DNA of 64,000 nucleotides from Myxococcota bacterium (GTDB lineage Bacteria > Myxococcota > Kuafuiibacteriia > Kuafuiibacteriales > Kuafuiibacteriaceae). The notes below the pieces were generated by a model. That model was not told where the DNA came from. It ran no database searches and saw nothing but the letters and a program-made list of their open reading frames with translations. How positions within the stretch are numbered: the stretch's first letter is position 1; each line of letters begins with the position of its first letter. This document shows, in pieces, positions 1 through 64,000 of the stretch. A program made the position numbers and the translations under genes. The stretch covers positions 16,942 through 80,941 of the forward strand of contig JBCCQA010000021.1 of the NCBI GenBank assembly GCA_039024635.1. Reading direction: 5' to 3'.

Positions 1-729
1 GAGACCTCGGCCAAGAAGAAGGCGGAAGGAAAGCCAGTGGAGATCGGCGACGTCTGCTTCAAGCGTGGCGGCGTTTTTGCCATGGAGCTCGGTGGCCCCG
101 AAGTGGGTCGAGGCTGCGGGGGGCGCGGCATCATCCATGGCTTCGAGACCTTGGAGAAGCTGGGCTTCAACGACTGGGACTTCGACTTCGTACTCCTCGA
201 CTTCCTGGGCGACGTGGTGTGCGGCGGCTTCGGTCTGCCTATCGCACGGGACATGTGCCAGAAGGTCATCGTCGTCGGCAGCAACGACCTTCAGTCGCTG
301 TACGTGGCCAACAACGTTTGTTCGGCCACACAGTACTTCCGCAAGCTGGGAGGCCACGTCGGCGTGGCGGGCATGGTCGTGAACAAGGACGACGGCACTG
401 GTGAGGCCAAGGCCTTTGCCGAGTCGGTGGGTATCCCGGTCCTAGCGGCCATTCCGGCTGACGAGGACATCCGTCGAAAGAGCGCCAACTACCAAATCGT
501 GGGCGAGCCCGGAGGCAAGTGGGGTCCGCTATTCGAACAGTTGGCGACCAACATTGCCGGCTCTCAGCCGCTTCATCCCAACCCCCTCGATCAGGACGGC
601 CTTCTTGGCCTCTTCGACGGCGACCAAGTCGGACGGGACGTCGTCCTGGAGCCTGCCACCATCGAGGATCTTCAAGGACCCCAAGCCAAAAAACGACGCT
701 CTCTCGAGGTCATCTACGACGACGTATGA
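1..729 (+). CDS. bchX: Chlorophyllide a reductase iron protein subunit X (NifH/BchL-like ATPase), 5'-partial (gene begins upstream of window)
   Basis: Open frame from nt 1. NifH/BchL/BchX-family hallmarks in translation (CGGFGLP, KVIVVGSNDLQSLYVANN). Called X rather than L because it is directly followed by bchY and bchZ and then the puf genes. Confidence 0.75.
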   Translation, partial: ETSAKKKAEGKPVEIGDVCFKRGGVFAMELGGPEVGRGCGGRGIIHGFETLEKLGFNDWDFDFVLLDFLGDVVCGGFGLPIARDMCQKVIVVGSNDLQSLYVANNVCSATQYFRKLGGHVGVAGMVVNKDDGTGEAKAFAESVGIPVLAAIPADEDIRRKSANYQIVGEPGGKWGPLFEQLATNIAGSQPLHPNPLDQDGLLGLFDGDQVGRDVVLEPATIEDLQGPQAKKRRSLEVIYDDV

Positions 730-2237
730 GTACCAAGACGCTACTTCCGATCGTTGAGGAGGGGGGCTGCCACGGCGGCCGGGAACGGCTGCAAGAGGCC
801 GCCAAGGCTGCGGGTCAAAGCGAGCTCTTGAAGCGCTTCGCCGAGGACTATCCGATGGGCCCACATGACCAGCCCCAGAGCATGTGCCCGGCCTTCGGCT
901 CCTTGCGGGTCGGCCTGCGCATGCGTCGGACGGCCACCATTCTCTCTGGCTCGGCCTGTTGCGTCTATGGCCTCACCTTCACCTCTCACTTCTACGGTGC
1001 GCGAAGGACAGTGGGCTACGTCCCCTTCGACTCCGAGACTTTGGTGACGGGGAAGCTGTATGAGGACATCCGCGAGGCCGTGTTCCAACTCGCCGACCCT
1101 GATCGCTACGACGCGATCGTCGTGACCAACCTGTGCGTGCCCACGGCCTCGGGTGTGCCCCTGCGACTGCTCCCGCGCGAGATCAACGGAGTCAGGATCG
1201 TCGGCATCGACGTGCCCGGTTTCGGGGTCCCGACCCACGCCGAAGCCAAGGACGTCCTGGCGGGCGCCATGCTGGCCTATGCTCGTAGTGAAGCCGAAGA
1301 GGGTCCGGTCGCGACACCGAGGGAAGGCATTCAGGAGACGCCCAGCGTCGCTCTGTTGGGGGAGATGTTTCCCGTCGATCCCGTGACCATCGGGCGACTT
1401 GTCGAGCCCCTCGGGCTGGCGGCCGGCCCGGTCGTTCCCACGCGAGAGTGGCGAGAGCAATACGCGGCGCTCGATTGCGTGGTGGCGGCCGCGATCCATC
1501 CCTTCTACCAGGCCACGGTTCGAGAGTTCCGTGCCGCGGGTCGTCCTGTCTTCGGATCGGCCCCGGTGGGGCGCGAAGGTACCGCTGAATGGTTGCGCGC
1601 CTTGGCCGAGCAGGTCGGCGCGCCCGCCACCCAACTGGCAAAAGCTCATGATTCGGCCCTTCCGGCCGTGGAGGGCGCCTTGGCCGCAGCTCCGATCAAG
1701 GGTCGGATGACCTTGTCGGGTTACGAAGGCTCGGAGCTCATCGTGGCCCGGCTGCTGGTGGAGAGCGGCGCGGACCTCCGTTACGTCGGGACCGCGTGTC
1801 CGCGGACCGAGTGGTCGGACGGGGATCGCCAATGGCTCGAGAGCAAGGGCGTTCGGGTGCAGTATCGGGCCTCGCTCGAGCAGGACCTGGCGGCGATGGC
1901 GGAGTTCGAGCCAGAGCTCGTGGTGGGGACCACGCCCGTCGTCCAGAAGGCCAAGGAGCAGGGAACGCCGGCGCTGTACTTCACCAACCTCATTTCCGCC
2001 CGACCCCTGATGGGTGCAGCCGGCGCCGGCTCGGTGGCCAGCGTTCTCGCCGCTGCGCTCTCGAACCGGAGTCGGATGGCCCACATGAAGGCTTTCTTCG
2101 AAGGCGTCGGGACCGAGCATGCGGCGGGCGTTTGGGAGTCGGTTCCCGAAGACCGACCCTCCTTCCGAAAGCGACATCTGGCGAAGGTCGCCAAGTCCAA
2201 CGGGGCCAAGGTGAAGGAGGCGACCAAATGCTCGTGA
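726..2237 (+). CDS. bchY: Chlorophyllide a reductase subunit Y
   Basis: Track ORF 519..2237. Proposed start is ATG at 726 ([14 protein letters not shown]...), which overlaps the bchX stop in an ATGA arrangement and gives ~503 aa. NifD/K-like fold ([12 protein letters not shown]). Sits between bchX and bchZ. Confidence 0.75.
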
Positions 2238-3673
2238 TGGATCACGACCGCGCTGGCGGCTACTGGGGCGCCGTCTACGTGTTCTCAGCCGTCAAAGGCC
2301 TGCAGGTCATCATCGATGGGCCGGTCGGGTGTGAGAACCTGCCGGTCACTTCGGTTCTGCACTACACGGACGGGCTTCCTCCCCACGAGCTGCCAGTCGT
2401 CGTCACTGGCCTCGCTGAAGAGGAGCTGGGCCAGAAAGGGACCGAGGACGCCATGCGACGGGCCCACGAGGTGTTGGATCCCTCTCTACCCAGCGTGGTG
2501 GTCACGGGCTCGATCGCGGAAATGATCGGAGGCGGGGTGACGCCGGAAGGCACCGGCATCCATCGTTTTCTGCCTCGCACCATCGACGAAGATCAGTGGC
2601 AGAGCGCGGACCGGGCTCTGTTCTGGTTGTGGACCCAGTACGGCGCCAAGAACGGGAAGATGCCCAAGGCGAAGAAGGGACCCGAAGGAGCCAAGCCCCG
2701 CGTCAACATCATCGGGCCGGCCTACGGCTACTTCAACACTTGGTCCGACTTGGCCGAGATCCGCAGGCTGGTGGAGGGGCTCGGAGCCGAGGTCAACATG
2801 GTGTTCCCGTTGGGCACCCATCTCGAGGACGTGCCTCGGCTGGTGGACGCCGACGCCAACGTTTGCATGTACCGGGAGTATGGACGGCTCCTATGCGAAG
2901 AGCTGGACCGACCGTACTTTCAAGCGCCGATCGGTCTGCACAGCACGACAGCCTTCCTCGAGTCCCTGGGCGACGCCCTGGGCTTGGAATCGGCCCCCTT
3001 CATCGAGAAGGAGAAGCACACCACCATAAAGCCGGTTTGGGATCTCTGGCGTTCGGTCACCCAGGACTTCTTTGGAACGGCTAGCTTCGGGGTGTCGGCC
3101 AACGAGACCTACACTCGTGGGCTACGCTACTTCTTGGAGGAGGAACTCGGGCTACCCTGCCATTTCGCCTTCGGCCGTAGCGCAGGTGTGAAGCCCGACA
3201 ACGCCACCATTCGAGAGGCCATCCAGAGCAAGCCTCCGCTGATCATCTTCGGGTCTTACAACGAGCGCATGTACATGGCGGAGACCGGCGCCCGTTCGGT
3301 CTACATACCGGCTTCCTTTCCAGGCACGGCCATCCGTCGCCATACCGGTACGCCGTTCATGGGCTATGCGGGCGCGACCTACCTACTGCAGGAGGTGTGC
3401 AATGCGCTGTTCGACGCCCTCTTCCACATCCTTCCTCTTTCCACCGATCTCGACCGGATCGAAGCGACGCCAACCCGCGCCTCTTTGCCCTGGGACGAGG
3501 ACGCGAGATCTGCCCTCGATCGCCTGCTGGAGCAGGTCCCCATATTGACTCGCATCTCGGCTGCCAAGGGTTGGCGAGATGCCATCGAACAAGAGGCCCG
3601 TCGGCGTGGTGACGCCCGAGTCTCGAACGAAGTCCTCGAGGTGGTTCGCGCCACCCGGGAAAGGGTCGCCTAG
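2228..3673 (+). CDS. bchZ: Chlorophyllide a reductase subunit Z
   Basis: Internal start [19 protein letters not shown] at 2228 within track ORF 1796..3673, overlapping the bchY stop by 10 nt; ~481 aa. NifK/BchB-like N-terminus (PVGCENLPV). Position is typical of bchXYZ. Confidence 0.75.
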
Positions 3674-3694
3674 GCCCGTCATGGAGAAATTGCG

Positions 3695-3907
3695 ATGTAC
3701 GAAACGAGTGTAGCGACGACACGAACGAGGAGGATCTCGGAGGAGCGCCAGTACCGCTTGTACTACGCGTTGGGATTCATCACGGCTTTGCCTGTGGTCG
3801 CGCTCTCACGCCTCGTCCCCCGTCGGCGCGGGACGGCGAGGTCGACCGTTCTCGAAGAGACCCATGCCCATGTCCACAACGTCCTGGCCTTCGTCTTCAT
3901 GGCGTGA
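3695..3907 (+). CDS. pufQ: PufQ-like small membrane protein (70 aa)
   Basis: Sits exactly in the bchZ-pufB gap where pufQ lies in Rhodobacter. GGAGA 8 nt upstream of the ATG. One hydrophobic helix followed by RRRG (EexYRLYYALGFITALPVVALSRLVPRRR), which resembles the PufQ core as I remember it (E-x-ALYFSLILIVAVPFALVGWV-x-RERR). Confidence 0.45.
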   Translation: MYETSVATTRTRRISEERQYRLYYALGFITALPVVALSRLVPRRRGTARSTVLEETHAHVHNVLAFVFMA

Positions 3908-3942
3908 GGCAGGAGTCCGACTTCTGTCGGATCCAGGAAAAC

Positions 3943-3964
3943 GTCGTGGGCAGGGGCCCACGAC
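3943..3964 (+). promoter_or_regulatory. Stable GC hairpin (9-bp stem GTCGTGGGC/GCCCACGAC, 4-nt loop) in the pufQ-pufB spacer, ~50 nt upstream of the pufB start
   Basis: A perfect inverted repeat can be read directly in the sequence. Position is analogous to the 5'-UTR stability and processing structures of puf mRNA. Confidence 0.35.
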
Positions 3965-4012
3965 ATCATCCCGCATCGAGAGGTGCGGGGCGCCGAGAGG
4001 TTGAGAATAACA

Positions 4013-4228
4013 ATGAGTGAGAAAGGACTGTTTGCCCAATCGGGTATGACGGAGGCGGAAGCCAAGGAGCTCCACGGGTATTTTACGACGTGGTTTGGCG
4101 TCTATCTGGCGTTCGCCATCATCGCCCACGCGCTGATGTACTTTTGGCGTCCGTGGATCCGACCGACTGAGCGAGCGATGTTGGAAGGGGCCGAGGTCGT
4201 ATCCTCGGTCGTCAACATCCTGACCTAG
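4013..4228 (+). CDS. pufB: Light-harvesting complex 1 beta polypeptide
   Basis: Start at internal ATG 4013 (MSEKGLFAQSGMTEAEAKELHGYF...) of track ORF 3983..4228, with GAGG upstream. Single TM helix containing the conserved His (AIIAHALMYFWRPWI), the classic LH1-beta C-terminus. Confidence 0.85.
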   Translation: MSEKGLFAQSGMTEAEAKELHGYFTTWFGVYLAFAIIAHALMYFWRPWIRPTERAMLEGAEVVSSVVNILT

Positions 4229-4241
4229 GAGACTGCATACC

Positions 4242-4439
4242 ATGTGGAAAGTTTGGATGGTTTTCGATCCGCGCCAGGCCATTGTTGGCTTGTTCACCTT
4301 TTTGGGGATCCTGGCGTTTTCGATTCATTTCCTGCTGCTCAGTACGGACCGGTACAACTGGCTCGACCAGCCGCCGGGAACTGACACGGGCGCGACGGCG
4401 GCAAATCACAACAGTGGCTTGCCGACGGGTTACCGCTGA
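4242..4439 (+). CDS. pufA: Light-harvesting complex 1 alpha polypeptide
   Basis: MWKVWMVFDPRQAIVGLFTFLGILAFSIHFLLLSTDRYNWL matches the LH1-alpha consensus (MWRIWQLFDPRQ...LIHFILLST.RFNWL). GGAG RBS. Lies 13 nt after pufB. Confidence 0.85.
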   Translation: MWKVWMVFDPRQAIVGLFTFLGILAFSIHFLLLSTDRYNWLDQPPGTDTGATAANHNSGLPTGYR

Positions 4440-4448
4440 AAGGCGAGA

Positions 4449-4479
4449 GGTGACGGACGCCTTTCGGGCGTCCGTCGCC
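4449..4479 (+). promoter_or_regulatory. pufA-pufL intercistronic stem-loop (core GACGGACGCC-tttcg-GGCGTCCGTC)
   Basis: Perfect 10-bp GC-rich inverted repeat 10 nt after the pufA stop and before the pufL RBS (GAGGAG). Classic position of the mRNA-stabilising hairpin that sets the LH1:RC transcript ratio in purple bacteria. Confidence 0.5.
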
Positions 4480-4504
4480 TCGTTATGACGAGGAGACTCC
4501 GGTC

Positions 4505-5329
4505 ATGGCTTTGCTGAGCTTCGAAAAAAAATATCGCGTCCGCGGAGGCACGCTGATTGGCGGCGACCTGTTCGACTTTTGGGTTGGCCCCTTTTACGTC
4601 GGCTTCTTTGGCGTAACGACAATCTTCTTCACCGTCCTCGGCACGGCCTTGATCATTTGGGATGGTTCGATGGGACCGACTTGGAATCCCTGGATTCTGA
4701 ACATCGAGCCACCGCCCCTGAAATACGGCTTGGGATTCGCGCCGTTGGAGGAAGGGGGCATCTGGCAATTGGTGACCATCTGCGCGACGGGCGCCTTTAC
4801 GTCTTGGGCCCTTCGGCAGGCCGAGATCGCGCGCAAGTTGGGGATGGGCTACCACATCTCCATCGCCTACGGCACGGCCGTCTTTGCCTACGTCACGCTG
4901 GTCATCTTCAGACCACTACTCTTGGGCGCTTGGGGCCACGGCTTTCCGTACGGTGTGTTTCCGCACTTGGACTGGGTGTCGAACGTCGGCTACCAGTACC
5001 TGCACTTCCACTACAACCCAGCCCACATGATCGCGGTCAGCTTCTTCTTCACGACCACTTTCGCGTTGGCCCTTCACGGTGGCTTGATTCTGTCCACGGT
5101 CAACCCGATGGCAGGCGAGCCGGTTCGTTGCGCCGAGCACGAAGACAACTTCTTCCGTGACTTCATCGGCTACTCCATCGGCGCCGTCGGCATTCATCGC
5201 CTTGGGTTGTTCCTCGCCTTGAGCGCGGGGGTCTGGAGCGCAATCTGCATCATCATCAGCGGTCCGCTTTGGACCCGAGGTTGGCCCGAGTGGTGGGTCT
5301 GGTGGCTCGAGCTGCCGATTTGGAGTTGA
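4505..5329 (+). CDS. pufL: Photosynthetic reaction centre L subunit
   Basis: 274 aa. [37 protein letters not shown]-terminus with five TM helices and conserved His ligands, typical PufL. Confidence 0.9.
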
Positions 5330-5333
5330 GACA

Positions 5334-6308
5334 ATGATGAGGGAGTATCAAAACATCTTCACCCAGATTCAGGTGAAGGGTCCGTCGGATATCGTTCCGA
5401 TCGAAGAGGGCATCTATCCGCGCTTCGACAAGAAGATGGTGATCCACTTGCTGGGGCGGATCGGCAGCGCGCAGATTGGTCAGGTATATCTCGGCTGGTT
5501 CGGCATCACCTCCGGGCTGTGCTTCTTGATCGCCTTCGAGATCATCGGCCTCAACATGTGGGCCTCGGTGAACTGGGACCCCATCGAGTTTGTGCGACAG
5601 CTTCCATGGCTAGCGCTCGAACCCCCACCGCCCTCGAACGGTCTCAAATTCCCGCCCATGAATGCCGGAGGTTGGTGGCTCATGGCCGGCTTCTTCCTGA
5701 CCGCTTCTCTCATCCTCTGGTGGTTCCGCACCTATCGACGGGCGAGGGCGCTCGGGATGGGCACCGACGTCGCTTGGGCCTTCCTGGCAGCCATTTGGCT
5801 CTACTTGGTCTTGGGCTTCTTTCGACCCATCGCGATGGGAACCTGGGGCGAGGCCGTGCCTTTCGGGCTGTTCCCTCATCTGGATTGGACGGCGGCCTTT
5901 TCGCTCCGCTACGGCAACCTGTTCTACAATCCCTTCCACGCGCTCTCCATCGTGTTCCTCTACGGCTCGACACTGTTGTTCGCGATGCATGGCGCAACGG
6001 TGCTTGCGCTTGGACACCTAGGCGGTGAGCGGGAGATCGGTCAGATTACGGACCCTGGAACGGCTGCCGAACGCTCGGCTTTGTTCTGGCGCTGGTGCAT
6101 GGGCTTCAACGCGACCTTCGAGTCCATTCATCGCTGGGCTTGGTGGTTTGCCGTCTTGTGCTCAGTGACCGGGGGTATAGGAATTCTGTTGACGGGGACG
6201 GTGGTCGACAACTGGTACCTTTGGGCCGTCAAGCACGGTTTCGCCATTGAGTATCCGACCGTCTATCCAGTCCTCCCCGACCCGGGTCTGACCGAGGTGA
6301 CGCAATGA
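5334..6308 (+). CDS. pufM: Photosynthetic reaction centre M subunit
   Basis: 324 aa. [16 protein letters not shown] N-terminus, typical PufM. It is a separate gene from pufL, i.e. the proteobacterial-type arrangement rather than the fused L-M gene. Confidence 0.9.
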
Positions 6309-7477
6309 AGCCACTGAAGATCTCGATGAAGGAATTCTACATCCTGCTCGGCGGGGCCCTCTCCGTGGTGGTGACGGTCCTGATCTGGAACTTCTCTGCA
6401 CCACCGATCAGCGTGGTGCAGGTCGGTCCTGACGGCGCGGCGATGGAGATCGTCATCAACGAGGAGACCTTGGCGGAAATTGAGAGGGTCAACAACGAGT
6501 ACCCGCCGTCCATCCCGCCGGCGAGTCCGGACGGACCGAGGGCCTCGGAGGTGTATCAGAACGTCCAAGTCCTCGGTGACCTGTCGACGGGTCAGTTCAC
6601 CCGTTTGATGCTCGCCATTACCCAGTGGGTGGCGCCCAAGGAAGGACCGGAGAGCCAGGTCGGGTGCAACTACTGCCACAACGCCGCCAACATGGCTTCG
6701 GATGAAAAGTACGCGAAGCATGTTGCACGGCGGATGATTCAGATGACCCAGCACATCAACGCGGAATGGAAGTCCCACGTTGGGAACGTGGGCGCGACCT
6801 GCTACACTTGCCACCGCGGTCAGCCGGTGCCGTCCTACGTTTGGTACAAAGAGCCGCCTCACGCGCAGGAGGCTCGAGGAGCTGGCGGCCGAGCGCAGCA
6901 GAATCGGGCCAGCGCGGCGGTGGGTCTCGCTTCGCTTCCAGGCAACGTGTTCGAGACGTATCTGCTGGAGGACAACAACATCCGGGTGATCGGCCACACA
7001 CCGCTACCGACCGGCAACAGCTCTTCCATCAAGCAGACGGAGTGGACCTACGGGCTGATGATGCACTTCTCGAACGCGCTCGGCGTAAACTGCACCTACT
7101 GTCACAACAGTCGAGCGATGGCGATGTGGAACCAAAGCCCTCCGGCTCGGGCCAAGGCTTGGTACGCGATCCGGATGTTGCGTAGCGTGAACGGCGAGTA
7201 CACGGCGCCGTTGGTGGATCGCTATCCGGATTACCGCCTGGGTCCGACGGGGGACGCGCCCAAGGCCAACTGCTATACCTGTCACCAGGGGGCGTATCAG
7301 CCGATGCTGGGCTACAAGATGTTGGAGGACTACCCGTCGCTCTCGGCCCCCGACTACTACGCCGAGTACGCCAACGAGTACCGGAAGAAGGAGAAGGCCA
7401 AAGCGGAGGCGGCGGCCGCGCTAGAGGCGCAGGAAGAGGCGGGCGAGGACGGCGAGGCAGCGCCGGTGGCCAACTGA
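6305..7477 (+). CDS. pufC: Reaction-centre tetrahaem cytochrome c subunit
   Basis: ATGA overlap with the pufM stop. Four CxxCH motifs (CNYCH, CYTCH, CTYCH, CYTCH). N-terminal hydrophobic anchor. Unusual ~45-aa acidic Ala/Glu/Lys-rich C-terminal tail. Confidence 0.85.
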
Positions 7478-7502
7478 GTCTGGGCGGGCGACCGGGTGAC
7501 AA

Positions 7503-7535
7503 GGGCGGAGTCTTTCGACTCCGCCCTTTTTTTTT
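7503..7535 (+). terminator. Rho-independent terminator (GGGCGGAGTC-tttc-GACTCCGCCC followed by T9)
   Basis: Perfect 10-bp GC stem plus a run of nine T residues, 26 nt after the pufC stop. Confidence 0.75.
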
Positions 7536-7769
7536 GCCTCGGGTGGCCGATGAATGACCTGGTCGGATGTGGCCGATTTGGGGCCGAATTCGTGGTCCGG
7601 TTCGGGTTCGAGTGCCGAAGTTCGAATCGTGCCTCTACGCCGGGGAATGCGGCATTTTGTGCGAAATTTCCTTAGTGCTGATGCGCTTGCAGGCCCCAAT
7701 GGCCGGTGCTAGCTTCCGCGACGCTTTGGGCGGATCCCTGGGCTCCACTCAAGCGAGAAGGGTCGAATC

Positions 7770-8426
7770 GTGAGTCATACCTTCCCTCGTTGGACGAATA
7801 AGATTCCAACCATCGTCGCCCTGGCGGTTCCGGTCATCGGAGTCGGGGTCGTCTTCGGCATGCTGTACTGGTTTTCCCCGTACTTTACCGACGTGGGGTA
7901 CATGCCGACGCAGCCCGTGCCGTACAGCCACAAGCTTCACGCGGGCAAGTTGGGCATCGATTGCCGTTACTGTCACAACACGGTCGAGAAGGCGGCCTAC
8001 GCCGCAGTTCCGCCCGCTGAAACGTGCATGAACTGCCATGCTTATGTGAAGAAGAACAGCGAGAAGCTGGCGCTGGTTCGACAATCCTACGAGACCGGCG
8101 AATCCATACCGTGGATCAAGGTTCACCAGCTCCCTGACTATTCCTACTTCGCCCATGACGTCCATGTGACGGCGGGCGTCGGTTGTGAGACCTGTCACGG
8201 GCGGATCGACCAGATGGAGAAGGTCGCCCTGCATTCGCCTCTCTCCATGGGTTGGTGTCTGCGCTGCCACCGCAACCCGGAGCCCAACCTTCGTCCCATC
8301 TCGGAGATCACGACTATGGGTTGGGAGGACTCGCCCGAGGCTGCCGAATACGACTGGGCCTCCGATCCCCACCGAATCCGCAACAACTTGCAGCCTCCTC
8401 AAAACTGCTCGGGGTGCCACCGATGA
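7770..8426 (+). CDS. actA: Alternative complex III subunit ActA (membrane-anchored pentahaem cytochrome c)
   Basis: GTG start at 7770. N-terminal TM helix. Five CxxCH motifs (CRYCH, CMNCH, CETCH, CLRCH, CSGCH). First gene of the six-gene act operon. Confidence 0.8.
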   Translation: MSHTFPRWTNKIPTIVALAVPVIGVGVVFGMLYWFSPYFTDVGYMPTQPVPYSHKLHAGKLGIDCRYCHNTVEKAAYAAVPPAETCMNCHAYVKKNSEKLALVRQSYETGESIPWIKVHQLPDYSYFAHDVHVTAGVGCETCHGRIDQMEKVALHSPLSMGWCLRCHRNPEPNLRPISEITTMGWEDSPEAAEYDWASDPHRIRNNLQPPQNCSGCHR

Positions 8427-11281
8427 CCACTGAGAACGAGACTCTGAACAAGCCGGACATCCCGAGCCGCAGGACCTTCCTTTCGGCCATGGGTGCGACC
8501 GTGGCGTCACTCAACACCGCGGCGTGCATCCGTAAGCCCTACGAGAAGATTCTGCCCTTCGGGCAGCGCCCAGAGGACCGGGTCCCCGGTCGGCCCGAGT
8601 ATTACGCTACGGCGGCGTCCGTCGGCGCTAGCGTGGTGGGCCTTCGCGTCCGGTCCAACGACGGCCGCCCGACCTTCATCGGTTCCAACAAGCAGCACCC
8701 GACCAGCAAGGGCGGGACGCCGGCTTGGGCCCAAGCTACGGTCCTCGAGCTCTACGATCCGGACCGAAGCCGAACCGCTCTGATGGACGGTGCATCCGTC
8801 GACCCCGCAGGCGCTGCCGGCGCCATCCGAGCCATGGGCAAGGCGATTCGCGACGCCGCAGGCCGAGGCCTTGCGATCCTGACCGACGAGACGCCCTCGC
8901 CGACGCTGTTCCGGTTGATGAAGACGCTCAAGGAGCAGTTCCCCGAGGCTCAGCAGTTTCGTCATGACGAGATGGGTGAGGCCAACGGCCAAGCCGGTGC
9001 AGCCATGGCCGGCATTCCGAACGCCAGCTTCTCGCTCAACGAGACGCCCGCCGTCATCGCCATTTTCGATGCCGATCCCATGGGAACCGAGGGTGACACC
9101 TGCGCCTTCGACCATGCCTTTGCTTCGGGTCGGGACCCCGATGCACCCCGTAAGAACCGCCTCTACGTCGTCGAACCGTACGTTTCGTTGACCGGCTCGA
9201 ACGCCGACCACCGCAAGGCGGTAAAGCCGAGCGAGGTCCCCGCGGTGCTGGCGGCTTTGGCTTCCGAGCTCAACAGCCATGGCTACGAGCTGCCAAAGCT
9301 TGCGGGGGCCGACGCCGCCTCAGACAAGTTCGTCAAGGCTCTCGCCAAGGACATGGCCAAGAACCAAGGCGTCTCGATGGTCATGGTCGGCGAGCGACAG
9401 CCCCCGCAGGTCCATGCTCTCGCCCACATGGTGAATGCGGCCTTGGGTGCCTACACCAAGCTCGGGGCCTGGACCCAGAGCGACGCTCCTGAGTTTCAGA
9501 CTGCGGACGAGCTGGTGGCGGGCATGAAGGCCGGTACCTTCAAGTATGTCGTCTCGCTGAGCGGGAACCCCGCCCACTCCATCCCTGGCTTCGCTGATGC
9601 GGCCGAAAAGGCCCAGGTGCTGCACCTAGGGAGCTACCTCGACGAGACCGCTCGGATCGCCAAACTGCACGTCCCGAAGAGCCACTACCTGGAAGCGTGG
9701 GGTGACCTCGTGGGGCGTGATGGCTCCGTGGCCATCCAGCAGCCGCTCATCGCGCCACTCCACGAATCCAAGTCAGCCATCGAGGTGCTGGCCACCATTC
9801 TCGGTTCCAAAGAGAGCGGCTACGAGCAGGTGCGAGACACCCACCGAAGCCACGTGGCGTCCGGTGATTTCGAGAAGTCCTGGCAGGTCTGGCTGCACGA
9901 TGGCGTCGTCCAGAGTCACCCGGTTCAGCGCGTCGAGCCGGCCATTCAGGCGGCCCAGATCGAGGGCTATCCAAAGGCCGGTTCGAGCGATCTCGAGGCC
10001 GCTTTCATTCGAGACCTGACGGTCTTGGACGGGCGCTTCGCCAACAGCCCCTGGCTCCAGGAGCTCCCTGACCCCGTCACCAAGTTGTCTTGGGACAACG
10101 CTCTGCTCTTGAGCCCCGACACGGCCGAGAAGCTCGGCCTCAAGAATGAGGACATGGCGACGGTCACCTTGAACGGAGCGTCTCTCGACCTTCCCGTTTG
10201 GATCCAGCCGGGCACCGCGGACGACGTGGCCGTCCTTCCCTTGGGCTACGGCCGCGAAGGGGTAGGGCAGTACGCCAGCAGCGGCTTCGATGTGTCGGGG
10301 CTCCGACCTGTCGACGGCACATGGTCGGCGAGCGGCGTCCAGATCAAGAAGACCCCGGGAAGCTATCGCCTCGCGTGTCAGCAGCTCGAGAGCGACCAGT
10401 ACGGACGGCCCATCGTTCGTGAGGCTTCCCAGACGGACTTCACGGCCGACGAGAACTTCGTCGCGAAATTCGAGGTCATGAAACCGGAGCACATCGACTC
10501 TCTCTTGTGGGAGGAGCCTGTGCTTCCCTGGGCCAAGGGCGAGCAGCATCAGTGGGCTGTTTCGATCGACCTCAACAAATGCTCGGGATGCTCCGCCTGT
10601 GTCGTGGCCTGCCAGGCTGAGAACAATATTCCGTGGGTTGGCAAGAGCGAGGTCCTGAAGGGCCGCGAAATGCACTGGATGAAGATCGACCGATACTTCA
10701 AGGACAACAACGGACAGTTCGAGGTGAAGTATCAGCCCATGGGCTGTGCTCAGTGTGAAACCGCTCCGTGCGAGAACGTTTGTCCCGTAGGTGCATCGGC
10801 TCACAGCCCGGAGGGCCTCAACGACATGGCCTACAACCGGTGCATTGGAACGCGCTACTGCGCCAACAACTGCCCGTACAAGGTCCGTAGGTTCAACTTC
10901 TTTCACTACACCGTGCGAAACGACGGCGAGTACGGGATGGGCATCACCATGCAGCGCAACCCGGACGTCACGGTTCGCTACCGCGGGGTCATGGAGAAGT
11001 GCACCTACTGTGTGCAGCGGATCCAGCGAGCCAAGATCTACCAGAAGGTGAATGGAGGCGGCGACACGAAGGTTAAAGATGGCGCCATCGTGACTGCCTG
11101 CGAGGAGGCTTGCGGGACGGGGGCCATGGTCTTCGGCAACATGGCCGACCCCGAGTCTCGGGTCGCCAAGATGAAGAACAATCCGAGGAACTATGCCGTA
11201 CTGGCCGAAATCAACATCCGGCCCCGGACGACGTATCTCGCCAAGCTGACGAACCCCAACCCTGAGTTGGCGGAAGGGTGA
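8423..11281 (+). CDS. actB: Alternative complex III subunit ActB (molybdopterin-oxidoreductase-like domain fused to a 4x[4Fe-4S] ferredoxin domain)
   Basis: Start at ATG 8423 (ATGA overlap with the actA stop), MTTENETLNKPDIPSRRTFLSAMGA twin-arginine signal, ~952 aa. C-terminal Cys clusters CSGCSACVVAC, CAQCETAPCENVCP, CIGTRYCANNCP, CTYCVQR...CEEACGTGA. The track ORF start at 8252 lies inside actA. Confidence 0.8.
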   Translation: MTTENETLNKPDIPSRRTFLSAMGATVASLNTAACIRKPYEKILPFGQRPEDRVPGRPEYYATAASVGASVVGLRVRSNDGRPTFIGSNKQHPTSKGGTPAWAQATVLELYDPDRSRTALMDGASVDPAGAAGAIRAMGKAIRDAAGRGLAILTDETPSPTLFRLMKTLKEQFPEAQQFRHDEMGEANGQAGAAMAGIPNASFSLNETPAVIAIFDADPMGTEGDTCAFDHAFASGRDPDAPRKNRLYVVEPYVSLTGSNADHRKAVKPSEVPAVLAALASELNSHGYELPKLAGADAASDKFVKALAKDMAKNQGVSMVMVGERQPPQVHALAHMVNAALGAYTKLGAWTQSDAPEFQTADELVAGMKAGTFKYVVSLSGNPAHSIPGFADAAEKAQVLHLGSYLDETARIAKLHVPKSHYLEAWGDLVGRDGSVAIQQPLIAPLHESKSAIEVLATILGSKESGYEQVRDTHRSHVASGDFEKSWQVWLHDGVVQSHPVQRVEPAIQAAQIEGYPKAGSSDLEAAFIRDLTVLDGRFANSPWLQELPDPVTKLSWDNALLLSPDTAEKLGLKNEDMATVTLNGASLDLPVWIQPGTADDVAVLPLGYGREGVGQYASSGFDVSGLRPVDGTWSASGVQIKKTPGSYRLACQQLESDQYGRPIVREASQTDFTADENFVAKFEVMKPEHIDSLLWEEPVLPWAKGEQHQWAVSIDLNKCSGCSACVVACQAENNIPWVGKSEVLKGREMHWMKIDRYFKDNNGQFEVKYQPMGCAQCETAPCENVCPVGASAHSPEGLNDMAYNRCIGTRYCANNCPYKVRRFNFFHYTVRNDGEYGMGITMQRNPDVTVRYRGVMEKCTYCVQRIQRAKIYQKVNGGGDTKVKDGAIVTACEEACGTGAMVFGNMADPESRVAKMKNNPRNYAVLAEINIRPRTTYLAKLTNPNPELAEG

Positions 11282-11287
11282 CCCATC

Positions 11288-12682
11288 ATGGATATGCGTT
11301 CGAACGTTGACCTCGTCGATCGGCGCCCTGCGCTCGTCGACCCCCACGAAGACTTCCAAGCGATCACGAAGCGTGTGGCGGCGCCCATCGAGTGGAAGAC
11401 GCCCATCGGTTGGTGGCTCTTCTTCATACCTTCGGTTCTCCTGGCCGCCAGCTACGGCGGGAGCGTCGCTTATCTGGTTTGGGAAGGAACCGGCATCTGG
11501 GGCATCAATAATCCCGTTTTCTGGGGTTGGGCCATCGTCAACTTTGTCTTCTGGGTCGGTATTGGCCACGCAGGCACGCTAATCTCGGCCGTTCTCTTCC
11601 TCTTTCGACAGAAGTGGCGCACCAGCATCAACCGCTTCTCAGAGGCCATGACGCTCTTCGCCGTGGCCTGCGCCCTTTCATTTCCAACCATTCACGTCGG
11701 TCGAATCTGGCTTCTGTACTGGGTCGCCCCAGTTCCGAACTCCATGTTGGCTTGGCCCAACTTCCGGAGTCCTCTCCTCTGGGATGTTTTCGCTGTGAGC
11801 ATCTACGGCTCGGTTTCGCTGTTGTTCTGGTACGTGGGCCTCATCCCCGACCTGGCCACGATGCGGGACCGCGTCACCTCCAAGCTCGGAAAGTTCGCTT
11901 ACGGTATCTTTGCTCTTGGCTGGCGAGGGTCTACCCGACACTGGCGCCACTACGAGGTGGCCTACATGCTGCTCGCCGGTCTCGCCACTCCCCTGGTGCT
12001 GTCGGTGCACTCTGTGGTGTCATTCGACTTCGCCGTGTCCCAGCTGCCTGGCTGGCACACCACCATCTTCCCACCCTACTTTGTTGCGGGTGCCATCTTC
12101 TCCGGCTTCGGCATGGTTCTGACGCTGATGCTCATCGCTCGCGTCATCTTCAAGATGGAGAACATCGTCACGATGCATCACATCGACAACATGGCGAAGG
12201 TCGTACTCTTGACCGGGTCCATCGTCGGCTACGCCTACGCGATGGAGTTCTTCGTGGCTTGGTACAGCGGTAGCCAGTACGAGCTCTTCGCCTTCATCAA
12301 TCGGGCGACCGGTCCTTACGCGGGCGCCTACTGGACGATGGTCACCTGCAACGTGGTCATTCCCCAGATTCTGTGGTTCCAGAAGATGCGTCACAACATC
12401 GTACTGCTCTTCATCATCTCGATTTTCGTGAACATCGGAATGTGGTTCGAGCGCTACGTTATCGTCATTACGCTTACCCGAGACTTTCTCCCCTCGAGCT
12501 GGGGCTACTACAGCCCGACTTTCTGGGACGTGTCATGCTTCCTGGGTAGCTTTGGCCTCTTCTTCACTCTGTTCTGCCTATTCGTCCGCTTCCTTCCCAT
12601 GATCGCCATGGCCGAAGTGAAGACGGTCGTGCCTGAAGCCGATCCTCACCCCGAAGAGGCGGCGACTGGAGGTGCCCATTGA
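11288..12682 (+). CDS. actC: Alternative complex III subunit ActC (NrfD/PsrC-like polytopic quinol-interacting membrane subunit)
   Basis: 464 aa, ~10 TM helices. Follows actB by 7 nt. Confidence 0.8.
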
Positions 12683-13212
12683 GCAACAAGACCTTCGGCG
12701 TCCTCGCCGAATTCGACACCCCCGCCTCCGTCTTTGAGGCCTGTGAGAAGGTCCGAGACGCCAAGTTCTCGAGGTGGGACTCCCACACGCCCTTCCCAGT
12801 GCATGGGCTGGAGTTTGCAATGGGCATGGGCCGCTCTCGGCTGCCCATCTTCGTGTTCGCTTGCGGCATCAGTGGGGCGTCTGGAGCGATGCTTCTCCAA
12901 TGGTGGACCTCTGCCGTCGACTACCCGATGATCATCGCCGCCAAGCCATTCTTCTCATGGCAGGCCTTCATCCCGGTCACCTTCGAGGCGATGGTTCTGT
13001 TCTCGGCGGTCTCTGCCGTGCTGGGGATGCTGTTTCTCAACCGTCTTCCTCGCTGGCACCATCCGTTGCTGACCTCTGAGCGTTTCAAGTCAGCCTCGGA
13101 TCACAAGTTCTTCATTTCGATCGAGGCGAGTGACCCGCAGTTCGACCCGGAGAAGACACCCGAGTTTCTCCATTCCCTGGGCGCGACCTACGTCGAGTTG
13201 GTGGAAGACTGA
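12679..13212 (+). CDS. actD: Alternative complex III subunit ActD
   Basis: 177 aa. Overlaps the actC stop. Small membrane protein in the canonical actD position. Confidence 0.6.
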
Positions 13213-13215
13213 ACG

Positions 13216-13845
13216 ATGAAGCACCTAAGTCTCATGATTGCGACGGGGGCGCTCGCCACGGCTTGCCAGGGCGGGACCTTTCCTCAGCCCCCGATTCACC
13301 TGAACCAGAACATGGACTTCCAGAAGAGGATCGAGCCCCAGGAAGAGAATCCGTACACGGGAACCATGGGCAATCGGAAGCCCGTCGAGGGTACGGTTCG
13401 GATGGGCGGACTTACCATCGACGACCACCTTCACCGAGGGAAGATCGATGGCGAGCTCGTGGAAGAACTCCCCGACGTCGACGAGAAAGGGATGCCCATA
13501 GAAATGAACGAGGCTTTCCTCGCTCGGGGTCAGGAGCGCTACAACGTCTATTGCCAGCCCTGCCACGCCCAGACGGGCTCAGGAAAAGGGCTTGTGTCGG
13601 TCAACTCGGGCGGCAACATACAGCCCCCCGCTCTTTACAATGAACGGCTGCTGACCATGCCCATCGGGCACTTCTACAACGTCATCACCAACGGGGTGAA
13701 CGGCAACATGCCCCCTTACCGCGCGCAGATCCCGGTCGGTGACCGGTGGGCCATTGCGGCTTACGTACGCGTTCTTCAGCGTGCGGCCTTTGCCGACGTT
13801 GGCGCCGTTCCGGGCGACGTCGCGAAAGAGAAAGGCTGGAACTGA
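13216..13845 (+). CDS. actE: Alternative complex III subunit ActE (monohaem cytochrome c lipoprotein)
   Basis: Signal peptide with lipobox (LATAC). Single CQPCH haem motif. 209 aa. Confidence 0.75.
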   Translation: MKHLSLMIATGALATACQGGTFPQPPIHLNQNMDFQKRIEPQEENPYTGTMGNRKPVEGTVRMGGLTIDDHLHRGKIDGELVEELPDVDEKGMPIEMNEAFLARGQERYNVYCQPCHAQTGSGKGLVSVNSGGNIQPPALYNERLLTMPIGHFYNVITNGVNGNMPPYRAQIPVGDRWAIAAYVRVLQRAAFADVGAVPGDVAKEKGWN

Positions 13846-13848
13846 GTC

Positions 13849-15285
13849 ATGGGTCATCATCGGCTGCGGGCCATCCCTCCGGACGTCAAGACACGCTTCG
13901 AAGGTAGCTCGCCTTGGCGAAAATACCCCTTCATCTTCTGGGGCGTTGGGGTCGTCTGTCTGATGGCTGCCTTTGCCTTTGGCCAGGGCGGCGCCGAGGA
14001 GCACGCCTCCATCGGCTTTGAATCTGTCGCCCTGGCCGACCATCACGACGACGGCGAAGCCCATGGCCACGAAGCCCATCACGGCGGCGACGCGCATGAC
14101 GGCGACAAGGCCCATCACGACCACGATGGCCACGGGGCGAAGGGAGCGCACGGGAGCGGTGGCGGTCATGGAGACGAAGACCACGGCGACGATGGAGGCC
14201 ACGGCCACCATCATGGTGAGCTGACCCGCTTTTCATTTAGCTACCTTACGGCGTTCATGTACGGACTGAGCCTGGCCCTCGGAGGCCTGTTCTTCGTACT
14301 TGTTCAGTTCCTCGCGCGTGCCGGATGGAGCGTAGTCGTGCGCCGCATCGCCGAGAACGTCATGGCCACGCTCCCACTCTTCGGCTTGCTCTTCATTCCT
14401 GTGTACCTAGGGCTGTCGAGTACCCACTTCCACTGGTGGCACTTCGAAGGGCACGACCCCCTGCTCGACCACAAGGCGCCCTACCTGGATGAGAACTTCT
14501 TTATCCTCCGAGCCATCTTCTACATTGTAGTCTGGGTCGGCCTTGCCTTCTTCTTCTGGCGAAACTCGACCGCTCAGGACAACTCCGGTGAGCATGACCT
14601 GACCCGACGCATGCAGAACCTATCCCCGCTCGGGATGATCCTCTTCGCCCTCACGACGACCTTTGCTGCCGTGGATTGGATGAAGTCCATGGACCCGCAC
14701 TGGTTCTCTACGATGTTCGGGGTCTACTACTTCGCGGGTTGCGTCGTGGGTATCTTTGCCACTTTGTCCGTATTGACCATCTGGTTGCAGTCCTCGGGCT
14801 ACGTCAAAACGATCATCAACGCTGAGCACTACCACGACATCGGTAAGCTCCTGTTCGGCTTCGTGGTCTTCTGGACCTACATCACGTTCAGCCAGTATTT
14901 CCTGATTTGGTACGCCAACATTCCAGAGGAGACGCTCTGGTACTACCACCGCACGACTCATGGGTGGGAGAACGTGGGTGTGGCCATCATGATCGGCCAC
15001 TTCTTCATTCCGTTCTTCTTCCTGTTGCCCCGCGGCATCAAGCGGAACCCGAAGACCTTGATCCTTGGCGCCCTTTGGCTACTCGGCATTCACTACCTGG
15101 ACCTCTACTACGTCGTGATGCCCATTCTGGACGAGAGCCCCCACTTCACCATCGTGGACCCTTTGTGCCTGGTTGGCATCGTGTGTTTGTTTTTGGGCAC
15201 GTTCGCATTCGTGGCCGGTCGGTCGGATCTCGTTCCGGTCAAGGACCCAAGGCTTCCGGAGTCACTAGCCTTCCAGAACCTCTGA
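13849..15285 (+). CDS. actF: Alternative complex III subunit ActF (second NrfD-like membrane subunit), carrying an unusual ~60-aa His/Asp/Gly-rich insert near the N-terminus
   Basis: 478 aa polytopic membrane protein paralogous to ActC. Residues ~65-125 read ADHHDDGEAHGHEAHHGGDAHDGDKAHHDHDGHGAKGAHGSGGGHGDEDHGDDGGHGHHHGE. Confidence 0.75.
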   Translation: MGHHRLRAIPPDVKTRFEGSSPWRKYPFIFWGVGVVCLMAAFAFGQGGAEEHASIGFESVALADHHDDGEAHGHEAHHGGDAHDGDKAHHDHDGHGAKGAHGSGGGHGDEDHGDDGGHGHHHGELTRFSFSYLTAFMYGLSLALGGLFFVLVQFLARAGWSVVVRRIAENVMATLPLFGLLFIPVYLGLSSTHFHWWHFEGHDPLLDHKAPYLDENFFILRAIFYIVVWVGLAFFFWRNSTAQDNSGEHDLTRRMQNLSPLGMILFALTTTFAAVDWMKSMDPHWFSTMFGVYYFAGCVVGIFATLSVLTIWLQSSGYVKTIINAEHYHDIGKLLFGFVVFWTYITFSQYFLIWYANIPEETLWYYHRTTHGWENVGVAIMIGHFFIPFFFLLPRGIKRNPKTLILGALWLLGIHYLDLYYVVMPILDESPHFTIVDPLCLVGIVCLFLGTFAFVAGRSDLVPVKDPRLPESLAFQNL

Positions 15286-15350
15286 GGTCGTTTGGTGCGT
15301 TTGAATTGCGAAACCCGCCAGCCAGGACAAGATCACGCAAAGGATTCGAC

Positions 15351-15917
15351 ATGAAGTTTTCGCCCCCACAAACTCTCGCCCTGGTCTCGCTCGCCGCCCT
15401 AGCGGCGTGCGGCATTCCGGACGTGAGCCTGTTTCCCATCGACCCTTGGCCGGAGAAGGACGCCTACCTGGAGAACCAAAAAACGGCGTTGACCGGTTAC
15501 GACAGGGTCGAGGAGACGAAGAAGTACCGCATTCCTGTGAAGGATGCCTTGGCCATGGTGGCCAAGGATGCGGATGGCCTGAAGCCTCTGGTGAGGCTCA
15601 AGACCGACTTCTCCGAGATGACCCAGGTGGAGCGTGGCGAGCGCCACTTCAATATCACCTACGCGTGTGCCGGCTGCCACGGTTTCAACGGTCAGCGTAA
15701 GGTGGGCCCGCACCTGAACAAGCGCTGGGGTGGCGAGGCTCCGCTCGAGGGTGGAACGGTCGTCGCCTTCAACGACGAGTACTTCAAAGAGTCGGTCCTG
15801 TACTCCACGAAGAAGATCGCTCGAGGCTATCCGGCTGCGATGCCCTACTTCGCCGAGCTCATGTCCGAAGAGGACTACGAAGACATCAAAGCCTACGTGA
15901 TGACCTACAACCAGTAG
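15351..15917 (+). CDS. Monohaem class I c-type cytochrome, lipoprotein (candidate periplasmic electron carrier)
   Basis: Start at internal ATG 15351 (MKFSPPQTLALVSLAALAACG lipobox). CAGCH haem motif plus distal Met (AAMPYF). The track ORF 14907..15917 upstream part overlaps actF and is read-through. Confidence 0.7.
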   Translation: MKFSPPQTLALVSLAALAACGIPDVSLFPIDPWPEKDAYLENQKTALTGYDRVEETKKYRIPVKDALAMVAKDADGLKPLVRLKTDFSEMTQVERGERHFNITYACAGCHGFNGQRKVGPHLNKRWGGEAPLEGGTVVAFNDEYFKESVLYSTKKIARGYPAAMPYFAELMSEEDYEDIKAYVMTYNQ

Positions 15918-15940
15918 GCGCTGGTATCGCGGAAACAGCG

Positions 15941-15976
15941 GAAGCCCGGAGGGACCCCCCTTCCGGGCTTCTTTTC
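15941..15976. terminator. Intrinsic terminator, probably bidirectional (GAAGCCCGGA ... TCCGGGCTTC + TTTTCTG)
   Basis: 10-bp GC stem, extendable through GGG/CCC, followed by a T-run 24 nt after the cytochrome c stop. The convergent minus-strand gene ends at 15985. Confidence 0.5.
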
Positions 15977-15984
15977 TGCCGCCC

Positions 15985-17391
15985 TCATGCCACGGGCGCT
16001 CGGGCAGTGCGCCGTGTCTGGACGGTCGGAGTGGCCCGAAAGTGGCGGGCCAGTCCAGCGAGGCCCCCGGCCATGAAGAATGGGATGTAGAAACTGAGCA
16101 GACCGTTCGGGATCATCTCCACGGACGAGAGGGCGACGTAGAATGACGCGCCCAGAATCGGATACTCTTCTTTGCCCAAACGATGGCGTTTGAGCTGCCG
16201 CATTAGGCTTATGACTGGGATGATGAGCAGTAGATAGGAGAAGGCCATACCGACGTAGCCCTGTTGGCCAAAACGGACGATCCACGCGCCGTCGGTGACC
16301 GCGATGTCCAGGCCCGTACGGGGGTGATAAACGCGGTTTCGCCCGAACGCCCCCCAACCGAACAGGAACTTCTCGTTCGCACGCTCGGCCAATAGGTCTT
16401 CGTTGTCGAATCGGAATTGCAGGGATGAGCCACGCTCAAAAGAGTAGCTTGCAATCGTCTCCGACAGCTCGTGTCGAGGAAGAGAATTCAAGGCCGTCGG
16501 GTAGTAGAGGCCAAAGACGGCAAGAGAAATGATCGTCCAGCGCTGCAGGCGCGCAGGAGCGAAGACAATGAGCGGAACGACCATGACAGCGTATGCGATG
16601 GCACCAGTCGCCTTTTCGAGTATGACGATCGCGCAGTAGGCGAAGAAGAACCACCGAGGACGCATACCGAAGATGCTCTTTCGGCTCCTGTACAGACCTG
16701 CGATCAGAAGCAGGACCGCGAGCAGAAACATGGCCAGGCCTAGCCCATGGGGAAAGAAGAGATTAGGCCGGTAGCCGCCCCATCGCATGGACTGAGAGAA
16801 ACTTTGAACCTGGGCTGCAAAGCCGTAGACCCACTTGTGGGTCTGGGGACTCAGTCGGAGCTCCAGTAGGACGAGGGGGACGTAGAGGATGCCGAGCGTT
16901 ATTGTGGAACGCGCGAACGAACGGAAGTCGTCGAGGTTGTGGACAGCAACCCGGCCGGCGCAAAAGGGCAAGATGTAGAACATGAGGTCGCTCATCGAGA
17001 GGTTCCAAGCATCTTGAATCTTGAGTCCTAGGAGGGATGGGGGTCCCAACCATCCCGGGAGGTAGATCGTGTTCCGGTTGGTCCACCAGGTGCAGAGGGC
17101 GCCCAGCGCCAGAGCGAGCCAGAGGCCCTCTAGTCCTTTGCCGAGCTGAGTGGCCCTCAAGCGTTGTCGGTCCCGAAAGTAGACCGCCATCAGGAAGGCC
17201 AGGGCCGGTATCGTGGCCTTGCTCAGGGCGGGTACGAGAGGGAAATCGTAGTTGGCCTGGTTGGGGAGAATGAGGGCGCCCCCGATCAGGGAGTAGGCGC
17301 AAGCCACTGGGAGTCGATAGGTCCTCACCAGCCAGAATGTGAATGGAAACCAGGCGACCAATGCCAGGCCTGGGATCAAGCCATGGCTCAT
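15985..17391 (-). CDS. Polytopic membrane protein, possible O-antigen ligase / Wzy-type polymerase family
   Basis: 468 aa, >=10 predicted TM helices with a large loop. Family assignment is by topology and context only (next to a GT2). GC noticeably lower (~55-58%) than flanking DNA. Confidence 0.3.
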   Translation of the reverse strand: MSHGLIPGLALVAWFPFTFWLVRTYRLPVACAYSLIGGALILPNQANYDFPLVPALSKATIPALAFLMAVYFRDRQRLRATQLGKGLEGLWLALALGALCTWWTNRNTIYLPGWLGPPSLLGLKIQDAWNLSMSDLMFYILPFCAGRVAVHNLDDFRSFARSTITLGILYVPLVLLELRLSPQTHKWVYGFAAQVQSFSQSMRWGGYRPNLFFPHGLGLAMFLLAVLLLIAGLYRSRKSIFGMRPRWFFFAYCAIVILEKATGAIAYAVMVVPLIVFAPARLQRWTIISLAVFGLYYPTALNSLPRHELSETIASYSFERGSSLQFRFDNEDLLAERANEKFLFGWGAFGRNRVYHPRTGLDIAVTDGAWIVRFGQQGYVGMAFSYLLLIIPVISLMRQLKRHRLGKEEYPILGASFYVALSSVEMIPNGLLSFYIPFFMAGGLAGLARHFRATPTVQTRRTARAPVA

Positions 17392-17451
17392 GCAAGAACG
17401 GGCCTACCAGCCAGGGCCCTCAAGGAGCAATATGCATCCTTCGGGTAGAGC

Positions 17452-17754
17452 TCAGGGCTCGGCCATGAGCTCGTCACAGTCTGCGCTGTCGCAGTCCTGA
17501 GAGCAATCGCTGCCCGTGCAGGAGTAGCGGCAGGTGGAGCCCGGTTCGCAGCTCTGGTCGCACCCGCCGCCGGAACAGGTGAAGGTGCAAAGCGCTTCCT
17601 CTTCGCAGAGCTGGAGGCAGCCCCCACCGTCGCAGGTGAAGCTGCATTCGTCTCCGATATCGCAGCGCTGTTCGCAGCTACCCTCGGTACAGTCTTCTTC
17701 GACTGTCCCGCAGCTACACAAGAGCAGTCCAAGGACGAGCGTCTTCCAGTTCAT
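17452..17754 (-). CDS. Small secreted Cys-rich repeat lipoprotein (100 aa, 22 Cys)
   Basis: Signal peptide with lipobox (LLCSCG). Repeated module C-(S/T)-F-T-C-x-G-G-G-C-x-Q-x-C appears twice, plus further CxxxC pairs. Acidic. Confidence 0.5.
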   Translation of the reverse strand: MNWKTLVLGLLLCSCGTVEEDCTEGSCEQRCDIGDECSFTCDGGGCLQLCEEEALCTFTCSGGGCDQSCEPGSTCRYSCTGSDCSQDCDSADCDELMAEP

Positions 17755-17853
17755 GTCTCGCTCCTAGCCCAGCATTGAGGTGGGTTCCAAGAGGACCGCG
17801 ATCACGCACGCGAGGGGTGTAGGGTCGTGTGTGGTCGCTCCTCTCCTTCGAGC

Positions 17854-18843
17854 CTACGCGCGTCGTCCGCCGCGTCCCCGAGGCAGCGTCCAGAAGAGGA
17901 ACTTCGCAGCTCCTACCAAACCCGCCCACTTTCCCACTACGACGGCGGCCGCCATGAGCTGAGCGTCTTCGGGCGAGCGACCCTTTTCGAGCTCCCCTTC
18001 TCTCACTTTCCGATAGAGGCGACGGTAGGCCAGCAGTGAGCTCATGCTGAGGCCCAAGGTGGGTAGGGCGGCCATGAACGCGAAGCTCGGAAGGGCCAAG
18101 CCGTACAGTCCGAGGGACGCCAACTGGCGGAGGTTCTCGGGGTCGCGATGGATCCATGCTCCTTGTGACCAGCTGTGTCCTAGTCGAACATTCCGGGTCC
18201 ACCACTGAGAGAAGGCGCTCATGTCGATGTCGTGAAACGCCATGTCGTCCGGGATGCGACGGGCCTTCCATCCCGCGCCCAGCGCGCGGCGATAGAACTC
18301 CTTCTCTTCTCCGGCCGGCATGTCTGGATTCTGACCGCCAGCGTCTCGCCAGGTCTCGACCCGCGCCATCATGTTGCCTCCTGATTCACGGATGTCTCCG
18401 ACGGGACCGTCCCACTCCATGTCCGCTAGTCGGTGATACGCGTTCCGCTCTCGCTCCCGCTCTCGAAGCCGTCCACATACGATCCCGTAGTCTGGATGCT
18501 GGGCGAGGAAGGTCTGGCCCGCGCGTAGCCAGTCGGGCGCAGGCTCGCAGTCTCCGTCGAGAAACATGACGTACTCCACTTCGGGGTGAGAGTCGGTCAG
18601 ATGCTCGAAGCCCGTGTTTCGACCGAGGGACGGCCCAAGAGGTCGGTCAGGACGGAGACGGACCACCTCGACGGCAGGATGGCGTTCCTCGACCAAGTCG
18701 GGGCTACCGTCGTGCGAAGCGCTGTCCACGTAGACGACTGGCACCTGCTCTTTGGAAAGTGCCTCCATCCCTCGGGCGAGCTGGGATCCCTCGTTTCGAC
18801 CGATCACCACCACGCCTACTTTGGGGAGCCCGGCGTCGATCAT
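17854..18843 (-). CDS. Family 2 glycosyltransferase (GT-A fold) with C-terminal membrane segment
   Basis: VVVIGRNEGSQL...YVDSASHDGS...FLDGDCEP DxD-type motifs. 329 aa. Confidence 0.65.
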   Translation of the reverse strand: MIDAGLPKVGVVVIGRNEGSQLARGMEALSKEQVPVVYVDSASHDGSPDLVEERHPAVEVVRLRPDRPLGPSLGRNTGFEHLTDSHPEVEYVMFLDGDCEPAPDWLRAGQTFLAQHPDYGIVCGRLRERERERNAYHRLADMEWDGPVGDIRESGGNMMARVETWRDAGGQNPDMPAGEEKEFYRRALGAGWKARRIPDDMAFHDIDMSAFSQWWTRNVRLGHSWSQGAWIHRDPENLRQLASLGLYGLALPSFAFMAALPTLGLSMSSLLAYRRLYRKVREGELEKGRSPEDAQLMAAAVVVGKWAGLVGAAKFLFWTLPRGRGGRRA

Positions 18844-19076
18844 GAGAGTGTGGGCAGAAATGCGAGCTCAGGGCCGCTGAAGGCTGGGTGGTGGGGAGTC
18901 ATCGACAGGCCTCCGCCAAGCGCTTCAGGCCACGTTTTAGCCCGTGCCCGGCAGGCTCTGAGCTTCGCCGTCCTGGAGGGTGTGGGGGGGGAGGACGCCA
19001 TCGGCGCCATCCATCATGGGCCAAAGGGCCATGCAAGTGGAAGCGCTAGACCGAGGTGTGGCTCTAGAGGAGCGCT

Positions 19077-19328
19077 TCAAGCTTCTCGGCTTTGAAGGGC
19101 TGAGCGAGGGTAAGGACTGCTGGAGGCTCGGTAGCTGCAAAGCCCCACATGCGAGTTGATGAGGAGGCCAGAAAACAGGTGCGAGAGGCGTTTGCTCAGG
19201 GTCCAGCCGTGCATGTCCGGCATCGAAGTCTCGACCAAGGTCACGTCGTGGGCGTCTGGTTGGGGGTGGAAGGCCTCCAGAGCATCGAGAGGGAACTCTA
19301 GGGCGGTCAAACTAGTGGCCGAGCAGAA
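19077..19328 (-). pseudogene. Fossil fragment of a response-regulator receiver domain (N-terminus missing, phospho-Asp position replaced)
   Basis: Translation ...ALEAFHPQPDAHDVTLVETSMPDMHGWTLSKRL resembles the receiver core (PDLVLLDxMMPGMDGxEL) but lacks the N-terminal DD pocket. An in-frame stop lies immediately upstream. Only a TTG start is available. Confidence 0.25.
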
Positions 19329-19592
19329 TCAGGAGTCGGCTGAGAAGCCATCGATCCCCAGCCTCGTCTTCCACCACCAGGACCCGAAGGGGTTTGCCGT
19401 TGGGATTCGCGTCGGGACCCGATGGCTGGGTCTATGTCGTACTGCCGACGCTCTGAAACAGGAGAGGAAGCCGGACATCGAAGCGCGTCCCCGAGCCTAT
19501 CTTGCCGTCACCTTCGATGACTCCTCCGTGCCTACGGCTGGTCAGCTGTGCCGCCTGGTGCGACGCCTTCCTGCCACACGGTCCGACCAGGC

Positions 19593-20477
19593 TCACTTGT
19601 TTGGGCGTCCGAACTCATCGGCGGACCGCAGGAGGTTGAGCGGCATTCGGAGCTGCCGGTGGCCTCGAGCGTCTTCTTTGGGCAGACGACCTGCATCGAT
19701 GTTCACTTGGACGCTTTGAAAGAGAAGTTTCGGAGCCGGCAGGCCGCTATCACGGCCTTGTCGCATGGCTACGAAACCTTCGGCCTCGGTCTCGGCTGTA
19801 AGCTGGATGTTCTTGGCCTTGGATTCTCCGATGGTGGTCTCGTAGGCCAGCGCCCTACCGTTTGGCTGATAATCGTGACCAACGAAGACACGCGTCGTGT
19901 CGGGAAGGGTGTAGAGCTTGTCCTGGATCGATCTGTAAAGGGCCTCGGCCGAACCTTTGGGAAAGTCGCAGCGACCCGTTCCGAAGTCCGGCATGAAGAG
20001 GGCGTCTCCCGTGAAGACTGCGTCGCCGATCACGTAGCTGACGCAGGCCGGCGTGTGCCCGGGGGTCTCCAAGACGCCGATGTCGAGCGAGCCGGCTTCG
20101 AGTCGGTCCCCCTCTTGCACCAGCCGGTCGAACTGAGACCCGTCGACCGGAAAGCTCTCCTCCAGGCTGAGCAGTTCCTTGAAGCCGGACTGGACCTCGG
20201 TGATCCGATGACAAATGACGATGGGGGCTTCGGTGACGCGACGTAAGAACTGCGAACCACTGAGATGATCGGCGTGCGCATGGGTTTCGAGAATGAAATG
20301 CGTGTCCAGGCTTCGGGCTTCCAGGAAGGCACGGACGGCCTCGACCGACGTCGTATCTGTATTTCCGGAATGAGGGTCGTAGTCGAGGACAGGGTCAATC
20401 ACGACCGCGTCCGAGCCATTGGACACGACATAGGTGATCGTGAAGGTAGGGGGATGGTAGAAGGCTTTGACGTCCAT
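19593..20477 (-). CDS. Persulfide dioxygenase-like metallo-beta-lactamase-fold protein (ETHE1/PDO family)
   Basis: HAHADH metal-binding motif plus downstream His/Asp ligands. 294 aa. Divergent from a FisR-like sigma54 activator and preceded by a -24/-12 promoter. Confidence 0.6.
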
Positions 20478-20491
20478 GCCGCTGTAGTGAG

Positions 20492-20506
20492 CAACGCCCG
20501 TGCCAT
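20492..20506 (-). promoter_or_regulatory. Sigma54 (-24/-12) promoter for the PDO gene: TGGCAC-gggcg-TTGCT on the minus strand
   Basis: Plus-strand text is GCAACGCCCGTGCCA. Reverse complement fits the TGGCAC-N5-TTGCW consensus. ~15 nt upstream of the PDO start. Confidence 0.5.
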
Positions 20507-20596
20507 GAGCGTCTTAGCGCCAATGGTCGGAAGAGACGGTTCTGGAAAGGCCCCGTCGGTTGCTCGGCTGCCATCCCTGGCAGTATCTTTTTCTCC

Positions 20597-21931
20597 GTGG
20601 TGGCAGTTGGACAGCTGGGTTTGGAGCAACTGCAAAGCATCGACGAGCCCGCCATCCTGATCTCCACCGACTATCGGGTTTTGGCGGCCAACGAGGCGTA
20701 TAGGGCTCGATTCCCGGGCATGATCGAGCCCGGCGTCTCTCGATGCCACGGCGTTTCCCACGGCTACGACAACCCCTGTGACCAACACGGCGAGTCCTGT
20801 CCGCTCAAGAAGGCGGGAGTCTCCAAGCGAACCGAGCGGGTCTTCCACGTGCACCATGGACCAGAGGGTTTGGAGCACGTCGACATCAAGTTGGAGCCGG
20901 TCTTCGATGCTCGCGGCGACCTTGCCGGCTTCATCGAGGTCATCAAGCCGATAGAGATCGCCCAGGCCGAGCCTGCCAGCGGCTTCGTCGGGCGATCGAC
21001 CGCTTTCAGCGAAATGCTGGGTTTGCTGCAGCGCGGTGCATCGAGCGAGGTACCCATTCTGCTCTTGGGTGAGTCGGGTTCAGGCAAGGAGCTGGCGGCT
21101 AGGGCCGTCCACGACTCGAGCCCTCGGGCCGAAGGTCCCTTCGTCCCAGTCGAGTGCTCGGGGCTCAACGACGCTCTCTTCGAGTCGGAACTCTTCGGGC
21201 ACGTTAGAGGCGCCTTCACTGGCGCGACGGCGCCCAAGCCGGGCTTGATTGAGGCGTCGGTCGGGGGGACTCTCTTTCTGGACGAGATAGGTGACGTACC
21301 GCTGAGCATGCAGGTCAAGTTGCTGCGCCTGTTGGAGTCCGGCACCTTTCGCCGAGTGGGGGACGTAGCGCCCCAGCGGGCAGACTTCCGGCTCGTTTGC
21401 GCGACCCATCGAGACTTGGATCGGTTGGTGCAGCAGGGTGCGTTTCGCCAAGATCTCTACTTTCGAATCAACGCCTTTCCAATCCCGATGCCGAGCCTCC
21501 GAGATCGTCCGGATGACCTCGACTTGCTGAGCGCTTCCCTTCTCGAGGGCTCGGGCAAGCGTCTCTCCAGCGGAGCCTTGGCTCGCTTGAAGGCCTATCC
21601 CTTTCCGGGCAACGTACGCGAACTCCGCAATATCCTCGAGCGGGCGACGCTCCTGGCCGACGGCGAGTTCCTGTTCGAGGAGCACCTCCCCGACCACGTC
21701 CGCGGGGCCATCCATACAGAGGGCTCGGCAGAAGCAGTCGGACCGCCGCCCGGATGGCCGACCGCAATCGTGCCCTTGGAAGAGGCCATCGCCCACTACT
21801 TGCGGTGGGCCGAGGGCCAGCATCGAGGTGACCGGGTGGCCTTGGCCAAGCGTCTGGGATTAAGCGAGCGGACACTGTACCGGCGGCTTCGTTCGGCTGC
21901 CATGGCTGACGATTCTGTCAGTGATGACTGA
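20597..21931 (+). CDS. fisR: Sigma54-dependent transcriptional activator, FisR-like (Cys-containing sensory N-domain + AAA+ sigma54-interaction domain + HTH)
   Basis: GTG start. N-domain has C50-x10-C61-x6-C68 ([22 protein letters not shown]). AAA+ motifs GESGSGKE and GAFTGA. C-terminal HTH. Flanked on both sides by sigma54 promoters in front of sulfide-oxidation genes. Confidence 0.65.
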
Positions 21932-21984
21932 CGTCCTCGGCGTGACGCCGCCCGTCATCTAGCGCCGGGGGGGACCCCGCAGCC

Positions 21985-22000
21985 TGGCCCATCGGTTGCA
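21985..22000 (+). promoter_or_regulatory. Sigma54 (-24/-12) promoter TGGCCC-atcgg-TTGCA upstream of the DUF1641-sqr operon
   Basis: Matches TGGCAC-N5-TTGCW with correct spacing. 13 nt upstream of ATG 22013. Confidence 0.55.
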
Positions 22001-22012
22001 GACGCACGGGTC

Positions 22013-22672
22013 ATGACCGCAGTGACTTCTCATCCCCCTTCGGGCCAAGAGGCGACGCTTGTCCGCATCGAAGCCCGGCTGGCCAGGATGGAGCGAGCTC
22101 TTCAACCCGTCGAGACCGTTGCCATCCAGGCTCCGCTTCTGATGGCCACCGTGACGGAGATGGCCGACGCCTTGGCTTCAAGGATGGGTGACGTCGACGC
22201 TCGGACCCAGTCCCTGGCCGACATTGCAGAGCGCCTGACCCGGCCTCAGACCATCGAGACGCTGAACCGGCTCCTGGAAATCGCCGAGGCGGCGCCCCAC
22301 TTGGTGGCCACGATGACCGATATGGCCGACGAAGCCATGGCTCAGTTGACCCAGCACGACATCCCGGTCGAGCACCTGGTCCAAATCGGTTCCGCCTTCG
22401 TCCAAGGGCTCGTCCGATTGGCCACGGCCCCAGAGGTTCGCCACTTGCTGGAGTCCGGCATGCTCAACCCGGAAGCTCTTGGCGCCTTGGGACGGGCCGC
22501 AGATGCCCTAGCCGAGGCTTCAAGCGCACCTCGGCGAAGAGTCGGCGCCTTCGGGGCCCTTCGGGCCCTCGGTCACGAAGATGTTCAATCTGCCCTCGGC
22601 TTCTTGCTCGAAGTCGCCCAGCGCTTTGGCGCCTCGAGGAACGACGACCGTGGCCTCCCCTCTGGAACCTGA
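22013..22672 (+). CDS. DUF1641-like protein (frequent companion of sqr)
   Basis: 219 aa, helical, Ala/Leu-rich. Position immediately upstream of the SQR gene in the same operon matches the conserved DUF1641-sqr pairing as I recall it. Confidence 0.4.
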   Translation: MTAVTSHPPSGQEATLVRIEARLARMERALQPVETVAIQAPLLMATVTEMADALASRMGDVDARTQSLADIAERLTRPQTIETLNRLLEIAEAAPHLVATMTDMADEAMAQLTQHDIPVEHLVQIGSAFVQGLVRLATAPEVRHLLESGMLNPEALGALGRAADALAEASSAPRRRVGAFGALRALGHEDVQSALGFLLEVAQRFGASRNDDRGLPSGT

Positions 22673-22686
22673 AAGGAAAGCTCAGA

Positions 22687-23871
22687 ATGTCTCATCACGA
22701 AATCCTCATCGTTGGCGGCGGAACCGCCGGAATCAGCGTCGCCTCGCGCATCATGGAAAGCTCTTCAACGAGCGATGTCGCCCTCGTCGAGCCGGCCGAA
22801 ATGCACTACTACCAACCTCTTTGGACACTCGTCGGGGGTGGGGTCTTCGATCGGGAGGACAGCGGCCGTCCCATGGCCGATGTCATGCCCAGCGGCGTGG
22901 ACTGGTATCGAAATAGGGTCTCCGGCTTCGAGCCCGCGTCGAATCAGGTTGAGCTCGATGATGGTCGTAAGCTCAGCTACGATATCCTGGTCGTAGCGGC
23001 AGGGATTCAGCTCGACTGGAACAAGATCGAGGGCCTCCCCGAGTCTCTCGGCACGAATGGGGTTTGTAGCAACTACTCCTACGACACCGTTCCATACACT
23101 TGGGAGCTCCTGAAGAACTTTACCGGTGGCGAGGCGCTCTTCACCTTTCCCAGCACACCCATCAAGTGCGCGGGTGCTCCACAGAAGATAATGTATCTGG
23201 CTGAGGAGACTTTCAGGCGCAACGGCGTCCGGAGCCGCACCCACGTCAACTACATGTGCGCGGCCGGTGCGATTTTCGGGATCCCGAAGTACCGAGCGGC
23301 GCTGGAGAGGATCGTGTCCAGTCGCGGGATCGACGCGGAGTTCAAGAAGGACCTCGTGGCCATCCGTGCTTCCGAGAAAGTGGCCGTGTTCAAAGACATG
23401 GACACCGGAGCCACCGAGGAACGGAACTTCGACATGATCCACGTGACGCCGCCTCAATCGGCGCCGGACTTCATCAAGCAGAGCTCGCTAGCCGGGACGA
23501 CGGGTTGGGTCGAAGTCGACAAGCATACGCTGCAGCACGAGCGATTCCCGAACGTCTTCTCCTTGGGAGACTGCAGCAACCTTCCTTGCTCGAAGACGGG
23601 GGCAGCCGTGCGAAAGCAAGCGCCGGTCCTCGTGGAGAACATTCTAGCCTATAGGACTGGAAGCGCGATGAGCGGGCACTACGATGGCTATGCCTCTTGT
23701 CCGCTGGTCACCGGCTACGGAAGGGTCATCCTGGCCGAGTTCGGCTACGAAGGGAAGGTCATGGAGACTTTTCCTTTCGACCAGGCGCAGGAGCGATACT
23801 CGATGTACGCGCTGAAGGCATACGGGCTACCTCAGATGTACTGGCACGGCATGCTGCGAGGCCGGCTTTGA
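22687..23871 (+). CDS. sqr: Type II sulfide:quinone oxidoreductase (SQRDL-like flavoprotein)
   Basis: N-terminal FAD fold IVGGGTAGISVA. Both SQR catalytic cysteines in their conserved contexts: PIKCAGAPQKIMYL and LGDCSNLPCSKTGAAV (compare the human SQOR Cys201/Cys379 motifs as I recall them). Confidence 0.75.
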   Translation: MSHHEILIVGGGTAGISVASRIMESSSTSDVALVEPAEMHYYQPLWTLVGGGVFDREDSGRPMADVMPSGVDWYRNRVSGFEPASNQVELDDGRKLSYDILVVAAGIQLDWNKIEGLPESLGTNGVCSNYSYDTVPYTWELLKNFTGGEALFTFPSTPIKCAGAPQKIMYLAEETFRRNGVRSRTHVNYMCAAGAIFGIPKYRAALERIVSSRGIDAEFKKDLVAIRASEKVAVFKDMDTGATEERNFDMIHVTPPQSAPDFIKQSSLAGTTGWVEVDKHTLQHERFPNVFSLGDCSNLPCSKTGAAVRKQAPVLVENILAYRTGSAMSGHYDGYASCPLVTGYGRVILAEFGYEGKVMETFPFDQAQERYSMYALKAYGLPQMYWHGMLRGRL

Positions 23872-23922
23872 AGAGCAGGGGGTGAAGATGTCGGGCTCGG
23901 CCGACCTCTTCTGGGCCCATGC

Positions 23923-24387
23923 TCAAGTCGTAGCGAGCTGGCGCTTGTTGCGATGGCAGATGGCGGAATAGGTCTCGGCGAAGTTTCGCGCCGCCTCGAC
24001 ATCCTGGGTCAGGCTGGGCGTCATGCACGCAATGTCGCTCAGTGAGATGACCCCGACTGGGCGTCCACCCGCGTCGACGACCGGCAAGCGACGTACCTTC
24101 TTGTCGGACATCATGTATTCCGCCGTTTCGATCTCGTCGTCCAAATGGCATGCAAAGACGGGCGTGGCCATCGCCGTTTCGACCACTAGCTCCAGGAGCG
24201 AGCGGCCTTGAGTGTAGGAGCCCATGCATATGTCGCGGTCGGTGATGATGCCGACCAAGAGGCCACGATCGTCGACCACCGGTAGAACGCCGCAGTCGTA
24301 GTCCCACATGAGCTGAGCCGCTCTATTCAGGGAGTCGGTCCGTCGACAGGTTCGGACCGGCTGGTTCATCAGTTGTTTCACGCGCAT
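23923..24387 (-). CDS. CBS-domain pair protein
   Basis: Two CBS repeats (VKQLMNQPVRTCRRTDSLNRAAQLM...GVLPVVDDRGLLVGIITDRDI and ...VRRLPVVDAGGRPVGVISLSDI). Start taken at internal Met MRVKQLM. Confidence 0.6.
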   Translation of the reverse strand: MRVKQLMNQPVRTCRRTDSLNRAAQLMWDYDCGVLPVVDDRGLLVGIITDRDICMGSYTQGRSLLELVVETAMATPVFACHLDDEIETAEYMMSDKKVRRLPVVDAGGRPVGVISLSDIACMTPSLTQDVEAARNFAETYSAICHRNKRQLATT

Positions 24388-25057
24388 GATTCTCGATTTC
24401 CTTTCAATGAAGCGTTGGTCCTCTGCCTCAGCAGAGCGCATGCCAAGTAGCCCGATTCGCCCATCGTTGATGATGACCGTGCGACGAAGCGCCGCCAGCT
24501 CTGGGGAGTCACCCGGAGGTTACGGCAGGAGACCTCGGCCGATGGTTCTGCGCAGAACGGCCCGCTTTGCATGAAGGACCTGCGTCCCATCAGTAGGGTC
24601 TTTCTGGTTGGTACGTCCATCTCGGGTGGGGTCAGCCGAGCGGCCGAGCATTCGATCACGTGGTTTTCGCAATCTATATTACGTAGCATTGGTCCATGTA
24701 TCTCTCGACGTCCAGACGAGTGCTCAAGACCAGGCCGAATGGGGTTGGCTTCGACGCTGCGGCCGCATCTGCTTAGATCCCAGCCCTGACGCCGACCATG
24801 GCTCAGCGCTCGCAATCAGCTACCATCTCCTCGCGATTCTACGGGCGGCCTTGGGCGTTCTGCCCTCCTCGTGCGCGGCGCTCGTCATGATGGCCAGCTC
24901 GGCCAGCGCGACCCTCAATGCGCTTCGTATCGGCACCGAGGCCGAGGCGACTTCCGGTCCCCGGGGCGGGGCTGGGGGCGCGGACGACGATTCGGATGCC
25001 GAGGTACGGCGGCTCGACGTGTAGCCGAATCATTCGGGCCGTGCGACGCTCGGCTCA

Positions 25058-26056
25058 ATGGGGGGAGAGGAGCTATTCGAGCGAGGACGAGCCGCCTGGA
25101 GATCGGGCCGCTTCTTCGAAGCCCACGAGCGATGGGAAGACGCGTGGCGGCAGGCTTCCGACCCCGCCTTCGTGGACGCTCTTCAAGGACTGATTCAGCT
25201 GGCGGCCAGCCTTCACAAGGCCAGCCGGAACGAAGAGAAGGGTCATGCGAAGCTCTGGGCCAAAGGGGCAGCCCGTCTCTCCAGAGCGGCACCCCGCCTG
25301 CCTGTACTTCATGACTTGGACGTGATGGCTCTGGCTTCTAGCTTGACGTCGGAACCACCGAGCCCAGACCAGCCTCCGAGTCTGGACGAAGCTCGTCCCG
25401 AGTTCGGAGTGGTGTATCTACATGGCTTCGGCAGCAGTCCCGACTCACCGAAGGCCCGGGCGATCCAGTCGGCCCTAAAGGACCATGGCATTCCGGTGGC
25501 GGCGCCAAGACTCGCTGAGCCCAACGAGTTCTTTGACTTCACCGTATCTCGGAGCCTGGGCCGGGCTCGCCATGCGCTCTTCTCTCGAACCCTCCTCGTG
25601 GGCTCCAGTCTGGGGGGTTGGACGGGGACTCTTCTGGCAACAACCGAGCCCAGGGTCCGGGAGCTCGTCCTCTTGTGTCCGGCCTTTTACTTCTCGGAGC
25701 GATGGCTAGAGCCGGCCAGACAGGTTGAGCTCGAAGCCTGGCGCCGAGAGGGTTGCCTCGACTTCGAGGTTGGGCACCCGGCGTCCAGGCAGGCCCTGGG
25801 CGTGGGCTTCCTCGAGGACGCGCTGGGCCACGAGGGCGGAGTCCAGCCTCCGGTGCCGACGATCGCGTTTCATGGTCGTCGTGACGAAGTGGTGCCGCTC
25901 TCGGACGTCGAAAGGGTTCTGGCCGGCGTCGACCTGGCCGAGCTGCGGGTCGTGAACGACGACCACGGTCTCCGGGACCATCTGGAGCAGATAGCCGCCT
26001 GCGTAGTCGAGCGAGCGCTGGCCCTCCAAGCCCAAGACGCCGAGTCAGGAAGCTAG
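25058..26056 (+). CDS. Fusion protein: N-terminal DUF309-like helical domain + YqiA/UPF0227-type alpha/beta-hydrolase (esterase)
   Basis: N-terminus ELFERGRAAWRSGRFFEAHERWEDAWR. C-terminal hydrolase motifs (VVYLHGFGSSPDS, GSSLGG nucleophile elbow). Confidence 0.45.
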   Translation: MGGEELFERGRAAWRSGRFFEAHERWEDAWRQASDPAFVDALQGLIQLAASLHKASRNEEKGHAKLWAKGAARLSRAAPRLPVLHDLDVMALASSLTSEPPSPDQPPSLDEARPEFGVVYLHGFGSSPDSPKARAIQSALKDHGIPVAAPRLAEPNEFFDFTVSRSLGRARHALFSRTLLVGSSLGGWTGTLLATTEPRVRELVLLCPAFYFSERWLEPARQVELEAWRREGCLDFEVGHPASRQALGVGFLEDALGHEGGVQPPVPTIAFHGRRDEVVPLSDVERVLAGVDLAELRVVNDDHGLRDHLEQIAACVVERALALQAQDAESGS

Positions 26057-26160
26057 TCGGGGCTGTCCGAGCCCGGGCGGGTTCGGCCCGGCGGGTTCAG
26101 AGCCCCGTAAACTCGGCTTCACTTGCCCATTCCCCCGCAAGAGCGTAGGCCCCGCCCCTC

Positions 26161-27651
26161 GTGGCCGAGCTAGACATCCATCCCTTCGGCGCAGTTCCGC
26201 CGCCTCTTCGCGCAGCGATGGAGCGTCGAGGCTTTAGGTCCTTGACTCCGGTCCAGCAGGCCGTGGTCCAGGAAGACATCGTCGGTCGAGACCTTCGCAT
26301 CTCGTCTCAGACCGGCTCGGGCAAGACGGTTGCGCTCGGGCTTGCCATCGCGCCCACCCTCCTCTCGGCGGAGGCTGCAGCAGGACCCAGGGTCCTGATC
26401 CTTGCCCCGACCCGGGAGCTGGCATCTCAAGTTGCCGATGAGCTCGGCGGCTTGTACGAAGAGCTTCGAGTCCAGGTGCAGGTCGTGACCGGCGGGACCG
26501 ACGCCTACCGAGAGCGTAGAAGCCTCCAGCGGGGCCCTGCCGTCCTGGTGGCGACTCCGGGACGATTGCTCGATCACCTTCGAGGCGGGGCAGTCGACTT
26601 GGCTTCGGTCGAACACGCGGTTCTGGACGAAGCTGACCAGATGCTCGACCTGGGATTTCGGGAAGAGCTGGACGCCATCTTGGAGCAGCTACCCACGGGG
26701 CGACGACTTCACATGGTCTCGGCGACCTTTGCCCGCCAGGTCCTCCGCTTCGCCGATGGATGTCAGCGAGAAGTCCTCCACTTGCAGGGTACTCGGCTCG
26801 GGGAGGCCAATACCGACATCGAGCACATCGGGCACTTGGTGCCGGCCACGGATCGACACCCGGCCTTGGTGAATCTGCTTTTGGCCGACGAGGCGAGCGG
26901 AGGGGGATCCTGGTTGGTCTTCGTCAGGACTCGAAACGACGCCACCCACCTGGCTGAGCTCTTGGTCGAGGATGGTTTTTCGGCCATGCCTTTCTCGGGC
27001 GAGCTATCCCAGCCCCAGCGAGAGCGGACCCTGAACGGCTTCAAGGCGGGGCTGGTCAAGGTCCTCGTGGCGACCGACGTTGCGGCTCGGGGCATCGACG
27101 TCCAGAACGTCTCCCGCGTGGTGCACTTCGAGCTTCCCCGGGACGTCGAGACCTTCACTCATCGCTCGGGTCGCACGGGAAGGGCCGGGCAGAAAGGGCG
27201 TTCCCTCCTCTTGGTTCCGCCCTCCCGGGAGCGAAGGGTCTGGGAGCTGGCCCGCAGGGCAAACATCGAGCTCGCCTGGCACCCTGTCCCCGACGCCAAG
27301 CGAATCGAGAAAGTTGCGATCAAGAAGACGCGGCGATCGCTCCAGAACCGACTTGCCAACGGTGAGGAGCTTTCGAGCAAGAAGATCGACTATGCGAGCA
27401 AGCTCCTGGGCGAGCATCCCCCTGAGACCCTGGTTGCGGTGCTGCTCGACATGATTCGGACGCCACTTCCGTGCGAGCCTTGGCCCATCAAGGCGATGGA
27501 GCCTCGAGGAAGCGGAGGTGCGGCCGAGCGAGCGGGCGAGGGCCGCAAACCGCGGAGCCGAGTGCGGCCTGGGCGAGGTCCAAAGCGTTTTGGTGCCCGA
27601 CCCCGAGCCGGTCGAAAAGGACCCCGCTCCGGGCGCCCCCGTCGCGGCTGA
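26161..27651 (+). CDS. DEAD-box ATP-dependent RNA helicase with Arg/Gly-rich C-terminal tail
   Basis: Motifs: GSGKT (Walker A), PTRELA, DEAD (LDEADQM), SAT, HRSGRTGRAG. Basic RG-rich C-terminus. Confidence 0.85.
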   Translation: MAELDIHPFGAVPPPLRAAMERRGFRSLTPVQQAVVQEDIVGRDLRISSQTGSGKTVALGLAIAPTLLSAEAAAGPRVLILAPTRELASQVADELGGLYEELRVQVQVVTGGTDAYRERRSLQRGPAVLVATPGRLLDHLRGGAVDLASVEHAVLDEADQMLDLGFREELDAILEQLPTGRRLHMVSATFARQVLRFADGCQREVLHLQGTRLGEANTDIEHIGHLVPATDRHPALVNLLLADEASGGGSWLVFVRTRNDATHLAELLVEDGFSAMPFSGELSQPQRERTLNGFKAGLVKVLVATDVAARGIDVQNVSRVVHFELPRDVETFTHRSGRTGRAGQKGRSLLLVPPSRERRVWELARRANIELAWHPVPDAKRIEKVAIKKTRRSLQNRLANGEELSSKKIDYASKLLGEHPPETLVAVLLDMIRTPLPCEPWPIKAMEPRGSGGAAERAGEGRKPRSRVRPGRGPKRFGARPRAGRKGPRSGRPRRG

Positions 27652-27662
27652 GTCCCTCCCGC

Positions 27663-28160
27663 TCAATCCAACAGGAGCTCGATACCCGCGATGGCCAAGT
27701 CGGCGCGAAAGGCCCGACCAACTCCGATGAGGCCCATGCGTCGCAGCGCGGCCCTTCGGAAGGGGCGGTCGGTGCGGTAGGCTTCGAAGTCCTGGTAATC
27801 AAGCTCGATCCGGTGCCATTTGGCCGGTGCCTGGAAAGACCGTCGATACGATTGCCAAGGCCGCGTCAGGTCTTCGGTCCGCAGGTGGCAGCCATAGACT
27901 TCATCGTTGCCGAAGACCTCGAGCCGAAGGCCCCGGGCGCTTCGAGCGCTCGAGGGGAGCTCACCCGCCATCTGGATGAAGCCTCCGTCGTTGTCGAGAC
28001 GAACGTCCCCGGTCATCCGCAGCGCGGGACGGCCCGCGACTTGCTCCAACTTGAGTCGGCCTTCGGAAAGGCCTCCCATCACCCGATCCGTCACCAGGTG
28101 AAGGTCGAGGCCGCCTGCGCAGGGATGCTCGGATGCGGCGTCGAACAAGAGCATGGGCAC
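27663..28160 (-). CDS. CIA30-family protein (complex I intermediate-associated protein 30-like)
   Basis: 165 aa. TDRVMGGLSEGRL and DNDGGFIQM resemble the CIA30 signature (DDxVMGGxS ... NGGFa). Confidence 0.45.
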   Translation of the reverse strand: MPMLLFDAASEHPCAGGLDLHLVTDRVMGGLSEGRLKLEQVAGRPALRMTGDVRLDNDGGFIQMAGELPSSARSARGLRLEVFGNDEVYGCHLRTEDLTRPWQSYRRSFQAPAKWHRIELDYQDFEAYRTDRPFRRAALRRMGLIGVGRAFRADLAIAGIELLLD

Positions 28161-28172
28161 CAGTCTACGGGA

Positions 28173-28496
28173 TCAGCGGGCGTCGACGAGTTCGACTTCG
28201 AACACCAAGGTGCTGTTGGGAGGAATGGCGCCGGGGAAGCCTCGTTCGCCGTAGGCGAGCTCGGGGGGGATGGTGAGCTTGCGCTTCCCGCCTACCTTCA
28301 TGCCTTCGACCCCTTGCTCCCAGCCCTTGATGACCATCCCTGAGCCGAGCTGAAAAGACAGGGGCTCTCCACGGTCGTGGCTGCTGTCGAACTTACTTCC
28401 GTCGGTCAGGGTGCCAGTATAGTGGACGGCCACGGTGTGCCCTGGCTTGGCCTCGGTGCCCGAGCCAGCTTGGAGCTCTTCGATGACGAGCGACAT
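28173..28496 (-). CDS. FKBP-type peptidyl-prolyl cis-trans isomerase
   Basis: 107 aa. [18 protein letters not shown]...[29 protein letters not shown]...TLVFEVELV is canonical FKBP. Confidence 0.85.
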
Positions 28497-28505
28497 GCGG
28501 AGCCT

Positions 28506-29093
28506 CTAGCCGTCCTGATCGGGATTGCGAAGCGAAACCGTCTGGAGCTGCTCGTGAAGAAGGGTCGCCAGGCGCTCGCGGTCGGCGCGGGGCCCGCTGG
28601 CGGTCGCGCTCCACATGTTGTCGTCCTCGCAGACGTAGAACTCGATGACGCACTCGTCCTGGTACTCGTCCTCCACCCAGACGCCATCTCGGCCGTCGTA
28701 GCTTCGGTCTTGAATGAGCTCGACCTCGCTCGCGGTCTCGACGTGGGCCAGTAGCTCTCGCCTCGTTTCGCAGAGGCCGTCGCGCTTGTTGCCCGTGAAG
28801 TAGAGCTGAGTACGCTCGCCGTTGTAGCGCAGCCTCATGAAGAAGACGGTGTCCTCTCGATCGCCCATTTCCCACGCCCTCAGGAGGAGATCGCGGTCGT
28901 CCTCGGACTTCCCTCGATCGTGCTGGCCTTCGACCATCTCCATGATGCCTTCGAGGGGAAGAAAACTCGGATCGATCTCACCTTTCCACCACTTGGTCTC
29001 GAAGCTCCGCATCAGATGCGCCGGTGGCTTTGGCTCTGGTGAGCCCCCGGCGCAGGCGCCCAGGGCCAGAGCCAGACTCAACGTCGACCGCAT
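28506..29093 (-). CDS. Lipoprotein of unknown function
   Basis: Signal peptide plus lipobox (LALGACAG). 195 aa. No recognisable domain. Confidence 0.4.
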   Translation of the reverse strand: MRSTLSLALALGACAGGSPEPKPPAHLMRSFETKWWKGEIDPSFLPLEGIMEMVEGQHDRGKSEDDRDLLLRAWEMGDREDTVFFMRLRYNGERTQLYFTGNKRDGLCETRRELLAHVETASEVELIQDRSYDGRDGVWVEDEYQDECVIEFYVCEDDNMWSATASGPRADRERLATLLHEQLQTVSLRNPDQDG

Positions 29094-29654
29094 TCATCCA
29101 GGCTAGCGCTGGGACGTGGGATTGTCAGCTGCGCGGTCGTCACCCTCGGCTCGTCCTACTTGGTCAAAGAGTCAGGGCACAGTCGGCTAGTCGACTCTCC
29201 ACGTCTTCGAGTGGGCGGAATAGCCGTTCAGGGGCCTCCAGCTCTCGCAGGCGACCGAGCTGTTGGGACGCTGGGACGTCGCCGAGCTCGTCCATTACGG
29301 GTGACACGTTGGCATGGAAGGGTGGACGCGGACGAACAGTGGAAGCACAGCTGAGCTTCATCGACTTCGGGTTCGTCCAGCGCCGGGTCGCTACCTCGAG
29401 GGACCTGTTTGAGGCCTGGCTGGATGGTCTGGTCCGCCAACCGAGTACCTACCTAGAGGAGCCCCTAGGCGAGACTGTCGCTTTGGAACCGAACGGCCTC
29501 TGGAGTGGGGTTGTAGGCTTGGGTCCGCCGCTCTCCTTCCTCCAGAGGGACGCCGATAAGAGCTATCGCAGACCGTGAACGAGAGTCTCAGGATGCATGA
29601 GGAAAACTCTGGGCTGCGGGTCCCGAACAGCCGTGCTACCCGCGCCCGTCGAAC

Positions 29655-30626
29655 ATGTCCGAAGCCGCCCTTCAGACCCTGCTCTCCCCGGTCGTGCTCT
29701 TTTTTGCCTTGGGCTTCGTGGCGGGGCTGGTCCGATCCAGCCTGAGCGTGCCCGAAGACCTGGCCAAGGGCCTGTCGCTCTACCTCATGCTCGCGATCGG
29801 CTTCAAGGGTGGGGTCGAACTGGCCCACGCAGGCTTCGACCTGGGGATGCTCGGGGCGGTGATCTCGGGCCTGGTCGCAGGCTTTGGGCTCCCGCTCATC
29901 GCCTTCGGCCTGCTCCGCGCCATGACCCGGGTGAGCCACGTCGACGCGGCCGCCATCGCCGCCCATTATGGCTCCATCAGCGTGGTCACTTTCGTCGCCG
30001 CCTCGGACTACATCGATGCGCTGGGGGTGGAGTACGAAGGCTACATGGTGGCGGTGGTCGCTATCATGGAGTCGCCCGCCATCATCGCCGGGCTGATCCT
30101 CGCCCAGCGCGACCCTGCCGCGAAACGGGCCCCCCGATGGGACGCTGACTTCCTTCGTGAGGTCTTCCTGAACGGAAGTGTCTTCTTGCTCTTGGGGGCT
30201 TTGGTCATCGGAATGGCGACGGGAGACAAGGGCTACGACACGGTGGCGCCCTTCATTGCCACGCCCTTCAAGGGGGTCTTGTGCCTCTTCCTGCTCGACA
30301 TGGGCATTGCTGCAGCCTCTCGGCTTCGGTCCGCTTCGGGCCTCGACCATCGCCTAGTCACCTTCGGCCTGATAATGCCGGTGATCGGCGCTACGGTCGG
30401 GCTTGGGCTGTCCTGGTTGGCGGGTCTGTCCGTCGGCAGCGGGGCGCTCCTGATCACGCTATGCGCCAGCGCCTCTTATATTGCCGTGCCGGCCGCCATG
30501 CGTGTGGCCCTACCTCAGGCCAACCCTGCCTACTCCCTCACGCTGTCCCTGGGCGTGACCTTCCCCTTCAACCTCGTCATCGGCATCCCGCTCTACCAGC
30601 GGGCCGCGGAAATCATTCTCGCTTGA
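29655..30626 (+). CDS. sbtA: SbtA-like sodium-dependent bicarbonate transporter family permease (DUF897)
   Basis: 323 aa, ~10 TM. Followed 12 nt later by a PII-like gene, the diagnostic SbtA/SbtB pairing. Confidence 0.55.
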   Translation: MSEAALQTLLSPVVLFFALGFVAGLVRSSLSVPEDLAKGLSLYLMLAIGFKGGVELAHAGFDLGMLGAVISGLVAGFGLPLIAFGLLRAMTRVSHVDAAAIAAHYGSISVVTFVAASDYIDALGVEYEGYMVAVVAIMESPAIIAGLILAQRDPAAKRAPRWDADFLREVFLNGSVFLLLGALVIGMATGDKGYDTVAPFIATPFKGVLCLFLLDMGIAAASRLRSASGLDHRLVTFGLIMPVIGATVGLGLSWLAGLSVGSGALLITLCASASYIAVPAAMRVALPQANPAYSLTLSLGVTFPFNLVIGIPLYQRAAEIILA

Positions 30627-30638
30627 AAGGAATCAAAT

Positions 30639-30953
30639 ATGACGATCGAAACCCACGCTCGGAAGAGACTCGAGATGATCATCGAGCAGCCTCACCTGCC
30701 GCAATTCATCAGGCTCTTCGAGCAGCAAGACGTACGCGGCTATACGGTCTTGGACTCCAAGTCGGGAAAAGGGAGCCGAGGCTTCTGGTCCCCAGCTCGC
30801 CTCAGCAGTGTGGATGACCGGGTGATGATCGTGGCGGTCGCCGACGAAGAGACGATTCAGCGGGTCCTGAGCGAGCTTCAGGCCTTGTTCGAGCAGCTTC
30901 CGGGCGTCGCCTTCGTGTCCGACGTCCAGGTCATCCGGCCGGATCGTTTCTGA
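30639..30953 (+). CDS. sbtB: PII-like signalling protein SbtB
   Basis: 104 aa PII/GlnB-like fold (MIIEQPHLPQFIRLFEQQDVRGYTVLDSKSGKGSRG...DDRVMIVAVADEE). Immediately downstream of the sbtA-like gene. Confidence 0.55.
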   Translation: MTIETHARKRLEMIIEQPHLPQFIRLFEQQDVRGYTVLDSKSGKGSRGFWSPARLSSVDDRVMIVAVADEETIQRVLSELQALFEQLPGVAFVSDVQVIRPDRF

Positions 30954-31187
30954 AGCCGGCTGAAACCGGCGAAGTCGCCCTAGAGCCCATCGGCATCGCT
31001 CGGCCTTCTAGACCGGCTCGTATGGATGAAGCCATCGCGCTCGTCCTTCACGGTTCCTCGCCAGGGAGTCTCCGCAGACCAATTCTTCCAATCTCCCTCG
31101 TCCATGATCTTGAAGACAAACACCACGTTCCATCCCTAGCCGAAAGGCTTCCTCGGGCGAAGCTCGGCTGCTAAGTGTACGCCGAGC

Positions 31188-31883
31188 ATGGGGCACGCTG
31201 GCGACCTCCATGCCCGCAAGCGTCTGACTCGCGGGGCTGCGATTCACTTCCAGAAGGATACGCTATTCGATCGACTGGCTCGGGTCGTCTGCCAGGCTGG
31301 GTGCCTGCCTCGAAAAGAGCTGTATGAGTCTTGGGAGGTCGCGCGCAGAGTTCAGCGCCGAATGAGGGGGGGCCGAGTCGTCGACCTGGCCTGCGGACAT
31401 GGTCTGTTGGGGGCCATCCTGCTGATCCTCGACCGAACGAGAACTCTCGGGGTCGGCGTCGACCGTCGGATTCCCCCTTGTACGGTTCGATTGCGGGCGG
31501 CTCTGGAGGAGGCGTGGCCCTTTCTGAGCGACCGCTGGCGTCTGATGGAAGGCGACCTTTCCACCTTCCCCCTTGGCGCCGATGACGTGGTGGTCTCGGC
31601 CCACGCCTGTGGAGGGCTGAGCGACCTCGTCCTCGAACGAGCTGCGGAGGTCCGGGCCCGAGTGGCCGTGATGCCCTGCTGTCATGCCGTGGGACGAGGT
31701 GATTTGGGCGGCCTGACCGGCTGGCTATCGCCTGCGATGGCCATGGATGTGAGCCGAGCGGCGGCGCTCCGGGCCAGAAGCTACCATGTTCATACCCAGA
31801 CCATTCCCGAGGCCATCACGCCTCAAAACCGACTTCTCTTCGGCGTTCCGGTCGGAGGCTCACCGGGCGTCAACCAGAGTTGA
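31188..31883 (+). CDS. Class I SAM-dependent methyltransferase-like protein
   Basis: VVDLACGHGLLG (motif I). 231 aa. Confidence 0.4.
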   Translation: MGHAGDLHARKRLTRGAAIHFQKDTLFDRLARVVCQAGCLPRKELYESWEVARRVQRRMRGGRVVDLACGHGLLGAILLILDRTRTLGVGVDRRIPPCTVRLRAALEEAWPFLSDRWRLMEGDLSTFPLGADDVVVSAHACGGLSDLVLERAAEVRARVAVMPCCHAVGRGDLGGLTGWLSPAMAMDVSRAAALRARSYHVHTQTIPEAITPQNRLLFGVPVGGSPGVNQS

Positions 31884-33814
31884 CGACGGCCCTCGACCTC
31901 GCCGATGGCCATGGGCCCACTCAATGAAGTACTGGGCAGCAGCTCGAATCCTTCTGGGAACTCGACGGGGGAGGCGCTGCAGTTCCTGGCGTCCAGCGTG
32001 CAGACACAGGGGGTCTGGTCCTCCCCATCCTGTACGAAGCCCCACACCGACTCCGCCCGGGCGTCGTCGAGGCGATGGGCGAAGCGAAGAAAGCTCGGGC
32101 CCAAGGCATCCTGGACCAGGTCGAGGCCTTCGACTCGGTGCGCTCGGGACGGTGAGCTCGTACCGAGCCAAAGTGCGCCTCGATGGTCGAGCCATGGTCC
32201 CTGGCTGCGTTCGTCTTGCATGATGGGCTGCAGTTCTTGGCCGTCGAATCGAGCCAGCGCTGTCGTACCCTGGTTGTCGACGAAGTAGCGCACGAGTAGT
32301 CCGTCGGCATCGGCGACCAAGACCTGCAGTGATCGGCCCCGAGCCAAGCGGGTGAGTGAGCGCCCATGGGACAAGTACAGACCTTGGCGGGACTCGTCTT
32401 CGGCCTGAAGCGCCAATAGCCCACCGCTAGTGAGCCAATGGGCGGAGCCGAGCGCCAGTCCTTCGAAAGCGACCGGCTCCTCACCGTTCTCCAGCACGTG
32501 CAGGCTGGCCTTTCCTTGGAATGCATGAGTGACCCATAGGCGACCCTGGGGGCTGAGGCTGGAGTTCAAGAGCGTGCCTTCGAAAGTCTGGACCAGTGGG
32601 ACCTCACCGTCTCGATCCAGCAAGAGGGTAGACTGGCCCGTGTTCAGGTTTCCAAAGCTCTCGGGAACGGCGGCCCGCGCGCCGTCGACTTCGTGGATTC
32701 TGAACCCAAGGGACCTCTGGCCGACGAAGGCCGCCTCACCGGTGGGACTCAAGGTATAAAGGTGCATGTCGTTGGTGGGCCGGGTCAGCATGAGCCAACC
32801 CGAGGAAGCTCGAGTCAGGGAGACCACGAAGCCTCTCGTCGTGAGGAGTTCGGGGCCCTCCAAGCGGTGAAGCCGATCTCCTTGGTTTAGTTCGTGAGCG
32901 AACCACAGTCCTTCACCGGGCGCGTGGAGGAGACTGGTTCTGCAGTCGCCGGAGGCCGGCTCCAAGCGGTCCAGAACGCCTTGAAGGGGGTCGATGAGCT
33001 GAAGCTCTGCGCCGTCCGCTTCGGGCACACAAAACCAGCGCTGGTGATCCTCCAAGGCCAGCCCTTCTCGCGTCACTCGAGCGTTCAAGAGTCGTAGCCC
33101 ATCAGCTGTGATCAGGGTCCGGGCGCCGAGGCGGCCATCGACCGCGCCGCGCTCGATCCATATCAGCTCGTCGGTCGAGAAGTCGGTGCCGAAGGCGTAC
33201 AGGCCTTTGGATGTGGCCAGCGTCTGCATCACGCGGGTTCTGTCCGGGACGAGCTGCTGGAGCTCCCCGTCGGCCCAGACCAACACGCCGAACTCGCTCT
33301 CGATGTGGACGACGCCTGCCATCGGCTGAGTCATCCTGGAGCTGCGCGCATCCAGGTCGAACTCGTGAACGAGACCCCCGTCGAAGATCCGGAAGTGGTT
33401 TTCGTCTTGAAGGACCACGCTGCCATCTTCGGCGATGACGACGGCTGTGTGAGGACGGGCCTCTGTCACGACCAACCCGGGGAGAAACTGGGCCACGGAA
33501 CCCCGTTGAACGATGACGAAGCCCGTCTCGCATCCCGGGGGTGCCGCCTCGCCATCACAGAAGATGGGGACCACAGCGGTCTGGTCCGTACTCTGTACGG
33601 TAGCCGCCAGCCGGCGACTGATCTGGTGGTGCCCGGCGGGAAGAGTCAGAAGATTTGCCCCCTCCAGGTCGACGGCAGTATCGCGACCGAGTTCGAGCTG
33701 ACGAAGAGGCGGGGCGGAGCATTCGGCTGCCGGGATCTCGCTTTGCAGACCGTCAGGCGCATCCTCGCAGCCGCAGAGCAGAATAATCGAAAGCGCAGGA
33801 TAGAAAGTCTTCAT
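31823..33814 (-). CDS. Large secreted lipoprotein, repeat-rich (beta-propeller-like), unknown function
   Basis: Start taken at internal Met MKTFYPALSIILLCGCEDAP (lipobox). The 76 upstream codons of the track ORF are Arg/Ser-rich and unlikely to be coding. ~660 aa. Confidence 0.35.
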   Translation of the reverse strand: MKTFYPALSIILLCGCEDAPDGLQSEIPAAECSAPPLRQLELGRDTAVDLEGANLLTLPAGHHQISRRLAATVQSTDQTAVVPIFCDGEAAPPGCETGFVIVQRGSVAQFLPGLVVTEARPHTAVVIAEDGSVVLQDENHFRIFDGGLVHEFDLDARSSRMTQPMAGVVHIESEFGVLVWADGELQQLVPDRTRVMQTLATSKGLYAFGTDFSTDELIWIERGAVDGRLGARTLITADGLRLLNARVTREGLALEDHQRWFCVPEADGAELQLIDPLQGVLDRLEPASGDCRTSLLHAPGEGLWFAHELNQGDRLHRLEGPELLTTRGFVVSLTRASSGWLMLTRPTNDMHLYTLSPTGEAAFVGQRSLGFRIHEVDGARAAVPESFGNLNTGQSTLLLDRDGEVPLVQTFEGTLLNSSLSPQGRLWVTHAFQGKASLHVLENGEEPVAFEGLALGSAHWLTSGGLLALQAEDESRQGLYLSHGRSLTRLARGRSLQVLVADADGLLVRYFVDNQGTTALARFDGQELQPIMQDERSQGPWLDHRGALWLGTSSPSRAHRVEGLDLVQDALGPSFLRFAHRLDDARAESVWGFVQDGEDQTPCVCTLDARNCSASPVEFPEGFELLPSTSLSGPMAIGEVEGRRQLWLTPGEPPTGTPKRSRF

Positions 33815-33899
33815 GCACGGGCTCCCGATTCCCTCATGTGTCGGGTGAGCTCGACTGATCAAGTGCTGCCACGAGCCTCGCTCATCGAGGCCGGGCGGC

Positions 33900-35192
33900 C
33901 TACGGGCAGTTGCTGCCCCGGCTGTCGAATAGGCTCTCCTCGAAGAAGGTATGTCCGAGCTCGCCGATTTCCAGGCCGAAGAAGCTAGCGGTTGCGTTGC
34001 CGCGAAGACTGTGTTGCCCGCCGACCTCCACGCAGAGCCCACTCAGCACCGTACCCAACAGGCTGCCCGCAGCGGTATAAATGTTGTCGAAGCGGACACT
34101 CGCGCTGTCCCCCAGCGCGTTGAAGATGATTCGGGGCGCGGCGAGGGCAAAGGTGAAACCAACCCCTCCCATCGAGCCGGCTGTGTTGGGCTCAGATACT
34201 TCGACGTCCGGGGTGCCACTGCCCTCGTCGGGGCTCAGGCCGGAAGCGTCACCCGAGAATCCCGAGCTTGCTCCGCCCACTCGGAAGCGGCCCTCAAAGG
34301 TCGTGGAGGCCGACAGCAAGGAGGGAAGCTGGACGTCGGCCAGCAGGTTGAAGGTGATGGCGACGTTGAGGCCGAGAGGCAAGGCGGTGGGAATGGGCAC
34401 GACGATCCGGAAGGGGCCTGGCAGAACGAGGGTGGTGCTGGCCGTTTCGGCATTGGCGCCTGCGACCAACACCTCGATGTCGAAGCCAAGCCGTTCGACC
34501 GAACTCGCGAACTGGACCACGTCGCCTCCCTGGACCTCGTAGTTCAAGCCGTGTCGGAAGTAGCCGACGGTACCCTGGGCGACGGCACGAAACTCGCCTC
34601 CCGAGGTCGTCCGGCTGACCACGATCTCGACCTCCAATTGCCGGATGCCTGAGTCGGGGCGAACTTGAACCGAGACCGAGAAGCCGTCGACCTCGGTGCT
34701 GTACATGACCTGATCGGCCAGGCCGTCTTTTCGTTCCAACTCCAGGTCGCCCAAAAAGACCTTAGCCTCCATCTCTGGCGTTCCGTCCAGGGCGAGGTCC
34801 CAGGTCAGCTGACCGTCGGTCACGAGCTCGTTCAGCGTGGCGTCGCGACCGGTAACTACGAGTTCGCTTCCATTGACGGTCGTCTCCTCTACTCGGATCA
34901 AAGCGAGCTCTCCGACCAGCAAGACGTCGTCGACTTCGATGTCCACTCCGGCCGCTTCCAGCTCCGAAAGGTCCCAGACGTAGCGATCGGCCTGAAGGTC
35001 CGACTCCAGCAAGGCCGTGTCTCGGAGCCCGACATCGACCACCACGGACGACTCTGTCAGCTGAAGGTCCTCGGTCAGCGTATTGGGTCCGTCATCGAGG
35101 TTTGGACCGGGGCCCATGGCTGCGTCCTCGCTTCCACAGGACAGGTTCGATCCGAGCAGGGCGAGGAGGGCCAGCGTCCAAGGCGTTCTCAT
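33900..35192 (-). CDS. Secreted lipoprotein, unknown function
   Basis: MRTPWTLALLALLGSNLSCG lipobox signal. 430 aa, Gly/Ser/Thr-rich, beta-rich. Confidence 0.35.
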   Translation of the reverse strand: MRTPWTLALLALLGSNLSCGSEDAAMGPGPNLDDGPNTLTEDLQLTESSVVVDVGLRDTALLESDLQADRYVWDLSELEAAGVDIEVDDVLLVGELALIRVEETTVNGSELVVTGRDATLNELVTDGQLTWDLALDGTPEMEAKVFLGDLELERKDGLADQVMYSTEVDGFSVSVQVRPDSGIRQLEVEIVVSRTTSGGEFRAVAQGTVGYFRHGLNYEVQGGDVVQFASSVERLGFDIEVLVAGANAETASTTLVLPGPFRIVVPIPTALPLGLNVAITFNLLADVQLPSLLSASTTFEGRFRVGGASSGFSGDASGLSPDEGSGTPDVEVSEPNTAGSMGGVGFTFALAAPRIIFNALGDSASVRFDNIYTAAGSLLGTVLSGLCVEVGGQHSLRGNATASFFGLEIGELGHTFFEESLFDSRGSNCP

Positions 35193-35273
35193 GGCGTCAA
35201 TCTAGCCAGCACAGGGCGCTACGAGAAGGCAGGCGCCTGACCTAGGGGCCAGCCCGCAGCGTCTGCGCTTCTC

Positions 35274-35753
35274 ATGGGCTTGGGCTCGTGGCATCCGGCC
35301 GTCGTGACGCAAGAAGCCAGTGGGCGGCCCCCCTCGATCACCGACTACCCCGTTCATACTCGGGACAAGATCCGGTACGGCGATACCGATCGCCAGGGCC
35401 ACGTCAACAACGCGATCTTCGCAAGCTTCTTGGAAACGGGACGCGTTGAAGTCTTGCTCCGTCCCGAGTCTCCCATGACGGACGATGGCTGCGCCTTCGT
35501 CATTGCTCGGCTGAGCCTGGATTTCAAAGCCGAGCTCAAGTGGCCAGGAGAGGTCATCATCGGAACTCGGGTTGCACGCATTGGTCGAAGCAGTATCGGT
35601 CTCGAGCAATCCATCTTTCAGGATGAGGTCTGGGCCGCTTCGGCCGAGACTGTGATCGTCCAGGTCGAAGGCGAGAGCGGACGATCGAGTGCTCTTTCCC
35701 AGGCGACGATCCTTCGTCTCAAAGCCTTACTTGGTCCGGGCGACGGCGCGTGA
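35274..35753 (+). CDS. Hotdog-fold acyl-CoA thioesterase (YbgC/4HBT family)
   Basis: YGDTDRQGHVNNAIF catalytic motif. 159 aa. Confidence 0.65.
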   Translation: MGLGSWHPAVVTQEASGRPPSITDYPVHTRDKIRYGDTDRQGHVNNAIFASFLETGRVEVLLRPESPMTDDGCAFVIARLSLDFKAELKWPGEVIIGTRVARIGRSSIGLEQSIFQDEVWAASAETVIVQVEGESGRSSALSQATILRLKALLGPGDGA

Positions 35754-35811
35754 AAGTGCGAATGGACTTTGGTCCCGACCTTGGGCATGGCTCCTCTCTC
35801 GACGGAAGGAG

Positions 35812-36675
35812 ATGGGCGCCGAGATCACGTCAGGGCTGACCCCTCACTTTCGCAGTTGGTTGGGACGTTCGGCCTTTGGGGCGGACGGCTTCGATCGCCC
35901 GGAGCTCCAAGGGGGGAGCTTCGGTGGTCGGTTCGTACCCGAGCAGCCGGTCAAGGGCCCACCGTTCGTCTTCATCCACGGCAACGGAGACGCGGCCCTG
36001 GGTTCGGGCGGCCCCCTCTTCAACGGCTGGACCGAGGTATTGGGGTCCTTCTTGGCCGCTGGCTATGGCTTCGAGCGGCTGTACGGGACGACATGGGGCC
36101 CTGCCGATCCTCGACTCGTGCGGCGACAGTCTCACGACCGACATCGAGTGGGTCGGGTCCGTCGCTTCATCGAAGCGGTCCTGGCCTATACCGGCCAGCC
36201 CCGGGCGAACGTCGTCGCTCACTCGATGGGTGTGACCTTGGCCCGCAAGGCCATCCAGGGTGGTCGCCTTCTGGATGAGCGGGGATGGACTGAGCTCGGG
36301 CCTCCCTTGGCCTCCCGGATCGGTACCTTCATCGGAATTGCCGGAGCCAACCAGGGCTTGAGGGCTGCACTGCGTAATCCTCTGGTTCGCGCTTGGAATC
36401 CGATCAACGGTTTCTTTCCAGGTCTGCCATCGCCGCTTGGCTTCGTGGGCCAGAGTCTCTTCTTGAAGGATGTCAATCGTAGGCCGCGAGCTGCCGCACG
36501 CGTCTACTCGATCTGGTCTCGGGGCGACGGAATCGTTGATGTCTCTCTCGGGGGACGGCCTTCCGCGCGAATTCCCATGCAGGACGATGAGGTGGTCTTC
36601 GAAGACTTGAACCACTTCGAAGTGAAGGACCGCGCGGGTCCGACGCTGATCGAACTTTGCGAAGCGCCGGACTGA
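35812..36675 (+). CDS. Lipase-class-2-like alpha/beta hydrolase
   Basis: Internal Met (MGAEITSG) avoids the overlap with the thioesterase gene. FVFIHGNGD oxyanion region and AHSMG nucleophile elbow. Confidence 0.5.
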   Translation: MGAEITSGLTPHFRSWLGRSAFGADGFDRPELQGGSFGGRFVPEQPVKGPPFVFIHGNGDAALGSGGPLFNGWTEVLGSFLAAGYGFERLYGTTWGPADPRLVRRQSHDRHRVGRVRRFIEAVLAYTGQPRANVVAHSMGVTLARKAIQGGRLLDERGWTELGPPLASRIGTFIGIAGANQGLRAALRNPLVRAWNPINGFFPGLPSPLGFVGQSLFLKDVNRRPRAAARVYSIWSRGDGIVDVSLGGRPSARIPMQDDEVVFEDLNHFEVKDRAGPTLIELCEAPD

Positions 36676-36691
36676 GGCATCCGCCGATGGC

Positions 36692-37606
36692 TTGGTGCGT
36701 CTACGACGCAGTGCGTATAAGGCCCTGAACCCGCATTTGATACGCAGTTTGACAGAAAAGGTCGCAAGTCGTAGCGGTCTGCGGGCGGTGGCTTCGGTGG
36801 CAGAAACGGTGGGCGCCATGGTGGCGGCCTTCGCCCCACGGGCCGTCAAGACGGCCGAACTGGAGCTGGCCGCCGCCCAGTTGGGCATCGACGCGAGCCA
36901 GGTTCGCGTGGCCCTCAGTCGGCTGCGGCGCCAGGGAAAGGTAGAGCCCGAGAACCGAGGCCTCTACCGCTTGTCCTCGAAGGTTCAGCTTCAGCAGACC
37001 GCCCTCGGTCGCTGGTGGGAGCGCTTGGATGGGCTCGAGACCAAGTGGACCAAGCGCTTTTACGTCGCGCTCACGAGCTGGGTACCGAAGAGCGACCGAA
37101 AGGCCGCCCGAAGTCGAGGTCGCGCTCTGACCCGCCTCGGGTTCCGGGAGCACCGGCCCGGCATGTCCCTCCGACCGGCCAACCTGCGGCTCGGCTTGGA
37201 GCAAATGAAGGACCTGCTACAGAAGCTCGGCTTTGACCAACAGGGTGACCTCCTGGTCGCGAGCGGCCTGAGCTTCGACGCGAGGCCTTACTGGAGCGAG
37301 CCCGTCGACTACCGCGCCCGCGCGACCGCGCTTCGGGGTGGCCTGGCTGCTCTGAAACGGGACGGCACGGTGGAGGCGGCGATGACCTCCTTCACCGTGG
37401 CCAACGAGATGATCCGGGAGGCGGTGCGAGATCCGTTGCTGCCTCACGAATGGGTGGACTCGAATGCGCGCGCCGATTTCTGGCGCGCCCTCGTCGACTA
37501 CGACGCCTACGGGCGCACCCTTTGGAAGAAGAACGTGTGGGACCGCGTCGCGACCCATTCGAGAGGCCCGAATCGGGCCGGGAAGAGGACCGCTAAGAGC
37601 GGATGA
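36692..37606 (+). CDS. Putative transcriptional regulator (PaaX-like?), weak
   Basis: 304 aa, basic, helical. Resemblance to the PaaX family is by gestalt only. Confidence 0.25.
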   Translation: MVRLRRSAYKALNPHLIRSLTEKVASRSGLRAVASVAETVGAMVAAFAPRAVKTAELELAAAQLGIDASQVRVALSRLRRQGKVEPENRGLYRLSSKVQLQQTALGRWWERLDGLETKWTKRFYVALTSWVPKSDRKAARSRGRALTRLGFREHRPGMSLRPANLRLGLEQMKDLLQKLGFDQQGDLLVASGLSFDARPYWSEPVDYRARATALRGGLAALKRDGTVEAAMTSFTVANEMIREAVRDPLLPHEWVDSNARADFWRALVDYDAYGRTLWKKNVWDRVATHSRGPNRAGKRTAKSG

Positions 37607-39018
37607 GGAGAGAAACGATGACTCGACTGATCAAGATGAGCTGGGCGCTCGCGGGCGCCGTCGCCGTGACGGCGTGCAGCGAAGACGATAACAACGGAGG
37701 CGGAAGCAACGGCAACGGAAGTGCCGTCGTCGACATGGGAGGCGGCGGTCCGGACGTGGGCGAGGGCTCGGACATGGGTGGGGGACCCTTGAACCCTGCC
37801 TGTACCGCGGCCATCCGCCAGCGTGAGACCGAGGTCGCTGCCATGCTGCCAGCCCCCTTCACCGATCCTGTGGAGATGGTTGGTCCCGTGGAGGGGGATG
37901 TGGCCTTGGAGGCCGATTTCGCCGGTCGCTACAGAGACGACCTGGCCAACCACGTGGGCTGTGAGCCGGTGGTTGCGTACGGAAACAACGTCGAGTTCTT
38001 GGTGCAAACCAACGAGGCTATGGTGCCTCCGGGCACGCCTGCCAGCATTCCAGGCTACGACTGCGCCGCCAAGGCCTACGAGACGACCAACGTCGACATG
38101 AGCAAGCCGATCGTTATCCTCGTTCACGGAAACTCGTCATCGGTCACCAGCTTCGAAGAGTACTTCAACGCGGGGATCGCTGGGACGGAGGTCACAACCT
38201 TCTCTCAGTTTAGTTTCAACGTCGAGACCACCGTCCGGGAGCAGCTTGCAACCAAGCTTCTCAATGACGGCTTCGAAGTCATCGCCTTCGATGCCCGGAC
38301 CGACCTCGTCAATCAGCTCACCGACTACGACGTCATGGCTAACGCCAACCGGAACATCGACCACGGCTGGTCGGTCCCGATGCTGCAGTCCTTGGTGAAC
38401 GCCGTCATGACCAACAATCCCGGCCGTCGGATCTCTCTGATTGGTCACTCCTTGGGGACCACCATGATCCGGGACGCGCTCCGCCGCATGTACGTGGCCT
38501 GGACCGACTCTGAGGCTGGCGCCTTGAATCCCTTTCCTCAGTTGGCCGACGTCATCCTCGCCTCAGGCGCCAACCATGGCGTCTCAACCGGCGGTCTTTG
38601 CGACCCCATGGTCCGCAACATGTCCATCGCCGTGACCTGCGAGATGGGAGACCGGGGTGCCTTTCTGCCCACCTACTTCTCCGGGGTGAACAATGGACCC
38701 AATGACCTATATACCGCCCCCTGCGCCGACGGGTCCTACGCCTTCGGCTCCGAGGATCAGTGTGGCAACAACGTCGTAGACTACACGACCATCACCATGG
38801 AGGACGTGCCGGACGGTAGCTTCCAGGATGAGTTCGTGAGCGAGTCCTCGGCGCGCCTCGACCTCGAGCCCTGCGTCGACAACGAGCTAGTCTCCCTGGC
38901 GGACTTCGACGCGTCCGGCTACTTCTTCGATGCGCTGCCCGGATTCCTTGCCAACCACTTCGGCTCCATTCGTTCGGATGCGGGCATGGCCATCATCTTG
39001 GACAAGCTCAACGACTGA
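37603..39018 (+). CDS. Secreted lipoprotein alpha/beta-hydrolase (lipase-like) with Gly-rich linker
   Basis: Lipobox (AVAVTACS). Gly/Asn-rich linker. ILVHGNSSS and IGHSLG nucleophile elbow. 471 aa. Confidence 0.5.
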   Translation: MRRETMTRLIKMSWALAGAVAVTACSEDDNNGGGSNGNGSAVVDMGGGGPDVGEGSDMGGGPLNPACTAAIRQRETEVAAMLPAPFTDPVEMVGPVEGDVALEADFAGRYRDDLANHVGCEPVVAYGNNVEFLVQTNEAMVPPGTPASIPGYDCAAKAYETTNVDMSKPIVILVHGNSSSVTSFEEYFNAGIAGTEVTTFSQFSFNVETTVREQLATKLLNDGFEVIAFDARTDLVNQLTDYDVMANANRNIDHGWSVPMLQSLVNAVMTNNPGRRISLIGHSLGTTMIRDALRRMYVAWTDSEAGALNPFPQLADVILASGANHGVSTGGLCDPMVRNMSIAVTCEMGDRGAFLPTYFSGVNNGPNDLYTAPCADGSYAFGSEDQCGNNVVDYTTITMEDVPDGSFQDEFVSESSARLDLEPCVDNELVSLADFDASGYFFDALPGFLANHFGSIRSDAGMAIILDKLND

Positions 39019-39083
39019 AGGGCTTTGGGCGGTCTCGGGCTGAGTCCGAGGCCGTCCTTGCTCGTCCACCGGAGGACCTGTTC

Positions 39084-40490
39084 ATGAAACGACTGTTTAG
39101 CTTGGCGCTGCTATCGAGCGTGATTCTTCCCGTATTCGCTCAGGCCCAAAGCGAGAGTGAGGTCGAACAGAGCGAGGGCCGAAAGGGAAGCCGGGCCGAC
39201 CGGGTCCTCGCCACCGCCGACCAGGGGATCGCCCGCGACTTCGTCATTTGGAGCGACGAAAAGCTGGACGGCTTCATCAAGCCCATCATCCAGCTGTCCT
39301 CTTCGGTCGTGGGCTATCTGCCCGAGGCCGATGTGCAGAATCGGGAATTCGACGAGCGGGTCAGCACCCTGCTCCTGTCGAGAATCGGCTTCGAGGGGGA
39401 GCTGTTCGGCTTTCTGTCCTTCCGCACGCTCTTCGAGCGCAACGTCGGCTTCAACCTGGCACGCAATGGTCCCGTGGGGACCTCCATATGGGAAGGCACG
39501 GCTTCCTGGCAAGCTCGAGAAAACTACATACGGCTTTCCAAGTGGGGCCTAGAGCTGTCGGCCGGCATCTTGCCCGACCCGGCGAGTGTCGACTACATCT
39601 CCAAGAACATCCTCGATACCTTTGGCATGGATCCCTACGTCCGAGACCCGCTACTTGTAAGCGGATTCAACCAGGGTCAGAGCGTGCTCTTTCGGGCCAA
39701 GCTCGGCGAGCTGACAGGCTGGTCGCCCATCGAGGGGCTGATCGCCGGCGTAAGCTTCACCGGCGGCAACCCGCTGGTCTCCTCCCTGTCCTTCGGCTTT
39801 GGCGGCCAAGTGCGGCAAACTGTGACCTTGTTTTCGGCGCCGCTGCGGGCTCTTTCCAACGGCCTTCCGGGCTCGGACATCCATATGTCGGTCGTGACCC
39901 CGAGTCTGACCTACGACAGCCGCTGGTTTGCCGCGAAGGCGGCGGGTCAGCTTTACTGGGTCGACAATGACGTGACCCAGTCCGAGGACGCGACTCTGAC
40001 CGGCCACAACCTTCGAGCCACCGTCCAGCTGGAGAAGGTCAGCCAGTACGTGTTCCCATTCCTCCTGCTTTTCGACCTGAAAGACGACTTTCTGAAGCTG
40101 TACGGCACGGCCGCCTACCGAGAGAATGACACCGTGGCCCTCCCGGACATCACAATGACAAGAGAGGAGCGCTTCGTTGGCATCTTGGCGGCGGGTGGTT
40201 TTGACATCGACCTCTCGGGCTTTGACATCCCGGTGATTCGAAACTTTGGCTTGGGCGGCAATTACTACTACATCGATCAGCAATTCTCGGCCGAGGCCGC
40301 GGATGGACGTCCGGACGATCGGGTCCTGCAGTACATCAATCTCGGACTCACCTATTGGCTGTGGCAGGACGTGGCCTCGGCCGGTTTCCGCTGGGCACGG
40401 AATCAGGAAGAGTCTACCCAGGAGACTACGAGGCCCACGATCCTCGACGCCACCGACAGCTTCATCCTCTCGCTTCGGCTGCTGATCTGA
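39084..40490 (+). CDS. Outer-membrane beta-barrel protein (FadL/porin-like?)
   Basis: Sec signal (MKRLFSLALLSSVILPVFAQAQ). 468 aa with alternating amphipathic beta pattern. FadL-like role suggested only by the lipid-handling context. Confidence 0.35.
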   Translation: MKRLFSLALLSSVILPVFAQAQSESEVEQSEGRKGSRADRVLATADQGIARDFVIWSDEKLDGFIKPIIQLSSSVVGYLPEADVQNREFDERVSTLLLSRIGFEGELFGFLSFRTLFERNVGFNLARNGPVGTSIWEGTASWQARENYIRLSKWGLELSAGILPDPASVDYISKNILDTFGMDPYVRDPLLVSGFNQGQSVLFRAKLGELTGWSPIEGLIAGVSFTGGNPLVSSLSFGFGGQVRQTVTLFSAPLRALSNGLPGSDIHMSVVTPSLTYDSRWFAAKAAGQLYWVDNDVTQSEDATLTGHNLRATVQLEKVSQYVFPFLLLFDLKDDFLKLYGTAAYRENDTVALPDITMTREERFVGILAAGGFDIDLSGFDIPVIRNFGLGGNYYYIDQQFSAEAADGRPDDRVLQYINLGLTYWLWQDVASAGFRWARNQEESTQETTRPTILDATDSFILSLRLLI

Positions 40491-40504
40491 CCCCGGAGAC
40501 CGTC

Positions 40505-42043
40505 GTGTACGACTTCGTCCGAAGCTGGGCCAAACTCGCACCGGACCGGCTGGCCATCGAAGAGATACGTTCGGGACGGGTCTGGACCTATGCCCAGCTC
40601 GACGCCCGAGCGGAGGCCATCGGTCGAGCCCTGAAGCAGGAACTCGGTTCAGCCGAAGCTCATCGGGTCGCCCTCCTTTGCAAGGGCCGAGGCGAGGTTT
40701 TCGAAGCTCTCTTTGCAGCGGCCAAGGCCAAGCTGACCCTCGTTCCGTTGAACTGGCGTCTGGCAGCGCGGGAGCTGGAAGGCATCTTGAAGGACTCGGG
40801 GGTGACACTCCTCGCGTACGACGGTGCGCACGCAGACATGGCGGAGGCCCTGCTGGAGTCGGTGCCCATGAAGGCCATCGCCCTCGATGAACACGGACAT
40901 GCTGGGCATCCGGTGTGGGAGAGGCTGGCTGAGGGCACGTCGGGTGCTGGAGCTCTTCTCGGGCCGGCCATGGAGGATGTTCCTCTCGTTCTCTACACCA
41001 GCGGTACGACGGGAGGTCCCAAGGGGGTCATGGTGCCGTGGCGCCAGATCGTCTTCAACGCCATCAATACGGTCTTGGCCGCTGATCTCACGCCCGAAGA
41101 CGCCACCCTGGCTTGTTTGCCTCTCTTTCATACGGGCGGGCTTCACGCCTTGGCGACGCCCACGCTGTACCGAGGGGGACGGGTGCTCTTGGCGCCCAGC
41201 TTCGACCCGACGGAGGCAACGGCGCTGCTCCGAAGCGGCCGGGTCAGCACCACCATCGCTGTGCCCACCATGTACGAGATGATGGCGGGAACAGGCCTAT
41301 TGGAGCCGGGTCCAGCCGCGATACCTCGTATCCTCCTTTGCGGGGGCGCGCCGGTCACGACGCAGACCCTGGAGCTCTTCCATGGAGCCGGTATGCCCCT
41401 CCGACAGGGCTATGGCCTCACCGAGGTGGGCCCCAACTGTTTCACTCTCTCTCCTTTGGAGGGGCCGGATCGAATCGGGACGGTAGGCTTTCCGGCTTTC
41501 CATGGTGAGGCTCGGCTCGTGGATCAGGACGGTCACGAGGTCGGAGTCGCTACCCCGGGCGAGCTTCAGCTTCGGGGACCCCACGTCTCGATGGGCTACC
41601 TGAATCGGCCTGAGGCGACCCAGGTCGTGCTCAGCGAGGACGGCTGGTTCAGCACCGGTGACGTTTTGGTTCGAAATGAGCGCGGGGCCTACGCCGTGGT
41701 CGGTCGAATGAAAGATATGTTCATCTCCGGCGGAGAGAACGTCTATCCGGTCGAGGTGGAGAATGCGCTCGTCGAGCATCCGGAGGTCCAAGCGGCGGCC
41801 GTCCTCGGCGTCCAAGACTCCAAGTGGGGTCAGGTTGGCTATGGCGTGCTGATTCCGGAGTCGATGGATGCACCGCCCAATGCTCTGGACCTGCAGGAAT
41901 GGCTGAAGCACCGGATCGCGCGCTACAAGGTCCCCAAGCACTGGCGCTTCGTCGAGCGCTTTCCCCTCAACGCTTCAGGCAAGGTCGAGAAGGCTCGGCT
42001 TCTCGAAGTGGTTCGAGCTGAGCTCGAGAAAGCCGGGTCATGA
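40505..42043 (+). CDS. AMP-dependent synthetase/ligase (acyl-CoA synthetase family)
   Basis: LVLYTSGTTGGPKGVMV AMP-binding motif. Proposed GTG start at ~40505 (VYDFVRSWAKLAPDRLAIEE) rather than the track ATG 40355, which overlaps the preceding gene by 136 nt. Confidence 0.75.
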   Translation: MYDFVRSWAKLAPDRLAIEEIRSGRVWTYAQLDARAEAIGRALKQELGSAEAHRVALLCKGRGEVFEALFAAAKAKLTLVPLNWRLAARELEGILKDSGVTLLAYDGAHADMAEALLESVPMKAIALDEHGHAGHPVWERLAEGTSGAGALLGPAMEDVPLVLYTSGTTGGPKGVMVPWRQIVFNAINTVLAADLTPEDATLACLPLFHTGGLHALATPTLYRGGRVLLAPSFDPTEATALLRSGRVSTTIAVPTMYEMMAGTGLLEPGPAAIPRILLCGGAPVTTQTLELFHGAGMPLRQGYGLTEVGPNCFTLSPLEGPDRIGTVGFPAFHGEARLVDQDGHEVGVATPGELQLRGPHVSMGYLNRPEATQVVLSEDGWFSTGDVLVRNERGAYAVVGRMKDMFISGGENVYPVEVENALVEHPEVQAAAVLGVQDSKWGQVGYGVLIPESMDAPPNALDLQEWLKHRIARYKVPKHWRFVERFPLNASGKVEKARLLEVVRAELEKAGS

Positions 42044-43053
42044 CCGCTTTCGCCGAACTCCTTACCACCGGCATCTACGTGCCCGAGCGCGAGGTTTCCA
42101 ACGACGAGCTGCGAGCCCGCTTTGCCAAGACCGCGCCCGACTTTGTCGACAAGGTCGAGGCGGCGTCGGGAATCAAGACGCGTTGGTATGCGCCCGACGA
42201 TTGGTCGACGTCGGACCTGGCGCTGCGCGCGGCTCGGGACGCTCTCAATCGAGCTTCATTGACGCCCGAAGACCTGGACTTGATCGTCCTCGGGACCGAC
42301 ACCCCAGACTACATCACACCAGCCACCTCGGTCGTTCTCCAGGTGAAGCTGGGGGCTCATCGCGCAGGGACCTTCGACGTGGGTTGTGCCTGCGCGTCAT
42401 TTCCGACCGGATTGATGACCGCCGCGGGCCTCATCGCCAGCCAGCCCGGAATCCAGACGGTGCTCGTGGTGGGCGCGTACATGATGCATCGCCTGGCCGA
42501 TCCTTCCGACCCCATGGTCTTCTTCTATGGAGACGGGGCGGGTGCCGCCATCCTGCAGGGCGCCGAGGCGCCAGGCCTCATGAAGGGGGCCTTCCTGGCC
42601 GATGGGCAGTACGCTCGTCACTGGGGCATCTTCAGTGGAGGAACGGTCGAACCCGCGAGCGCGGCCTCGGTGGCGGAGGGACGGACCCAAGTTCGACTGA
42701 CCGAAAAGTACCCCTCTGAGATCAACGACGAGGGATGGCCCAAGTTGATGCGAAGCATCACCGAGCAGAATGAGCTTCAGATGGAGGACGTCGACCTCGC
42801 CATCTTCACTCAGGTGCGTCGCAGCACCATCTTGAAGGTGGGCGCAGAGCTTGGGATTCCGGAGCCGAGGCTGCCTATGGTCATGGGGAAGTGGGGCTAC
42901 ACGGGTTCGGCCTGTATCGGCATGGCCCTTCACGATGCGATCGTCCAAGGCCGGGCCAAACCCGGTCATCTGGTGACCCTGGTGGGCTCAGGTGTCGGCT
43001 ACAACCAGGCCGGAGTGGCGCTGAGACTCACGGAGGCTTTGAAAGGAGGATGA
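42040..43053 (+). CDS. KAS III (FabH)-family condensing enzyme
   Basis: ATGA coupling to the ligase gene. 337 aa thiolase fold with active-site Cys region (DVGCACASF). Operon context with ligase and ketoreductase. Confidence 0.65.
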   Translation: MTAFAELLTTGIYVPEREVSNDELRARFAKTAPDFVDKVEAASGIKTRWYAPDDWSTSDLALRAARDALNRASLTPEDLDLIVLGTDTPDYITPATSVVLQVKLGAHRAGTFDVGCACASFPTGLMTAAGLIASQPGIQTVLVVGAYMMHRLADPSDPMVFFYGDGAGAAILQGAEAPGLMKGAFLADGQYARHWGIFSGGTVEPASAASVAEGRTQVRLTEKYPSEINDEGWPKLMRSITEQNELQMEDVDLAIFTQVRRSTILKVGAELGIPEPRLPMVMGKWGYTGSACIGMALHDAIVQGRAKPGHLVTLVGSGVGYNQAGVALRLTEALKGG

Positions 43054-43054
43054 G

Positions 43055-43804
43055 GTGAAACTCGAGGAGATGAAGGTCATCGTGACTGGCGGGGCCAAAG
43101 GGATGGGCGCCTACTTCGTAGAGCGGCTGGTAGAGGCCGGGGCTCGAGTGGCGGCCGGTGACGTTTCGGAGGAGGGCCTGGCCAAGCTACCCGACGCCGT
43201 CCATCGAAGGCGTCTGGACGTAACCGATTCGAAAGACTGCCGGAGATTCGTTGCTTGGGCTCACGACGTGATGGATGGGCTCGACGGTTTGGTCAACAAC
43301 GCCGGAATCATCCGGGATGGTCTCCTCGTCCGAAAGGATCGGAACACGGGGGCCATTCAGACCATGTCCGATGAGCAATGGCAGGCTGTCCTCGACGTCA
43401 ACCTGAGCGGGGCGACGTACATGGTTCGAGAGTTTGCAGCACTATTGGCAGGACGGGCTCCGCCGGGTCCAGCTGCCATCGTCAACATGTCCTCCGTCGC
43501 CCGACACGGGAATCGAGGTCAGAGCAACTACGTGGCAACGAAGGCCGCCTTGGCCGCCAACACTGTGACCTGGGCCCGAGAGTTTGCCCGCTTCGGCATC
43601 AGGGTGGGGGCCATCGCGCCCGGCATGATCGAGACACCCATGACCGAAGGAATGAACCAAAAGGCCCGGGATGCACTCGTGGCCATGGTGCCGGTGGGGC
43701 GCATCGGCAGGCCGGAAGACATCTGGTTGGCCGTGAAGTTCATCTTCGAGTGTGACTACTTCAATGGGCGTTGTCTAGACGTAGACGGCGGCCTGGTCAT
43801 GTGA
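43055..43804 (+). CDS. Short-chain dehydrogenase/reductase (FabG-like 3-oxoacyl reductase)
   Basis: VTGGAKGMG Rossmann motif. YVATKAA (YxxxK) catalytic motif. Confidence 0.8.
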   Translation: MKLEEMKVIVTGGAKGMGAYFVERLVEAGARVAAGDVSEEGLAKLPDAVHRRRLDVTDSKDCRRFVAWAHDVMDGLDGLVNNAGIIRDGLLVRKDRNTGAIQTMSDEQWQAVLDVNLSGATYMVREFAALLAGRAPPGPAAIVNMSSVARHGNRGQSNYVATKAALAANTVTWAREFARFGIRVGAIAPGMIETPMTEGMNQKARDALVAMVPVGRIGRPEDIWLAVKFIFECDYFNGRCLDVDGGLVM

Positions 43805-43805
43805 C

Positions 43806-45287
43806 GTGAGTTCGAACGCTTTCGCCTGGGTCGTATTCGGCGTCTACATCGTCGCCACGACCCTCCTCGCCTTGCGAGGAATGCGCAAGACCCAGGATCT
43901 GGCCGGCTTCGCCATTGGTGGAGGAAACATGGGGCCCATCTTGGTGGGGGTGACCTTGGCTGCCGCCGTGAGCAGCACGGCGACCTTCGTCATCAACCCT
44001 GGCTTCGTCTTCAAGGATGGACTCGCGGCGCTCCTTCATTTTGGTGTAGCGGGCTACGGCGGCGTCATCGCCGGCCTACTTGTCCTCTCGAAGGGCTTCC
44101 GTCGGATTGGCTCGAAGGTTCGCGCGCTCACGCTGCCCCACTGGGTAGGCGCTCGCTACGAGAGCCCCGGCCTTCGAACCTACTTCGCCCTCCTCAACCT
44201 CGTGTTGGCAGTGACCTTCTGCGTACTCATCGTCAAAGGCTCCGCCCTGGTCATGCAGCACACCCTCGGTCTCGGCTACGGGACCGCTGTCTTTATCATC
44301 GTGGGCTTCGTGTTTACCTACATCCTGCTGGGCGGGACGTACGCTCACGCCTATACGAACGCGTTACAGGGCTCGATCATGGCAGTCGTTGCTCTGCTGA
44401 TTTTTGGCAGCGGTCTCGGCCTCCTCTTCGATGAGCCGGGTCTTTGGTCCGTCCTCGCGGAACAGGATCCCAACTTGGTCAAGGTCGTGAACCCGAGCAG
44501 CGCACTTTTCAGCTCAGCGTGGCAGATCTTCGTGTGCGGGTTCGTAGTGTCTTTTGGGTTGGTCTGCCAGCCTCACATCTTGACCAAGAGCCTCTACTTA
44601 CGCCGAGACGAGGACCACACCGCCTACCTCGTCGTGGCCGGCATCGTAGGCACCAGCTTCACCCTGATGCTGGTCGTTGGGTTGTGGGCCCGGGCTCGCT
44701 TCCCCGAGATTCCGAGCCAGGACGCGGTCATCGCGGTCTACATCGCCAAGAGCTTTACGCCCTACGTCGGTGCTTTCGTATCGGTCGCGCTCTTGGCTGC
44801 AGGGATGAGCACCATGGATGGGCTCCTGGTCAGCGCATCCACGATCGCGGGCAACGACATCTTTTTGGGCTTCTTGGGGGAACGCTTGATGCCGGGCGCG
44901 AGCATGGCCGAGCGAGAGAAGGCTGCTCTGCGAGCAAGCCAGGGGATCATCGCTTTCATGGGCGTGAGCGCCTTCTTTCTTGCCCTGGATCCGCCCCAAC
45001 TCGTCGGCCTCTTCGCTCAGATGGGCGTGTATGGCGTGGTCTGTGCGTCCATCGTTCCCATGACGGCCGGAATTCTTCTGGACCGACCGAGTCGAAGTGG
45101 CGTCAAGGCGGCCGCTGTCGCCGGGCCTCTCGTCCACTTCACGCACTACGGTTCGGTCTTCTACGGCTATGGCCAGCCCATCAACCCGGCGTTGACAGCC
45201 ACCGAAGGCGTGATTGCCTCGGTCGCGATCTACGTCCTCATCTCGCTGCTCAAACCGGGGCAGAAAGACTCTTCGGCGTCCCTCTAG
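43806..45287 (+). CDS. Sodium:solute symporter family (SSS) transporter
   Basis: GTG start 2 nt after the SDR stop. 493 aa, ~13 TM, SSS-type N-terminus. Confidence 0.7.
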   Translation: MSSNAFAWVVFGVYIVATTLLALRGMRKTQDLAGFAIGGGNMGPILVGVTLAAAVSSTATFVINPGFVFKDGLAALLHFGVAGYGGVIAGLLVLSKGFRRIGSKVRALTLPHWVGARYESPGLRTYFALLNLVLAVTFCVLIVKGSALVMQHTLGLGYGTAVFIIVGFVFTYILLGGTYAHAYTNALQGSIMAVVALLIFGSGLGLLFDEPGLWSVLAEQDPNLVKVVNPSSALFSSAWQIFVCGFVVSFGLVCQPHILTKSLYLRRDEDHTAYLVVAGIVGTSFTLMLVVGLWARARFPEIPSQDAVIAVYIAKSFTPYVGAFVSVALLAAGMSTMDGLLVSASTIAGNDIFLGFLGERLMPGASMAEREKAALRASQGIIAFMGVSAFFLALDPPQLVGLFAQMGVYGVVCASIVPMTAGILLDRPSRSGVKAAAVAGPLVHFTHYGSVFYGYGQPINPALTATEGVIASVAIYVLISLLKPGQKDSSASL

Positions 45288-46228
45288 GGCAATGGGGCTC
45301 GAAACTGGGCCCGCACACCCTGAACCGAGAAGCCTTGGCCGCTGGCGGATCGACCACGGCCCGAGAAGTTGAGCTGGCCTGACAGTATGCCTCCTTCCGT
45401 CGACGCGATGTCGATGGAGCCGCCGCCGTCATCGACATACTGGGTTGGACCTCGGTCTCGTAGCAGTTCGCCCCGCACGTCCACACCCGCGCCGCCGTAG
45501 GTGCCGACGGGAAGCGCGCCGTTCAGTTTGGGAACCCGTCCGTCGATGAAACTCCCCGAGGCTTGGTCCTCGACGATGACTCGGAAGTTGGCGCCCTCGT
45601 CCTCGATCCTCGCGGCTCCGTCCAGGTTGATGCTCTCGCTGAAGCGCGCTCTTCCCTGGCCGTTGTCCAGGCCGTCGATATCGGGCTGGACGTAGCGGGC
45701 GTCGAAGCGGGCCTCCAGCGCGTGGGATGGCGTCGAGGCGCCCGTTCGTTGAATTCGGGCCCTGAGGCGCCCTCGGAGGCGCTGGTTTTCGTGGAGCTCG
45801 ACGCTGAGCGTACCTTCAGCGCGGTTTACGTAGTACTCCCTGCCGTCAAAGAAGGCGCTCAGGTCGCTGCTGCCCTGGCCGCCTTCACTGGTCGCCCCGA
45901 CGCCGAAGACTTCGTAGTCGCCTGGAAGGAGATACTGGCCGAAGGCGGACTCGTCGCGAATCGTGAGCGAGATGCGGTCTTCGCCGTCGGCCAAGCGGAT
46001 GATTACCACGCGTCGCTGCGCATCGTAGCCGTAGTCAAGTTCAGCCGTGGCACCTGATGCCTCGGCTATCCTTTGTCCGTCGGACAGTGCGGTCAGGCTG
46101 AAACTGCCAGTTACGATGCTTGGGCTTCCGCCTCCTCCGCCTCCGCCTGAGGGATCAGGTCCCAGTTCGGTCGAGCTGCCGCCACAGGCCAAGATGAGGG
46201 GAAGAACACAGGGGCTGGTTCGCTTCAT
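45284..46228 (-). CDS. Secreted lipoprotein with poly-Gly linker, unknown function
   Basis: MKRTSPCVLPLILACGG lipobox. GGGGGGG linker. 314 aa. Confidence 0.35.
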   Translation of the reverse strand: MKRTSPCVLPLILACGGSSTELGPDPSGGGGGGGSPSIVTGSFSLTALSDGQRIAEASGATAELDYGYDAQRRVVIIRLADGEDRISLTIRDESAFGQYLLPGDYEVFGVGATSEGGQGSSDLSAFFDGREYYVNRAEGTLSVELHENQRLRGRLRARIQRTGASTPSHALEARFDARYVQPDIDGLDNGQGRARFSESINLDGAARIEDEGANFRVIVEDQASGSFIDGRVPKLNGALPVGTYGGAGVDVRGELLRDRGPTQYVDDGGGSIDIASTEGGILSGQLNFSGRGRSASGQGFSVQGVRAQFRAPLP

Positions 46229-46288
46229 GTCCCCCCGTTTCCGTTCCGTCCGATCTTGCGCGGACCAATTCGGTTTCGTCTCCGGGCG

Positions 46289-47119
46289 TCAGGGGTCTTG
46301 GATGTCTACCGTATGGCAGTCCTTCACCGCTGCGGGTGGCCAGTCTGCACCCGCTTCCAGCGATACATCGACGGTCTGAATGTCGAGGGCGCCATCGGTG
46401 AACAGGCCGCAGATCGCCATCATGCCCGGCGCTGGATCGACCTTCACCAGTTCGCCGAGTTCGACGTCGGCCCGCCCGGCCTCCACGGGGAGGCTCTGGG
46501 GGCGGTCATCGAGGTCCGTGTAGGCCGGGTGGAACCAGTGGATGCGACCTTCAGCGTCCCGGCCTACGATGGCCAGAAAGCCTGGGGCCTGGGCCAGGGT
46601 GGTGAATGCAAAGGCGAAGGCCCGGTCGCTGCGGGCCGTAGCTTTGACCTGCGAAAGCTGAGCCTCGGGACCCGAAGCTTGGAAAATGGAGATCCAGGCC
46701 TGGCGCCCTTCGGCGGAGCCCGAGCGAGCCTGAACGTCGGTTTTCGGGGTCCTGACGACCATCAGCGCCACCGCGGCGGCCGTCAGCGCCCCGAAGGAGC
46801 CTGCGAGCCACCAGCCGCTTCTCCGCCGGATGGGAAGGATCTTGGCATCCGCCCCGCCACCGCTCTCGGTGAGGAGAGCTTTCTCTAGCCCGACGGAAGC
46901 GGGCGCCGGAGTGCCCCTGGCCAAGAGGCGATCGATCTGAGCTTGGGGCACGTCCCGACCCTCCAGCCCTCGCTCGAGCTCCACCCATCGGGCGTAGCTT
47001 CGGCGCAGCGCTTCGGAAGACTCCAACAAGGTCTGCAGCTCTTGGTCCTCCTCGGGGGACAAAGTGCCCTCCTCGAACTGGCGCTGGAGCAGCTCTTCAC
47101 CACGATTCACGGCAACCAT
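46289..47119 (-). CDS. Anti-sigma factor (single-pass membrane, periplasmic C-domain)
   Basis: Start at internal Met MVAVNRGEELLQRQ, overlapping the sigma-factor stop. One TM helix (WWLAGSFGALTAAAVALMVV). Confidence 0.5.
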   Translation of the reverse strand: MVAVNRGEELLQRQFEEGTLSPEEDQELQTLLESSEALRRSYARWVELERGLEGRDVPQAQIDRLLARGTPAPASVGLEKALLTESGGGADAKILPIRRRSGWWLAGSFGALTAAAVALMVVRTPKTDVQARSGSAEGRQAWISIFQASGPEAQLSQVKATARSDRAFAFAFTTLAQAPGFLAIVGRDAEGRIHWFHPAYTDLDDRPQSLPVEAGRADVELGELVKVDPAPGMMAICGLFTDGALDIQTVDVSLEAGADWPPAAVKDCHTVDIQDP

Positions 47120-47685
47120 CCCTTCTCGCGAAAGAACACCGTCGCCCGTTTGCGGAGGCTGACGAGGCTTCGATAGACCTGATCCCGAGACAGCCCCAAG
47201 CGCTCTCCCATCGCTGCTTGAGAGCGGAGTTCTTCCGTCCCTAGGCACTCCAAAAGCGCCTTCTCCCTCTCAGGCAGGCCCTCCCGGAAGCTCCGCATCA
47301 AGTCCTTGAGCTCCAGGTCCTCGACCGAGCTCGGGGGTAGGTTCGCGGGTTCGGGGCCTTGGTCCAAGGGGACCTCTCGAGCCCTACGACCCGCTCGACG
47401 TAGGGCGAGATTGGTGGCGATGCGCCGAAGGTACGGGGTTGGCGGTCGACCGCGCTCGAAGTTTCCATTCTCGACCTGGTGAAAGAAGGCAGCGAAGGTC
47501 TCCTGGGTCAGATCCTCGGCTTCGGTCGGGTCCGACACACGGTGAAAGCCCAGCTTGCCGTCCCGTGCCTGCACCCGAAAGCCTCGCGTGAGCACCGCCA
47601 GCACGTAGGGGAGGTGGCTTCGATAAAAGCCGTCCCGATCGTCGATGTCGACGTCCGCTCGAGACTCCTTTTCCCCATCGGCCAG
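47107..47685 (-). CDS. ECF-type RNA polymerase sigma-70 factor
   Basis: Region 2 (FYRSHLPYVLAVLTRGF...DLTQETF) and region 4 (LPEREKALLECLGTEELRSQAAMGERLGLSRDQVYRSL). The N-terminal 156 codons of track ORF 47107..48153 are Arg/Pro-rich non-coding read-through. True start is probably a non-ATG codon near 47685. Confidence 0.65.
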   Translation of the reverse strand: MADGEKESRADVDIDDRDGFYRSHLPYVLAVLTRGFRVQARDGKLGFHRVSDPTEAEDLTQETFAAFFHQVENGNFERGRPPTPYLRRIATNLALRRAGRRAREVPLDQGPEPANLPPSSVEDLELKDLMRSFREGLPEREKALLECLGTEELRSQAAMGERLGLSRDQVYRSLVSLRKRATVFFREKGWLP

Positions 47686-47846
47686 GGCTGCGCGCTCGGA
47701 GCTCCCCACCTGGACCGAAGCTAGAGAAGAAGGGGAGCCGAGGGCAACTCCCGAGCTGGGCGCTCGAGGTCCCCTGTGGTGCCCGGGGCTGAGGGACGCC
47801 GTCCTCACGTTGTCAGGGGCCTGTTGGCATCGTAGCTCAGCCAAAG

Positions 47847-49334
47847 ATGAGTTCGAGATGGGGGACCCTGGCCGTCTGCCTCGCCACAGGGGCGGGGGCC
47901 GTCCCAGCTGCGGCCGAGTCGGTCTCTGCCCCCGCCGAGGCCAAGGCAGCCCCTGGTCGGACCCGCCTGGCGATCGTGGTCGGCCATAACGGCAGCCAGA
48001 CCCCTGGTCGAGCCGAGCTCCGCTTTGCCGACGACGACGCGGCTCGCTACTTCGAACTCCTCGCTCCGGCCATGGATCGGGCTTGGCTGCTGACGGGCTT
48101 CGATGACCTGAGCCAAGAAGTATTCGCAGAGCTGGTCCCCATCGCGCGGACACCGACCCGTATCGCTTTGGAGGCCGTTCTGCTGGAGGCCGAAGTCGTT
48201 CTGAAGGCGGCCCGCGAACGCGGAGACCGCACCGAGCTGATATTCGTGTACGCCGGTCACGGCGACGTCTCGGACGGGATGGGCTTCGTCAATCTAGAAG
48301 AGGGCCGCCTGACCCGGGTCGATTTCGAGGACCTTGTCCTGGACGGTCTGCCGACGGACCGAAAGCACGTCATCATCGACGCCTGTCGCTCCTACTTCCT
48401 CGTGTCCTCCCGAGGGCCCGGCGGGACTCGGCAAGTTGCGCCCCAGTCCTACGCCGGCCCTCGTCGTCGGGCCGGCGTGGGCTTCGTCCTCTCGACGTCG
48501 AGCGACGCTGAATCCCATGAGTGGGCCTCTTTTCAAGGTGGCGTGTTCTCCCATGAGATCCGTTCGGCCCTGAGCGGAGGTGCAGACCTCGACCTCGATG
48601 GAGCGGTCGACTACCAAGAGCTCGCCGCCTTCGTCGCGGTGGCCAACGAAGGCATTCCTCAAGCTCGCTATCGGCCGCGCTTCTTCATCCAACCTCCGAG
48701 CGAAGACAAGGCGGTGCCGGTTTTTGCGCCCGCCGACACCGGCGTGCGATGGTTGGAGCTTCCCGAGAGAGTCGAGGGACGGGTTCGGGTGACCGATCAT
48801 CGCGGCGTGCCGTACGCCGACCTCAACAAGGCTGCAGGCGACGTGCTGCGTATCGCCCTCGTCGGCGTGGGGGATCATACGGTGGCTTGGGGAGATCGCC
48901 GTTGGCGGATGGACGGCGCCCTTCCTCGGGCGGAGCTGACCAGTCTGCCCGAGGCGCCGGGGGAGGTCGCTGCTCGGACGCAGCCCCACGAGGCCTTTCG
49001 ACACCTATTCTCGACGCCGATGAGTGCCGAGGTCCTCCGAGGTTGGCGCCTGGGTGCCCGACTGACGAAGTCGGCCCCGGAGCCGCCGCCGCGCAGGCTG
49101 CGTTGGCTCCCCCCAACCATGGTGGGCATGGGGCTCGCGCTTGCCGGAGGGGGAGCAGCCATGCTGGTGGCCGGGGCCCAGAGTCGGTCCGACTTGGCCG
49201 ACTCGAGTCTGTCTCAAGCGGACCTGGCCTCCAGGGCCGACGAGGGCGACACCCTGGTGGCGGCCGGAATCGTCACCGCGGCAACGGGCCTCGTCCTGGG
49301 GACGATCGGCGGTCTGATCTGGAAGCGCTACTAG
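47847..49334 (+). CDS. Secreted, C-terminally membrane-anchored caspase-like peptidase (C14 family)
   Basis: Signal peptide. His/Cys dyad contexts YAGHGDV and IIDACRS. Two C-terminal TM helices. Divergent from the ECF sigma/anti-sigma pair. Confidence 0.6.
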   Translation: MSSRWGTLAVCLATGAGAVPAAAESVSAPAEAKAAPGRTRLAIVVGHNGSQTPGRAELRFADDDAARYFELLAPAMDRAWLLTGFDDLSQEVFAELVPIARTPTRIALEAVLLEAEVVLKAARERGDRTELIFVYAGHGDVSDGMGFVNLEEGRLTRVDFEDLVLDGLPTDRKHVIIDACRSYFLVSSRGPGGTRQVAPQSYAGPRRRAGVGFVLSTSSDAESHEWASFQGGVFSHEIRSALSGGADLDLDGAVDYQELAAFVAVANEGIPQARYRPRFFIQPPSEDKAVPVFAPADTGVRWLELPERVEGRVRVTDHRGVPYADLNKAAGDVLRIALVGVGDHTVAWGDRRWRMDGALPRAELTSLPEAPGEVAARTQPHEAFRHLFSTPMSAEVLRGWRLGARLTKSAPEPPPRRLRWLPPTMVGMGLALAGGGAAMLVAGAQSRSDLADSSLSQADLASRADEGDTLVAAGIVTAATGLVLGTIGGLIWKRY

Positions 49335-49559
49335 CCTCCGAGCCCTCGAGAAGGGGGCCAGCCTCCTGGCCCGGTCGCCCCACGGAGTCTCCGCTCAGTT
49401 CGGGGGGCCCTGGTGTCGGTCGTTGGCCAATCGCGTCCCAGAATGGCCATCTCAGAGGACTGTGCCGATCCGGTCAGTAGCCCCGCATCCAGCCAGGAGG
49501 AATCTCTCCACTTTGGAACAGCGAGTCCGGGACAGGCTGTCCAGCAGTGTCCGACCTGT

Positions 49560-49575
49560 TGGCCCGGTCCTTGCG
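49560..49575 (+). promoter_or_regulatory. Sigma54 (-24/-12) promoter TGGCCC-ggtcc-TTGCG
   Basis: Consensus spacing is correct. 13 nt upstream of ATG 49589. Confidence 0.5.
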
Positions 49576-49588
49576 AGGTTGAGGGGTC

Positions 49589-50647
49589 ATGAAGCCAACA
49601 GCGGCGACCCGACCGACCGTCTTGCTCGTGAGCCCTCCCGCGCCGGGGATGCCCTTGATCCAGCGGGCGATTGAGAAGAAGGGATGGCGAAGTGTCTGTC
49701 GGACGGCTCCGGAGGCCTTCCAAGAAAGCAAGGGCCTGGAGTTGGCCGTCATCGACGTTCAGCACGCCGGTCCATCGACCGCTCTTCTCGCGGCAGCCCT
49801 GCGGAGTCACGCGCCACAGCTTCGTATCGTCTTGATGGCGAAGGAGCCGTGCTTCGAGCACGCCATGCTAGCCCTCGAGCTCGAGGCCGAGACCCTCATC
49901 CATGGCCCCGCACCCTGGGGTCAGCTCGAACGCGTCCTCAATCGGTCAGTCCCTAAGCAGCTGGCCCGCAAGATGCGAACCGTCCTGGCCATCGGCGCCC
50001 ACCCTGACGACGTCGAGATCGGTCTGGCCGGGACCCTGGCCAAGCATCGAGAAGCCCAGGACCGCATCGTCGTTCTCACCTTGAGCGGAGGGGGGTCGGG
50101 AGGGGATTCGAAGATGCGCCGCCGTGAGGCTCTGGAGGCCGCCCGGAGAATGGGAGCTGAGCTCGTCCATCTCGACTTCGAGGACACGCGGATTCCAGAA
50201 GATGAGCCGGTCATCACCGCGATCGAAGACCTCATCCGACGGATCCGCCCTGACGTCGTCTACACCCACTCGCTGAACGACAACCACCAGGACCACCGTG
50301 CCGTTCATCGGGCAAGCTTGGTCGCTGCTCGAGGTGTTCCCACCGTCCTGGCCTACCAGAGTCCGTCGGCCAACGTCGACTTCCGACCGACGAGGTTCGT
50401 GGCCATCGATCGACACTTCGACGCCAAGCTATGGGCCGTCGATGCCTATGCCTCTCAGGTCGGCATCCGACCGTATCTGGACCCCAACCTCCTCGAGAGC
50501 AACGCCAAGTACTGGGGCCGCTTTCGCCAGTACCGTCTTGTCGAACCCTTCGAGGTGATCCGCGACGCTGCCTTTGACATCGCCACGGCCGACCTTGGTG
50601 CTGCCCTTCGCACCGGGTTGTCTGTGGCCCAGACCAACGGAAAATGA
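49589..50647 (+). CDS. Fusion: N-terminal receiver-like (pseudo-receiver) domain + PIG-L/LmbE-family N-acetylglucosaminyl deacetylase
   Basis: C-domain motifs AHPDDVEIG and HQDHRAVH are typical of the LmbE/MshB/BshB zinc deacetylases. The N-terminal ~120 aa has a CheY-like alpha/beta pattern without a clear acidic pocket. Confidence 0.6.
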   Translation: MKPTAATRPTVLLVSPPAPGMPLIQRAIEKKGWRSVCRTAPEAFQESKGLELAVIDVQHAGPSTALLAAALRSHAPQLRIVLMAKEPCFEHAMLALELEAETLIHGPAPWGQLERVLNRSVPKQLARKMRTVLAIGAHPDDVEIGLAGTLAKHREAQDRIVVLTLSGGGSGGDSKMRRREALEAARRMGAELVHLDFEDTRIPEDEPVITAIEDLIRRIRPDVVYTHSLNDNHQDHRAVHRASLVAARGVPTVLAYQSPSANVDFRPTRFVAIDRHFDAKLWAVDAYASQVGIRPYLDPNLLESNAKYWGRFRQYRLVEPFEVIRDAAFDIATADLGAALRTGLSVAQTNGK

Positions 50648-51654
50648 GGACTGACTTGAAGAAGAGAATCTTGATTACCGGCACCGGAGGGCCAGCTGGC
50701 ATCGGAGCCTTGCGCGCACTAGCCGATTCCGGCCACGAGCTCGTGGCTGCCGACATGAGCGAGATGGCATCGGGACTGTTTCTCGTGCCGAGAGAACGGA
50801 GAGTGCTCCTCCGCCCTGGGGCTCATCCTCAGTTCGTTCCTCAACTGATGCTTGCTTGCGCCGAGCTGGGCATCGACACGGTGCTTCCAACTGTTGATGC
50901 GGAGCTTCTACCTTTGGCGGAAGCGAGCAGAGATCTTCGGAGCCGAGGCATCGAGCTTGTGGCGCCCGGAACGAAGGCCCTTCGGACCTGTTTAGACAAG
51001 TTCCAGCTGTTCGTTCTGGCCTGCGGCCACGTTCCTTGTCCGAGGACTGCTCTATTCGGAAGGTCCTTCGATCCAAACGGTTGGCGCTTCCCGCTCATCG
51101 TCAAGCCGCGTCGAGGAAGTGGAAGCAGAGGTGTCATTCAAGTTCAGTCGGAGAGAGAGCTTCGCCAGCTCGAAAGGTCGCCGGACCTCATCGTCCAACA
51201 GTTTCTACCGGGCATGGAGTACTCTGTCGACGTCCTGGCCCAAGGCAACGGGGAAATGCTCGTCGCTGTCCCCAGGAGTCGTCTTGCGACGGACAGCGGT
51301 GTATCAGTTTGTAGTCAGACGCACTTTGATCCAGAGCTCATCGAGCTAGCACGCCGGGCCTGCGAGATCGTAGGTCTTCGCTTCGTTGCCAACGTTCAGT
51401 TTAAGCGAGACGCGTCTGGTCGGCCCAAGCTGATGGAGATCAATCCTCGCATTCCCGGGACGATCGGGCTGACGGTAGCGGCGGGAACGAACCTGCCCGC
51501 GCTGTCCTTGGACGTCTTGGATGGGCACGTCATTCCCAAGGAGGCACTGAAGTTCCGAGAATTGGCGGTGGTTCGGATGCTCACGGAGGTCTTTGTCGAC
51601 CCCTTAGAGTTCCAGCAGTGTACTCGGCCTGAGCCCCTACAGGCTTCAGCGTAG
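50644..51654 (+). CDS. ATP-grasp family ligase
   Basis: ATGA coupling to the deacetylase gene. ATP-grasp fold signatures (PLIVKPRRGSGSRGV...EINPRIPG). Confidence 0.6.
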   Translation: MRTDLKKRILITGTGGPAGIGALRALADSGHELVAADMSEMASGLFLVPRERRVLLRPGAHPQFVPQLMLACAELGIDTVLPTVDAELLPLAEASRDLRSRGIELVAPGTKALRTCLDKFQLFVLACGHVPCPRTALFGRSFDPNGWRFPLIVKPRRGSGSRGVIQVQSERELRQLERSPDLIVQQFLPGMEYSVDVLAQGNGEMLVAVPRSRLATDSGVSVCSQTHFDPELIELARRACEIVGLRFVANVQFKRDASGRPKLMEINPRIPGTIGLTVAAGTNLPALSLDVLDGHVIPKEALKFRELAVVRMLTEVFVDPLEFQQCTRPEPLQASA

Positions 51655-53040
51655 TCCGTACTTCTTGAGCTTCCGGTAAAGAGTGGTCCGGCCGATACCA
51701 AGCAGCCGGACGACTTCCGAGATGTTCCCTCCCGTGTCTTCCATGGCGTTGACAATGGCCTGCCTCTCGAGCGCTTCCATACGGCTCTCGCCTCGTTCCG
51801 GGGTCACACCAGTCGCGGAAACGGAGTCGATCGTCGACTGGCCCGAATCTGCGCCCATGGCCTGGGCCACGTCGGCGGGCAAGTCTTCAAGGCGAATGAG
51901 GTCTCCTGTGGCCATCACCGACGCTCGCTGGATTGCATTCTGCAGCTCGCGGACGTTCCCCGGCCACTCGTACTCGGCGAGAGCCCGTAGAGCTGCGTCT
52001 GAGATTCGCTTGGGTGCCTCTGTCGTGAAGTCTCGCACGAATCTTTCTGCTAGCAGCGGGATGTCGCTCGATCGATCTCTGAGAGGAGGTACCTCGACTT
52101 GGAAGACGGCCAGACGATAGTAGAGGTCGGCCCGGAAACGACCTTCCTCCACCATCTCTCGAAGGTCACGGTGACTAGCGGACAAGAGGCGGAAATCGGA
52201 CCGGATGGTCCTGGTACCACCCACTCGGCTGAACTCTCGCTCTTGCAGAACTCGGAGGAGCTTTGCTTGCAGCCCGGGGCTGAGCTCTGCAACCTCGTCC
52301 AGGAAGAGGGTCCCGCCGTGGGCTGCCTCGAAGCGTCCGATGCGACGGTCGATCGCGCCCGTGAAAGCGCCCTTCTCGTGGCCGAAGAGCTCACTCTCCT
52401 GCAAAGTCTCGGGTACAGCAGCACAGTTCAGAGCGACGAAGCTGCCTTCGCTTCGAGGGCTTCGTAGGTGAATGGAGCGGGCGACCAGTTCCTTGCCCGA
52501 TCCACTCTCTCCCCGGATCAAGACAGTGATGTTCTTCCCGGCGACCCTATCCAGCTGGCGAAGCAGCATCCTCATGGTTTGGGCCTCGCCAAGAAGATCA
52601 AGGCCACGGTCTGTCCTCTCCAGTTGGCCGACCCTCTCCCGCAGGCGCCGCTTTTCGATAGCTCGACTCAGTACGAGCTCGAGGCGCGGAAAGTCGAGAG
52701 GCTTGGTCAAGTAGTCGTAGGCCCCGAGCTGGATGGCCTCGACGATGGAACCAGTGCCATCATCGACCGAAACGAAGACAATCGGAACATCGGGGAAGCG
52801 TCTTCGGAGCTGTGGCATGGCCTCCGGCCCCGTCTGATTCGGCATGATACGGTCCAGGAAGATCACGTCGAAGTCAGACCGATCGCTAGCTGCCAACAGC
52901 TCTGTGATATCTTCGAAGGACTCAACTTCGTGGCTTCGCTGCTCCAACCAACGACTCAAGACTATGGTGTGAGATCGGTCATCGTCGACGATCGCCACCG
53001 AAGCCGGTGCTCCTGACATGTTGGCCACGGTTTCACTCAT
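51646..53040 (-). CDS. Sigma54-dependent response regulator (NtrC family: receiver + AAA+ + HTH)
   Basis: Receiver (VAIVDDD...FDVIFLD). GESGSGKE Walker A and GAFTGA sigma54-contact motif. C-terminal HTH. Alternative start MSGAPAS at 53019. Confidence 0.8.
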   Translation of the reverse strand: MSETVANMSGAPASVAIVDDDRSHTIVLSRWLEQRSHEVESFEDITELLAASDRSDFDVIFLDRIMPNQTGPEAMPQLRRRFPDVPIVFVSVDDGTGSIVEAIQLGAYDYLTKPLDFPRLELVLSRAIEKRRLRERVGQLERTDRGLDLLGEAQTMRMLLRQLDRVAGKNITVLIRGESGSGKELVARSIHLRSPRSEGSFVALNCAAVPETLQESELFGHEKGAFTGAIDRRIGRFEAAHGGTLFLDEVAELSPGLQAKLLRVLQEREFSRVGGTRTIRSDFRLLSASHRDLREMVEEGRFRADLYYRLAVFQVEVPPLRDRSSDIPLLAERFVRDFTTEAPKRISDAALRALAEYEWPGNVRELQNAIQRASVMATGDLIRLEDLPADVAQAMGADSGQSTIDSVSATGVTPERGESRMEALERQAIVNAMEDTGGNISEVVRLLGIGRTTLYRKLKKYGLR

Positions 53041-54484
53041 CTTGGAGCTCTTCTGTATTCTGGCCGTGTGTTCGGGGATGCTCCCGGTCGTTGCTGGCCT
53101 GTATCAGTTCCTTCTTGTGGGATTGTCGCCATTTGGGGGTAGGACGCAAGACGTCGGGTTGGCGCTACCTCGAGTCGCCATCCTGATTCCGGCCTGGAAT
53201 GAGGGTGCAGTGATCGCGACGACCATTCGACGCCTCATGAAGCTCGACTATCCGACGGATCGACTTCGGGTCTTCGTGATCGATGACGCTTCAACGGATG
53301 AGACCCCATGGGCCTGCATCGAGATGTCTCGGCTCTTCCCCAGGCGAGTGGTGCATGTACGCCGAGTAGCAGGCGGCGAAGGGAAGGCTCACACGCTCAA
53401 CTACGGGCTAGATATCCTGTGGGCTGATGAATGGACGGAAGCTGTCCTCATCATGGATGCCGACGTCATCTACACTCGAGACGCCCTCAAGCGTATGGCC
53501 CGCCATCTTTCGAATCCCGGAATCGGTGCTATCACCGCCTACATAAAGGAGGGGAGCAAGCGTCCCAATCCGGTGCAGCGTTTCATTACCTTTGAGTACA
53601 TCACTGCGACAGGCGCATCTCGTCGGGCGCAAAACGTCCTTGGGTTCCTTGCCTGCTTGTCGGGGGGCGCTCAGCTTCACTCTCGAGAGAATCTGATGGC
53701 CATCGGCGGCAAGATCTTCAGCCATACCCTTGCAGAGGATACCTTCACGACTTTCCGGACCCAGTTGAGGGGCCGCTCCGCGATCTTTGAGCCTCATGCC
53801 GTCGTCTACGCAGAAGAGCCTGATTCCATCGTCGGTCTGTGGAAGCAGAGGGTGCGGTGGGGTCGGGGCAACGTACAGATTACGAGGGTCTTTAGGCGAC
53901 TCTGGTTCAGACCTTCAGTCCATCCCACACTTGGTTCCTGGTCGATGGGCCTGCTTTGGTTTTCGATCTTCTTGATGCCGGCCTTTCAGATTGCGGCCGC
54001 GACCGGACTGGTCATTCTGTTCTTCCTGGATGCAGAGTCGGCCTGGCAACTTTTCCGACTGTTCTGGATTACGGCTGCACTGGTCTACCTCGTGGTCACC
54101 TTCGTGTCCTTCGTCGTCGACTGGGAGTCGGCACGCAAGTCCTGGTTCGAGGGGCTGACATTTCCAGGGTTCATTTCTTTGGGCGTAATCGGCTACGCCC
54201 TGTTTCCAGGGTTCGTGGAGGCTCTGTGGCCGTGGCCATTGGCCCCTGGTATCGCCGTCAGCCTCACGCTCTTCCTCTACGCTTGGACAGCCCTGTCCAT
54301 GTGCGCTGCCTACCTTTGCAAATCGGTTGAGACTCGAGGGTTTCCGGGCACGGCGTCCTTCCTTCTGTACTTCGCCGGGTACGGACCCTTCCTATGCGCC
54401 GTGACCTTTGCTTCCTATGTCAAGGAGCTCACCGGAGCGAGCATGAAGTGGGACAAGACGGTCAAGACGGGGAAGGTGAGCTGA
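53018..54484 (+). CDS. Processive family-2 glycosyltransferase (PgaC/BcsA/HAS-like polysaccharide synthase)
   Basis: LIPAWNE, DDASTD, DADV (DxD) and QRVRWGRG (QxxRW) motifs. TM helices at both ends. True start is probably the internal Met at 53078 to avoid overlapping the divergent regulator. Confidence 0.7.
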   Translation: MLATVSLILELFCILAVCSGMLPVVAGLYQFLLVGLSPFGGRTQDVGLALPRVAILIPAWNEGAVIATTIRRLMKLDYPTDRLRVFVIDDASTDETPWACIEMSRLFPRRVVHVRRVAGGEGKAHTLNYGLDILWADEWTEAVLIMDADVIYTRDALKRMARHLSNPGIGAITAYIKEGSKRPNPVQRFITFEYITATGASRRAQNVLGFLACLSGGAQLHSRENLMAIGGKIFSHTLAEDTFTTFRTQLRGRSAIFEPHAVVYAEEPDSIVGLWKQRVRWGRGNVQITRVFRRLWFRPSVHPTLGSWSMGLLWFSIFLMPAFQIAAATGLVILFFLDAESAWQLFRLFWITAALVYLVVTFVSFVVDWESARKSWFEGLTFPGFISLGVIGYALFPGFVEALWPWPLAPGIAVSLTLFLYAWTALSMCAAYLCKSVETRGFPGTASFLLYFAGYGPFLCAVTFASYVKELTGASMKWDKTVKTGKVS

Positions 54485-54830
54485 GTCCTTTGGTTCGCAC
54501 GAAGAAGGACAGTCCAAGCCCGCTTCGCGGCTCAACAGAGAACTTGAACTCGATTCGGTCGGGCCAGACTTTCCACGAGTCCAAAGGAAAGGGCGTGAAA
54601 GAGAGGCCGCCCCACGCCTCGAGGCTGAGCATGTATCGATGGGGCTGGTCGCCGTAGTGCAGAGTCTCCAAGACAAGGTGTCGATCTGACCCAAGACGGA
54701 GAGAAAACCGTGTGATCTCCTCGAGGCTACTGCCGGGCTCGTCCACGCCGACCGAAGTGGACTCGCACTCGAAGCCTGCTTCTCTAAGAGCCTGAGCGGC
54801 CACTTCCAGGTAGGCCGGGGTCATTTCCAT
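54462..54830 (-). CDS. Hypothetical protein (122 aa)
   Basis: ORF only. No recognisable motifs. Overlaps the GT2 stop by 22 nt. Confidence 0.2.
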   Translation of the reverse strand: MEMTPAYLEVAAQALREAGFECESTSVGVDEPGSSLEEITRFSLRLGSDRHLVLETLHYGDQPHRYMLSLEAWGGLSFTPFPLDSWKVWPDRIEFKFSVEPRSGLGLSFFVRTKGLSSPSPS

Positions 54831-54833
54831 GGT

Positions 54834-55079
54834 CTAGTTGATCCATAGCTCTCGGAGCATGAGTAGTCCCCCCAGAACGGAGAGTACGAGCCCGACACGG
54901 TACATCAGCAGTCGCTCTCGCTCGAGGTCCAGTAGCACCTGCAGACGAAAGAGATGTTGATGCGCTTCACGAGGCGGCAGTGCCTCTTCCTTGAGTGGGG
55001 ATGAAGGGGGTGGCCTCTCCCCATTCCCAGGGAAGCTCAGGATATTGTCTTCATGTTCCATGTCACTAATTCGATCCAC
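54834..55079 (-). CDS. Small membrane protein (81 aa), hypothetical
   Basis: One C-terminal TM helix. A further ~59-aa TM ORF lies at ~55045..55220 (-) with ATGA coupling to the upstream gene. Confidence 0.2.
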   Translation of the reverse strand: MDRISDMEHEDNILSFPGNGERPPPSSPLKEEALPPREAHQHLFRLQVLLDLERERLLMYRVGLVLSVLGGLLMLRELWIN

Positions 55080-55212
55080 TCAGATGCCATCAAGAGACTC
55101 AATACGACGTCGCCCAGCATGAATAGGAGGAAGAGCCTCCGAAACCAGCGAGTGCGTTGCTTCGTTAGCCGAAGACATCTCTGAACCGACAGCGTCTCTT
55201 CCTCGATGCTCA

Positions 55213-57126
55213 TCATGATTCACTCTTCTCCAGTATCTCGATGTCGTCTGCAGAGCCTTCCCGAAGCCGAGCCGAGCGAGCTTCCAGCATCAGGAGAGCG
55301 ACGAGGCCGGCGAGAGCGATGAGGCTTGCTGCCAGCCATCCTCCGTTGAATGCTCTGGTCTTCGTCACCTCGTCGCTCGGGACGTTGTCCGCATGATCCG
55401 AGCGCGCTATCTTCTGGCTGCTGAGCAGTGAGGCTTCGCCCAGGCCGGTCCATCCCCGTTCCGAAAGGGCAACGCTTGCATGGTCAAGGTTCGACGCCAG
55501 CGGAGCCGATAGTCGCTTGGACAGAGGCTGGTCCCACAATGCGACCTCGATATGGGGGGGCATGGCGTGGGCGAGGGCGAGGGCTCGAGGTCGGTCGAGG
55601 ACGGGCACCGGGAGATTCGTACTAGGGGCGGGGACCAGCCCGACATCAGTCACGAGTAGCTCGCGGCTTTCCAGACTCTGAGGCGCCGCTATCCAGAGAT
55701 CTGCTTGCTCTCGTGCTTCCGTCCAGACCCAAGGACCTCGTATCCGGTCAGGGTCGCGAAGAGCCTGCATGAGAAGGGCGAGTGTTCGCAGCTGCGTCGA
55801 CCTGCGCGGAAATTCGCCTCCAAGTCGAAGCGGGGTTTGGGCCGAGCCGAGGATACCAAGAACCGTAGCGCGGCGGTTTTCCAGTCTCTCCACTTCAATT
55901 CCACTCTCGGCCCCAAGCCTGAACCAGACGGATCCGTCTGGAAGAGCTGCACACCGTCGATCCTCTGCCGGTTCAGCGATGATGAGAACCTCGAGGCTCT
56001 TAGCTCCCTCATCGCCTCCGGGGATGGGGGCATCAAGACGGTGATCTCCGTCTCGAAGTCGTCTGATTGCCCAAGAAGCCGTCGTGACGCCATCGACCTT
56101 GATGATGATGGCACTGGCGTCGAGATCCAGAAGGTCCCTCCCACCAAGGGAGAAGTCCAATACCCAGCGGGGTTGGCCTTCCAGGATGTGATGGGTCGAG
56201 GACGCCCAAGTCGTGACGAACCGATGGGACCCGATTCCCTTGGCTTCCCAGCCTCGTGCCAAGCCCATGTTCTTCAAGCGAGAGGTTCGTAGCGTGGGTT
56301 GGGCTGGAGATGTCTCGAGTGAGCTCGGAGTTGCTTCTCGTGAGCTCGTGGCCACGCGGCAGCTCGTAGGGCCGCAGCGCTCGCGGAATGAGGGGCGAGA
56401 GAGCAGCTCGACAGTCCTCAGGAGGCAGCTTCCATCCCGAGCTGCAATATGAAGGTTAGGCCCAGCAGCCTTGATTTCGGCACATAGCAGCTTGTGGAGC
56501 TTGGGGTCGAGGGCCATGCGCAGACGATGAACGGATGAGGACTCTTCCGGATTGTGAGGTGACCAATCTTGGCTGAGGAGGTGGGCGCGAAGGAGAGCTA
56601 GGCGGGTTCCGGTACTCGTGTCGGTTCCTTTGAACTCGACCGATAGGAAGCTCCGAAGACCCCTAGGGAGTTCGTCGATGTTGAGGACGCTTCGCTCCCG
56701 TCGATGACGTCGTACGACCTGCATGTCGATTCGCAGCCATGCGCCCTCCAGGTACTCTTGGAGACAAGGCTCCCCATCTACTCTGAGGTCGGCCGTCAGA
56801 GAGAGGGTATGAAAGCCCCTGGACCGACCGGGCAGTTTGACCAGCAGCGTCCTTGCTTCATCGAGTCTGAGTGAGCGTAGGGGTTGGCCATCAAGGCGAA
56901 CGGTCAGAGTCGAGCGGTCGAGGGCTACCAGCGCGGATGGCGCTAGTCGGAGAAGGACGGCCATGGGGCGCGTAGCTTCGTCCCATGTCAGAGGGACATC
57001 GTGAGATGTCCGGCGCCCGTCGAGGACGATCCCGTCCCGGGGCTCGGCTTTGGTCGAGGTCCGAACGCCTAGCTCGGAGGGAAGGACGAGGCTGACGCCG
57101 AGGCAGGCGATGCAACTCGCCATCAT
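55213..57126 (-). CDS. Large periplasmic protein with signal peptide and C-terminal TM anchor (BcsB-like polysaccharide synthase partner?)
   Basis: 637 aa. N-terminal signal. Single C-terminal TM helix (GWLAASLIALAGLVALLML) then a short acidic tail. Topology is the same as cellulose synthase subunit BcsB. No sequence motif confirms it. Confidence 0.3.
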   Translation of the reverse strand: MMASCIACLGVSLVLPSELGVRTSTKAEPRDGIVLDGRRTSHDVPLTWDEATRPMAVLLRLAPSALVALDRSTLTVRLDGQPLRSLRLDEARTLLVKLPGRSRGFHTLSLTADLRVDGEPCLQEYLEGAWLRIDMQVVRRHRRERSVLNIDELPRGLRSFLSVEFKGTDTSTGTRLALLRAHLLSQDWSPHNPEESSSVHRLRMALDPKLHKLLCAEIKAAGPNLHIAARDGSCLLRTVELLSRPSFRERCGPTSCRVATSSREATPSSLETSPAQPTLRTSRLKNMGLARGWEAKGIGSHRFVTTWASSTHHILEGQPRWVLDFSLGGRDLLDLDASAIIIKVDGVTTASWAIRRLRDGDHRLDAPIPGGDEGAKSLEVLIIAEPAEDRRCAALPDGSVWFRLGAESGIEVERLENRRATVLGILGSAQTPLRLGGEFPRRSTQLRTLALLMQALRDPDRIRGPWVWTEAREQADLWIAAPQSLESRELLVTDVGLVPAPSTNLPVPVLDRPRALALAHAMPPHIEVALWDQPLSKRLSAPLASNLDHASVALSERGWTGLGEASLLSSQKIARSDHADNVPSDEVTKTRAFNGGWLAASLIALAGLVALLMLEARSARLREGSADDIEILEKSES

Positions 57127-58262
57127 GGCGACACCTCGAAGCCGACCGTCAGGGACTGGCTACCGAAGGCGCCGTCAATCCTGTCGTAGCGAACTAGGGT
57201 CCCCCAGGCGTGATGGAGCGTGGCGCCTATCTCGACGTTGGTGCTCAACAAGTTGCGGTCGGCGTTCAAGGCTGCTCCGGCGGAGGCCTTGGCTCTCTCG
57301 AGCTCGAATCCAAGCCTCAGGCTAGGAACGACACTCGTCCTGGCGTCGAAGTCGTGGATGACTCCGAGGCCCAGGCCCGTTCGGAGTGGACCAGGACTCC
57401 AGGCTAGGCCGGCGTTGCCTCCCGTAGAGAGGCGGCCGTCTTCTCGTGCGGAGCCTTGAACGCGTCCAATCAGACTCCACGCGGACGAGAGGCTTCGGCT
57501 GACCGAGAGACCTAGTTCACCGCCGGAGAGAGGCGGATTTCGAAACATGGTCGCCGAGCCAGCCCAGGTCGTCTTCTGGCTTCTATGGCTGGCCCAAAGG
57601 GTCCCGCGCTGGCCCAGCTCCGAGGCCGATGTCGCATTGCTCTCAGGTCCAAGAACCCGCGCCGAATAGACTCCGCCCAGGGTCCACTTGGCACCCGCGG
57701 CGTAGCGGAGGCTCAGTTCGCCTCCAAAGGACTCCCTTCCAGGCAGCCAAGTAGGACCTCCGGCGGCTGTTAGGCTCAGTCGATGCGCGCTTTGGGCCCG
57801 AGCGTAGCCCTGAATGGCTTCGTGGAAGGTGGGATCGACCGCCAAAGCGGATGCGTAGAGGGCGTTGGCTTCGCTAGGACGTCGTCTCTGCAGCGCGAGC
57901 GCGCCCGCTCCCGACCAAAAGTCGACTCGGTTCGGTTCTGCTTCGAGCAGTTCGTTCCAGAGTTCCTCGGCAGCGGCGGTCTGGCCAAGCCAGCCCAACA
58001 CTCGAGCCTTCATCGCTTGGAAGCTCAACTCCGTGGGTTCGAGCCGGACGGCCCTCTCGAGAGCGTCCAGGGAGCCCGCAAGATCTCCTCTCCAGGCCCT
58101 TGTTACGCCGAGTTCGAACCAGAGCGAGCCTCGATCGGGATGGACCCGGCATAGGGACTCGAAACCCCTCTCCGCTTCCTCCAGCTTGCCAGCAGAACGG
58201 AGTTCGACGACATCGGCTACGCCTTGTGCGGCCAGGCTGGCGAGAAGAACCAAAGCCGTCAT
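57123..58262 (-). CDS. TPR-repeat protein with C-terminal beta-barrel-like domain (PgaA/BcsC/PelB-like export component, short form)
   Basis: N-terminal TPR repeats (e.g. ...AWRGDLAGSLDALERAVRLEP...). C-terminal half with alternating-residue beta strands. ATGA-coupled to the BcsB-like gene. Confidence 0.45.
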   Translation of the reverse strand: MTALVLLASLAAQGVADVVELRSAGKLEEAERGFESLCRVHPDRGSLWFELGVTRAWRGDLAGSLDALERAVRLEPTELSFQAMKARVLGWLGQTAAAEELWNELLEAEPNRVDFWSGAGALALQRRRPSEANALYASALAVDPTFHEAIQGYARAQSAHRLSLTAAGGPTWLPGRESFGGELSLRYAAGAKWTLGGVYSARVLGPESNATSASELGQRGTLWASHRSQKTTWAGSATMFRNPPLSGGELGLSVSRSLSSAWSLIGRVQGSAREDGRLSTGGNAGLAWSPGPLRTGLGLGVIHDFDARTSVVPSLRLGFELERAKASAGAALNADRNLLSTNVEIGATLHHAWGTLVRYDRIDGAFGSQSLTVGFEVSP

Positions 58263-58981
58263 CGGACAGTCTCCGACCCTCGTTGAGCGAAGGAGAGAGA
58301 GGATAAGTAGCGCCAGAGACCAATCTTGTAGGAGACATGAGCGTCACTGCTGGCCTTCAGGCAGACCCCTCGTGACCAGAGGCCTTCGGCAACGCGCGGG
58401 CCGGGAGCACGCCAGCGCTCGTCGACCTCAAACCAGCACCCGGTCTGGTGAGATACTTCGGCAAGGCGGTCGAGATGCCTCTCCTCGACCATCGTCTCGT
58501 CAAGTCTCAGCTTGGGAAGGACGCTGAAGAGGTGGGCGATGGCCACGCGCCGGTCCGACTGCATGGCCCGACAGCTGGATCGCACAAGTGCGTCGATGAC
58601 CTGCTCGGCTCGGAGGCTGCCATCCTCTAGCCCGGCTCGAACCTGCTTGGGATCGTGGCATTGCGAGCCGAGAGGGACCCTGTGGTCGGCCGCGAAGATG
58701 ACGTCGACCCCTGGTGTCGCCTCAGGTATATCCAGCCGGCCTTCCTCGTCGAGCAGCTTCGCTTCTACGCCGCAAAGGAGGGTGACGGGCGTTTCTCGGC
58801 TGAGCAATCGGACAGCCTCGACGAAGCCTGGGAGCCAGCATGAATCTCGACGGACGTGGTCGACGCATCCAAGGACCTTCAGGCCCATCTCCTCAGCCCT
58901 TCGTGTGTTCTCGCGCAGGGTGTGCTTTCCGTCGGAGAAGGTGGAGTGGACGTGGTGGTCTTCGTCGAGTCGCATGGCCAT
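58259..58981 (-). CDS. PHP-domain phosphoesterase (CpsB/YwqE-like Mn-dependent protein-tyrosine phosphatase?)
   Basis: N-terminal HHVHSTFSDG PHP motif. 240 aa. Exopolysaccharide locus context. Confidence 0.55.
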   Translation of the reverse strand: MAMRLDEDHHVHSTFSDGKHTLRENTRRAEEMGLKVLGCVDHVRRDSCWLPGFVEAVRLLSRETPVTLLCGVEAKLLDEEGRLDIPEATPGVDVIFAADHRVPLGSQCHDPKQVRAGLEDGSLRAEQVIDALVRSSCRAMQSDRRVAIAHLFSVLPKLRLDETMVEERHLDRLAEVSHQTGCWFEVDERWRAPGPRVAEGLWSRGVCLKASSDAHVSYKIGLWRYLSSLSFAQRGSETVR

Positions 58982-59092
58982 AGCTAGAGCAACTGCCGTG
59001 CCGAAAGCTGGTCCGGTTTCCCGGGCGGATGAGGTGGGGAGGGTGTTCCGTTTCGGTCAGAGCGGGCCGAAACGGAACGAATAGCCCGCCTG

Positions 59093-62074
59093 TCAGCAGC
59101 GACGGCGTCGGAGACACAGGGCGAGCAGCCCCAGCAGCAGTCCAATGACCGTGGGCTGGTCTGTCGAGCTGCAATTGAAACCCGCGTCGGCCTCCTGGAT
59201 GAAGAACTCAGGATCCTCGACGGTCTCTTGGTCAAAGCGAAGCTCGCTCACTTCGAGAATCTCGGCATCCTTCGAGTAGACCGTCAGCAGGTCGGCCTGC
59301 TCCAGTCCTCGAAGAACTCCAGAGAGTCGAAGCTCTCCGTCCCAGGCAGAGACGGTCCGACACCGTCGTCGACCGCTTTCCGTGTCCTCCAGACAAACCT
59401 CGCTCGGAGCACTGGACTCCAGGTGAAGCCCGAGGTGTCCGTAGGCGCCGAGTTGGACGGGTCGAACGAAGTGGCGCGCAACCCCAAGTGGACCCTCATC
59501 AGGTCGGTCCGCTCGGCCGCAACCGGCGAAAGCCAAGGAGGCATCGACGGAGACGCCCTCGAAGAGGCAGCGTTCTGTCGAGAACCGGGATGCGTCGTCG
59601 GTCCAAAGTCCCTGGTCGTAGGGCGCCCACCAGCCATCGGATAGCCACAGGCGGTCCAGGCGCTGGTCGCCCGCCCAAAGCTCGAGCGTAGCTTCTTTCA
59701 TGAATCCCTCGAACACCTGCAGCTGGTCGGTTCCCTCCGAGATTCGGAGCCATCTGCGCTCGGTTCCGTCGCCTTGGGGCGCCTTCGTTTCGAGCAAGAC
59801 CCGGAGCTCGGGAGTAGCCCCACGCCGGGCCAAGGTTGCTTGGAGCGTCTGGCCCCAGGCTCCGCCCCTCCTGAAATAGGCCCCTGGGAGTGGACTTGTG
59901 GGCGGCAAACGGACGACGGGATTGGGCACTTCCTCGTCCACCAATCGGGGCTCTGCAGGGGCCACGGTGTTCATGAGCTGACCGACCAGGCTGTTCGCGG
60001 TGTGGTCTTCTCGGGCCCAGATTTGAACGTTGAGGACGTTCTGACCTTCCTCCACGAGCGGGTAGTCCTCGCTGAGCCAACGGGAATGGACGGACCAGTC
60101 TTCGCCTTCTTGATAGAGCTTGAAGAGTCGGGCTTGGTCCAGGCCGCCGGAACCTCGGAAGAGGCCGCCCACGATCTCGACGTCGTCGTGCCATCGGCTG
60201 TTGAGCTGAATGAGCTCGGCTCCGTGCGCGCGGTCGCACAGTGGCTTGGAATGCTCGTAGACTGCCCCCACGGTTTCGATGAGGAGAATCGAAGCCTGGC
60301 GCAGACCGTTCTTGCCGAGGAAGTCCAGTCCGACAACGTCAAGCGCGTTCGTGATACTTGGCAGATCGGACGGCGTGACCTCGACGGTCTCGAGGTCTTC
60401 CAGAGCCAAGGAGTCGACCAAGGAAGAAAGGGAAGAGCTGGCCTTCAGTCTCTGAAAGAAGGGCGTCATATGACCCCTTCTGATGGCCCTCGTGGCCATC
60501 TGAGTGGCTCGTCCTCCGTTCGATTCCAGACCACCGACACCGCTGGAGGACACGCCGAGCGCGTATTGGGCGCCATCCAGAACGCCGTTTCCATCCGTGT
60601 CGGCGTCGTCGGGGTCCGTCCCGTAGTAGCAGGATTCCTCGAAGTTGCTGAGACCGTCTCCATCGTCGTCATCGGCCCCGTTGGTGGCGACGACTTCAAT
60701 CGTGGTCGAGGTCGACGTTTCGAGGAAGGTGTAGGTGTCCAGCAAGGAGAGGTTCCCCTTTCCAGAGGAGTTGAAGTTACCCCAGCTCCGGGCGTTCACA
60801 TTGGCTGTCGCAGCCGTTCCGTAGGGCGCGGACAGAATCCCGCTCGCCCCCGATGTTTCCAGTCCTTTGACGCCATTCGGCATGCTCTGAGCTCGGCTCT
60901 GAACGGCGGAGTCGTTCCAGTACATCTCGAGTGGAACTCGTGTTCCGGAGGCTTCGACTTCGTACAGCATGAAACCGGGGTAGCTCGTCTCGATATCGGT
61001 CCCGACATAGTGAAACTCGCCCACGTTGACGCGAACTCGACAGTCGTAGGCGCCCTCTGCGATCGGTGTTCCTTGGTGAATTGCGTTCCAATTGATCGTG
61101 TTCAGACCGATGCTGGTCCGTCCCATGAGCAGAAGGTCGTCGTTGTTCGTGGATTCGAAGACTCCGTCGTCGTCCAGGTCGCACTGAAGGTGGAAGGTGC
61201 CTTCCGCATTCGTATTGAACTGAAACAGGCCGAAGGACACTCCTGGAACGACCTGGTTGCAGGGCGAGATGGTGCTCCCAAGTACTGATTCACTGACGCC
61301 ACCAATGTACTCGAGACCGTACACGCCGGGGGCCGTCCGGCCGTAGCCCGCGACACTCGGAGGCTGCAGGTAGATGGGAAACTCCGGAAAGACCTGATTC
61401 CCGTACTGAGCAACAGAGCGTCCGCCCTGCAGGAGAGGGCCGACGCGGTTCGCATTGATGTTGTAGACGTAGCCGGACAGGCCCTGAAGAGCGAGCTCGA
61501 TGACAGCATCGGTCCCGGTTGCTCCTCCAGGGAGCACGGCATAGAAAGAGCCTTGGGTGGCTCGGGCTTGGGCAAAGGAACCCGCGTTGAAGGCCCAATC
61601 CTGGCTGAACAGTCGCCCTCCGCCATCGATGGGGTTGAGGACAGAGACATCCCAGCGGGAGCCCGGAATCTGGAAGGAGTTGACGAGGACGCCGTAGGCT
61701 CCGTTCGGCTCGTTCGCTAAGGGGATGGATGCTCCAGAGGATAGGTTCGAGAGACCGGAACCGTCGGGACGGGTGATGCTGACGTTTCCCCTTCCTGTCC
61801 ACTGAATCGACTCAACGGAGCTATCGAGGATGTCCACATAGAGTTGGGTGCCAGATCGCAAGGCTTGATAGGTGTTGAGTTGATCGGTGCCTTCCGCCCG
61901 CGCGTGGTTGCTCAGCAGAAGGGCAGCAAACACATTCAGGCATCGAAGGCGTGAGCGGTCTCGTCTCATGACGAGGGCCTCTGCAGCTCCTATTCCAACT
62001 TGCATTGCGACGTGGACACTCACCGCCCGGCCGATTTGGGACGAGTCTGTTCCGCTCCGGTACAGCGAGGTCAT
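59093..62074 (-). CDS. Large secreted surface protein with TSP3-like Ca-binding Asp-rich repeats and a MYXO-CTERM-type C-terminal sorting tail
   Basis: GTG start. Signal peptide. DDDDGDGLSNFEESCYYGTDPDDADTDGNGVLDG repeats. C-terminus ...NCSSTDQPTVIGLLLGLLALCLRRRRC (Cys, Gly-Leu-rich TM, Arg cluster). Confidence 0.55.
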   Translation of the reverse strand: MTSLYRSGTDSSQIGRAVSVHVAMQVGIGAAEALVMRRDRSRLRCLNVFAALLLSNHARAEGTDQLNTYQALRSGTQLYVDILDSSVESIQWTGRGNVSITRPDGSGLSNLSSGASIPLANEPNGAYGVLVNSFQIPGSRWDVSVLNPIDGGGRLFSQDWAFNAGSFAQARATQGSFYAVLPGGATGTDAVIELALQGLSGYVYNINANRVGPLLQGGRSVAQYGNQVFPEFPIYLQPPSVAGYGRTAPGVYGLEYIGGVSESVLGSTISPCNQVVPGVSFGLFQFNTNAEGTFHLQCDLDDDGVFESTNNDDLLLMGRTSIGLNTINWNAIHQGTPIAEGAYDCRVRVNVGEFHYVGTDIETSYPGFMLYEVEASGTRVPLEMYWNDSAVQSRAQSMPNGVKGLETSGASGILSAPYGTAATANVNARSWGNFNSSGKGNLSLLDTYTFLETSTSTTIEVVATNGADDDDGDGLSNFEESCYYGTDPDDADTDGNGVLDGAQYALGVSSSGVGGLESNGGRATQMATRAIRRGHMTPFFQRLKASSSLSSLVDSLALEDLETVEVTPSDLPSITNALDVVGLDFLGKNGLRQASILLIETVGAVYEHSKPLCDRAHGAELIQLNSRWHDDVEIVGGLFRGSGGLDQARLFKLYQEGEDWSVHSRWLSEDYPLVEEGQNVLNVQIWAREDHTANSLVGQLMNTVAPAEPRLVDEEVPNPVVRLPPTSPLPGAYFRRGGAWGQTLQATLARRGATPELRVLLETKAPQGDGTERRWLRISEGTDQLQVFEGFMKEATLELWAGDQRLDRLWLSDGWWAPYDQGLWTDDASRFSTERCLFEGVSVDASLAFAGCGRADRPDEGPLGVARHFVRPVQLGAYGHLGLHLESSAPSEVCLEDTESGRRRCRTVSAWDGELRLSGVLRGLEQADLLTVYSKDAEILEVSELRFDQETVEDPEFFIQEADAGFNCSSTDQPTVIGLLLGLLALCLRRRRC

Positions 62075-62089
62075 CGCTCATCTACTCAG

Positions 62090-62420
62090 ATTCACCGGGC
62101 GCTGGCCGACGAGGAGATGCTCGTCTCTTGGGCCAGCCAGATGGTCGAGGCTATCAGCGCTCTGTTCATCGGTCGCGGAGCAGGGCACTCGCTGGCGCTG
62201 GAAGGAGCACTCAAGCTGAAGGAGGTGAGCTACATCCATGCCGAGGGCTTTTCGGCTGCTGAGCTCAAGGATGGGCCTATTGCCCTCGTCGAGCCCTCCG
62301 TCCCGGTCGTGGCGCTGGTGCTCCCCGACGCCCCGAAGGTTGCAGCCGGCCTGGCCGAAGTTCGTGCGAGAGGCGGCAGAGTATTTCAGGTCGGTGGAGT
62401 AGCGGAGCAGGCCAAGCTCT
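62090..62420 (+). pseudogene. glmS: Fossil C-terminal fragment of glucosamine-6-phosphate synthase (GlmS SIS domain), truncated and non-functional
   Basis: [52 protein letters not shown]...VRARGG aligns with the GlmS C-terminal SIS domain ([43 protein letters not shown]...VRARGG as I remember it). No N-terminal 500 aa. The C-terminal ~70 aa is degraded. Confidence 0.6.
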
Positions 62421-62608
62421 TCAAGCGAAAGGGCGAGGCCTGGAGCTCACCTCGGCCGTACGACTCACCCTCGACTATGCCGAATCGATCTTCACCCTTG
62501 AGACGCGCTCCTCGAGTCGCTCGATGAAGATGAGGAGAAGACCCGGCGAACCCTGCGAGTGGGGGCGCTCGCCCCCGGCATGCGATCCACCCGCTGCTGG
62601 ACGAGCTC

Positions 62609-63274
62609 CTAGCCAGCCTTCCGCCGGGCGATGAGAAGACCCTCGCGCAGAGGGACCGCCGCGGCATCGAATTCTGGGTCTCGTGCGAGGGCCAGGTTCA
62701 GCTCATGAGCGCCGGCGCGGTACGGGTTGGCTTCGTCATCGATCCACCAATGGCCGCTCCCGAGCGCATTGTCGGCGATCAGTAGTCCTCCGGGCGCGAC
62801 GAGCGGCCGCGCGACGCGAAAGTACTCGGGATACTCCCGCTTGTCGGCGTCGAAGAAGAGGACGTCCACCGACCTGGGCTCGAGCTGGTCGACCAGAGAG
62901 GTCAAGACCTCGACGCCTCGCCCGATCTTCATCTCTATGCGGTCGCCTAGACCTGCCGCTTTGAACTGCTCCTTGGCAAAAGCCGCGTGCCCGCCATCAG
63001 ACTCGATGGTGATCAATCGACCGGTGGGGGCCAGCCCCCGGGCGATCCAGATTCCGCTGTATCCGGCCAGGGTCCCCACCTCGACGGCTAGGTCACCCCG
63101 AGTCATGGAGCTCAAGAGACCGAGAAGGCGACCGACGTCGGGGGAGACCGCAATGTCGGGCAGCCCGGCCTCGACGGCCGCCTTCATCAGACCAGCCAGG
63201 TGATCGTCCTGGGCGCCGAAGACTTCCTTCAGATAGCGCTGTGTGTACCGCCAGCGCTCATCGTTCATTTCCAT
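62609..63274 (-). CDS. Class I SAM-dependent O-methyltransferase (caffeoyl-CoA OMT-like, family 3)
   Basis: VEVGTLAGYSGIWIA (SAM motif), FFDADKREYPEY, GGLLIADNAL typical of cation-dependent OMTs. Confidence 0.7.
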   Translation of the reverse strand: MEMNDERWRYTQRYLKEVFGAQDDHLAGLMKAAVEAGLPDIAVSPDVGRLLGLLSSMTRGDLAVEVGTLAGYSGIWIARGLAPTGRLITIESDGGHAAFAKEQFKAAGLGDRIEMKIGRGVEVLTSLVDQLEPRSVDVLFFDADKREYPEYFRVARPLVAPGGLLIADNALGSGHWWIDDEANPYRAGAHELNLALARDPEFDAAAVPLREGLLIARRKAG

Positions 63275-63399
63275 GGTTTGCGCGCTAGCTCGACCCGCGT
63301 CGAGGGGCGACCCAATCCGGCTCAGCCATTCCGACCAGGACTGGAAGTCATGTGGGGGAGGGGCTCGACGACCTAGGGCCGTCTTGCGAGCTTGGCTTC

Positions 63400-64000
63400 A
63401 TGTCCAAGTACAAGCCGATCGCCCTCGTCACGGGTGCCTCTCGGGGTTTTGGCCGGGCCATCGCCCTCGAGCTGGGCGGCGCCGGATTTCGGGTTGCTCT
63501 CGTCGCCCGTTCGCGAAGTGGTCTGGAGGAGACGGCTCGGCAGGCGGAGCAAAGGGGTGTCGAGACCCTTCGTCTGCCCGCCGACCTGTCAGTGGCGGCC
63601 GAGACGTCCTCTCTGGCGGAAGCGCTGCGGGCCTGGGGCGGGGAGCTAGAGGTCCTCGTAAACAATGCTGGCGTCATCGCGCCGCTCGGCTCCTTTCTAG
63701 AGGTCAGGTTCGAGGACTGGGCCGCGAGTCTTCGAACCAACGTCGAAGGGACGGCGAGGCTCACCCACGCCGTTCTTCCGTTGTTGAGCCAGGCACGACG
63801 GGCCAGCATCATCACCATTTCTTCGGGGGCGGCCGTGAGCGACATCCCAGGCTGGTCCGCCTACTGCACGGCCAAGGCGGCCCTCGATCGCTGGGCGCTC
63901 GTCTTAGACGCCGAACTCAAAGAGACGGGCATCCGAAGTTACAGCTTTGCGCCAGGGACCATTGAGACCGAGATGCAGAAGTCCATTCGAAGCTCGGGGG
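63400..64000 (+). CDS. Short-chain dehydrogenase/reductase, 3'-partial (runs off the window)
   Basis: MSKYKPIALVTGASRGFGRAIA Rossmann motif, NNAG, S...YCTAKAA catalytic triad. No stop before nt 64000, so absent from the ORF track. Confidence 0.7.
   Translation, partial: MSKYKPIALVTGASRGFGRAIALELGGAGFRVALVARSRSGLEETARQAEQRGVETLRLPADLSVAAETSSLAEALRAWGGELEVLVNNAGVIAPLGSFLEVRFEDWAASLRTNVEGTARLTHAVLPLLSQARRASIITISSGAAVSDIPGWSAYCTAKAALDRWALVLDAELKETGIRSYSFAPGTIETEMQKSIRSSG

Follow-up and report, generated by a model that had tools for sequence, protein, structure and literature searches.

Which complex returns electrons to the reaction centre (RC) in a phototrophic myxobacterium, and why should an operon for alternative complex III (ACIII) lie behind its puf genes? 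The question is raised by a stretch of 64,000 nucleotides (the window) from a Myxococcota MAG of the same species as GCA_039186575.1, whose puf-act locus reads as the edge of a photosynthesis gene cluster (PGC) in such an organism. The answer favoured here, at a probability of roughly 0.7 for the reading as a whole, is that the host put a respiratory ACIII of its own to work with an RC-LH1 of purple type gained by horizontal transfer. The arrangement suggests a light-driven electron cycle assembled from borrowed and home-grown parts. All organisms in the comparison are uncultured MAGs. The features are as follows, with coordinates refined by the gene calls of an identical locus, L087.

37-729, + strand: bchX, 3′ part (the window begins inside the gene); Pfam Fer4_NifH, E 1.6e-63
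726-2237, + strand: bchY, chlorophyllide reductase subunit; Pfam Oxidored_nitro, E 2e-46; 503 aa in the L087 call
2228-3673, + strand: bchZ; Pfam Oxidored_nitro and PCP_red; 481 aa in the L087 call
3695-3907, + strand: small membrane ORF of 70 aa in the pufQ position; conserved, with an orthologue in 6/6 lineages
4013-4228, + strand: pufB, LH1 beta; Pfam LHC, E 9e-8; ATG at 4013; 71 aa in L087
4242-4439, + strand: pufA, LH1 alpha; Pfam LHC, E 1.9e-13
4505-5329, + strand: pufL; Pfam Photo_RC, E 1.9e-93
5337-6308, + strand: pufM, a gene distinct from pufL; Pfam Photo_RC, E 2.6e-101
6305-7477, + strand: pufC, RC-bound tetrahaem cytochrome with N-terminal membrane anchor; CytoC_RC, E 4.8e-132; four CxxCH
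7501-7536, + strand: intrinsic terminator behind pufC; 12-bp stem with 8 G-C pairs and 4-nt loop (7501-7528), then a T-run
7686-7715, + strand: promoter-like motif upstream of actA (CTTGCA, 17 nt, TGCTAGCTT); putative function
7770-8426, + strand: actA, pentahaem cytochrome c with N-terminal TM helix; five CxxCH; 6f0k_A, E 2.7e-73
8423-11281, + strand: actB, fused molybdopterin-like and Fe-S subunit; Tat signal SRRTFL, Cys-cluster motifs
11288-12682, + strand: actC, NrfD-type quinol-interacting membrane subunit; Pfam NrfD; 6f0k_C, E 1.2e-195
12679-13212, + strand: actD; Pfam ActD PF11821, E 5.8e-66
13216-13845, + strand: actE, monohaem lipoprotein cytochrome c; lipobox ATAC, one CQPCH; 6f0k_E, E 7.2e-42
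13849-15285, + strand: actF, second NrfD-like membrane subunit; 6f0k_F, E 1.1e-83
15351-15917, + strand: cytX, lipoprotein monohaem cytochrome c of 188 aa; lipobox LAAC, one CAGCH
15941-15975, no strand assigned: terminator-like hairpin between cytX and a convergent Wzy-like gene; read from the sequence, not returned by the consensus scan

Every gene named in the first-pass annotation is present, intact and on the + strand, as judged from Pfam, solved-structure matches and reading of the sequence, though bchXYZ lie upstream of the small ORF with which that annotation had the module begin. In L087 bchX is 333 aa at full length. The small ORF had been called pufQ-like, a putative label based on its position and on a Pfam hit below threshold (PufQ E 0.015, 15.8 bits, under the cutoff of 22.1). 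It is conserved, with the motifs G-F-x3-LP-V-V-A and a C-terminal LAFVFMA, and has a dN/dS of 0.16 against L089. PufM is 100 % identical to P0001, from a 'Myxococcota bacterium', and its top PDB matches are the RC M chains 9m8m_M and 7o0u_M. The puf genes are canonical. The order bchCXYZ, small ORF, pufBALMC, in which L and M have a gene each, PufC is tetrahaem and both LH1 chains (alpha and beta) are encoded, is that of purple bacteria, though the host is a myxobacterium. Purple bacteria pair such an RC with bc1 and cytochrome c2/c_y or HiPIP, whereas here ACIII is attached to puf, no pet genes are visible in the window and no cytochrome b or Rieske gene is among the ORFs scanned in its 64 kb. 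The gene for RC-H, puhA, is likewise absent within the 64-kb window.

Each of the six Act subunits matches a solved ACIII chain or the ActD Pfam model, the 6f0k chains being those of the R. marinus structure. ActB matches 6f0k_B at E 1.4e-222 and also 6lod_B, 8k9e_B and 6btm_B. (ActF carries an insert rich in Gly, His and Asp.) Subunit number and order are identical to those of the respiratory ACIII-caa3 superclusters of Rhodothermus marinus, Flavobacterium johnsoniae and most Myxococcota, e.g. L091, which are the nearest sequence relatives. Unlike in these, the SCO1-coxB-coxA-coxC tail is replaced by a stand-alone tethered carrier, and the operon stands behind pufC.

The linkage recurs. The order pufBALMC, actABCDEF, carrier is found in three assemblies of the window species and in five further lineages (L089, L001/L002, L003/L004, L005/L006 and L134), among which, with the window, PufM pairwise identity is 73-91 %. 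What flanks the linked loci varies: Wzy/GT2, TerC, DUF6918 or crtBIE. In L134 the act genes have puf on one side and crtB-crtI-crtE-pucC/bchP on the other, and so are inside the PGC. Elsewhere ACIII keeps other company. There are no puf genes at any of the other ACIII loci sampled, 80 from genomes and 42 from metagenomes; coxI is within 10 kb in 49 of the 80, and SCO1 and/or cox genes occur in 11 of the 14 metagenome loci that reach beyond actF. Given the five other lineages and 0 of 122 other loci, the adjacency of puf and act is not due to chance. It is not required for phototrophy across the phylum, since L136, from a phototrophic myxobacterial lineage (Polyangiaceae), has pufLMC-HiPIP without act genes. 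No earlier description of the linkage was found in the literature searched. Phototrophic myxococcotal PGCs of these same organisms were presented by Li et al. 2023, and L003 comes from one of their MAGs, Myxococcales bacterium LLY-WYZ-16_1. The act linkage is not described there, as 'cytochrome', 'ACIII', 'bc1', 'quinol' and 'pufC' are absent from the main text, and 'bc1', 'alternative complex', 'ubiquinol-cytochrome', 'cytochrome b', 'K00412' and 'complex III' from five supplements.

The two halves of the locus have diverged together. Pairwise identities of PufLM and Act correlate with r = 0.97 (Spearman 0.90; exact Mantel 1 of 720). In a neighbour-joining tree of ActB, the only type of tree used, all known puf-linked copies are monophyletic, falling within one clade of 18 sequences with bootstrap 100/100. 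Its sister is P0138/P0139, of which P0138 belongs to L090, a locus linked to SCO1 and without puf; the next named relatives are mostly from Myxococcota and include L091, with a SCO1-act-SCO1-coxBAC locus. Both puf and act genes are under purifying selection, dN/dS against L089 being 0.04-0.20 for all 13 genes at a dS of about 1, which is near saturation. PufM is closest to proteobacterial PufM, at some 75-79 % identity, and transfer of the myxococcotal PGC from Proteobacteria has been inferred before (PMC10576062, PMC11194577). Co-diverging linkage, the ActB clade, the affinity of PufM, that inferred transfer and the carrier at the tail together support well the earlier suggestion of a laterally assembled photosystem in which ACIII would fill the role of bc1 in purple bacteria.

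Linkage need not mean co-transcription. The first-pass annotation had rightly placed a terminator after pufC, where a 12-bp stem is followed by a T-run in a pufC-actA spacer that measures 292 bp, and a comparable hairpin and T-run are visible in L089. Its description of the operons as joined head-to-tail is an overstatement for the window because the terminator and the promoter-like motif separate them. The motif, in which neither CTTGCA nor GGTGCTAnnnT varies between the window, L089, L001 and L003, scores below the threshold for the E. coli sigma-70 consensus. No PpsR-type TGT-N12-ACA site was found upstream of act. With so strong a terminator and that conserved motif between them, puf and act are probably two transcription units in the window and co-transcription is unexpected. 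In L134, where actA begins 21 bp past pufC, the two look co-transcribed.

In the puf-linked lineages the tail of the act operon always encodes a tethered high-potential carrier: CytX, or in L134 a HiPIP with a Tat signal and lipobox in its place. The CytX family has 25 clusters only, and its few named members are all Myxococcota. Its best PDB match is 1w2l_A (E 1.7e-11), which spans 99 residues and was entered under the name 'cytochrome oxidase subunit II'; cytochrome c_y comes next (E 0.005). Among 5.8 billion proteins the sole match outside the family is a COX2 protein to which a cytochrome c domain is fused, and CytX is 36 % identical to that domain. These affinities relate CytX to the cytochrome c domain found in subunit II of caa3 oxidases. 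Purple bacteria are well known to supply their tetrahaem RCs with electrons from HiPIPs and membrane-bound c-type cytochromes, and cytochrome c_y of Rhodobacter serves RC and cbb3 oxidase alike. A tethered cytochrome c or HiPIP is proposed as RC donor here also, CytX being the candidate carrier from ACIII to the RC.

The cycle that we infer would run as follows, its direction of electron flow, its CytX-to-PufC step and any light-related expression being read from the genes. Light-driven RC-LH1 would reduce quinone, and ACIII would oxidise the quinol at ActC. Electrons would then pass through the Fe-S clusters of ActB and the haems of ActA and ActE to CytX on the periplasmic face, which would re-reduce the RC-bound tetrahaem PufC and close a proton-motive cycle. 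The history may have begun with a respiratory actABCDEF-SCO1-coxBAC supercluster, from whose tail the phototrophic clade would have lost the oxidase genes, a free tethered carrier coming in their place: CytX in most lineages and HiPIP in one.

A quite different account would have the ACIII purely respiratory and beside the PGC by history, with CytX feeding an oxidase elsewhere and the photocycle running on another complex, e.g. bc1. ACIII is normally cox-linked and respiratory, CytX resembles an oxidase-subunit domain, L001 has a caa3-type COX2 gene adjoining its PGC, and the terminator, the separate promoter-like motif and the lack of PpsR-type sites before act are all as this account would have them. 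It is nonetheless unlikely. The linkage has been kept in six lineages while the flanks differ, and at 21 bp inside the PGC in L134; the puf-linked copies, a clade with 100 % support, have lost the SCO1-cox tail; Act divergence tracks that of PufLM; and the carrier swapped in at the tail of L134 is a classic RC donor. Dual use, with ACIII the sole quinol:cytochrome c oxidoreductase for both respiration and the light cycle and CytX the branch point, is a serious contender at somewhat under even odds. Such an ACIII would not be a 'dedicated' photosynthetic module. Its role would match that of bc1 in purple bacteria, and the second structure match of CytX, the cox genes near the PGC in L001 and the view of these organisms as aerobic anoxygenic phototrophs (PMC12654162) are all in keeping with it. 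Nothing contradicts it directly; it is a variant of recruitment to the RC and not its opposite. Were a separate cox-linked ACIII also present (compare L090, L091 and the Chloroflexus Cp/Cr pair, PMC3150298), specialisation would be favoured.

That puf or act, or both, are decaying relics is very improbable. No point in its favour was found; the ORFs are full length, haem, Fe-S, Tat and lipobox motifs are intact, the dN/dS values are low, and myxococcotal photosynthesis genes are expressed in situ according to Li et al. (PMC10576062). Every sequence comes from metagenome assemblies, as a chimeric contig joining puf and act of different organisms would require, but this is hardly credible when the junction occurs independently in NCBI, JGI, ENA and Logan assemblies of different samples, G+C content is uniform across it and the halves co-diverge.

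The proposed recruitment of ACIII to an RC has parallels. Among the electron-transport genes of the heliobacterial PGC are those for a cytochrome bc complex, a precedent for a complex III encoded within a PGC. The proteins are unrelated, the RC there being type I, the complex bc-type and the hosts Firmicutes (electron-transport genes in that PGC: PMC7143216). Closer in kind are Chloroflexus aurantiacus and Roseiflexus castenholzii, where a type-II RC with tetrahaem PufC works in cyclic electron flow with ACIII and not with bc1, as is proposed here. ACIII beside the RC had been put down as the Chloroflexus arrangement, mistakenly, for they are dispersed in Cfl. aurantiacus (pufLM Caur_1051-1052; pufC and LH genes Caur_2089-2091; Cp ACIII Caur_0621-0627), and the fused pufLM ascribed to it is that of Roseiflexus, pufL and pufM being separate in Chloroflexus (PMC3150298). 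The distinct photosynthetic Cp and cox-adjacent respiratory Cr forms of ACIII (PMC3150298) parallel the puf- and cox-linked clades. Unlike in Chloroflexus, whose carrier is the copper protein auracyanin, the carrier here is a lipoprotein cytochrome c or HiPIP, and the RC, encoded in a bch/crt/puf cluster, is an RC-LH1 of the kind that purple bacteria have. Though ActA, B, C, E and F of the window match solved Roseiflexus and Chloroflexus chains, its ActB falls among ActBs whose named representatives are mainly myxococcotal, and the solved chain that it matches best is from Rhodothermus, not from Chloroflexota.

A purple-type puf operon, a set of genes for alternative complex III (ACIII) and a gene for a lipoprotein monohaem cytochrome c, here termed CytX, follow one another on the + strand of the window. 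The first-pass annotation had described this succession, and the Pfam scans, solved-structure searches and direct reading of translations from which the layout below is drawn all agree with it.

Features of the puf-act locus in the window
37-729, +, bchX, 3′ part (the window begins inside the gene)
726-2237, +, bchY
2228-3673, +, bchZ
3695-3907, +, small membrane ORF of 70 aa between bchZ and pufB
4013-4228, +, pufB (Pfam LHC)
4242-4439, +, pufA (Pfam LHC)
4505-5329, +, pufL (Pfam Photo_RC)
5337-6308, +, pufM (Pfam Photo_RC)
6305-7477, +, pufC (CytoC_RC; four CxxCH; N-terminal anchor)
292 bp, spacer between pufC and actA
7770-8426, +, actA (five CxxCH)
8423-11281, +, actB (Tat signal SRRTFL; Fe-S Cys motifs)
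11288-12682, +, actC
12679-13212, +, actD
13216-13845, +, actE (lipobox; one haem)
13849-15285, +, actF
15351-15917, +, cytX, 188 aa (lipobox LAAC; one CAGCH)

The gaps between act genes are −4 to +6 bp and that between actF and cytX is 65 bp. Beyond cytX are a convergent Wzy-like gene, a GT2 glycosyltransferase gene and a gene for a metallo-beta-lactamase-fold protein. Given this convergent orientation and the lack of any relation of these genes to photosynthesis, the locus is taken as the edge of the photosynthesis gene cluster (PGC), the remainder of which is upstream of the window start. The ORFs scanned in the other 48 kb include no gene for cytochrome b, a Rieske protein or cox and no further photosynthesis gene, and puhA (RC-H) is absent from the 64-kb window. 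G+C content is ~62% throughout the 64 kb, without a compositional break at the puf-act locus.

The order pufB-pufA-pufL-pufM-pufC, with L and M as separate genes and a tetrahaem PufC, is that of purple bacteria (two Pfam LHC, two Photo_RC and one CytoC_RC matches). PufM, whose best solved-structure matches are reaction centre (RC) M chains, is 100% identical to a database protein, P0001, labelled ‘MAG: Myxococcota bacterium’, and many proteobacterial PufM sequences are ~75–79% identical to it. This level of identity agrees with the horizontal transfer from Proteobacteria inferred for the type-II RC and PGC of Myxococcota (PMC10576062; PMC11194577), phototrophic members of which are known from MAGs (Li et al. 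2023, PMC10576062). PufC is 350–390 aa in most of the lineages compared; in Myxococcales LLY-WYZ-16_1 (locus L003, 10969-12603) it has 544 aa, and 551 aa in the companion locus L004, the excess in L003 being a long C-terminal extension.

The ORF at 3695-3907, called pufQ-like in the first-pass annotation, does have the position and size of pufQ and a single TM segment. Its Pfam PufQ score is nevertheless below threshold (15.8 bits vs a cutoff of 22.1), that of the orthologue in L005 is 12.5 bits, and four other orthologues tested have no PufQ match. It is kept in all six lineages considered below with a near-invariant C-terminus, (I/L)LAFVFMA, which to our knowledge is not a feature of PufQ. 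Instead of being a true PufQ, the protein may be a small assembly factor of a different kind.

The act genes are contiguous and in the gene order of ACIII, and the individual subunits have the expected features. ActA is a membrane-anchored pentahaem protein, with five CxxCH and an N-terminal hydrophobic helix (6f0k_A, E 2.7e-73). ActB combines an SRRTFL signal with four Cys-cluster motifs and Pfam Fer4 and Molydop_binding domains, as in a Tat-exported fusion of molybdopterin-like and multi-Fe-S parts (6f0k_B, E 1.4e-222). There are two NrfD-like membrane subunits, ActC (Pfam NrfD; 6f0k_C, E 1.2e-195) and ActF (6f0k_F, E 1.1e-83); ActD matches its Pfam family with E 5.8e-66, and ActE is a monohaem lipoprotein with a lipobox and CQPCH (6f0k_E, E 7.2e-42). 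The operon is assigned to ACIII, with a predicted role as quinol:cytochrome c oxidoreductase. Between the first and second hydrophobic segments of ActF (window 13984-14223) is an insert of ~80 aa which is almost all Gly, His and Asp (21 G, 19 H, 12 D). L089 has a shorter version of the insert, whereas L001, L003, L005, L134 and the respiratory locus L091 lack it; it could be a metal-binding loop.

The linkage is not confined to one genome. The window ActB is identical to P0121, a protein found on GCA_039186575.1 (263-kb contig) and GCA_038746945.1, and contigs of the closest PufM and ActB relatives share the order bchC-XYZ, small ORF, pufBALMC, actABCDEF, carrier.

Loci of relatives with puf, act and carrier genes in succession
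L089: GCA_964477875.1
L001 and L002: GCA_050331295.1 and a Logan assembly
L003 and L004: Myxococcales LLY-WYZ-16_1 and a JGI metagenome
L005 and L006: GCA_036788295.1 and a Logan assembly
L134: Logan assembly, with a PufM (P0068) from a ‘Deltaproteobacteria’ MAG

Between any two of the six lineages PufM is 73–91% identical, and the flanks past the carrier vary (Wzy/GT2, TerC, DUF6918, crt genes). A chimeric contig is excluded as the origin of the arrangement, the puf-act junction having been recovered independently in NCBI, JGI, ENA and Logan assemblies. In L134 just 21 bp separate pufC from actA, and past the act genes come crtB, crtI, crtE and a pucC/bchP-like gene, so that the ACIII genes are embedded inside the PGC; there, judged from gene spacing, act is very probably co-transcribed with puf.

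ACIII genes are elsewhere found in other company. Within 10 kb of the 80 ACIII loci listed from reference genomes of many phyla (ActB relatives at 39–44% identity), neither pufL nor pufM occurs, and coxI is present at 49 of them. A metagenome search with ActA gave 42 loci, again without puf genes, and where the sequence reached past actF, SCO1 and/or cox genes followed in 11 of 14. Myxococcota have the classic arrangement too: L091 reads SCO1, cyt c, actABCDEF, x, SCO1, coxB, coxA, coxC. Respiratory ACIII-oxidase superclusters have SCO1 and coxBAC after actF, whereas directly 3′ of the window actF SCO1/SenC and coxB-coxA-coxC are absent, and CytX and then the convergent Wzy-like and GT2 genes take their place. 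Universal puf-act linkage in phototrophic Myxococcota is ruled out by Polyangiaceae bacterium LLY-WYZ-14_1 (L136, 2336-6468), in which pufL-pufM-pufC is directly followed by a HiPIP gene and no act genes adjoin puf. The PufC encoded there (495 aa) also matches an OmpA domain.

Where the puf-linked ACIII came from can be approached through ActB. A search of 5.8 billion proteins gave a ranking with a distinct break: P0122–P0139 score 1038–1544 bits at 50–68% identity, and those ranked below them at most 940 bits and at most 48%. Named matches below the break are mostly ‘Myxococcota’, ‘Myxococcales’ or ‘Deltaproteobacteria’. In a neighbour-joining tree every known puf-linked copy falls in one clade of 18 sequences (bootstrap 100/100), whose sister, with support 100/100, is P0138/P0139; at the locus of P0138 (L090) SCO1 lies upstream and puf genes are lacking, and the branches around the clade include cox-linked L091. 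For the subunits searched (ActA, B, C, E and F) the Rhodothermus marinus complex ranks first among solved structures, above those of Roseiflexus and Chloroflexus. The clade, its mostly myxococcotal named relatives and the Rhodothermus match together point to a specialised offshoot, the source of which appears to be the respiratory ACIII of the host phylum. Derivation from Chloroflexota, or arrival together with the proteobacterial PGC, is rejected, the nearest named relatives being mostly myxococcotal ACIIIs. On either flank of L090, the closest ACIII locus outside the puf-linked clade, are genes for a radical-SAM/SPASM protein and for a Usp-domain protein (932-2263 and 17706-20522). Both proteins carry PCP_red, the C-terminal domain of protochlorophyllide reductase, an odd finding for a locus without puf genes.

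The two operons have diverged in step. Mean identity in PufL/PufM is tightly correlated with mean identity in ActA/B/C/D/F among the six lineages (Pearson 0.97, Spearman 0.90), and in an exact Mantel test the observed r was reached by 1 of 720 permutations, the identity permutation alone. The possibility raised in the first-pass annotation that the puf genes are a relic is argued against by dN/dS values between the window and L089 of 0.04–0.20 for all 13 genes, ratios that are approximate as dS is ~1.

CytX consists of a class-I monohaem domain joined by a linker of ~70 residues to a lipoprotein signal. Among solved structures its best relative (E 1.7e-11) is the 99-residue chain 1w2l_A, deposited under the name ‘cytochrome oxidase subunit II’ and taken here as the cytochrome c domain of the caa3 oxidase of Rhodothermus. 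Second, and weak at E 0.005, comes membrane-anchored cytochrome c_y; CytX may work like c_y. The family is tiny, comprising 25 clusters in a protein search whose reach is limited by its word-based prefilter, and its few named members are all from Myxococcota. The longest contigs of several clusters match in size those of puf-linked ActB clusters (for example 263,354; 52,115; 258,979; 1,410,921; 120,935). Outside the family the sole match is a COX2 to which a cytochrome c domain is fused (36% over 94 residues, pairwise E 1e-20). In L134 (13669-14366) the ORF after actF encodes a membrane protein of 108 aa, possibly ActG-like; then, where CytX would be, comes a HiPIP with a Tat signal (TRRHAL), a lipobox (LVAC) and the four-Cys [4Fe-4S] pattern CANC...CGGC...C; its Pfam HIPIP score is borderline (22.7 bits vs a cutoff of 22). 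HiPIPs and tethered c-type cytochromes are established donors to the tetrahaem RCs of purple bacteria, and the caa3 cytochrome c domain is the natural acceptor of respiratory ACIII, as known from work on Rhodothermus and Flavobacterium. With both of these in mind, CytX, as a free tethered caa3-like domain, is a plausible adaptor between ACIII and PufC. At one end of L001 (1-152; GCA_050331295.1) a caa3-type COX2 gene (COX2 plus cytochrome c domain) adjoins the PGC on its crtC side, so that in this lineage oxidase genes are still near the photosynthesis cluster.

An intrinsic terminator with a 12-bp stem, 8 of its pairs G-C (7501-7528), followed by a T-run, opens the spacer between pufC and actA, and a second hairpin with a T-run is 3′ of cytX. 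Some 50 nt 5′ of actA, the motifs CTTGCA and GGTGCTAnnnT, 17–18 nt apart, are invariant in the spacers of the window, L089, L001 and L003. They are consistent with a −35 and an extended −10 promoter, at a score below the E. coli consensus threshold; scanning 3300-16500 with that consensus gave no sigma-70 promoter. Terminator and promoter-like motif together suggest that puf and act are probably two transcription units in the window, possibly with some read-through. PpsR/CrtJ palindromes (TGT-N12-ACA) do not occur in window 1-16500, and hence not before act, and in relatives they are at crt and bchC positions only. Rfam gave no match at gathering thresholds in the whole window.

The best-supported model, built on gene content and sequence relationships, is a light-driven cycle. 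In the light the RC with its LH1 would produce quinol, ACIII would oxidise it and pass electrons to CytX (to the HiPIP in L134), and the carrier would deliver them by way of PufC to the special pair. Historically, a host ACIII would have been recruited to a horizontally acquired purple-type photosystem and have had its oxidase tail replaced by a free carrier. The ACIII of the window may be dedicated to photosynthesis or may also feed oxidases, as bc1 and cytochrome c_y do in Rhodobacter. In its full form the reading is that one clade of Myxococcota has a portable, near-complete cassette for cyclic photophosphorylation, in which a dedicated photosynthetic ACIII paralogue borne on the PGC, separate from the respiratory complex III, feeds a purple-type RC through a new carrier, CytX, derived from the cytochrome c domain of caa3 subunit II. 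To this we give a probability of roughly 0.35, that is, about one chance in three. Were the cassette reading true, ACIII would have been recruited to photosynthesis a second independent time, after Chloroflexota, extending ACIII-based photosynthesis past that phylum, and this would be the first PGC of type II with a complex III of its own. That the cassette reflects the running of a proteobacterial RC on a menaquinone pool is speculation.

Phototrophy dependent on ACIII is known from Chloroflexota. The first-pass annotation had likened the locus to that of Chloroflexus, a comparison that holds for function but not for gene arrangement, as the Cfl. aurantiacus genes are scattered: pufLM are Caur_1051-1052, pufC and the LH genes Caur_2089-2091, the Cp ACIII Caur_0621-0627, and the auracyanins are elsewhere (PMC3150298). 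Nor are pufL and pufM fused in Chloroflexus, as had been stated; they are separate there, and it is Roseiflexus that has the fusion (PMC3150298). Chloroflexus does offer a parallel in having both a photosynthetic and a cox-adjacent respiratory version of ACIII (PMC3150298). The carriers differ, being auracyanin, a type-1 copper protein, in Chloroflexota and here a c-type cytochrome (a HiPIP in L134); Pfam scans of the called ORFs, both in the locus and in the remainder of the window, matched no copper-protein family. The Act proteins likewise lack a Chloroflexota affiliation, their named relatives being mostly ActBs of Myxococcota MAGs and their best solved match that of Rhodothermus.

It has been proposed that lineages acquiring an RC connect it to whichever complex III is already present (PMC6664022), and heliobacterial PGCs carry electron-transport genes (PMC7143216). 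Cytochromes, ACIII, bc1 and pufC go unmentioned in the main text of Li et al. 2023 (PMC10576062), the five supplements covered have none of the complex III terms looked for, and the later papers covered that discuss or cite phototrophic Myxococcota do not mention ACIII. Full-text searches on ACIII, Myxococcota and phototrophy returned no description of puf-act linkage. New here are the fixed attachment of a complex III operon to a puf operon of purple type, the monophyly of the puf-linked ACIIIs in Myxococcota, and CytX as a carrier specific to their clade. A transferred RC is useless without a compatible quinol oxidase and donor. The locus suggests one wiring solution: a host respiratory ACIII copied or recruited, its oxidase partner removed, a free tethered carrier added and the whole attached long-term to the RC genes. 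pufBALMC, actABCDEF and cytX make a concrete gene set with which reconstitution of a bc1-independent cycle could be tested, and act genes adjoining pufC, as well as CytX, could serve as markers of phototrophic Myxococcota.

Elsewhere in the window are three regions of large ORFs with high third-position G+C and no Pfam match, all on the − strand: 31823-34042 (739 aa), 45284-47248 (314 and 319 aa) and 59093-62074 (993 aa). At 20597-23871 genes for a PAS-domain sigma-54 activator, a DUF1641 protein and a Pyr_redox_2 flavoprotein stand in that order. The flavoprotein may be an oxidoreductase of the sulfide:quinone or the type-II NADH:quinone kind; if so, a potential source of electrons for the quinone pool would be encoded 5 kb away from the act operon. 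A gene for an SbtA-type Na+-dependent bicarbonate transporter (Pfam Sbt_1, E 5e-117), followed by a P-II-like gene, is at 29655-30953. The pairing resembles cyanobacterial SbtA/SbtB and hints at inorganic-carbon uptake in this putative phototroph.

Follow-up and report, generated by a model that had tools for sequence, protein, structure and literature searches.

A predicted FisR-type, sigma54-dependent sulfide/persulfide regulon with a DUF1641-SQR operon in an uncultured phototrophic Myxococcota bacterium

The closest described system is FisR of Cupriavidus, in which a PAS-like R domain is joined to a sigma54 AAA+ domain and a Fis helix-turn-helix (HTH). Its gene adjoins a single divergent operon for a type II persulfide dioxygenase (PDO) and a type II sulfide:quinone oxidoreductase (SQR). 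The targets have a sigma54 promoter, and the control region contains TGGCAG/CTGCCA palindromes. The R domain of C. pinatubonensis FisR (Li et al. 2017) is reported to have three cysteines, and Cys53 and Cys64 to form a tetrasulfide link induced by polysulfide. A. baumannii FisR is likewise a sigma54 activator, encoded divergently from a pdo-sqr(-tauE) operon and needed for sulfide tolerance, but it functions without cysteines in its regulatory domain (PMC7315123). SqrR/BigR and CstR do the same job, in that they detect sulfane sulfur by cross-linking of cysteines and regulate sqr/pdo genes; these, however, are repressors of sigma70 promoters, from the ArsR and CsoR families. On the enzyme side, the DUF1641 superfamily comprises the quinone conduits HucM (Huc hydrogenase), ForE (ForCE formate dehydrogenase) and Ncp/YjlC (NDH-2), small helical proteins without cofactors whose C-terminal DUF1641 motif holds an arginine-flanked aromatic residue and whose genes directly adjoin those of quinone-reducing enzymes (PMC13524794, PMC8808070).

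We analyzed a stretch of 64 kb (the window) from an uncultured phototrophic Myxococcota bacterium. The initial annotation had proposed a FisR-type regulon here, with an activator gene between two sigma54 promoters that drive PDO on one side and DUF1641-SQR on the other. All four genes, both promoter motifs and the three activator cysteines were found in the sequence, and the FisR reading is supported. We put the probability that the locus is a FisR-type, sigma54-dependent regulon responsive to sulfide or persulfide at roughly 85%. Its features are as follows.

19593 to 20477, minus strand: type II PDO, 294 amino acids, metal motif H66-A-H-A-D-H (Pfam Lactamase_B; PDB matches)
20490 to 20505, minus strand: PDO sigma54 promoter TGGCACGGGCGTTGCT, a perfect consensus (motif match; orthologous promoters in the related loci L084 and L085)
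20560 to 20589, plus strand: tentative sigma70-type fisR promoter TTGCTC-N18-TATCTT (weak, inferred by eye)
20568 to 20583, unstranded: candidate FisR binding site UAS1, palindrome CTGCCA-TCCC-TGGCAG (position weight matrix [PWM] score, 14.3 bits)
20597 to 21931, plus strand: FisR-type sigma54 activator, 444 amino acids, GTG start (Pfam, alignment, blastp, AF2, Foldseek)
21906 to 21930, unstranded: candidate FisR binding sites UAS2, CTGACGATTCTGTCAG at 21906 to 21921 overlapping a weaker palindrome at 21915 to 21930 (PWM)
21985 to 22000, plus strand: sigma54 promoter TGGCCCATCGGTTGCA of the DUF1641-SQR operon (motif match; orthologous promoters in L084, L085 and L091)
22013 to 22672, plus strand: DUF1641/HucM-ForE-Ncp superfamily protein, 219 amino acids (Pfam DUF1641 at residues 175 to 206; PDB HucM)
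22673 to 22680, plus strand: Shine-Dalgarno (SD)-like AAGGAAAG, 6 nt 5' of the SQR ATG (sequence)
22687 to 23871, plus strand: type II SQR, 394 amino acids (PDB match to human SQOR; identity to C. metallidurans SQR)

The activator has a PAS-like sensor domain, an AAA+ domain and a Fis-type HTH (Pfam), with Walker A at residue 158, GAFTGA at 205 and Walker B at 226. Its AF2 model (pLDDT, 91.5) matched the AAA+ domains of FleQ/FlrC/ZraR/NtrC1 in Foldseek. For comparison, we used the orthologue from the congeneric C. metallidurans CH34, which is encoded divergently from pdo-sqr, as a stand-in for the characterized C. pinatubonensis FisR. The two proteins were 53% identical over residues 9 to 433 (blastp E, 2e-152). 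The C-x10-C-x6-C pattern claimed at residues 50, 61 and 68 is indeed present in the PAS-like N-domain, and its likeness to the sensing residues of Cupriavidus FisR held: C50, C61 and C68 align column for column with Cys53, Cys64 and Cys71 of C. metallidurans. This alignment had been named beforehand as a refutation test; the cysteines proved to be conserved and are invariant across 30 activator homologues (53 to 68% identity). Because it has regulatory-domain cysteines, unlike A. baumannii FisR, the activator belongs with the Cupriavidus subtype. Since the A. baumannii protein works without them, these cysteines are not the sole possible sensing route. From its sequence, we regard the regulator as an orthologue of Cupriavidus FisR and a predicted PAS-AAA+-HTH enhancer-binding protein with three sensing cysteines. 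Synteny of fisR with the PDO, DUF1641 and SQR genes was seen in four Myxococcota relatives, and other activator orthologues adjoin pdo-sqr or a sulfide-insensitive cytochrome bd oxidase. We read the regulator as sulfide related because its neighbors across the family are.

The PDO matched PDB entries 9g8t (E, 6e-83), 4efz and 4ysk (E, 1e-72), the last of which we take to be the P. putida PDO, and in NCBIfam it matched the dioxygenase half of Blh. The SQR matched human SQOR (6oi5/6mo6) with an E value of 9e-139 over residues 1 to 392 and was 48% identical to C. metallidurans SQR. It shares the FAD-binding fold and C-terminal helix of human mitochondrial SQOR and bacterial type II SQRs, with a C terminus about 20 residues shorter than that of human SQOR. 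Both catalytic cysteines are retained, as had been claimed; C161 (PIKCAGAPQK) and C338 (YASCPLVTGY) align with those of human SQOR. We rejected a GDCSNLPC motif as the site of the second cysteine, as it is C338 that aligns with the human residue. Calling the regulon "complete" was an overstatement, since a sulfite exporter, a rhodanese and a sulfite oxidase are all missing near the locus, leaving the pathway incomplete within it. No rhodanese, TusA or TauE gene lies in the gap at 18844 to 19592, where the initial annotation had seen no obvious rhodanese, TusA or sulfite exporter gene; the gap contains the frameshifted remains of a hybrid histidine kinase/receiver.

Unlike the single divergent pdo-sqr operon of Cupriavidus, the layout here places fisR between two separate predicted sigma54 units, with consensus -24/-12 promoters for the type II PDO on one side and for the bicistronic DUF1641 and type II SQR genes on the other. 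The motif TGGCNC-N5-TTGCW occurs just twice on both strands of the 64 kb, at these two promoters (expectation, 0.16; two matches were reached in 1 of 100 shuffles). No rpoN is present in the window. The coordinates given earlier were exact for the plus-strand promoter, while the minus-strand site, given as 20492 to 20506, was 1 to 2 nt off. In L084 and L085, the orthologous genes have retained these promoters, as have many PDO/DUF1641 loci.

Each predicted transcription start also has an upstream palindrome of the FisR-family consensus CTGNCA-N4-TGNCAG, centered about 97 bp away (96.5 and 97.5 bp). UAS1 lies 14 nt before the fisR GTG, and UAS2 is within the 3' end of the fisR coding sequence. 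With a PWM built solely from sites in other loci, UAS2 ranked best in the window (18.8 bits), UAS1 second and the weaker UAS2 palindrome fourth (11.3 bits). Among strict palindrome matches, 14 of 25 fall in the 6% of sequence adjoining fisR genes (enrichment P = 3e-11). The pdo-fisR spacer of C. metallidurans contains related TGGCAG/CTGCCA palindromes, with half-sites separated by 3 nt as opposed to 4 nt here. In L084 and L085, the DUF1641 promoters are preceded by half-sites only, and palindrome-to-promoter distances in other loci span 75 to 243 bp. The UAS1 sequence scores, in addition, as a hairpin with a T-run after it. The tentative fisR promoter and UAS1 overlap, and 7 nt lie between the end of the -10 element and the GTG; a consensus scan did not pick this promoter up.

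The sigma54 promoters abut the start codons, unlike those of Cupriavidus. The distance from the last promoter base to the ATG, previously put at 13 to 15 nt, is exactly 12 nt at both PDO (CACTACAGCGGC; ATG at 20477) and DUF1641 (GACGCACGGGTC; ATG at 22013), and neither stretch has an SD. Promoters ending this close imply near-leaderless mRNAs, and we infer that the PDO and DUF1641-SQR transcripts would start 0 to 3 nt from their start codons. The SD-like AAGGAAAG suggests that the internal SQR cistron is conventionally translated. That the spacing has no functional meaning, with translated mRNAs starting upstream (e.g., by read-through from fisR) or sigma54 polymerase starting elsewhere, is a real possibility that we place somewhat short of even odds. 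No terminator was found between fisR and DUF1641, which leaves room for an upstream start, and more distant relatives have leaders of 18 to 108 nt with an SD. Against this, the PDO spacing is again 12 nt in the closest relatives, L084 and L085, and the DUF1641 spacing is 13 nt in both (10 nt in L091), so that each of the two promoters keeps 12 to 13 nt across three genomes despite protein identities of only ~54 to 72%. The SD is missing before the two promoter-proximal ATGs, whereas the internal cistron has one. Elsewhere in the window, another sigma54-like promoter (58988 to 59003) likewise has an ATG 12 nt downstream, spacings of 10 to 14 nt are enriched among 80 sigma54-like sites in the loci analyzed (10 cases, where an even spread would give ~1.6 per 5-nt bin), and leaderless mRNAs have been reported in myxobacteria.

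The DUF1641 partner gene of SQR is another difference from Cupriavidus, whose SQR works without one. The encoded protein is all-helical with no cysteines, is similar to PDB HucM (7uus_Q; E, 9.5e-4) and has arginines on both sides of F180, within RRRVGAFGALRAL. Its partner would be an SQR, which is not among the partners described for HucM, ForE and Ncp. The Ndh-Ncp pair has been reported only in Bacillota, whereas this host belongs to Myxococcota. The protein probably serves as a scaffold or quinone-access partner of SQR. It is possible, though less likely than not, that it is instead an unrelated operon neighbor or an assembly factor that plays no part in quinone access: many type II SQRs, that of Cupriavidus included, lack an adjacent DUF1641 gene, SQR C-terminal tails are equally long with and without the linkage, and the monomer model was uninformative (pLDDT, 56). 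However, the two genes form one operon with a 14-nt gap, the pair recurs in 17 of 80 metagenomic loci and in the four relatives, and all three characterized DUF1641 proteins partner quinone reductases (PMC13524794). Moreover, the linked SQRs make up one clade (20 of 22 members, versus 1 of 58 outside) whose membrane-binding helix carries two diagnostic changes; DUF1641 is, judging from these sequences, co-inherited with that type II SQR clade. The C-terminal helix of the SQR in the window bears A375 and A378 where relatives lacking DUF1641 have hydrophobic and basic residues.

Unlike Cupriavidus, the host is a phototrophic myxobacterium, and the window carries reaction center genes.

4505 to 5329: pufL
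5334 to 6308: pufM
6305 to 7477: pufC

With pufLMC ~13 kb away, and since any SQR reduces quinone, sulfide electrons could possibly feed photosynthesis, which is speculation. We consider it unlikely that the locus is chiefly an energy module, in which sulfide as electron donor would serve a type II reaction center and alternative complex III (ACIII) through the quinone pool and detoxification would be secondary. The pufLMC, bch and ACIII genes do lie 4 to 15 kb upstream in the same window, and phototrophic Myxococcota are documented, in a paper that does not discuss electron donors. Yet the SQR is of type II (SQOR-like), the class with which Cupriavidus and mitochondria detoxify sulfide. The surroundings of the module showed no Sox, Dsr or FCSD genes, and relatives and Proteobacteria have this module too, in a comparison that covered the module genes. 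A type II SQR with an O2-dependent PDO, both under a persulfide sensor, is an enzyme set of the detoxification type.

In the sulfide-responsive model, basal SQR would convert incoming H2S to sulfane sulfur, and polysulfide or persulfide would cross-link C50 and C61 (with C68) in the sensor domain, releasing the AAA+ domain. FisR at the palindromes would then remodel sigma54-RNA polymerase at both promoters. SQR would hand sulfide electrons to quinone, and PDO would oxidize the resulting glutathione persulfide with O2 to sulfite/thiosulfate. H55, E66, H84 and H86 beside the cysteines are also invariant in the 30 homologues and could point to a bound metal or cofactor outside the published FisR model. 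It is very unlikely that the activator instead senses oxygen/redox, peroxide, NO or a metal through such a Cys3/His-ligated site, with that signal in place of sulfane sulfur turning on the neighboring sulfur genes, even though these residues and the three cysteines form a typical ligand set, a PDB search with the sensor domain gave no homologue, Myxococcota possess the peroxide-sensing enhancer-binding protein PexR and many thiol sensors answer both peroxide and sulfane sulfur, because the cysteine positions are exactly those forming polysulfide links in Cupriavidus FisR and the family-wide neighbors (SQR, PDO and cytochrome bd) are sulfide specific. Taken together, a sulfide/persulfide-responsive FisR regulon is a kind of system that is already known; the new details would be a putative DUF1641 helper protein and promoters that abut the start codons.

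We found support for a regulon of an already familiar kind, in a lineage new for it. The initial annotation had described a FisR-type sulfide regulon at 19593-23871, and as a whole this observation was confirmed, with four genes, two sigma54 motifs, and three activator cysteines all present. The gene for the sigma54 activator (fisR) lies between the gene for a persulfide dioxygenase (PDO) and a gene pair for a DUF1641 protein and a sulfide:quinone oxidoreductase (SQR), as follows.

19593-20477, minus strand, metallo-beta-lactamase-fold protein (PDO)
20490-20505, minus strand, predicted sigma54 promoter of PDO, TGGCACGGGCGTTGCT
20597-21931, plus strand, sigma54 enhancer-binding protein (FisR) with PAS_4, Sigma54_activat, AAA_lid_14, and HTH_8
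21985-22000, plus strand, predicted sigma54 promoter of DUF1641-SQR, TGGCCCATCGGTTGCA
22013-22672, plus strand, DUF1641 protein (Pfam PF07849, E 6e-8, residues 175-206, C-terminal)
22687-23871, plus strand, flavoprotein disulfide reductase (SQR)

The activator has the three-domain layout of FisR, with PAS_4 at residues 13-117, Sigma54_activat at 131-296 followed by AAA_lid_14, and HTH_8 at 408-432 (Pfam). The GAFTGA motif of its AAA+ domain is intact at position 205. In the AF2 model (pLDDT 91.5), the cysteines sit within short helices of the PAS core. Foldseek matched the central domain of the model to FleQ, FlrC, ZraR, and NtrC1, returning only generic AAA+ activator domains, and a PDB sequence search with the sensor domain gave no match. 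A protein 100% identical to the activator is encoded by the Myxococcota MAG GCA_039186575.1 (contig JBCDAB010000002.1). When plasmids and chromids were searched by tblastn, the best match was on the Cupriavidus metallidurans CH34 chromid (53% identity over 95% of the query; E 2e-152 between the orthologs), where the gene is divergent from pdo, which is followed by sqr. Counted from the N terminus, the first cysteines of the 441-residue C. metallidurans ortholog are Cys53, Cys64, and Cys71, the counterparts of C50, C61, and C68 in the alignment with the window protein. By reference to this ortholog, we take position 71 to be that of the third sensing cysteine in C. pinatubonensis FisR. According to secondary sources, the latter protein senses sulfane sulfur via three R-domain cysteines, with a Cys53-Cys64 tetrasulfide.

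In an alignment of 30 homologs (53-68% identity) from Myxococcota and Gamma-, Beta-, and Alphaproteobacteria, C50, C61, and C68 were invariant, as were S54, H55, P60, E66, P69, H84, and H86. The initial annotation had likened the cysteine arrangement to that of Cupriavidus FisR and proposed alignment with FisR as its own test; via the C. metallidurans ortholog, the cysteines proved to be conserved, and assignment of the activator to the FisR type is supported. FisR from Acinetobacter baumannii lacks these regulatory cysteines (PMC7315123), whereas the window protein has them and therefore belongs to the Cupriavidus subtype. Its neighbors are sulfide-oxidation genes, pdo and sqr, with predicted sigma54 promoters.

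The fisR gene is kept with PDO, DUF1641, and SQR genes in four Myxococcota relatives. Two of them (L084 and L085) share the gene order of the window, while DUF1641-SQR is divergent from fisR in the third (L086) and the order in the fourth (L087) is fisR-DUF1641-SQR-PDO. Other members of the fisR family adjoin pdo-sqr, or cydAB, or a Tll0287-like gene and a flavoprotein gene. Since cydAB encodes cytochrome bd, a sulfide-insensitive oxidase, sulfide as the family signal fits the proximity to pdo-sqr and to oxidase genes. In Proteobacteria, cysteine-type fisR is often found beside cydAB with a sigma54 motif upstream (loci L003 1489-4645, L005 3102-4682, L016 3057-4604, and L011 6383-9284), which suggests that the FisR regulon of those species includes the oxidase. 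The Tll0287-like (c-heme PAS-like) gene, present in a Chromatiaceae MAG (L001 4111-4734) and in two of the relatives (L084 3147-3797 and L085 3455-4060), lies beside fisR or downstream of PDO and may be an unrecognized member of the FisR regulon. It is absent from the window, including the 18844-19592 gap. In this interval, downstream of PDO on the minus strand, are the degenerate, frameshifted remains of a hybrid sensor kinase: a HATPase C-terminal end (GGVIEGDGKIGSGTRFDVRLPL) and then a receiver (KPLRVLVVEDE ... DVTLVETSMPDMHGWTLSKRL), divided between two reading frames. The Tll0287-like gene follows PDO in L084 and L085, where it occupies the position of this remnant.

Exactly two matches to TGGCNC-N5-TTGCW occur in the 64-kb window (0.16 expected), with 0 and 1 mismatches to the -24/-12 consensus, and we predict both to be sigma54 promoters. 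Both motifs had been reported in the initial annotation, which placed the minus-strand one 1-2 nt off and gave promoter-to-start distances of 13-15 nt; we measured exactly 12 nt for both. Sigma54 motifs are also found upstream of the PDO and DUF1641 orthologs of the four Myxococcota relatives and of many metagenomic loci. In certain metagenomic relatives (L089 3112-6173 and L091 202-3388), PDO and DUF1641-SQR are directly divergent, and one short spacer carries both sigma54 promoters. Because fisR is not between the two units there, the two-promoter layout is independent of a central fisR. The pdo promoter of C. metallidurans (L081) is TGGCACGGGTTTTGAG, whose -12 element is not GC. The window encodes another sigma54 activator at 51646-53040 on the minus strand, a response regulator of the NtrC type (receiver, AAA+, and HTH_8), which shows that sigma54 use in the organism is not confined to the FisR module.

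While inspecting the sequences by eye, we spotted two palindromes, CTGCCATCCCTGGCAG at 20568 on the PDO side (UAS1) and CTGACGATTCTGTCAG at 21906 on the DUF1641 side (UAS2), and similar ones in L084 and L085. The derived pattern CTGNC-N6-GNCAG was not enriched over the whole window (3 matches versus 2.2 expected). Across 36 fisR loci, 14 of 25 matches were next to fisR, in flanks that make up 6% of the sequence (p=3e-11), and about 10 of 21 still were once the four sites that had suggested the pattern were left out. With a PWM built from 13 sites, all in other loci, 21906 ranked first (18.8 bits) and 20568 second (14.3 bits) in the 64-kb window, with an overlapping palindrome at 21915 in fourth place. 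The palindrome centers lie 96.5 and 97.5 bp upstream of the predicted transcription starts. Helical phase of the UAS-to-promoter distance was kept in 6 of 8 cases, which is suggestive only. We take the palindromes at 20568 and 21906 as candidate FisR enhancer sites, and CTGNCA-N4-TGNCAG would be a testable operator motif for the whole FisR family.

The pdo-fisR spacer of C. metallidurans (L081 5880-5935) carries a perfect 19-bp palindrome, CACTGCCAACTTGGCAGTG, and then two further TTGGCAG repeats, 9-10 bp apart. In the window, UAS1 overlaps a weak sigma70-like fisR promoter identified by eye (TTGCTC-N18-TATCTT), for which the promoter scan made no call; if this promoter is real, the overlap would permit fisR autoregulation. 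The UAS1 palindrome followed by ATCTTTTTCT (20567-20593) was also scored as a plus-strand hairpin resembling an intrinsic terminator. No gene ends there, and the terminator-like score is probably coincidental to the operator role.

The distance from promoter end to ATG is 12 nt for PDO and DUF1641 alike. If the C of TTGC is taken as -12, +1 falls two nucleotides upstream of the ATG. We infer that both mRNAs would be leaderless or nearly so, with a predicted leader of 0-3 nt; leaderless mRNAs are defined by no more than 5 nt between transcription start and start codon. The corresponding gaps in L084 and L085 are 12 nt (PDO) and 13 nt (DUF1641), with proteins only 54-72% identical to those of the window, and the gap in L091 is 10 nt. 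Shine-Dalgarno sequences are absent before the PDO and DUF1641 starts in the window, L084, L085, and L091, while the internal SQR cistron has one (AAGGAAAG). More distant relatives have leaders of 18-108 nt with GGAGG-type sites. Neither the PDO nor the DUF1641 reading frame has a possible start further upstream, and the protein alignments begin at residues 1-10. Among 80 sigma54-like sites from all compared loci, 10-14 nt was the commonest spacing class (10 cases, several of them orthologous). Sigma54 promoters in the lineage of the window may directly produce leaderless mRNAs, a second new feature if so. Leaderless mRNAs have been reported in myxobacteria for a sigma-A promoter, and our literature search found no example driven by sigma54.

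In loci of Pseudomonas and Oxalobacteraceae, an apparent 11-12-nt spacing on the downstream side of fisR was rejected as leaderless because the site precedes cydA, whose true start is far downstream. A third sigma54-like site, CGGCACGGCAGTTGCT, was seen in the window at 58988-59003 on the minus strand, in the 111-bp spacer before the reading frame at 58259-58981. ATGs lie 6 and 12 nt downstream of it, the latter matching the geometry of both FisR promoters. The product of that reading frame starts with a motif of the DxHxHSxxSDG type and, judged by eye, looks like a phosphoesterase of the PHP type.

The two enzymes could be assigned to types. The SQR matched human SQOR (6oi5/6mo6) over residues 1-392 (E 9e-139), has the FAD-binding motif GGGTAG at 10-15, and is 48% identical to C. 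metallidurans SQR. Its C161 (PIKCAGAPQK) and C338 (YASCPLVTGY) align with the SQOR cysteines in PVKCAGAPQK and YTSCPLVTGY, which we take to be the catalytic C201 and C379. Both catalytic cysteines claimed at the outset were thus found, and by these sequence features the SQR is assigned to type II (SQOR-like). The PDO has the metal motif HAHADH at 66, of the form HxHxDH, and matched PDB chains 9g8t (E 6e-83), 4efz, and 4ysk (E 1e-72), presumably all type II PDO structures, 4ysk being that of Pseudomonas putida. Matches to the type I enzymes 4ysb and ETHE1 were weaker, and we assign the PDO to type II on this similarity.

The DUF1641 gene is separated from sqr by 14 nt. DUF1641 proteins act as scaffolds, membrane attachments, and quinone conduits for quinone-reducing enzymes, with HucM serving Huc hydrogenase, ForE serving formate dehydrogenase, and Ncp/YjlC serving NDH-2 (PMC13524794). 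In this class, the protein forms a hydrophobic tube as a tetramer, which holds on to the enzyme and conveys quinone. The window protein matched HucM (PDB 7uus_Q, E 9.5e-4), and its low-confidence monomer AF2 model (pLDDT 56) is all-helical. It has zero cysteines and is therefore not a sulfur carrier. Its nearly invariant, arginine-flanked F180 aligns with a Trp of HucM; in the matching DUF1641 region, a Trp (Huc) or Phe (Ncp) with positive residues on either side inserts into the bilayer (PMC13524794). A homolog search with this protein returned only 11 proteins, and tblastn against plasmids gave no match.

We scanned metagenome contigs with the window SQR and obtained 80 loci, 17 of which have a DUF1641 gene directly upstream of SQR, as do the four relatives. 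The linked SQRs grouped into a single clade by neighbor joining (20 of its 22 members linked, versus 1 of 58 outside), and no hidden DUF1641 genes were found upstream of the "unlinked" SQRs. The two clade members with no detectable upstream DUF1641 gene (L104, SQR 1522-2712, and L106, 5001-6191) are closely related to each other; either the gene was lost secondarily, or the partner has diverged beyond recognition by the HMM. Only two alignment columns split the clade from all other SQRs (100% versus 0%), A375 (L/I elsewhere) and A378 (R/K elsewhere), both in the C-terminal helix that is the membrane anchor of SQOR. A truncated C-terminal tail as a mark of linked SQRs was rejected, as the 2-residue tail after MLRG is common to linked and unlinked proteins.

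This signature could be purely phylogenetic. It also parallels Bacillus subtilis Ndh, which has no membrane-binding residues and depends on Ncp (PMC13524794). We consider it possible, at somewhat under even odds, that the DUF1641 protein and type II SQR would assemble into a complex like those of HucM, ForE, and Ncp, in which the helical scaffold would hold SQR and allow it access to membrane quinone. In favor of this are the close operon linkage, the inheritance of the gene together with one SQR clade, the A375 and A378 substitutions, the lack of cysteine, and the position of F180. Because DUF1641 structures show quinone carriage, the pair is a concrete candidate for a scaffolded sulfide-oxidizing complex, with A375 and A378 as two diagnostic residues. 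If the complex is real, the superfamily would gain a fourth enzyme class and, with SQR, its first sulfur enzyme, and the pairing would be the first outside the described Bacillota and actinobacterial cases.

The window also carries photosynthesis genes and an alternative complex III operon.

4505-5329, pufL
5334-6308, pufM
6305-7477, pufC
8252-15285, alternative complex III operon (ActB-like 8252-11281, NrfD-like 11288-12682, ActD, cytochromes c)

Two adjacent nitrogenase-like oxidoreductase reading frames at 519-3673 were read as bchYZ-like (bchYZ/NB-type), and Rfam and tRNA scans found no RNA genes in the window. The host MAG belongs to the phototrophic Myxococcota, a group already known, whose published description contains no discussion of SQR. 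Through SQR, electrons can enter the same quinone pool that the reaction center uses. The use of sulfide as a photosynthetic electron donor via SQR is unproven: the module has the enzyme types of a detoxification/homeostasis system, together with its O2-dependent PDO and control by persulfide sensing, and it is also found in Proteobacteria.

Three features of this variant merit follow-up, namely, fisR placed between two sigma54 units with identically placed candidate enhancers, the near-leaderless promoter geometry, and the clade of DUF1641-coupled SQRs. The locus offers a natural test case of whether sigma54 promoters can drive leaderless translation. It adds Myxococcota to the Betaproteobacteria as bearers of the cysteine-type FisR persulfide sensor and, for phototrophic Myxococcota, predicts an inducible route for sulfide electrons into the quinone pool.

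Follow-up and report, generated by a model that had tools for sequence, protein, structure and literature searches.

The window (the whole stretch of DNA analysed, 64,000 nucleotides) carries on its forward strand an open reading frame of 352 codons at 49589-50647 whose product fuses a receiver-like domain (residues 1-132, 49589-49984) to a PIG-L/LmbE zinc deacetylase domain (49985-50647). It is followed on the same strand by a gene for a 336-residue ATP-grasp enzyme (50644-51654), the two frames overlapping by an ATGA at 50644-50647. A sigma-54-type -24/-12 element, TGGCCCGGTCCTTGCG, lies on the forward strand at 49560-49575, with the C of its -12 GC at 49574, 15 nt before the ATG. The gene upstream of the fusion encodes a caspase-like protein. 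The coordinates reported for the open reading frames, motifs, ATGA overlap and promoter element in an earlier, sequence-only reading of this DNA were all confirmed, and its PIG-L and ATP-grasp assignments both proved correct when domain HMMs were run.

In the C-terminal domain of the fusion, the sequences AHPDDVEIG (residues 137-145, nt 49997-50023) and HQDHRAVH (residues 233-240, nt 50285-50308) carry the AHPDD and HxDH motifs intact, and Pfam PIG-L (PF02585) matches residues 133-246 with 102.4 bits (cut-off 28.2). The residues for zinc binding and catalysis, H138, D140, D141, H233, D235 and H236, are all in place and do not vary among 80 loci, so the ligands whose absence on alignment the sequence-only reading had named as grounds for giving up its deacetylase are all retained. 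An AlphaFold model of both domains had a pLDDT of 86.7, and its closest folds in Foldseek were TT1542 (1uan, E 6.5e-15, TM 0.79), BC1534, Dac and BshB, with weak full-length matches to PorX and PleD; score, fold and invariant residues thus agree on the LmbE/PIG-L identity first proposed from the motifs. No signal peptide or transmembrane helix was found in the fusion protein, and the deacetylase is therefore predicted to be cytoplasmic.

The N-terminal 132 residues have no Pfam match, PF00072 being absent even at E 10. They align to the Pfam-positive receiver of a homologue, P0003 (30% identity, E 4e-11), and AlphaFold predicts for them a (beta-alpha)5 topology (E10-14/H21-30/.../E102-105/H110-120, block pLDDT 80-93). 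Three of the five positions of the phosphorylation pocket have been lost: S15-P16-P17 stands where E/D-D-D is expected, so that the acidic pair is P16-P17, and A84 and G106 replace the Thr and Lys, with the phospho-acceptor D56 retained. Homology, fold and pocket residues together substantiate the earlier suggestion of a receiver-like N-terminus without an obvious phospho-acceptor pocket, and the domain is a pseudo-receiver. The pocket is kept as D-D, D, T/S and K in 46 related loci, and among the loci compared its decay was seen only in the window copy.

The ATP-grasp enzyme belongs to the PylC / CPS-like / 2PN1 group, matching the profiles ATPgrasp_Ter (112 bits) and ATP-grasp_3 (62 bits), and its ATP-binding Lys and Mg-binding E-x-N motif are conserved, with K154, E265, N267 and R269 invariant. 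These profile matches, together with the overlap, uphold the description of an ATP-grasp gene ATGA-coupled to the deacetylase. The model (pLDDT 91.5) found its best fold in structure comparison in 2PN1 (TM 0.87), followed by biotin carboxylases, L-amino-acid ligases and PylC; 2PN1 is itself uncharacterised, and the comparison pointed to no substrate. After 2PN1 the nearest structures are carboxylases that activate bicarbonate, which leaves amide ligation uncertain. The chemical logic put forward from the sequence, in which the deacetylase frees an amine that the ATP-grasp enzyme then amidates, was judged reasonable.

The view of these two genes as a self-contained cassette proved too narrow, as across phyla the pair sits in a larger cluster with a phosphatase and a GT2 glycosyltransferase. 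In the window, a gene for an NtrC-type enhancer-binding protein (51646-53040, reverse strand), with an intact receiver, an AAA+ domain bearing GAFTGA at residue 224 and HTH_8, lies convergent to the ATP-grasp gene on one side and head-to-head with the gene for the GT2 (53018-54484, forward strand) on the other. The 488-residue GT2 carries the motifs DDAS89, DAD147, ED240 and QRVRW277 with an N-terminal and at least four C-terminal transmembrane segments (7-25 and 310-426), and so combines the D,D,D,QxxRW signature with the multiple helices of a processive membrane synthase. Its best curated model is PgaC_IcaA, at 124 bits below the cut-off of 422; it also matches NodC (55 bits), HpnI (39 bits) and Glyco_transf_21, and by sequence the BcsA, HAS and PcManGT structures.

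The remaining genes of the cluster lie on the reverse strand. They begin with a 122-residue conserved soluble accessory protein (54462-54830), with homologues in Myxococcota, Acidobacteriota, Xanthomonadales and Thermoleophilia loci, an 81-residue protein with one C-terminal transmembrane helix (54834-55079), and a 59-residue single-helix frame (55037-55216) that corresponds to the third of a trio of small proteins found beside the GT2 in relatives. The last is ATGA-coupled to a gene for a BcsB-like periplasmic protein (55213-57126) that has an N-terminal signal-like segment, a C-terminal transmembrane anchor at 596-614 and a BcsB match at E 0.025; its orthologue in locus L041 matches BcsB at E 1e-15, and that in L004 matches CBM_BcsB weakly. 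A TPR protein with an N-terminal hydrophobic segment (57123-58262) and a PHP-family phosphoesterase (58259-58981, its likely start being the second ATG, at 58975) follow, the TPR proteins of this family of loci resembling the TPR regions of PgaA/BcsC. A 993-residue protein with a MYXO-CTERM-like C-terminus (59093-62074) is a conserved neighbour in Myxococcota loci and is assigned to the system tentatively. The candidate export partners in the cluster are the weakly matching BcsB-like protein and the TPR protein; a beta-barrel porin was not identified, and a profile search found no CE4 domain in the window cluster.

Fusions of a receiver to PIG-L form a large family, with more than 1800 fusion-protein matches. 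Linkage was measured in 46 non-redundant species-level GTDB loci with an intact receiver, counting neighbours within 6 kb, and this co-occurrence check, which the sequence-only reading had proposed, placed an ATP-grasp gene beside the fusion in 40/46 loci and revealed additional partners: PHP in 36, and GT2 and a histidine kinase in 34 each. The core that recurs across phyla consists of the PIG-L enzyme, usually fused to a phosphorylatable receiver, the ATP-grasp enzyme, a phosphatase and the processive membrane GT2, and is found in Actinomycetota (with Cellulomonas loci among those carrying the module), Myxococcota, Acidobacteriota, Xanthomonadales, Legionella and Burkholderiales. The synthase shows unusually high conservation between phyla (59-72% identity). 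Gram-negative versions add the three small proteins and the TPR protein, and those of Myxococcota also the BcsB-like protein; the window holds this Gram-negative version complete, with the NtrC-type activator inserted among its genes. In four Leifsonia loci the PIG-L, ATP-grasp, PHP and kinase genes are kept with no GT2 within 10 kb, which suggests that the three enzymes may work without an adjoining synthase. The sequence-only reading had also said that its proposal would fall if the pair belonged to a known bacillithiol- or mycothiol-like operon with additional genes in relatives; the additional genes do exist, so that the concern was justified in spirit, but the operon is not a known one.

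We estimate a probability of about 0.6 that both genes and the cluster around them (49560-62074) constitute a synthase-type exopolysaccharide locus of ~12.5 kb, in which the PIG-L and ATP-grasp genes form one transcription unit. Judged from the sequences, the most likely function is to de-N-acetylate a hexosamine unit in the cytoplasm and to amidate it anew, for use in an exopolysaccharide made by the synthase. In such a pathway, PIG-L would N-deacetylate a cytoplasmic unit of GlcNAc type, the ATP-grasp enzyme would spend ATP on building a new amide on, or with, the freed amine, the phosphatase would remove a phosphate from one of the substrates, and the PgaC-like GT2 would polymerise and translocate a hexosamine-containing polymer, aided by the BcsB-like, TPR and small proteins. 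The presence of GlmS genes within three clusters (L041, L044 and L089), together with PgaC_IcaA as the best model of the GT2, suggests that the polymer contains hexosamine. Candidate substrates for the cytoplasmic deacetylase are a nucleotide sugar, a sugar phosphate, a primer and a chain end. In the known synthase systems (PNAG, cellulose, Pel and alginate), tailoring takes place after translocation; all three tailoring enzymes here are predicted to be cytoplasmic, which, unlike that arrangement, counts against this reading.

The locus shares features with two of these systems. Like PgaABCD/IcaADBC of PNAG synthesis, it has a processive membrane GT2, small membrane accessory proteins beside the synthase, a TPR protein and a predicted hexosamine de-N-acetylation. 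It differs in the low PgaC_IcaA score of its GT2 (124 bits against 422), in having no CE4 enzyme (PgaB/IcaB) and no detectable PgaD or PgaA porin, in using a cytoplasmic PIG-L deacetylase accompanied by an ATP-grasp enzyme and a phosphatase, and, in Myxococcota, in its BcsB-like subunit. With the cellulose system (BcsA-BcsB, and BcsC with its TPR) it has in common a D,D,D,QxxRW GT2, a C-terminally anchored periplasmic partner that matches the BcsB model and a TPR protein, whereas it has no PilZ and no BcsZ, its GT2 is much shorter (488 residues) and its likeness to BcsB is weak (E 0.025, reaching 1e-15 in L041); cellulose operons, for their part, do not hold the cytoplasmic tailoring enzymes found here.

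The cytoplasmic placement of the tailoring enzymes would be accommodated more easily if the product were a membrane-associated glycolipid or short oligosaccharide of the Nod-factor or GPI type, in which the GT2 would build a GlcNAc-lipid or chito-oligomer at the cytoplasmic side of the membrane, its terminal GlcNAc would be deacetylated by PIG-L and the ATP-grasp enzyme would re-acylate the amine. That NodC, NodB and NodA, and PIG-A and PIG-L, work by such a logic is well established, and three cytoplasmic enzymes fit it better than they fit tailoring after translocation. In Nod-factor synthesis the same order is followed on the cytoplasmic side, the GT2 building the GlcNAc chain, a deacetylase freeing one amine and re-acylation completing the unit; the resemblance is one of functional analogy only, as NodB is a CE4 enzyme and NodA an acyltransferase, compared with PIG-L and an ATP-grasp enzyme here, with an added phosphatase and other export components. 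The GT2 does match NodC, HpnI and Glyco_transf_21, and the nearest PIG-L folds act on small glycosides (Dac on chitobiose, BshB on GlcNAc-malate). However, PgaC_IcaA is by far the best model of the GT2, no NodIJ-type ABC exporter lies in the cluster, and the QRVRW motif, the C-terminal transmembrane helices, the anchored BcsB-like partner and the PgaA/BcsC-like TPR protein all point to polymer translocation, so that we regard a glycolipid or oligosaccharide product as unlikely.

We also think it improbable that the ATP-grasp enzyme amidates a carboxylate, for instance that of a glycan uronic acid or small acid, and takes as amine a phosphorylated compound like GlcN-6-P, made by GlmS or by PIG-L from GlcNAc-6-P, after which the PHP or low-molecular-weight phosphatase would remove the phosphate. 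Experimental precedent comes from capsule synthesis in C. jejuni, where a GT2-fused ATP-grasp amidoligase, Cj1438, uses serinol-P or ethanolamine-P and a separate phosphatase, Cj1435, hydrolyses the phosphate (PMC11800379). As there, a putatively amide-forming ATP-grasp enzyme accompanies a GT2 and has a phosphatase of its own, in what is probably the assembly of a polysaccharide, and the coupling of ATP-grasp enzyme and phosphatase is tight: P0135 is an ATP-grasp-PHP fusion, a distant ATP-grasp enzyme is fused to LMWPc in P0237, and LMWPc (LMW-PTP) takes the place of PHP in L089. The three clusters with GlmS, which makes GlcN-6-P, would suit this scheme as well. Against it, genes for uronic-acid formation, such as a UDP-sugar dehydrogenase, are missing from the clusters, a supply of GlcN-6-P by GlmS would leave the universally conserved PIG-L with nothing to add, and the ATP-grasp enzyme here is PylC/CPS-like, not TupA-like as is Cj1438. 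The C. jejuni system further differs in its HAD phosphatase, its dependence on an ABC transporter, and its lack of a deacetylase or receiver.

Returning to the exopolysaccharide locus, its expression is plausibly under sigma-54 control through the adjoining NtrC-like activator, as far as can be judged from sequence. The first element (TGGCCC-N5-TTGCG) agrees with TGGCAC-N5-TTGCW at 9/11 specified positions, with GG and GC at standard spacing, and the promoter proposed ahead of the fusion gene thus holds up as a near-consensus element, its spacing being conserved in the Myxococcota loci L086 (9973-9988) and L041 (9898-9913), where equivalent elements stand at about the same distance (+14) from the ATG. 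It is credible since it is intergenic, on the right strand, next to an enhancer-binding-protein gene and conserved in these two loci. A second sigma-54-type element, CGGCACGGCAGTTGCT (58988-59003, reverse strand), precedes the second ATG of the PHP gene by 14 nt, counted from its -12 C, and its counterpart in L086, CGGCACAGCAGTTGCT at 19196-19181, is of the same type and geometry with one base different; L086 therefore has elements before both operons, as in the window, and L041 before its PIG-L gene. The -12 C of the first element is so close to the ATG (15 nt) that the transcript would have little or no leader, an unusual promoter geometry.

That atypical leader, predicted at 0-3 nt, is among the points in favour of a chance match, in which a sigma-70-type promoter or read-through from the caspase-like gene would supply the transcript and a GAGG/GGGG Shine-Dalgarno-like sequence would start translation. 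A purine-rich stretch of this kind does lie between the -12 element and the ATG, and the core -24/-12 pattern shows no enrichment in the window (4 occurrences, 1.74 expected, with 10/100 shuffles reaching 4). We nevertheless give a fortuitous match little credence, as L086 and L041 both keep the element and its spacing of 14-15 nt to the ATG while differing in the sequence between the two, which in L086 has no obvious Shine-Dalgarno-like stretch, and the same geometry recurs before the PHP operon in both the window and L086. In addition, two further elements in the window precede genes flanking an independent enhancer-binding-protein gene at 20597-21931, and L004 has four such elements, one before each of its four transcription units. 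No rpoN gene lies in the window, and the only 6-mer common to four upstream regions, GGAACA (~0.09 expected, a rough estimate), is too weak to claim as a shared activator site.

The sequence-only reading had taken the fused receiver as a direct regulatory input. This holds for the family and, given the decay of the receiver, probably not for the window copy. The locus represents a rewired form of a widespread module that joins a signalling receiver directly to a sugar deacetylase. Most relatives would gate the deacetylase by phosphorylating the receiver through a histidine kinase or Hpt relay encoded in the cluster, and in two loci an H-NOX gene adjoins the kinase/Hpt relay. The arrangement recalls the response regulators CheB, PleD/WspR and PorX, in which a receiver is likewise N-terminal to an enzyme, with a cognate kinase or Hpt alongside in the relatives; the output here, however, is a PIG-L deacetylase, and the window copy is a pseudo-receiver. 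Searches of the window by tblastn with the L001 kinase, the L086 H-NOX and the L086 hybrid kinase returned as their only match the receiver of the NtrC-type activator. The same activator insertion is present in L086, the nearest relative and syntenic, in which the receiver is wholly absent, and in L041, which has the activator and an intact receiver, so that insertion alone does not predict receiver loss. With the receiver decayed here and gone in L086, and no homologue of the relatives' kinases in the window, control appears to have moved from enzyme phosphorylation to sigma-54 transcription. In this lineage of Myxococcota, the NtrC-type activator would have been inserted and sigma-54 promoters would have come to drive the operons, making the receiver dispensable; its Mg-binding acidic pair, Thr and Lys would then have been lost here and the whole domain deleted in the nearest relative, leaving control transcriptional.

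A fuller version of the exopolysaccharide proposal, which we put forward only tentatively, is that the module makes an undescribed polymer with non-acetyl N-substituents installed in the cytoplasm (for example aminoacyl or carboxyacyl groups), that flux is gated directly when a response regulator with the deacetylase as its output is phosphorylated, and that this is wired to H-NOX and NO in some lineages, with sigma-54 promoters and leaderless mRNAs serving here instead.

A pathway to a low-molecular-weight thiol or cofactor like bacillithiol or mycothiol, the analogy originally drawn with MshB/BshB, is very improbable: BshB1 is the best NCBIfam match of the deacetylase (E 3e-25), BshB is among the closest folds, and the two enzyme types share a fold, zinc site and catalytic Asp and the freeing of a GlcNAc glycoside amine for later ligation, but all thiol-deacetylase models score below their cut-offs (BshB1 89 against 182.5 bits, BshB2 32/195, Mca 28/277, MshB 19/224), no GT4 (BshA/MshA), BshC/MshC cysteine ligase or MshD occurs in any of ~90 loci, and the conserved partners are instead a membrane GT2, a phosphatase, TPR and BcsB-like proteins and, in relatives, the fused receiver. 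Dac-type catabolic deacetylation of chitobiose, raised by the likeness of fold, was rejected because an ATP-grasp enzyme and a GT2 of biosynthetic type are constant partners of the deacetylase.

The combination had not been recognised as a described system, and our search of the full-text literature likewise found no description of the PIG-L/ATP-grasp/phosphatase/GT2 module, nor a paper describing a receiver with a PIG-L deacetylase output, although earlier reviews of amidoligases or response-regulator outputs may mention the module; a study of Actinoplanes exopolysaccharides (PMC13390465) concerns other clusters. The module is apparently widespread and unstudied. If the proposed pathway is correct, cytoplasmic, ATP-dependent re-amidation would be a fifth tailoring logic for synthase-dependent polysaccharides, the deacetylase-output regulator would be a new class of enzymatic response regulator, and the family would offer a clean case in which two-component signalling controls a biosynthetic enzyme directly instead of through transcription. 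The window itself represents a natural experiment in regulatory rewiring, in a series that runs from an intact receiver with its kinase, through an activator with an intact receiver, to a decayed receiver and finally none, and it points to sigma-54 promoters that apparently yield leaderless transcripts. As culturable carriers exist in Cellulomonas, Microbacterium, Leifsonia and Legionella rowbothamii, these questions are directly testable.

The deacetylase/ATP-grasp pair proposed in the sequence-only reading is real, and in relatives it forms part of a larger conserved module, not a self-contained two-gene cassette. The first gene (49589-50647, + strand) encodes a 352 aa protein with the motifs AHPDDVEIG (residues 137-145) and HQDHRAVH (residues 233-240), and its ORF overlaps that of a 336 aa ATP-grasp protein (50644-51654, + strand) through an ATGA at 50644-50647. 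Pfam PIG-L scored 102 bits against the fusion protein (cut-off 28), and structure comparison superposed the domain on TT1542, BC1534, chitobiose deacetylase and BshB. The zinc ligands expected of a deacetylase are present, and when ORFs from 80 species-level loci were aligned neither these nor the catalytic residues varied. The second ORF matched ATPgrasp_Ter, ATP-grasp_3 and PRK12767 ("carbamoyl phosphate synthase-like"), below equivalog cut-offs, and retains the ATP-grasp lysine (K154) and an E265-x-N267-x-R269 motif.

The description of the N-terminus as a pseudo-receiver was upheld. Residues 1-132 gave no Pfam match at an E-value limit as loose as 10; this region shares 30% identity (E 4e-11) with the Pfam-positive receiver of a homologue (P0003), and the AlphaFold model of the fusion (pLDDT 86.7) places it in canonical (beta-alpha)5 order. 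The full fusion protein retrieved more than 1800 homologues, and 118 of the best 120 carry both PF00072 (Response_reg) and PF02585, the exceptions being the window's own protein and P0036. A complete phosphorylation pocket set (E/D-D-D, D, T/S, K) is found in 46 of the 80 aligned loci, and the corresponding positions in the window are S-P-P, D56, A84 and G106. As judged from these alignments, the domain began as an ordinary receiver and decayed specifically in this lineage.

The window holds the whole Gram-negative version of the module. Beyond the pair lie an NtrC-type activator gene set between the ATP-grasp and GT2 genes (51646-53040), with an intact receiver, GAFTGA and HTH_8, and a GT2 synthase gene (53018-54484), with DDAS89, DAD147, ED240, QRVRW277 and multiple transmembrane helices. 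These are followed by three small ORFs (54462-54830, 54834-55079 and 55037-55216), a BcsB-like protein that starts with a signal-like segment and is anchored at its C-terminus (55213-57126), a TPR protein (57123-58262), a PHP phosphatase (58259-58981) and a large, 993 aa MYXO-CTERM-like protein (59093-62074). The closest relative, Myxococcota locus L086, is arranged exactly as the window except that its PIG-L gene lacks any receiver, with identities of 56% for PIG-L, 58% for ATP-grasp and 72% for GT2. The activator and GT2 genes stand head-to-head at 53017-53040 with start codons that overlap or abut, sharing a CATG at 53017-53020 if the activator begins at Met8, and in L086 (13114-13121) the two starts are separated by 3 nt; each promoter must therefore sit within the other gene. 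A search for -24/-12 elements gave the GT2 gene no match at 8 or more of 11 positions. The gene that precedes the cassette (47847-49334) encodes a 495 aa protein in which a caspase-like Peptidase_C14 domain (E 7e-7) is accompanied by a hydrophobic C-terminus; this gene is not kept beside the cluster in relatives. A second, smaller GT2-family glycosyltransferase (329 aa; 17854-18843, - strand) showed no tie to the cluster as far as checked.

Within 6 kb of the 46 loci with an intact receiver, we found ATP-grasp in 40, PHP in 36, GT2 in 34 and a homologous kinase in 34, several of the absences falling at contig ends. The Cellulomonas operon runs REC-PIG-L, ATP-grasp, PHP, GT2, a 58-aa membrane protein and a PAS histidine kinase, and the Myxococcota loci L004, L041 and L086 add the BcsB-like, TPR and small proteins. 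In an Acidobacteriota locus the order is GT2, three small genes, TPR, ATP-grasp, Hpt, REC-PIG-L and PHP, and Legionella has GT2, TPR, ATP-grasp and REC-PIG-L. A Xanthomonadales locus (L089) carries GT2 and three small genes on one strand and REC-PIG-L, ATP-grasp, TPR, an LMW phosphatase and GlmS on the other, and a more distant variant in Micrococcales combines an ECF sigma/anti-sigma fusion with PIG-L, ATP-grasp and GT2. Four Leifsonia operons (L008, L009, L015 and L057) have no GT2 inside 10 kb; they encode REC-PIG-L, ATP-grasp, PHP, a separate receiver protein and a kinase, a warning that the deacetylase/ATP-grasp/phosphatase trio may be able to act with no synthase beside it. Relatives of the PIG-L fusion share 40-56% identity with it and the closer ATP-grasp relatives (above ~200 bits) 40-58%, against 59-72% for the 119 best non-self relatives of the GT2; by this measure conservation is far stronger in the synthase than in the tailoring enzymes.

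Capsule tyrosine kinases are served by two phosphatase families, PHP and LMW-PTP; no capsule tyrosine kinase is present here. In L089 an LMW phosphatase (LMWPc, 13588-14127) takes the place of PHP, a non-orthologous replacement, and together with a single protein fusing ATP-grasp to PHP (P0135, actinobacterial locus L087, 8001-9560) it shows that ATP-grasp and phosphatase are coupled. A distant ATP-grasp is likewise fused to LMWPc in P0237.

Membership of the module in bacillithiol/mycothiol, PNAG or Bcs systems was rejected since their defining features fail. Of the refuting case named in the sequence-only reading, a known bacillithiol/mycothiol-like operon with additional genes in relatives, the additional genes are there and the known operon is not; overall, the original observation was confirmed and its interpretation stood in part. 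The three tailoring enzymes have intact catalytic residues, lack signal peptides and transmembrane helices, and are co-located with a processive GT2. We infer a scheme in which the deacetylase would expose the amine of a GlcNAc-type unit, the ATP-grasp would make a new amide, the phosphatase would strip phosphate from one substrate and the synthase would polymerise and export the product. A hexosamine polymer is suggested as that product because the best GT2 model is PgaC/IcaA (124 bits, below cut-off) and GlmS lies inside three clusters. Candidate deacetylase substrates would be a nucleotide sugar, a sugar phosphate, the primer or the chain end. The NodC/NodB/NodA pathway deacetylates and then re-acylates, and the proposed order of steps resembles it. 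The coupling of ATP-grasp to a phosphatase resembles that of Cj1438/Cj1435 in the C. jejuni capsule (PMC11800379). In its workings the module would be akin to synthase-dependent exopolysaccharide systems, with a new branch of tailoring in the cytoplasm and an enzymatic response regulator of a new kind; no description of it was found in the searchable full-text literature, in which review coverage is incomplete.

In the ancestral design, the deacetylase would have been gated by phosphorylation through a cluster-encoded kinase or Hpt relay, and the Myxococcota would have added the activator and sigma-54 promoters. The inferred shift from one to the other is set beside receivers that are intact in L041, decayed in the window and absent in L086; no homologue of the cluster kinase or of H-NOX lies within the window. 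As an H-NOX (HNOB) gene and a hybrid histidine kinase directly adjoin the cluster in L086 (7819-9911) and L089 (17687-20606), NO/O2 sensing is suggested as an input to the module in some lineages.

The bare pattern TGGC-N7-TTGC occurs four times in the window against 1.74 expected and is not enriched, so the promoter case rests on context. A -24/-12 element, TGGCCCGGTCCTTGCG, lies at 49560-49575 before the PIG-L fusion gene, and a second, CGGCACGGCAGTTGCT, at 59003-58988 (- strand) stands before the PHP-TPR-BcsB-like-small-ORF operon. Both sites have a counterpart in L086 (9973-9988 and 19181-19196, - strand), L041 has one before its PIG-L gene (9898-9913), and L004 has four, one per transcription unit, with ordinary leaders of ~35-50 nt. 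The ATG follows the C of the -12 GC by 14-15 nt in the window as well as in L086 and L041, and the bases between them are not conserved. This geometry holds for every sigma-54-type element beside an enhancer-binding-protein gene in these three loci, including window elements at 20505-20490 (- strand) and 21985-22000 (+ strand) that flank another activator gene (20597-21931), and the ORFs behind such elements are long (219-352 aa). These conserved elements and their ATG spacing support the predicted sigma-54 promoter and its connection with the neighbouring activator. Sigma-54 start sites usually lie 12 nt past the C of the -12 GC, and leaders would therefore be 0-3 nt, an unexpected feature, which implies sigma-54-dependent mRNAs that are leaderless or nearly so in the Myxococcota lineage of the window, L086 and L041. 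For myxobacteria, the literature found mentions leaderless transcripts of sigma-A only (PMC12754779).

A perfect 12-bp inverted repeat (GTTCCGTTTCGG, 10 nt spacer, CCGAAACGGAAC) occupies 59045-59078, just past the stop of the 993-aa gene and 42-75 nt ahead of the -24 element of the PHP operon, and a 6-1-6 palindrome, GGACAGGCTGTCC, at 49530-49542 stands 18 nt ahead of the -24 element of the PIG-L gene. Both are candidate activator sites, the inverted repeat being alternatively a candidate terminator hairpin. GGAACA, the only 6-mer that the upstream regions from the window and L086, four in all, have in common, offers weak evidence of a shared activator site. Independent of the cluster, a second sigma-54 unit (19593-23871) surrounds the PAS-AAA-HTH_8 activator at 20597-21931 (+ strand). 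On one side of the activator lies an MBL-fold hydrolase gene (19593-20477, - strand) and on the other a DUF1641 gene (22013-22672, + strand), each with its own -24/-12 element, the latter followed by a pyridine-nucleotide-disulphide oxidoreductase gene (22687-23871, + strand).
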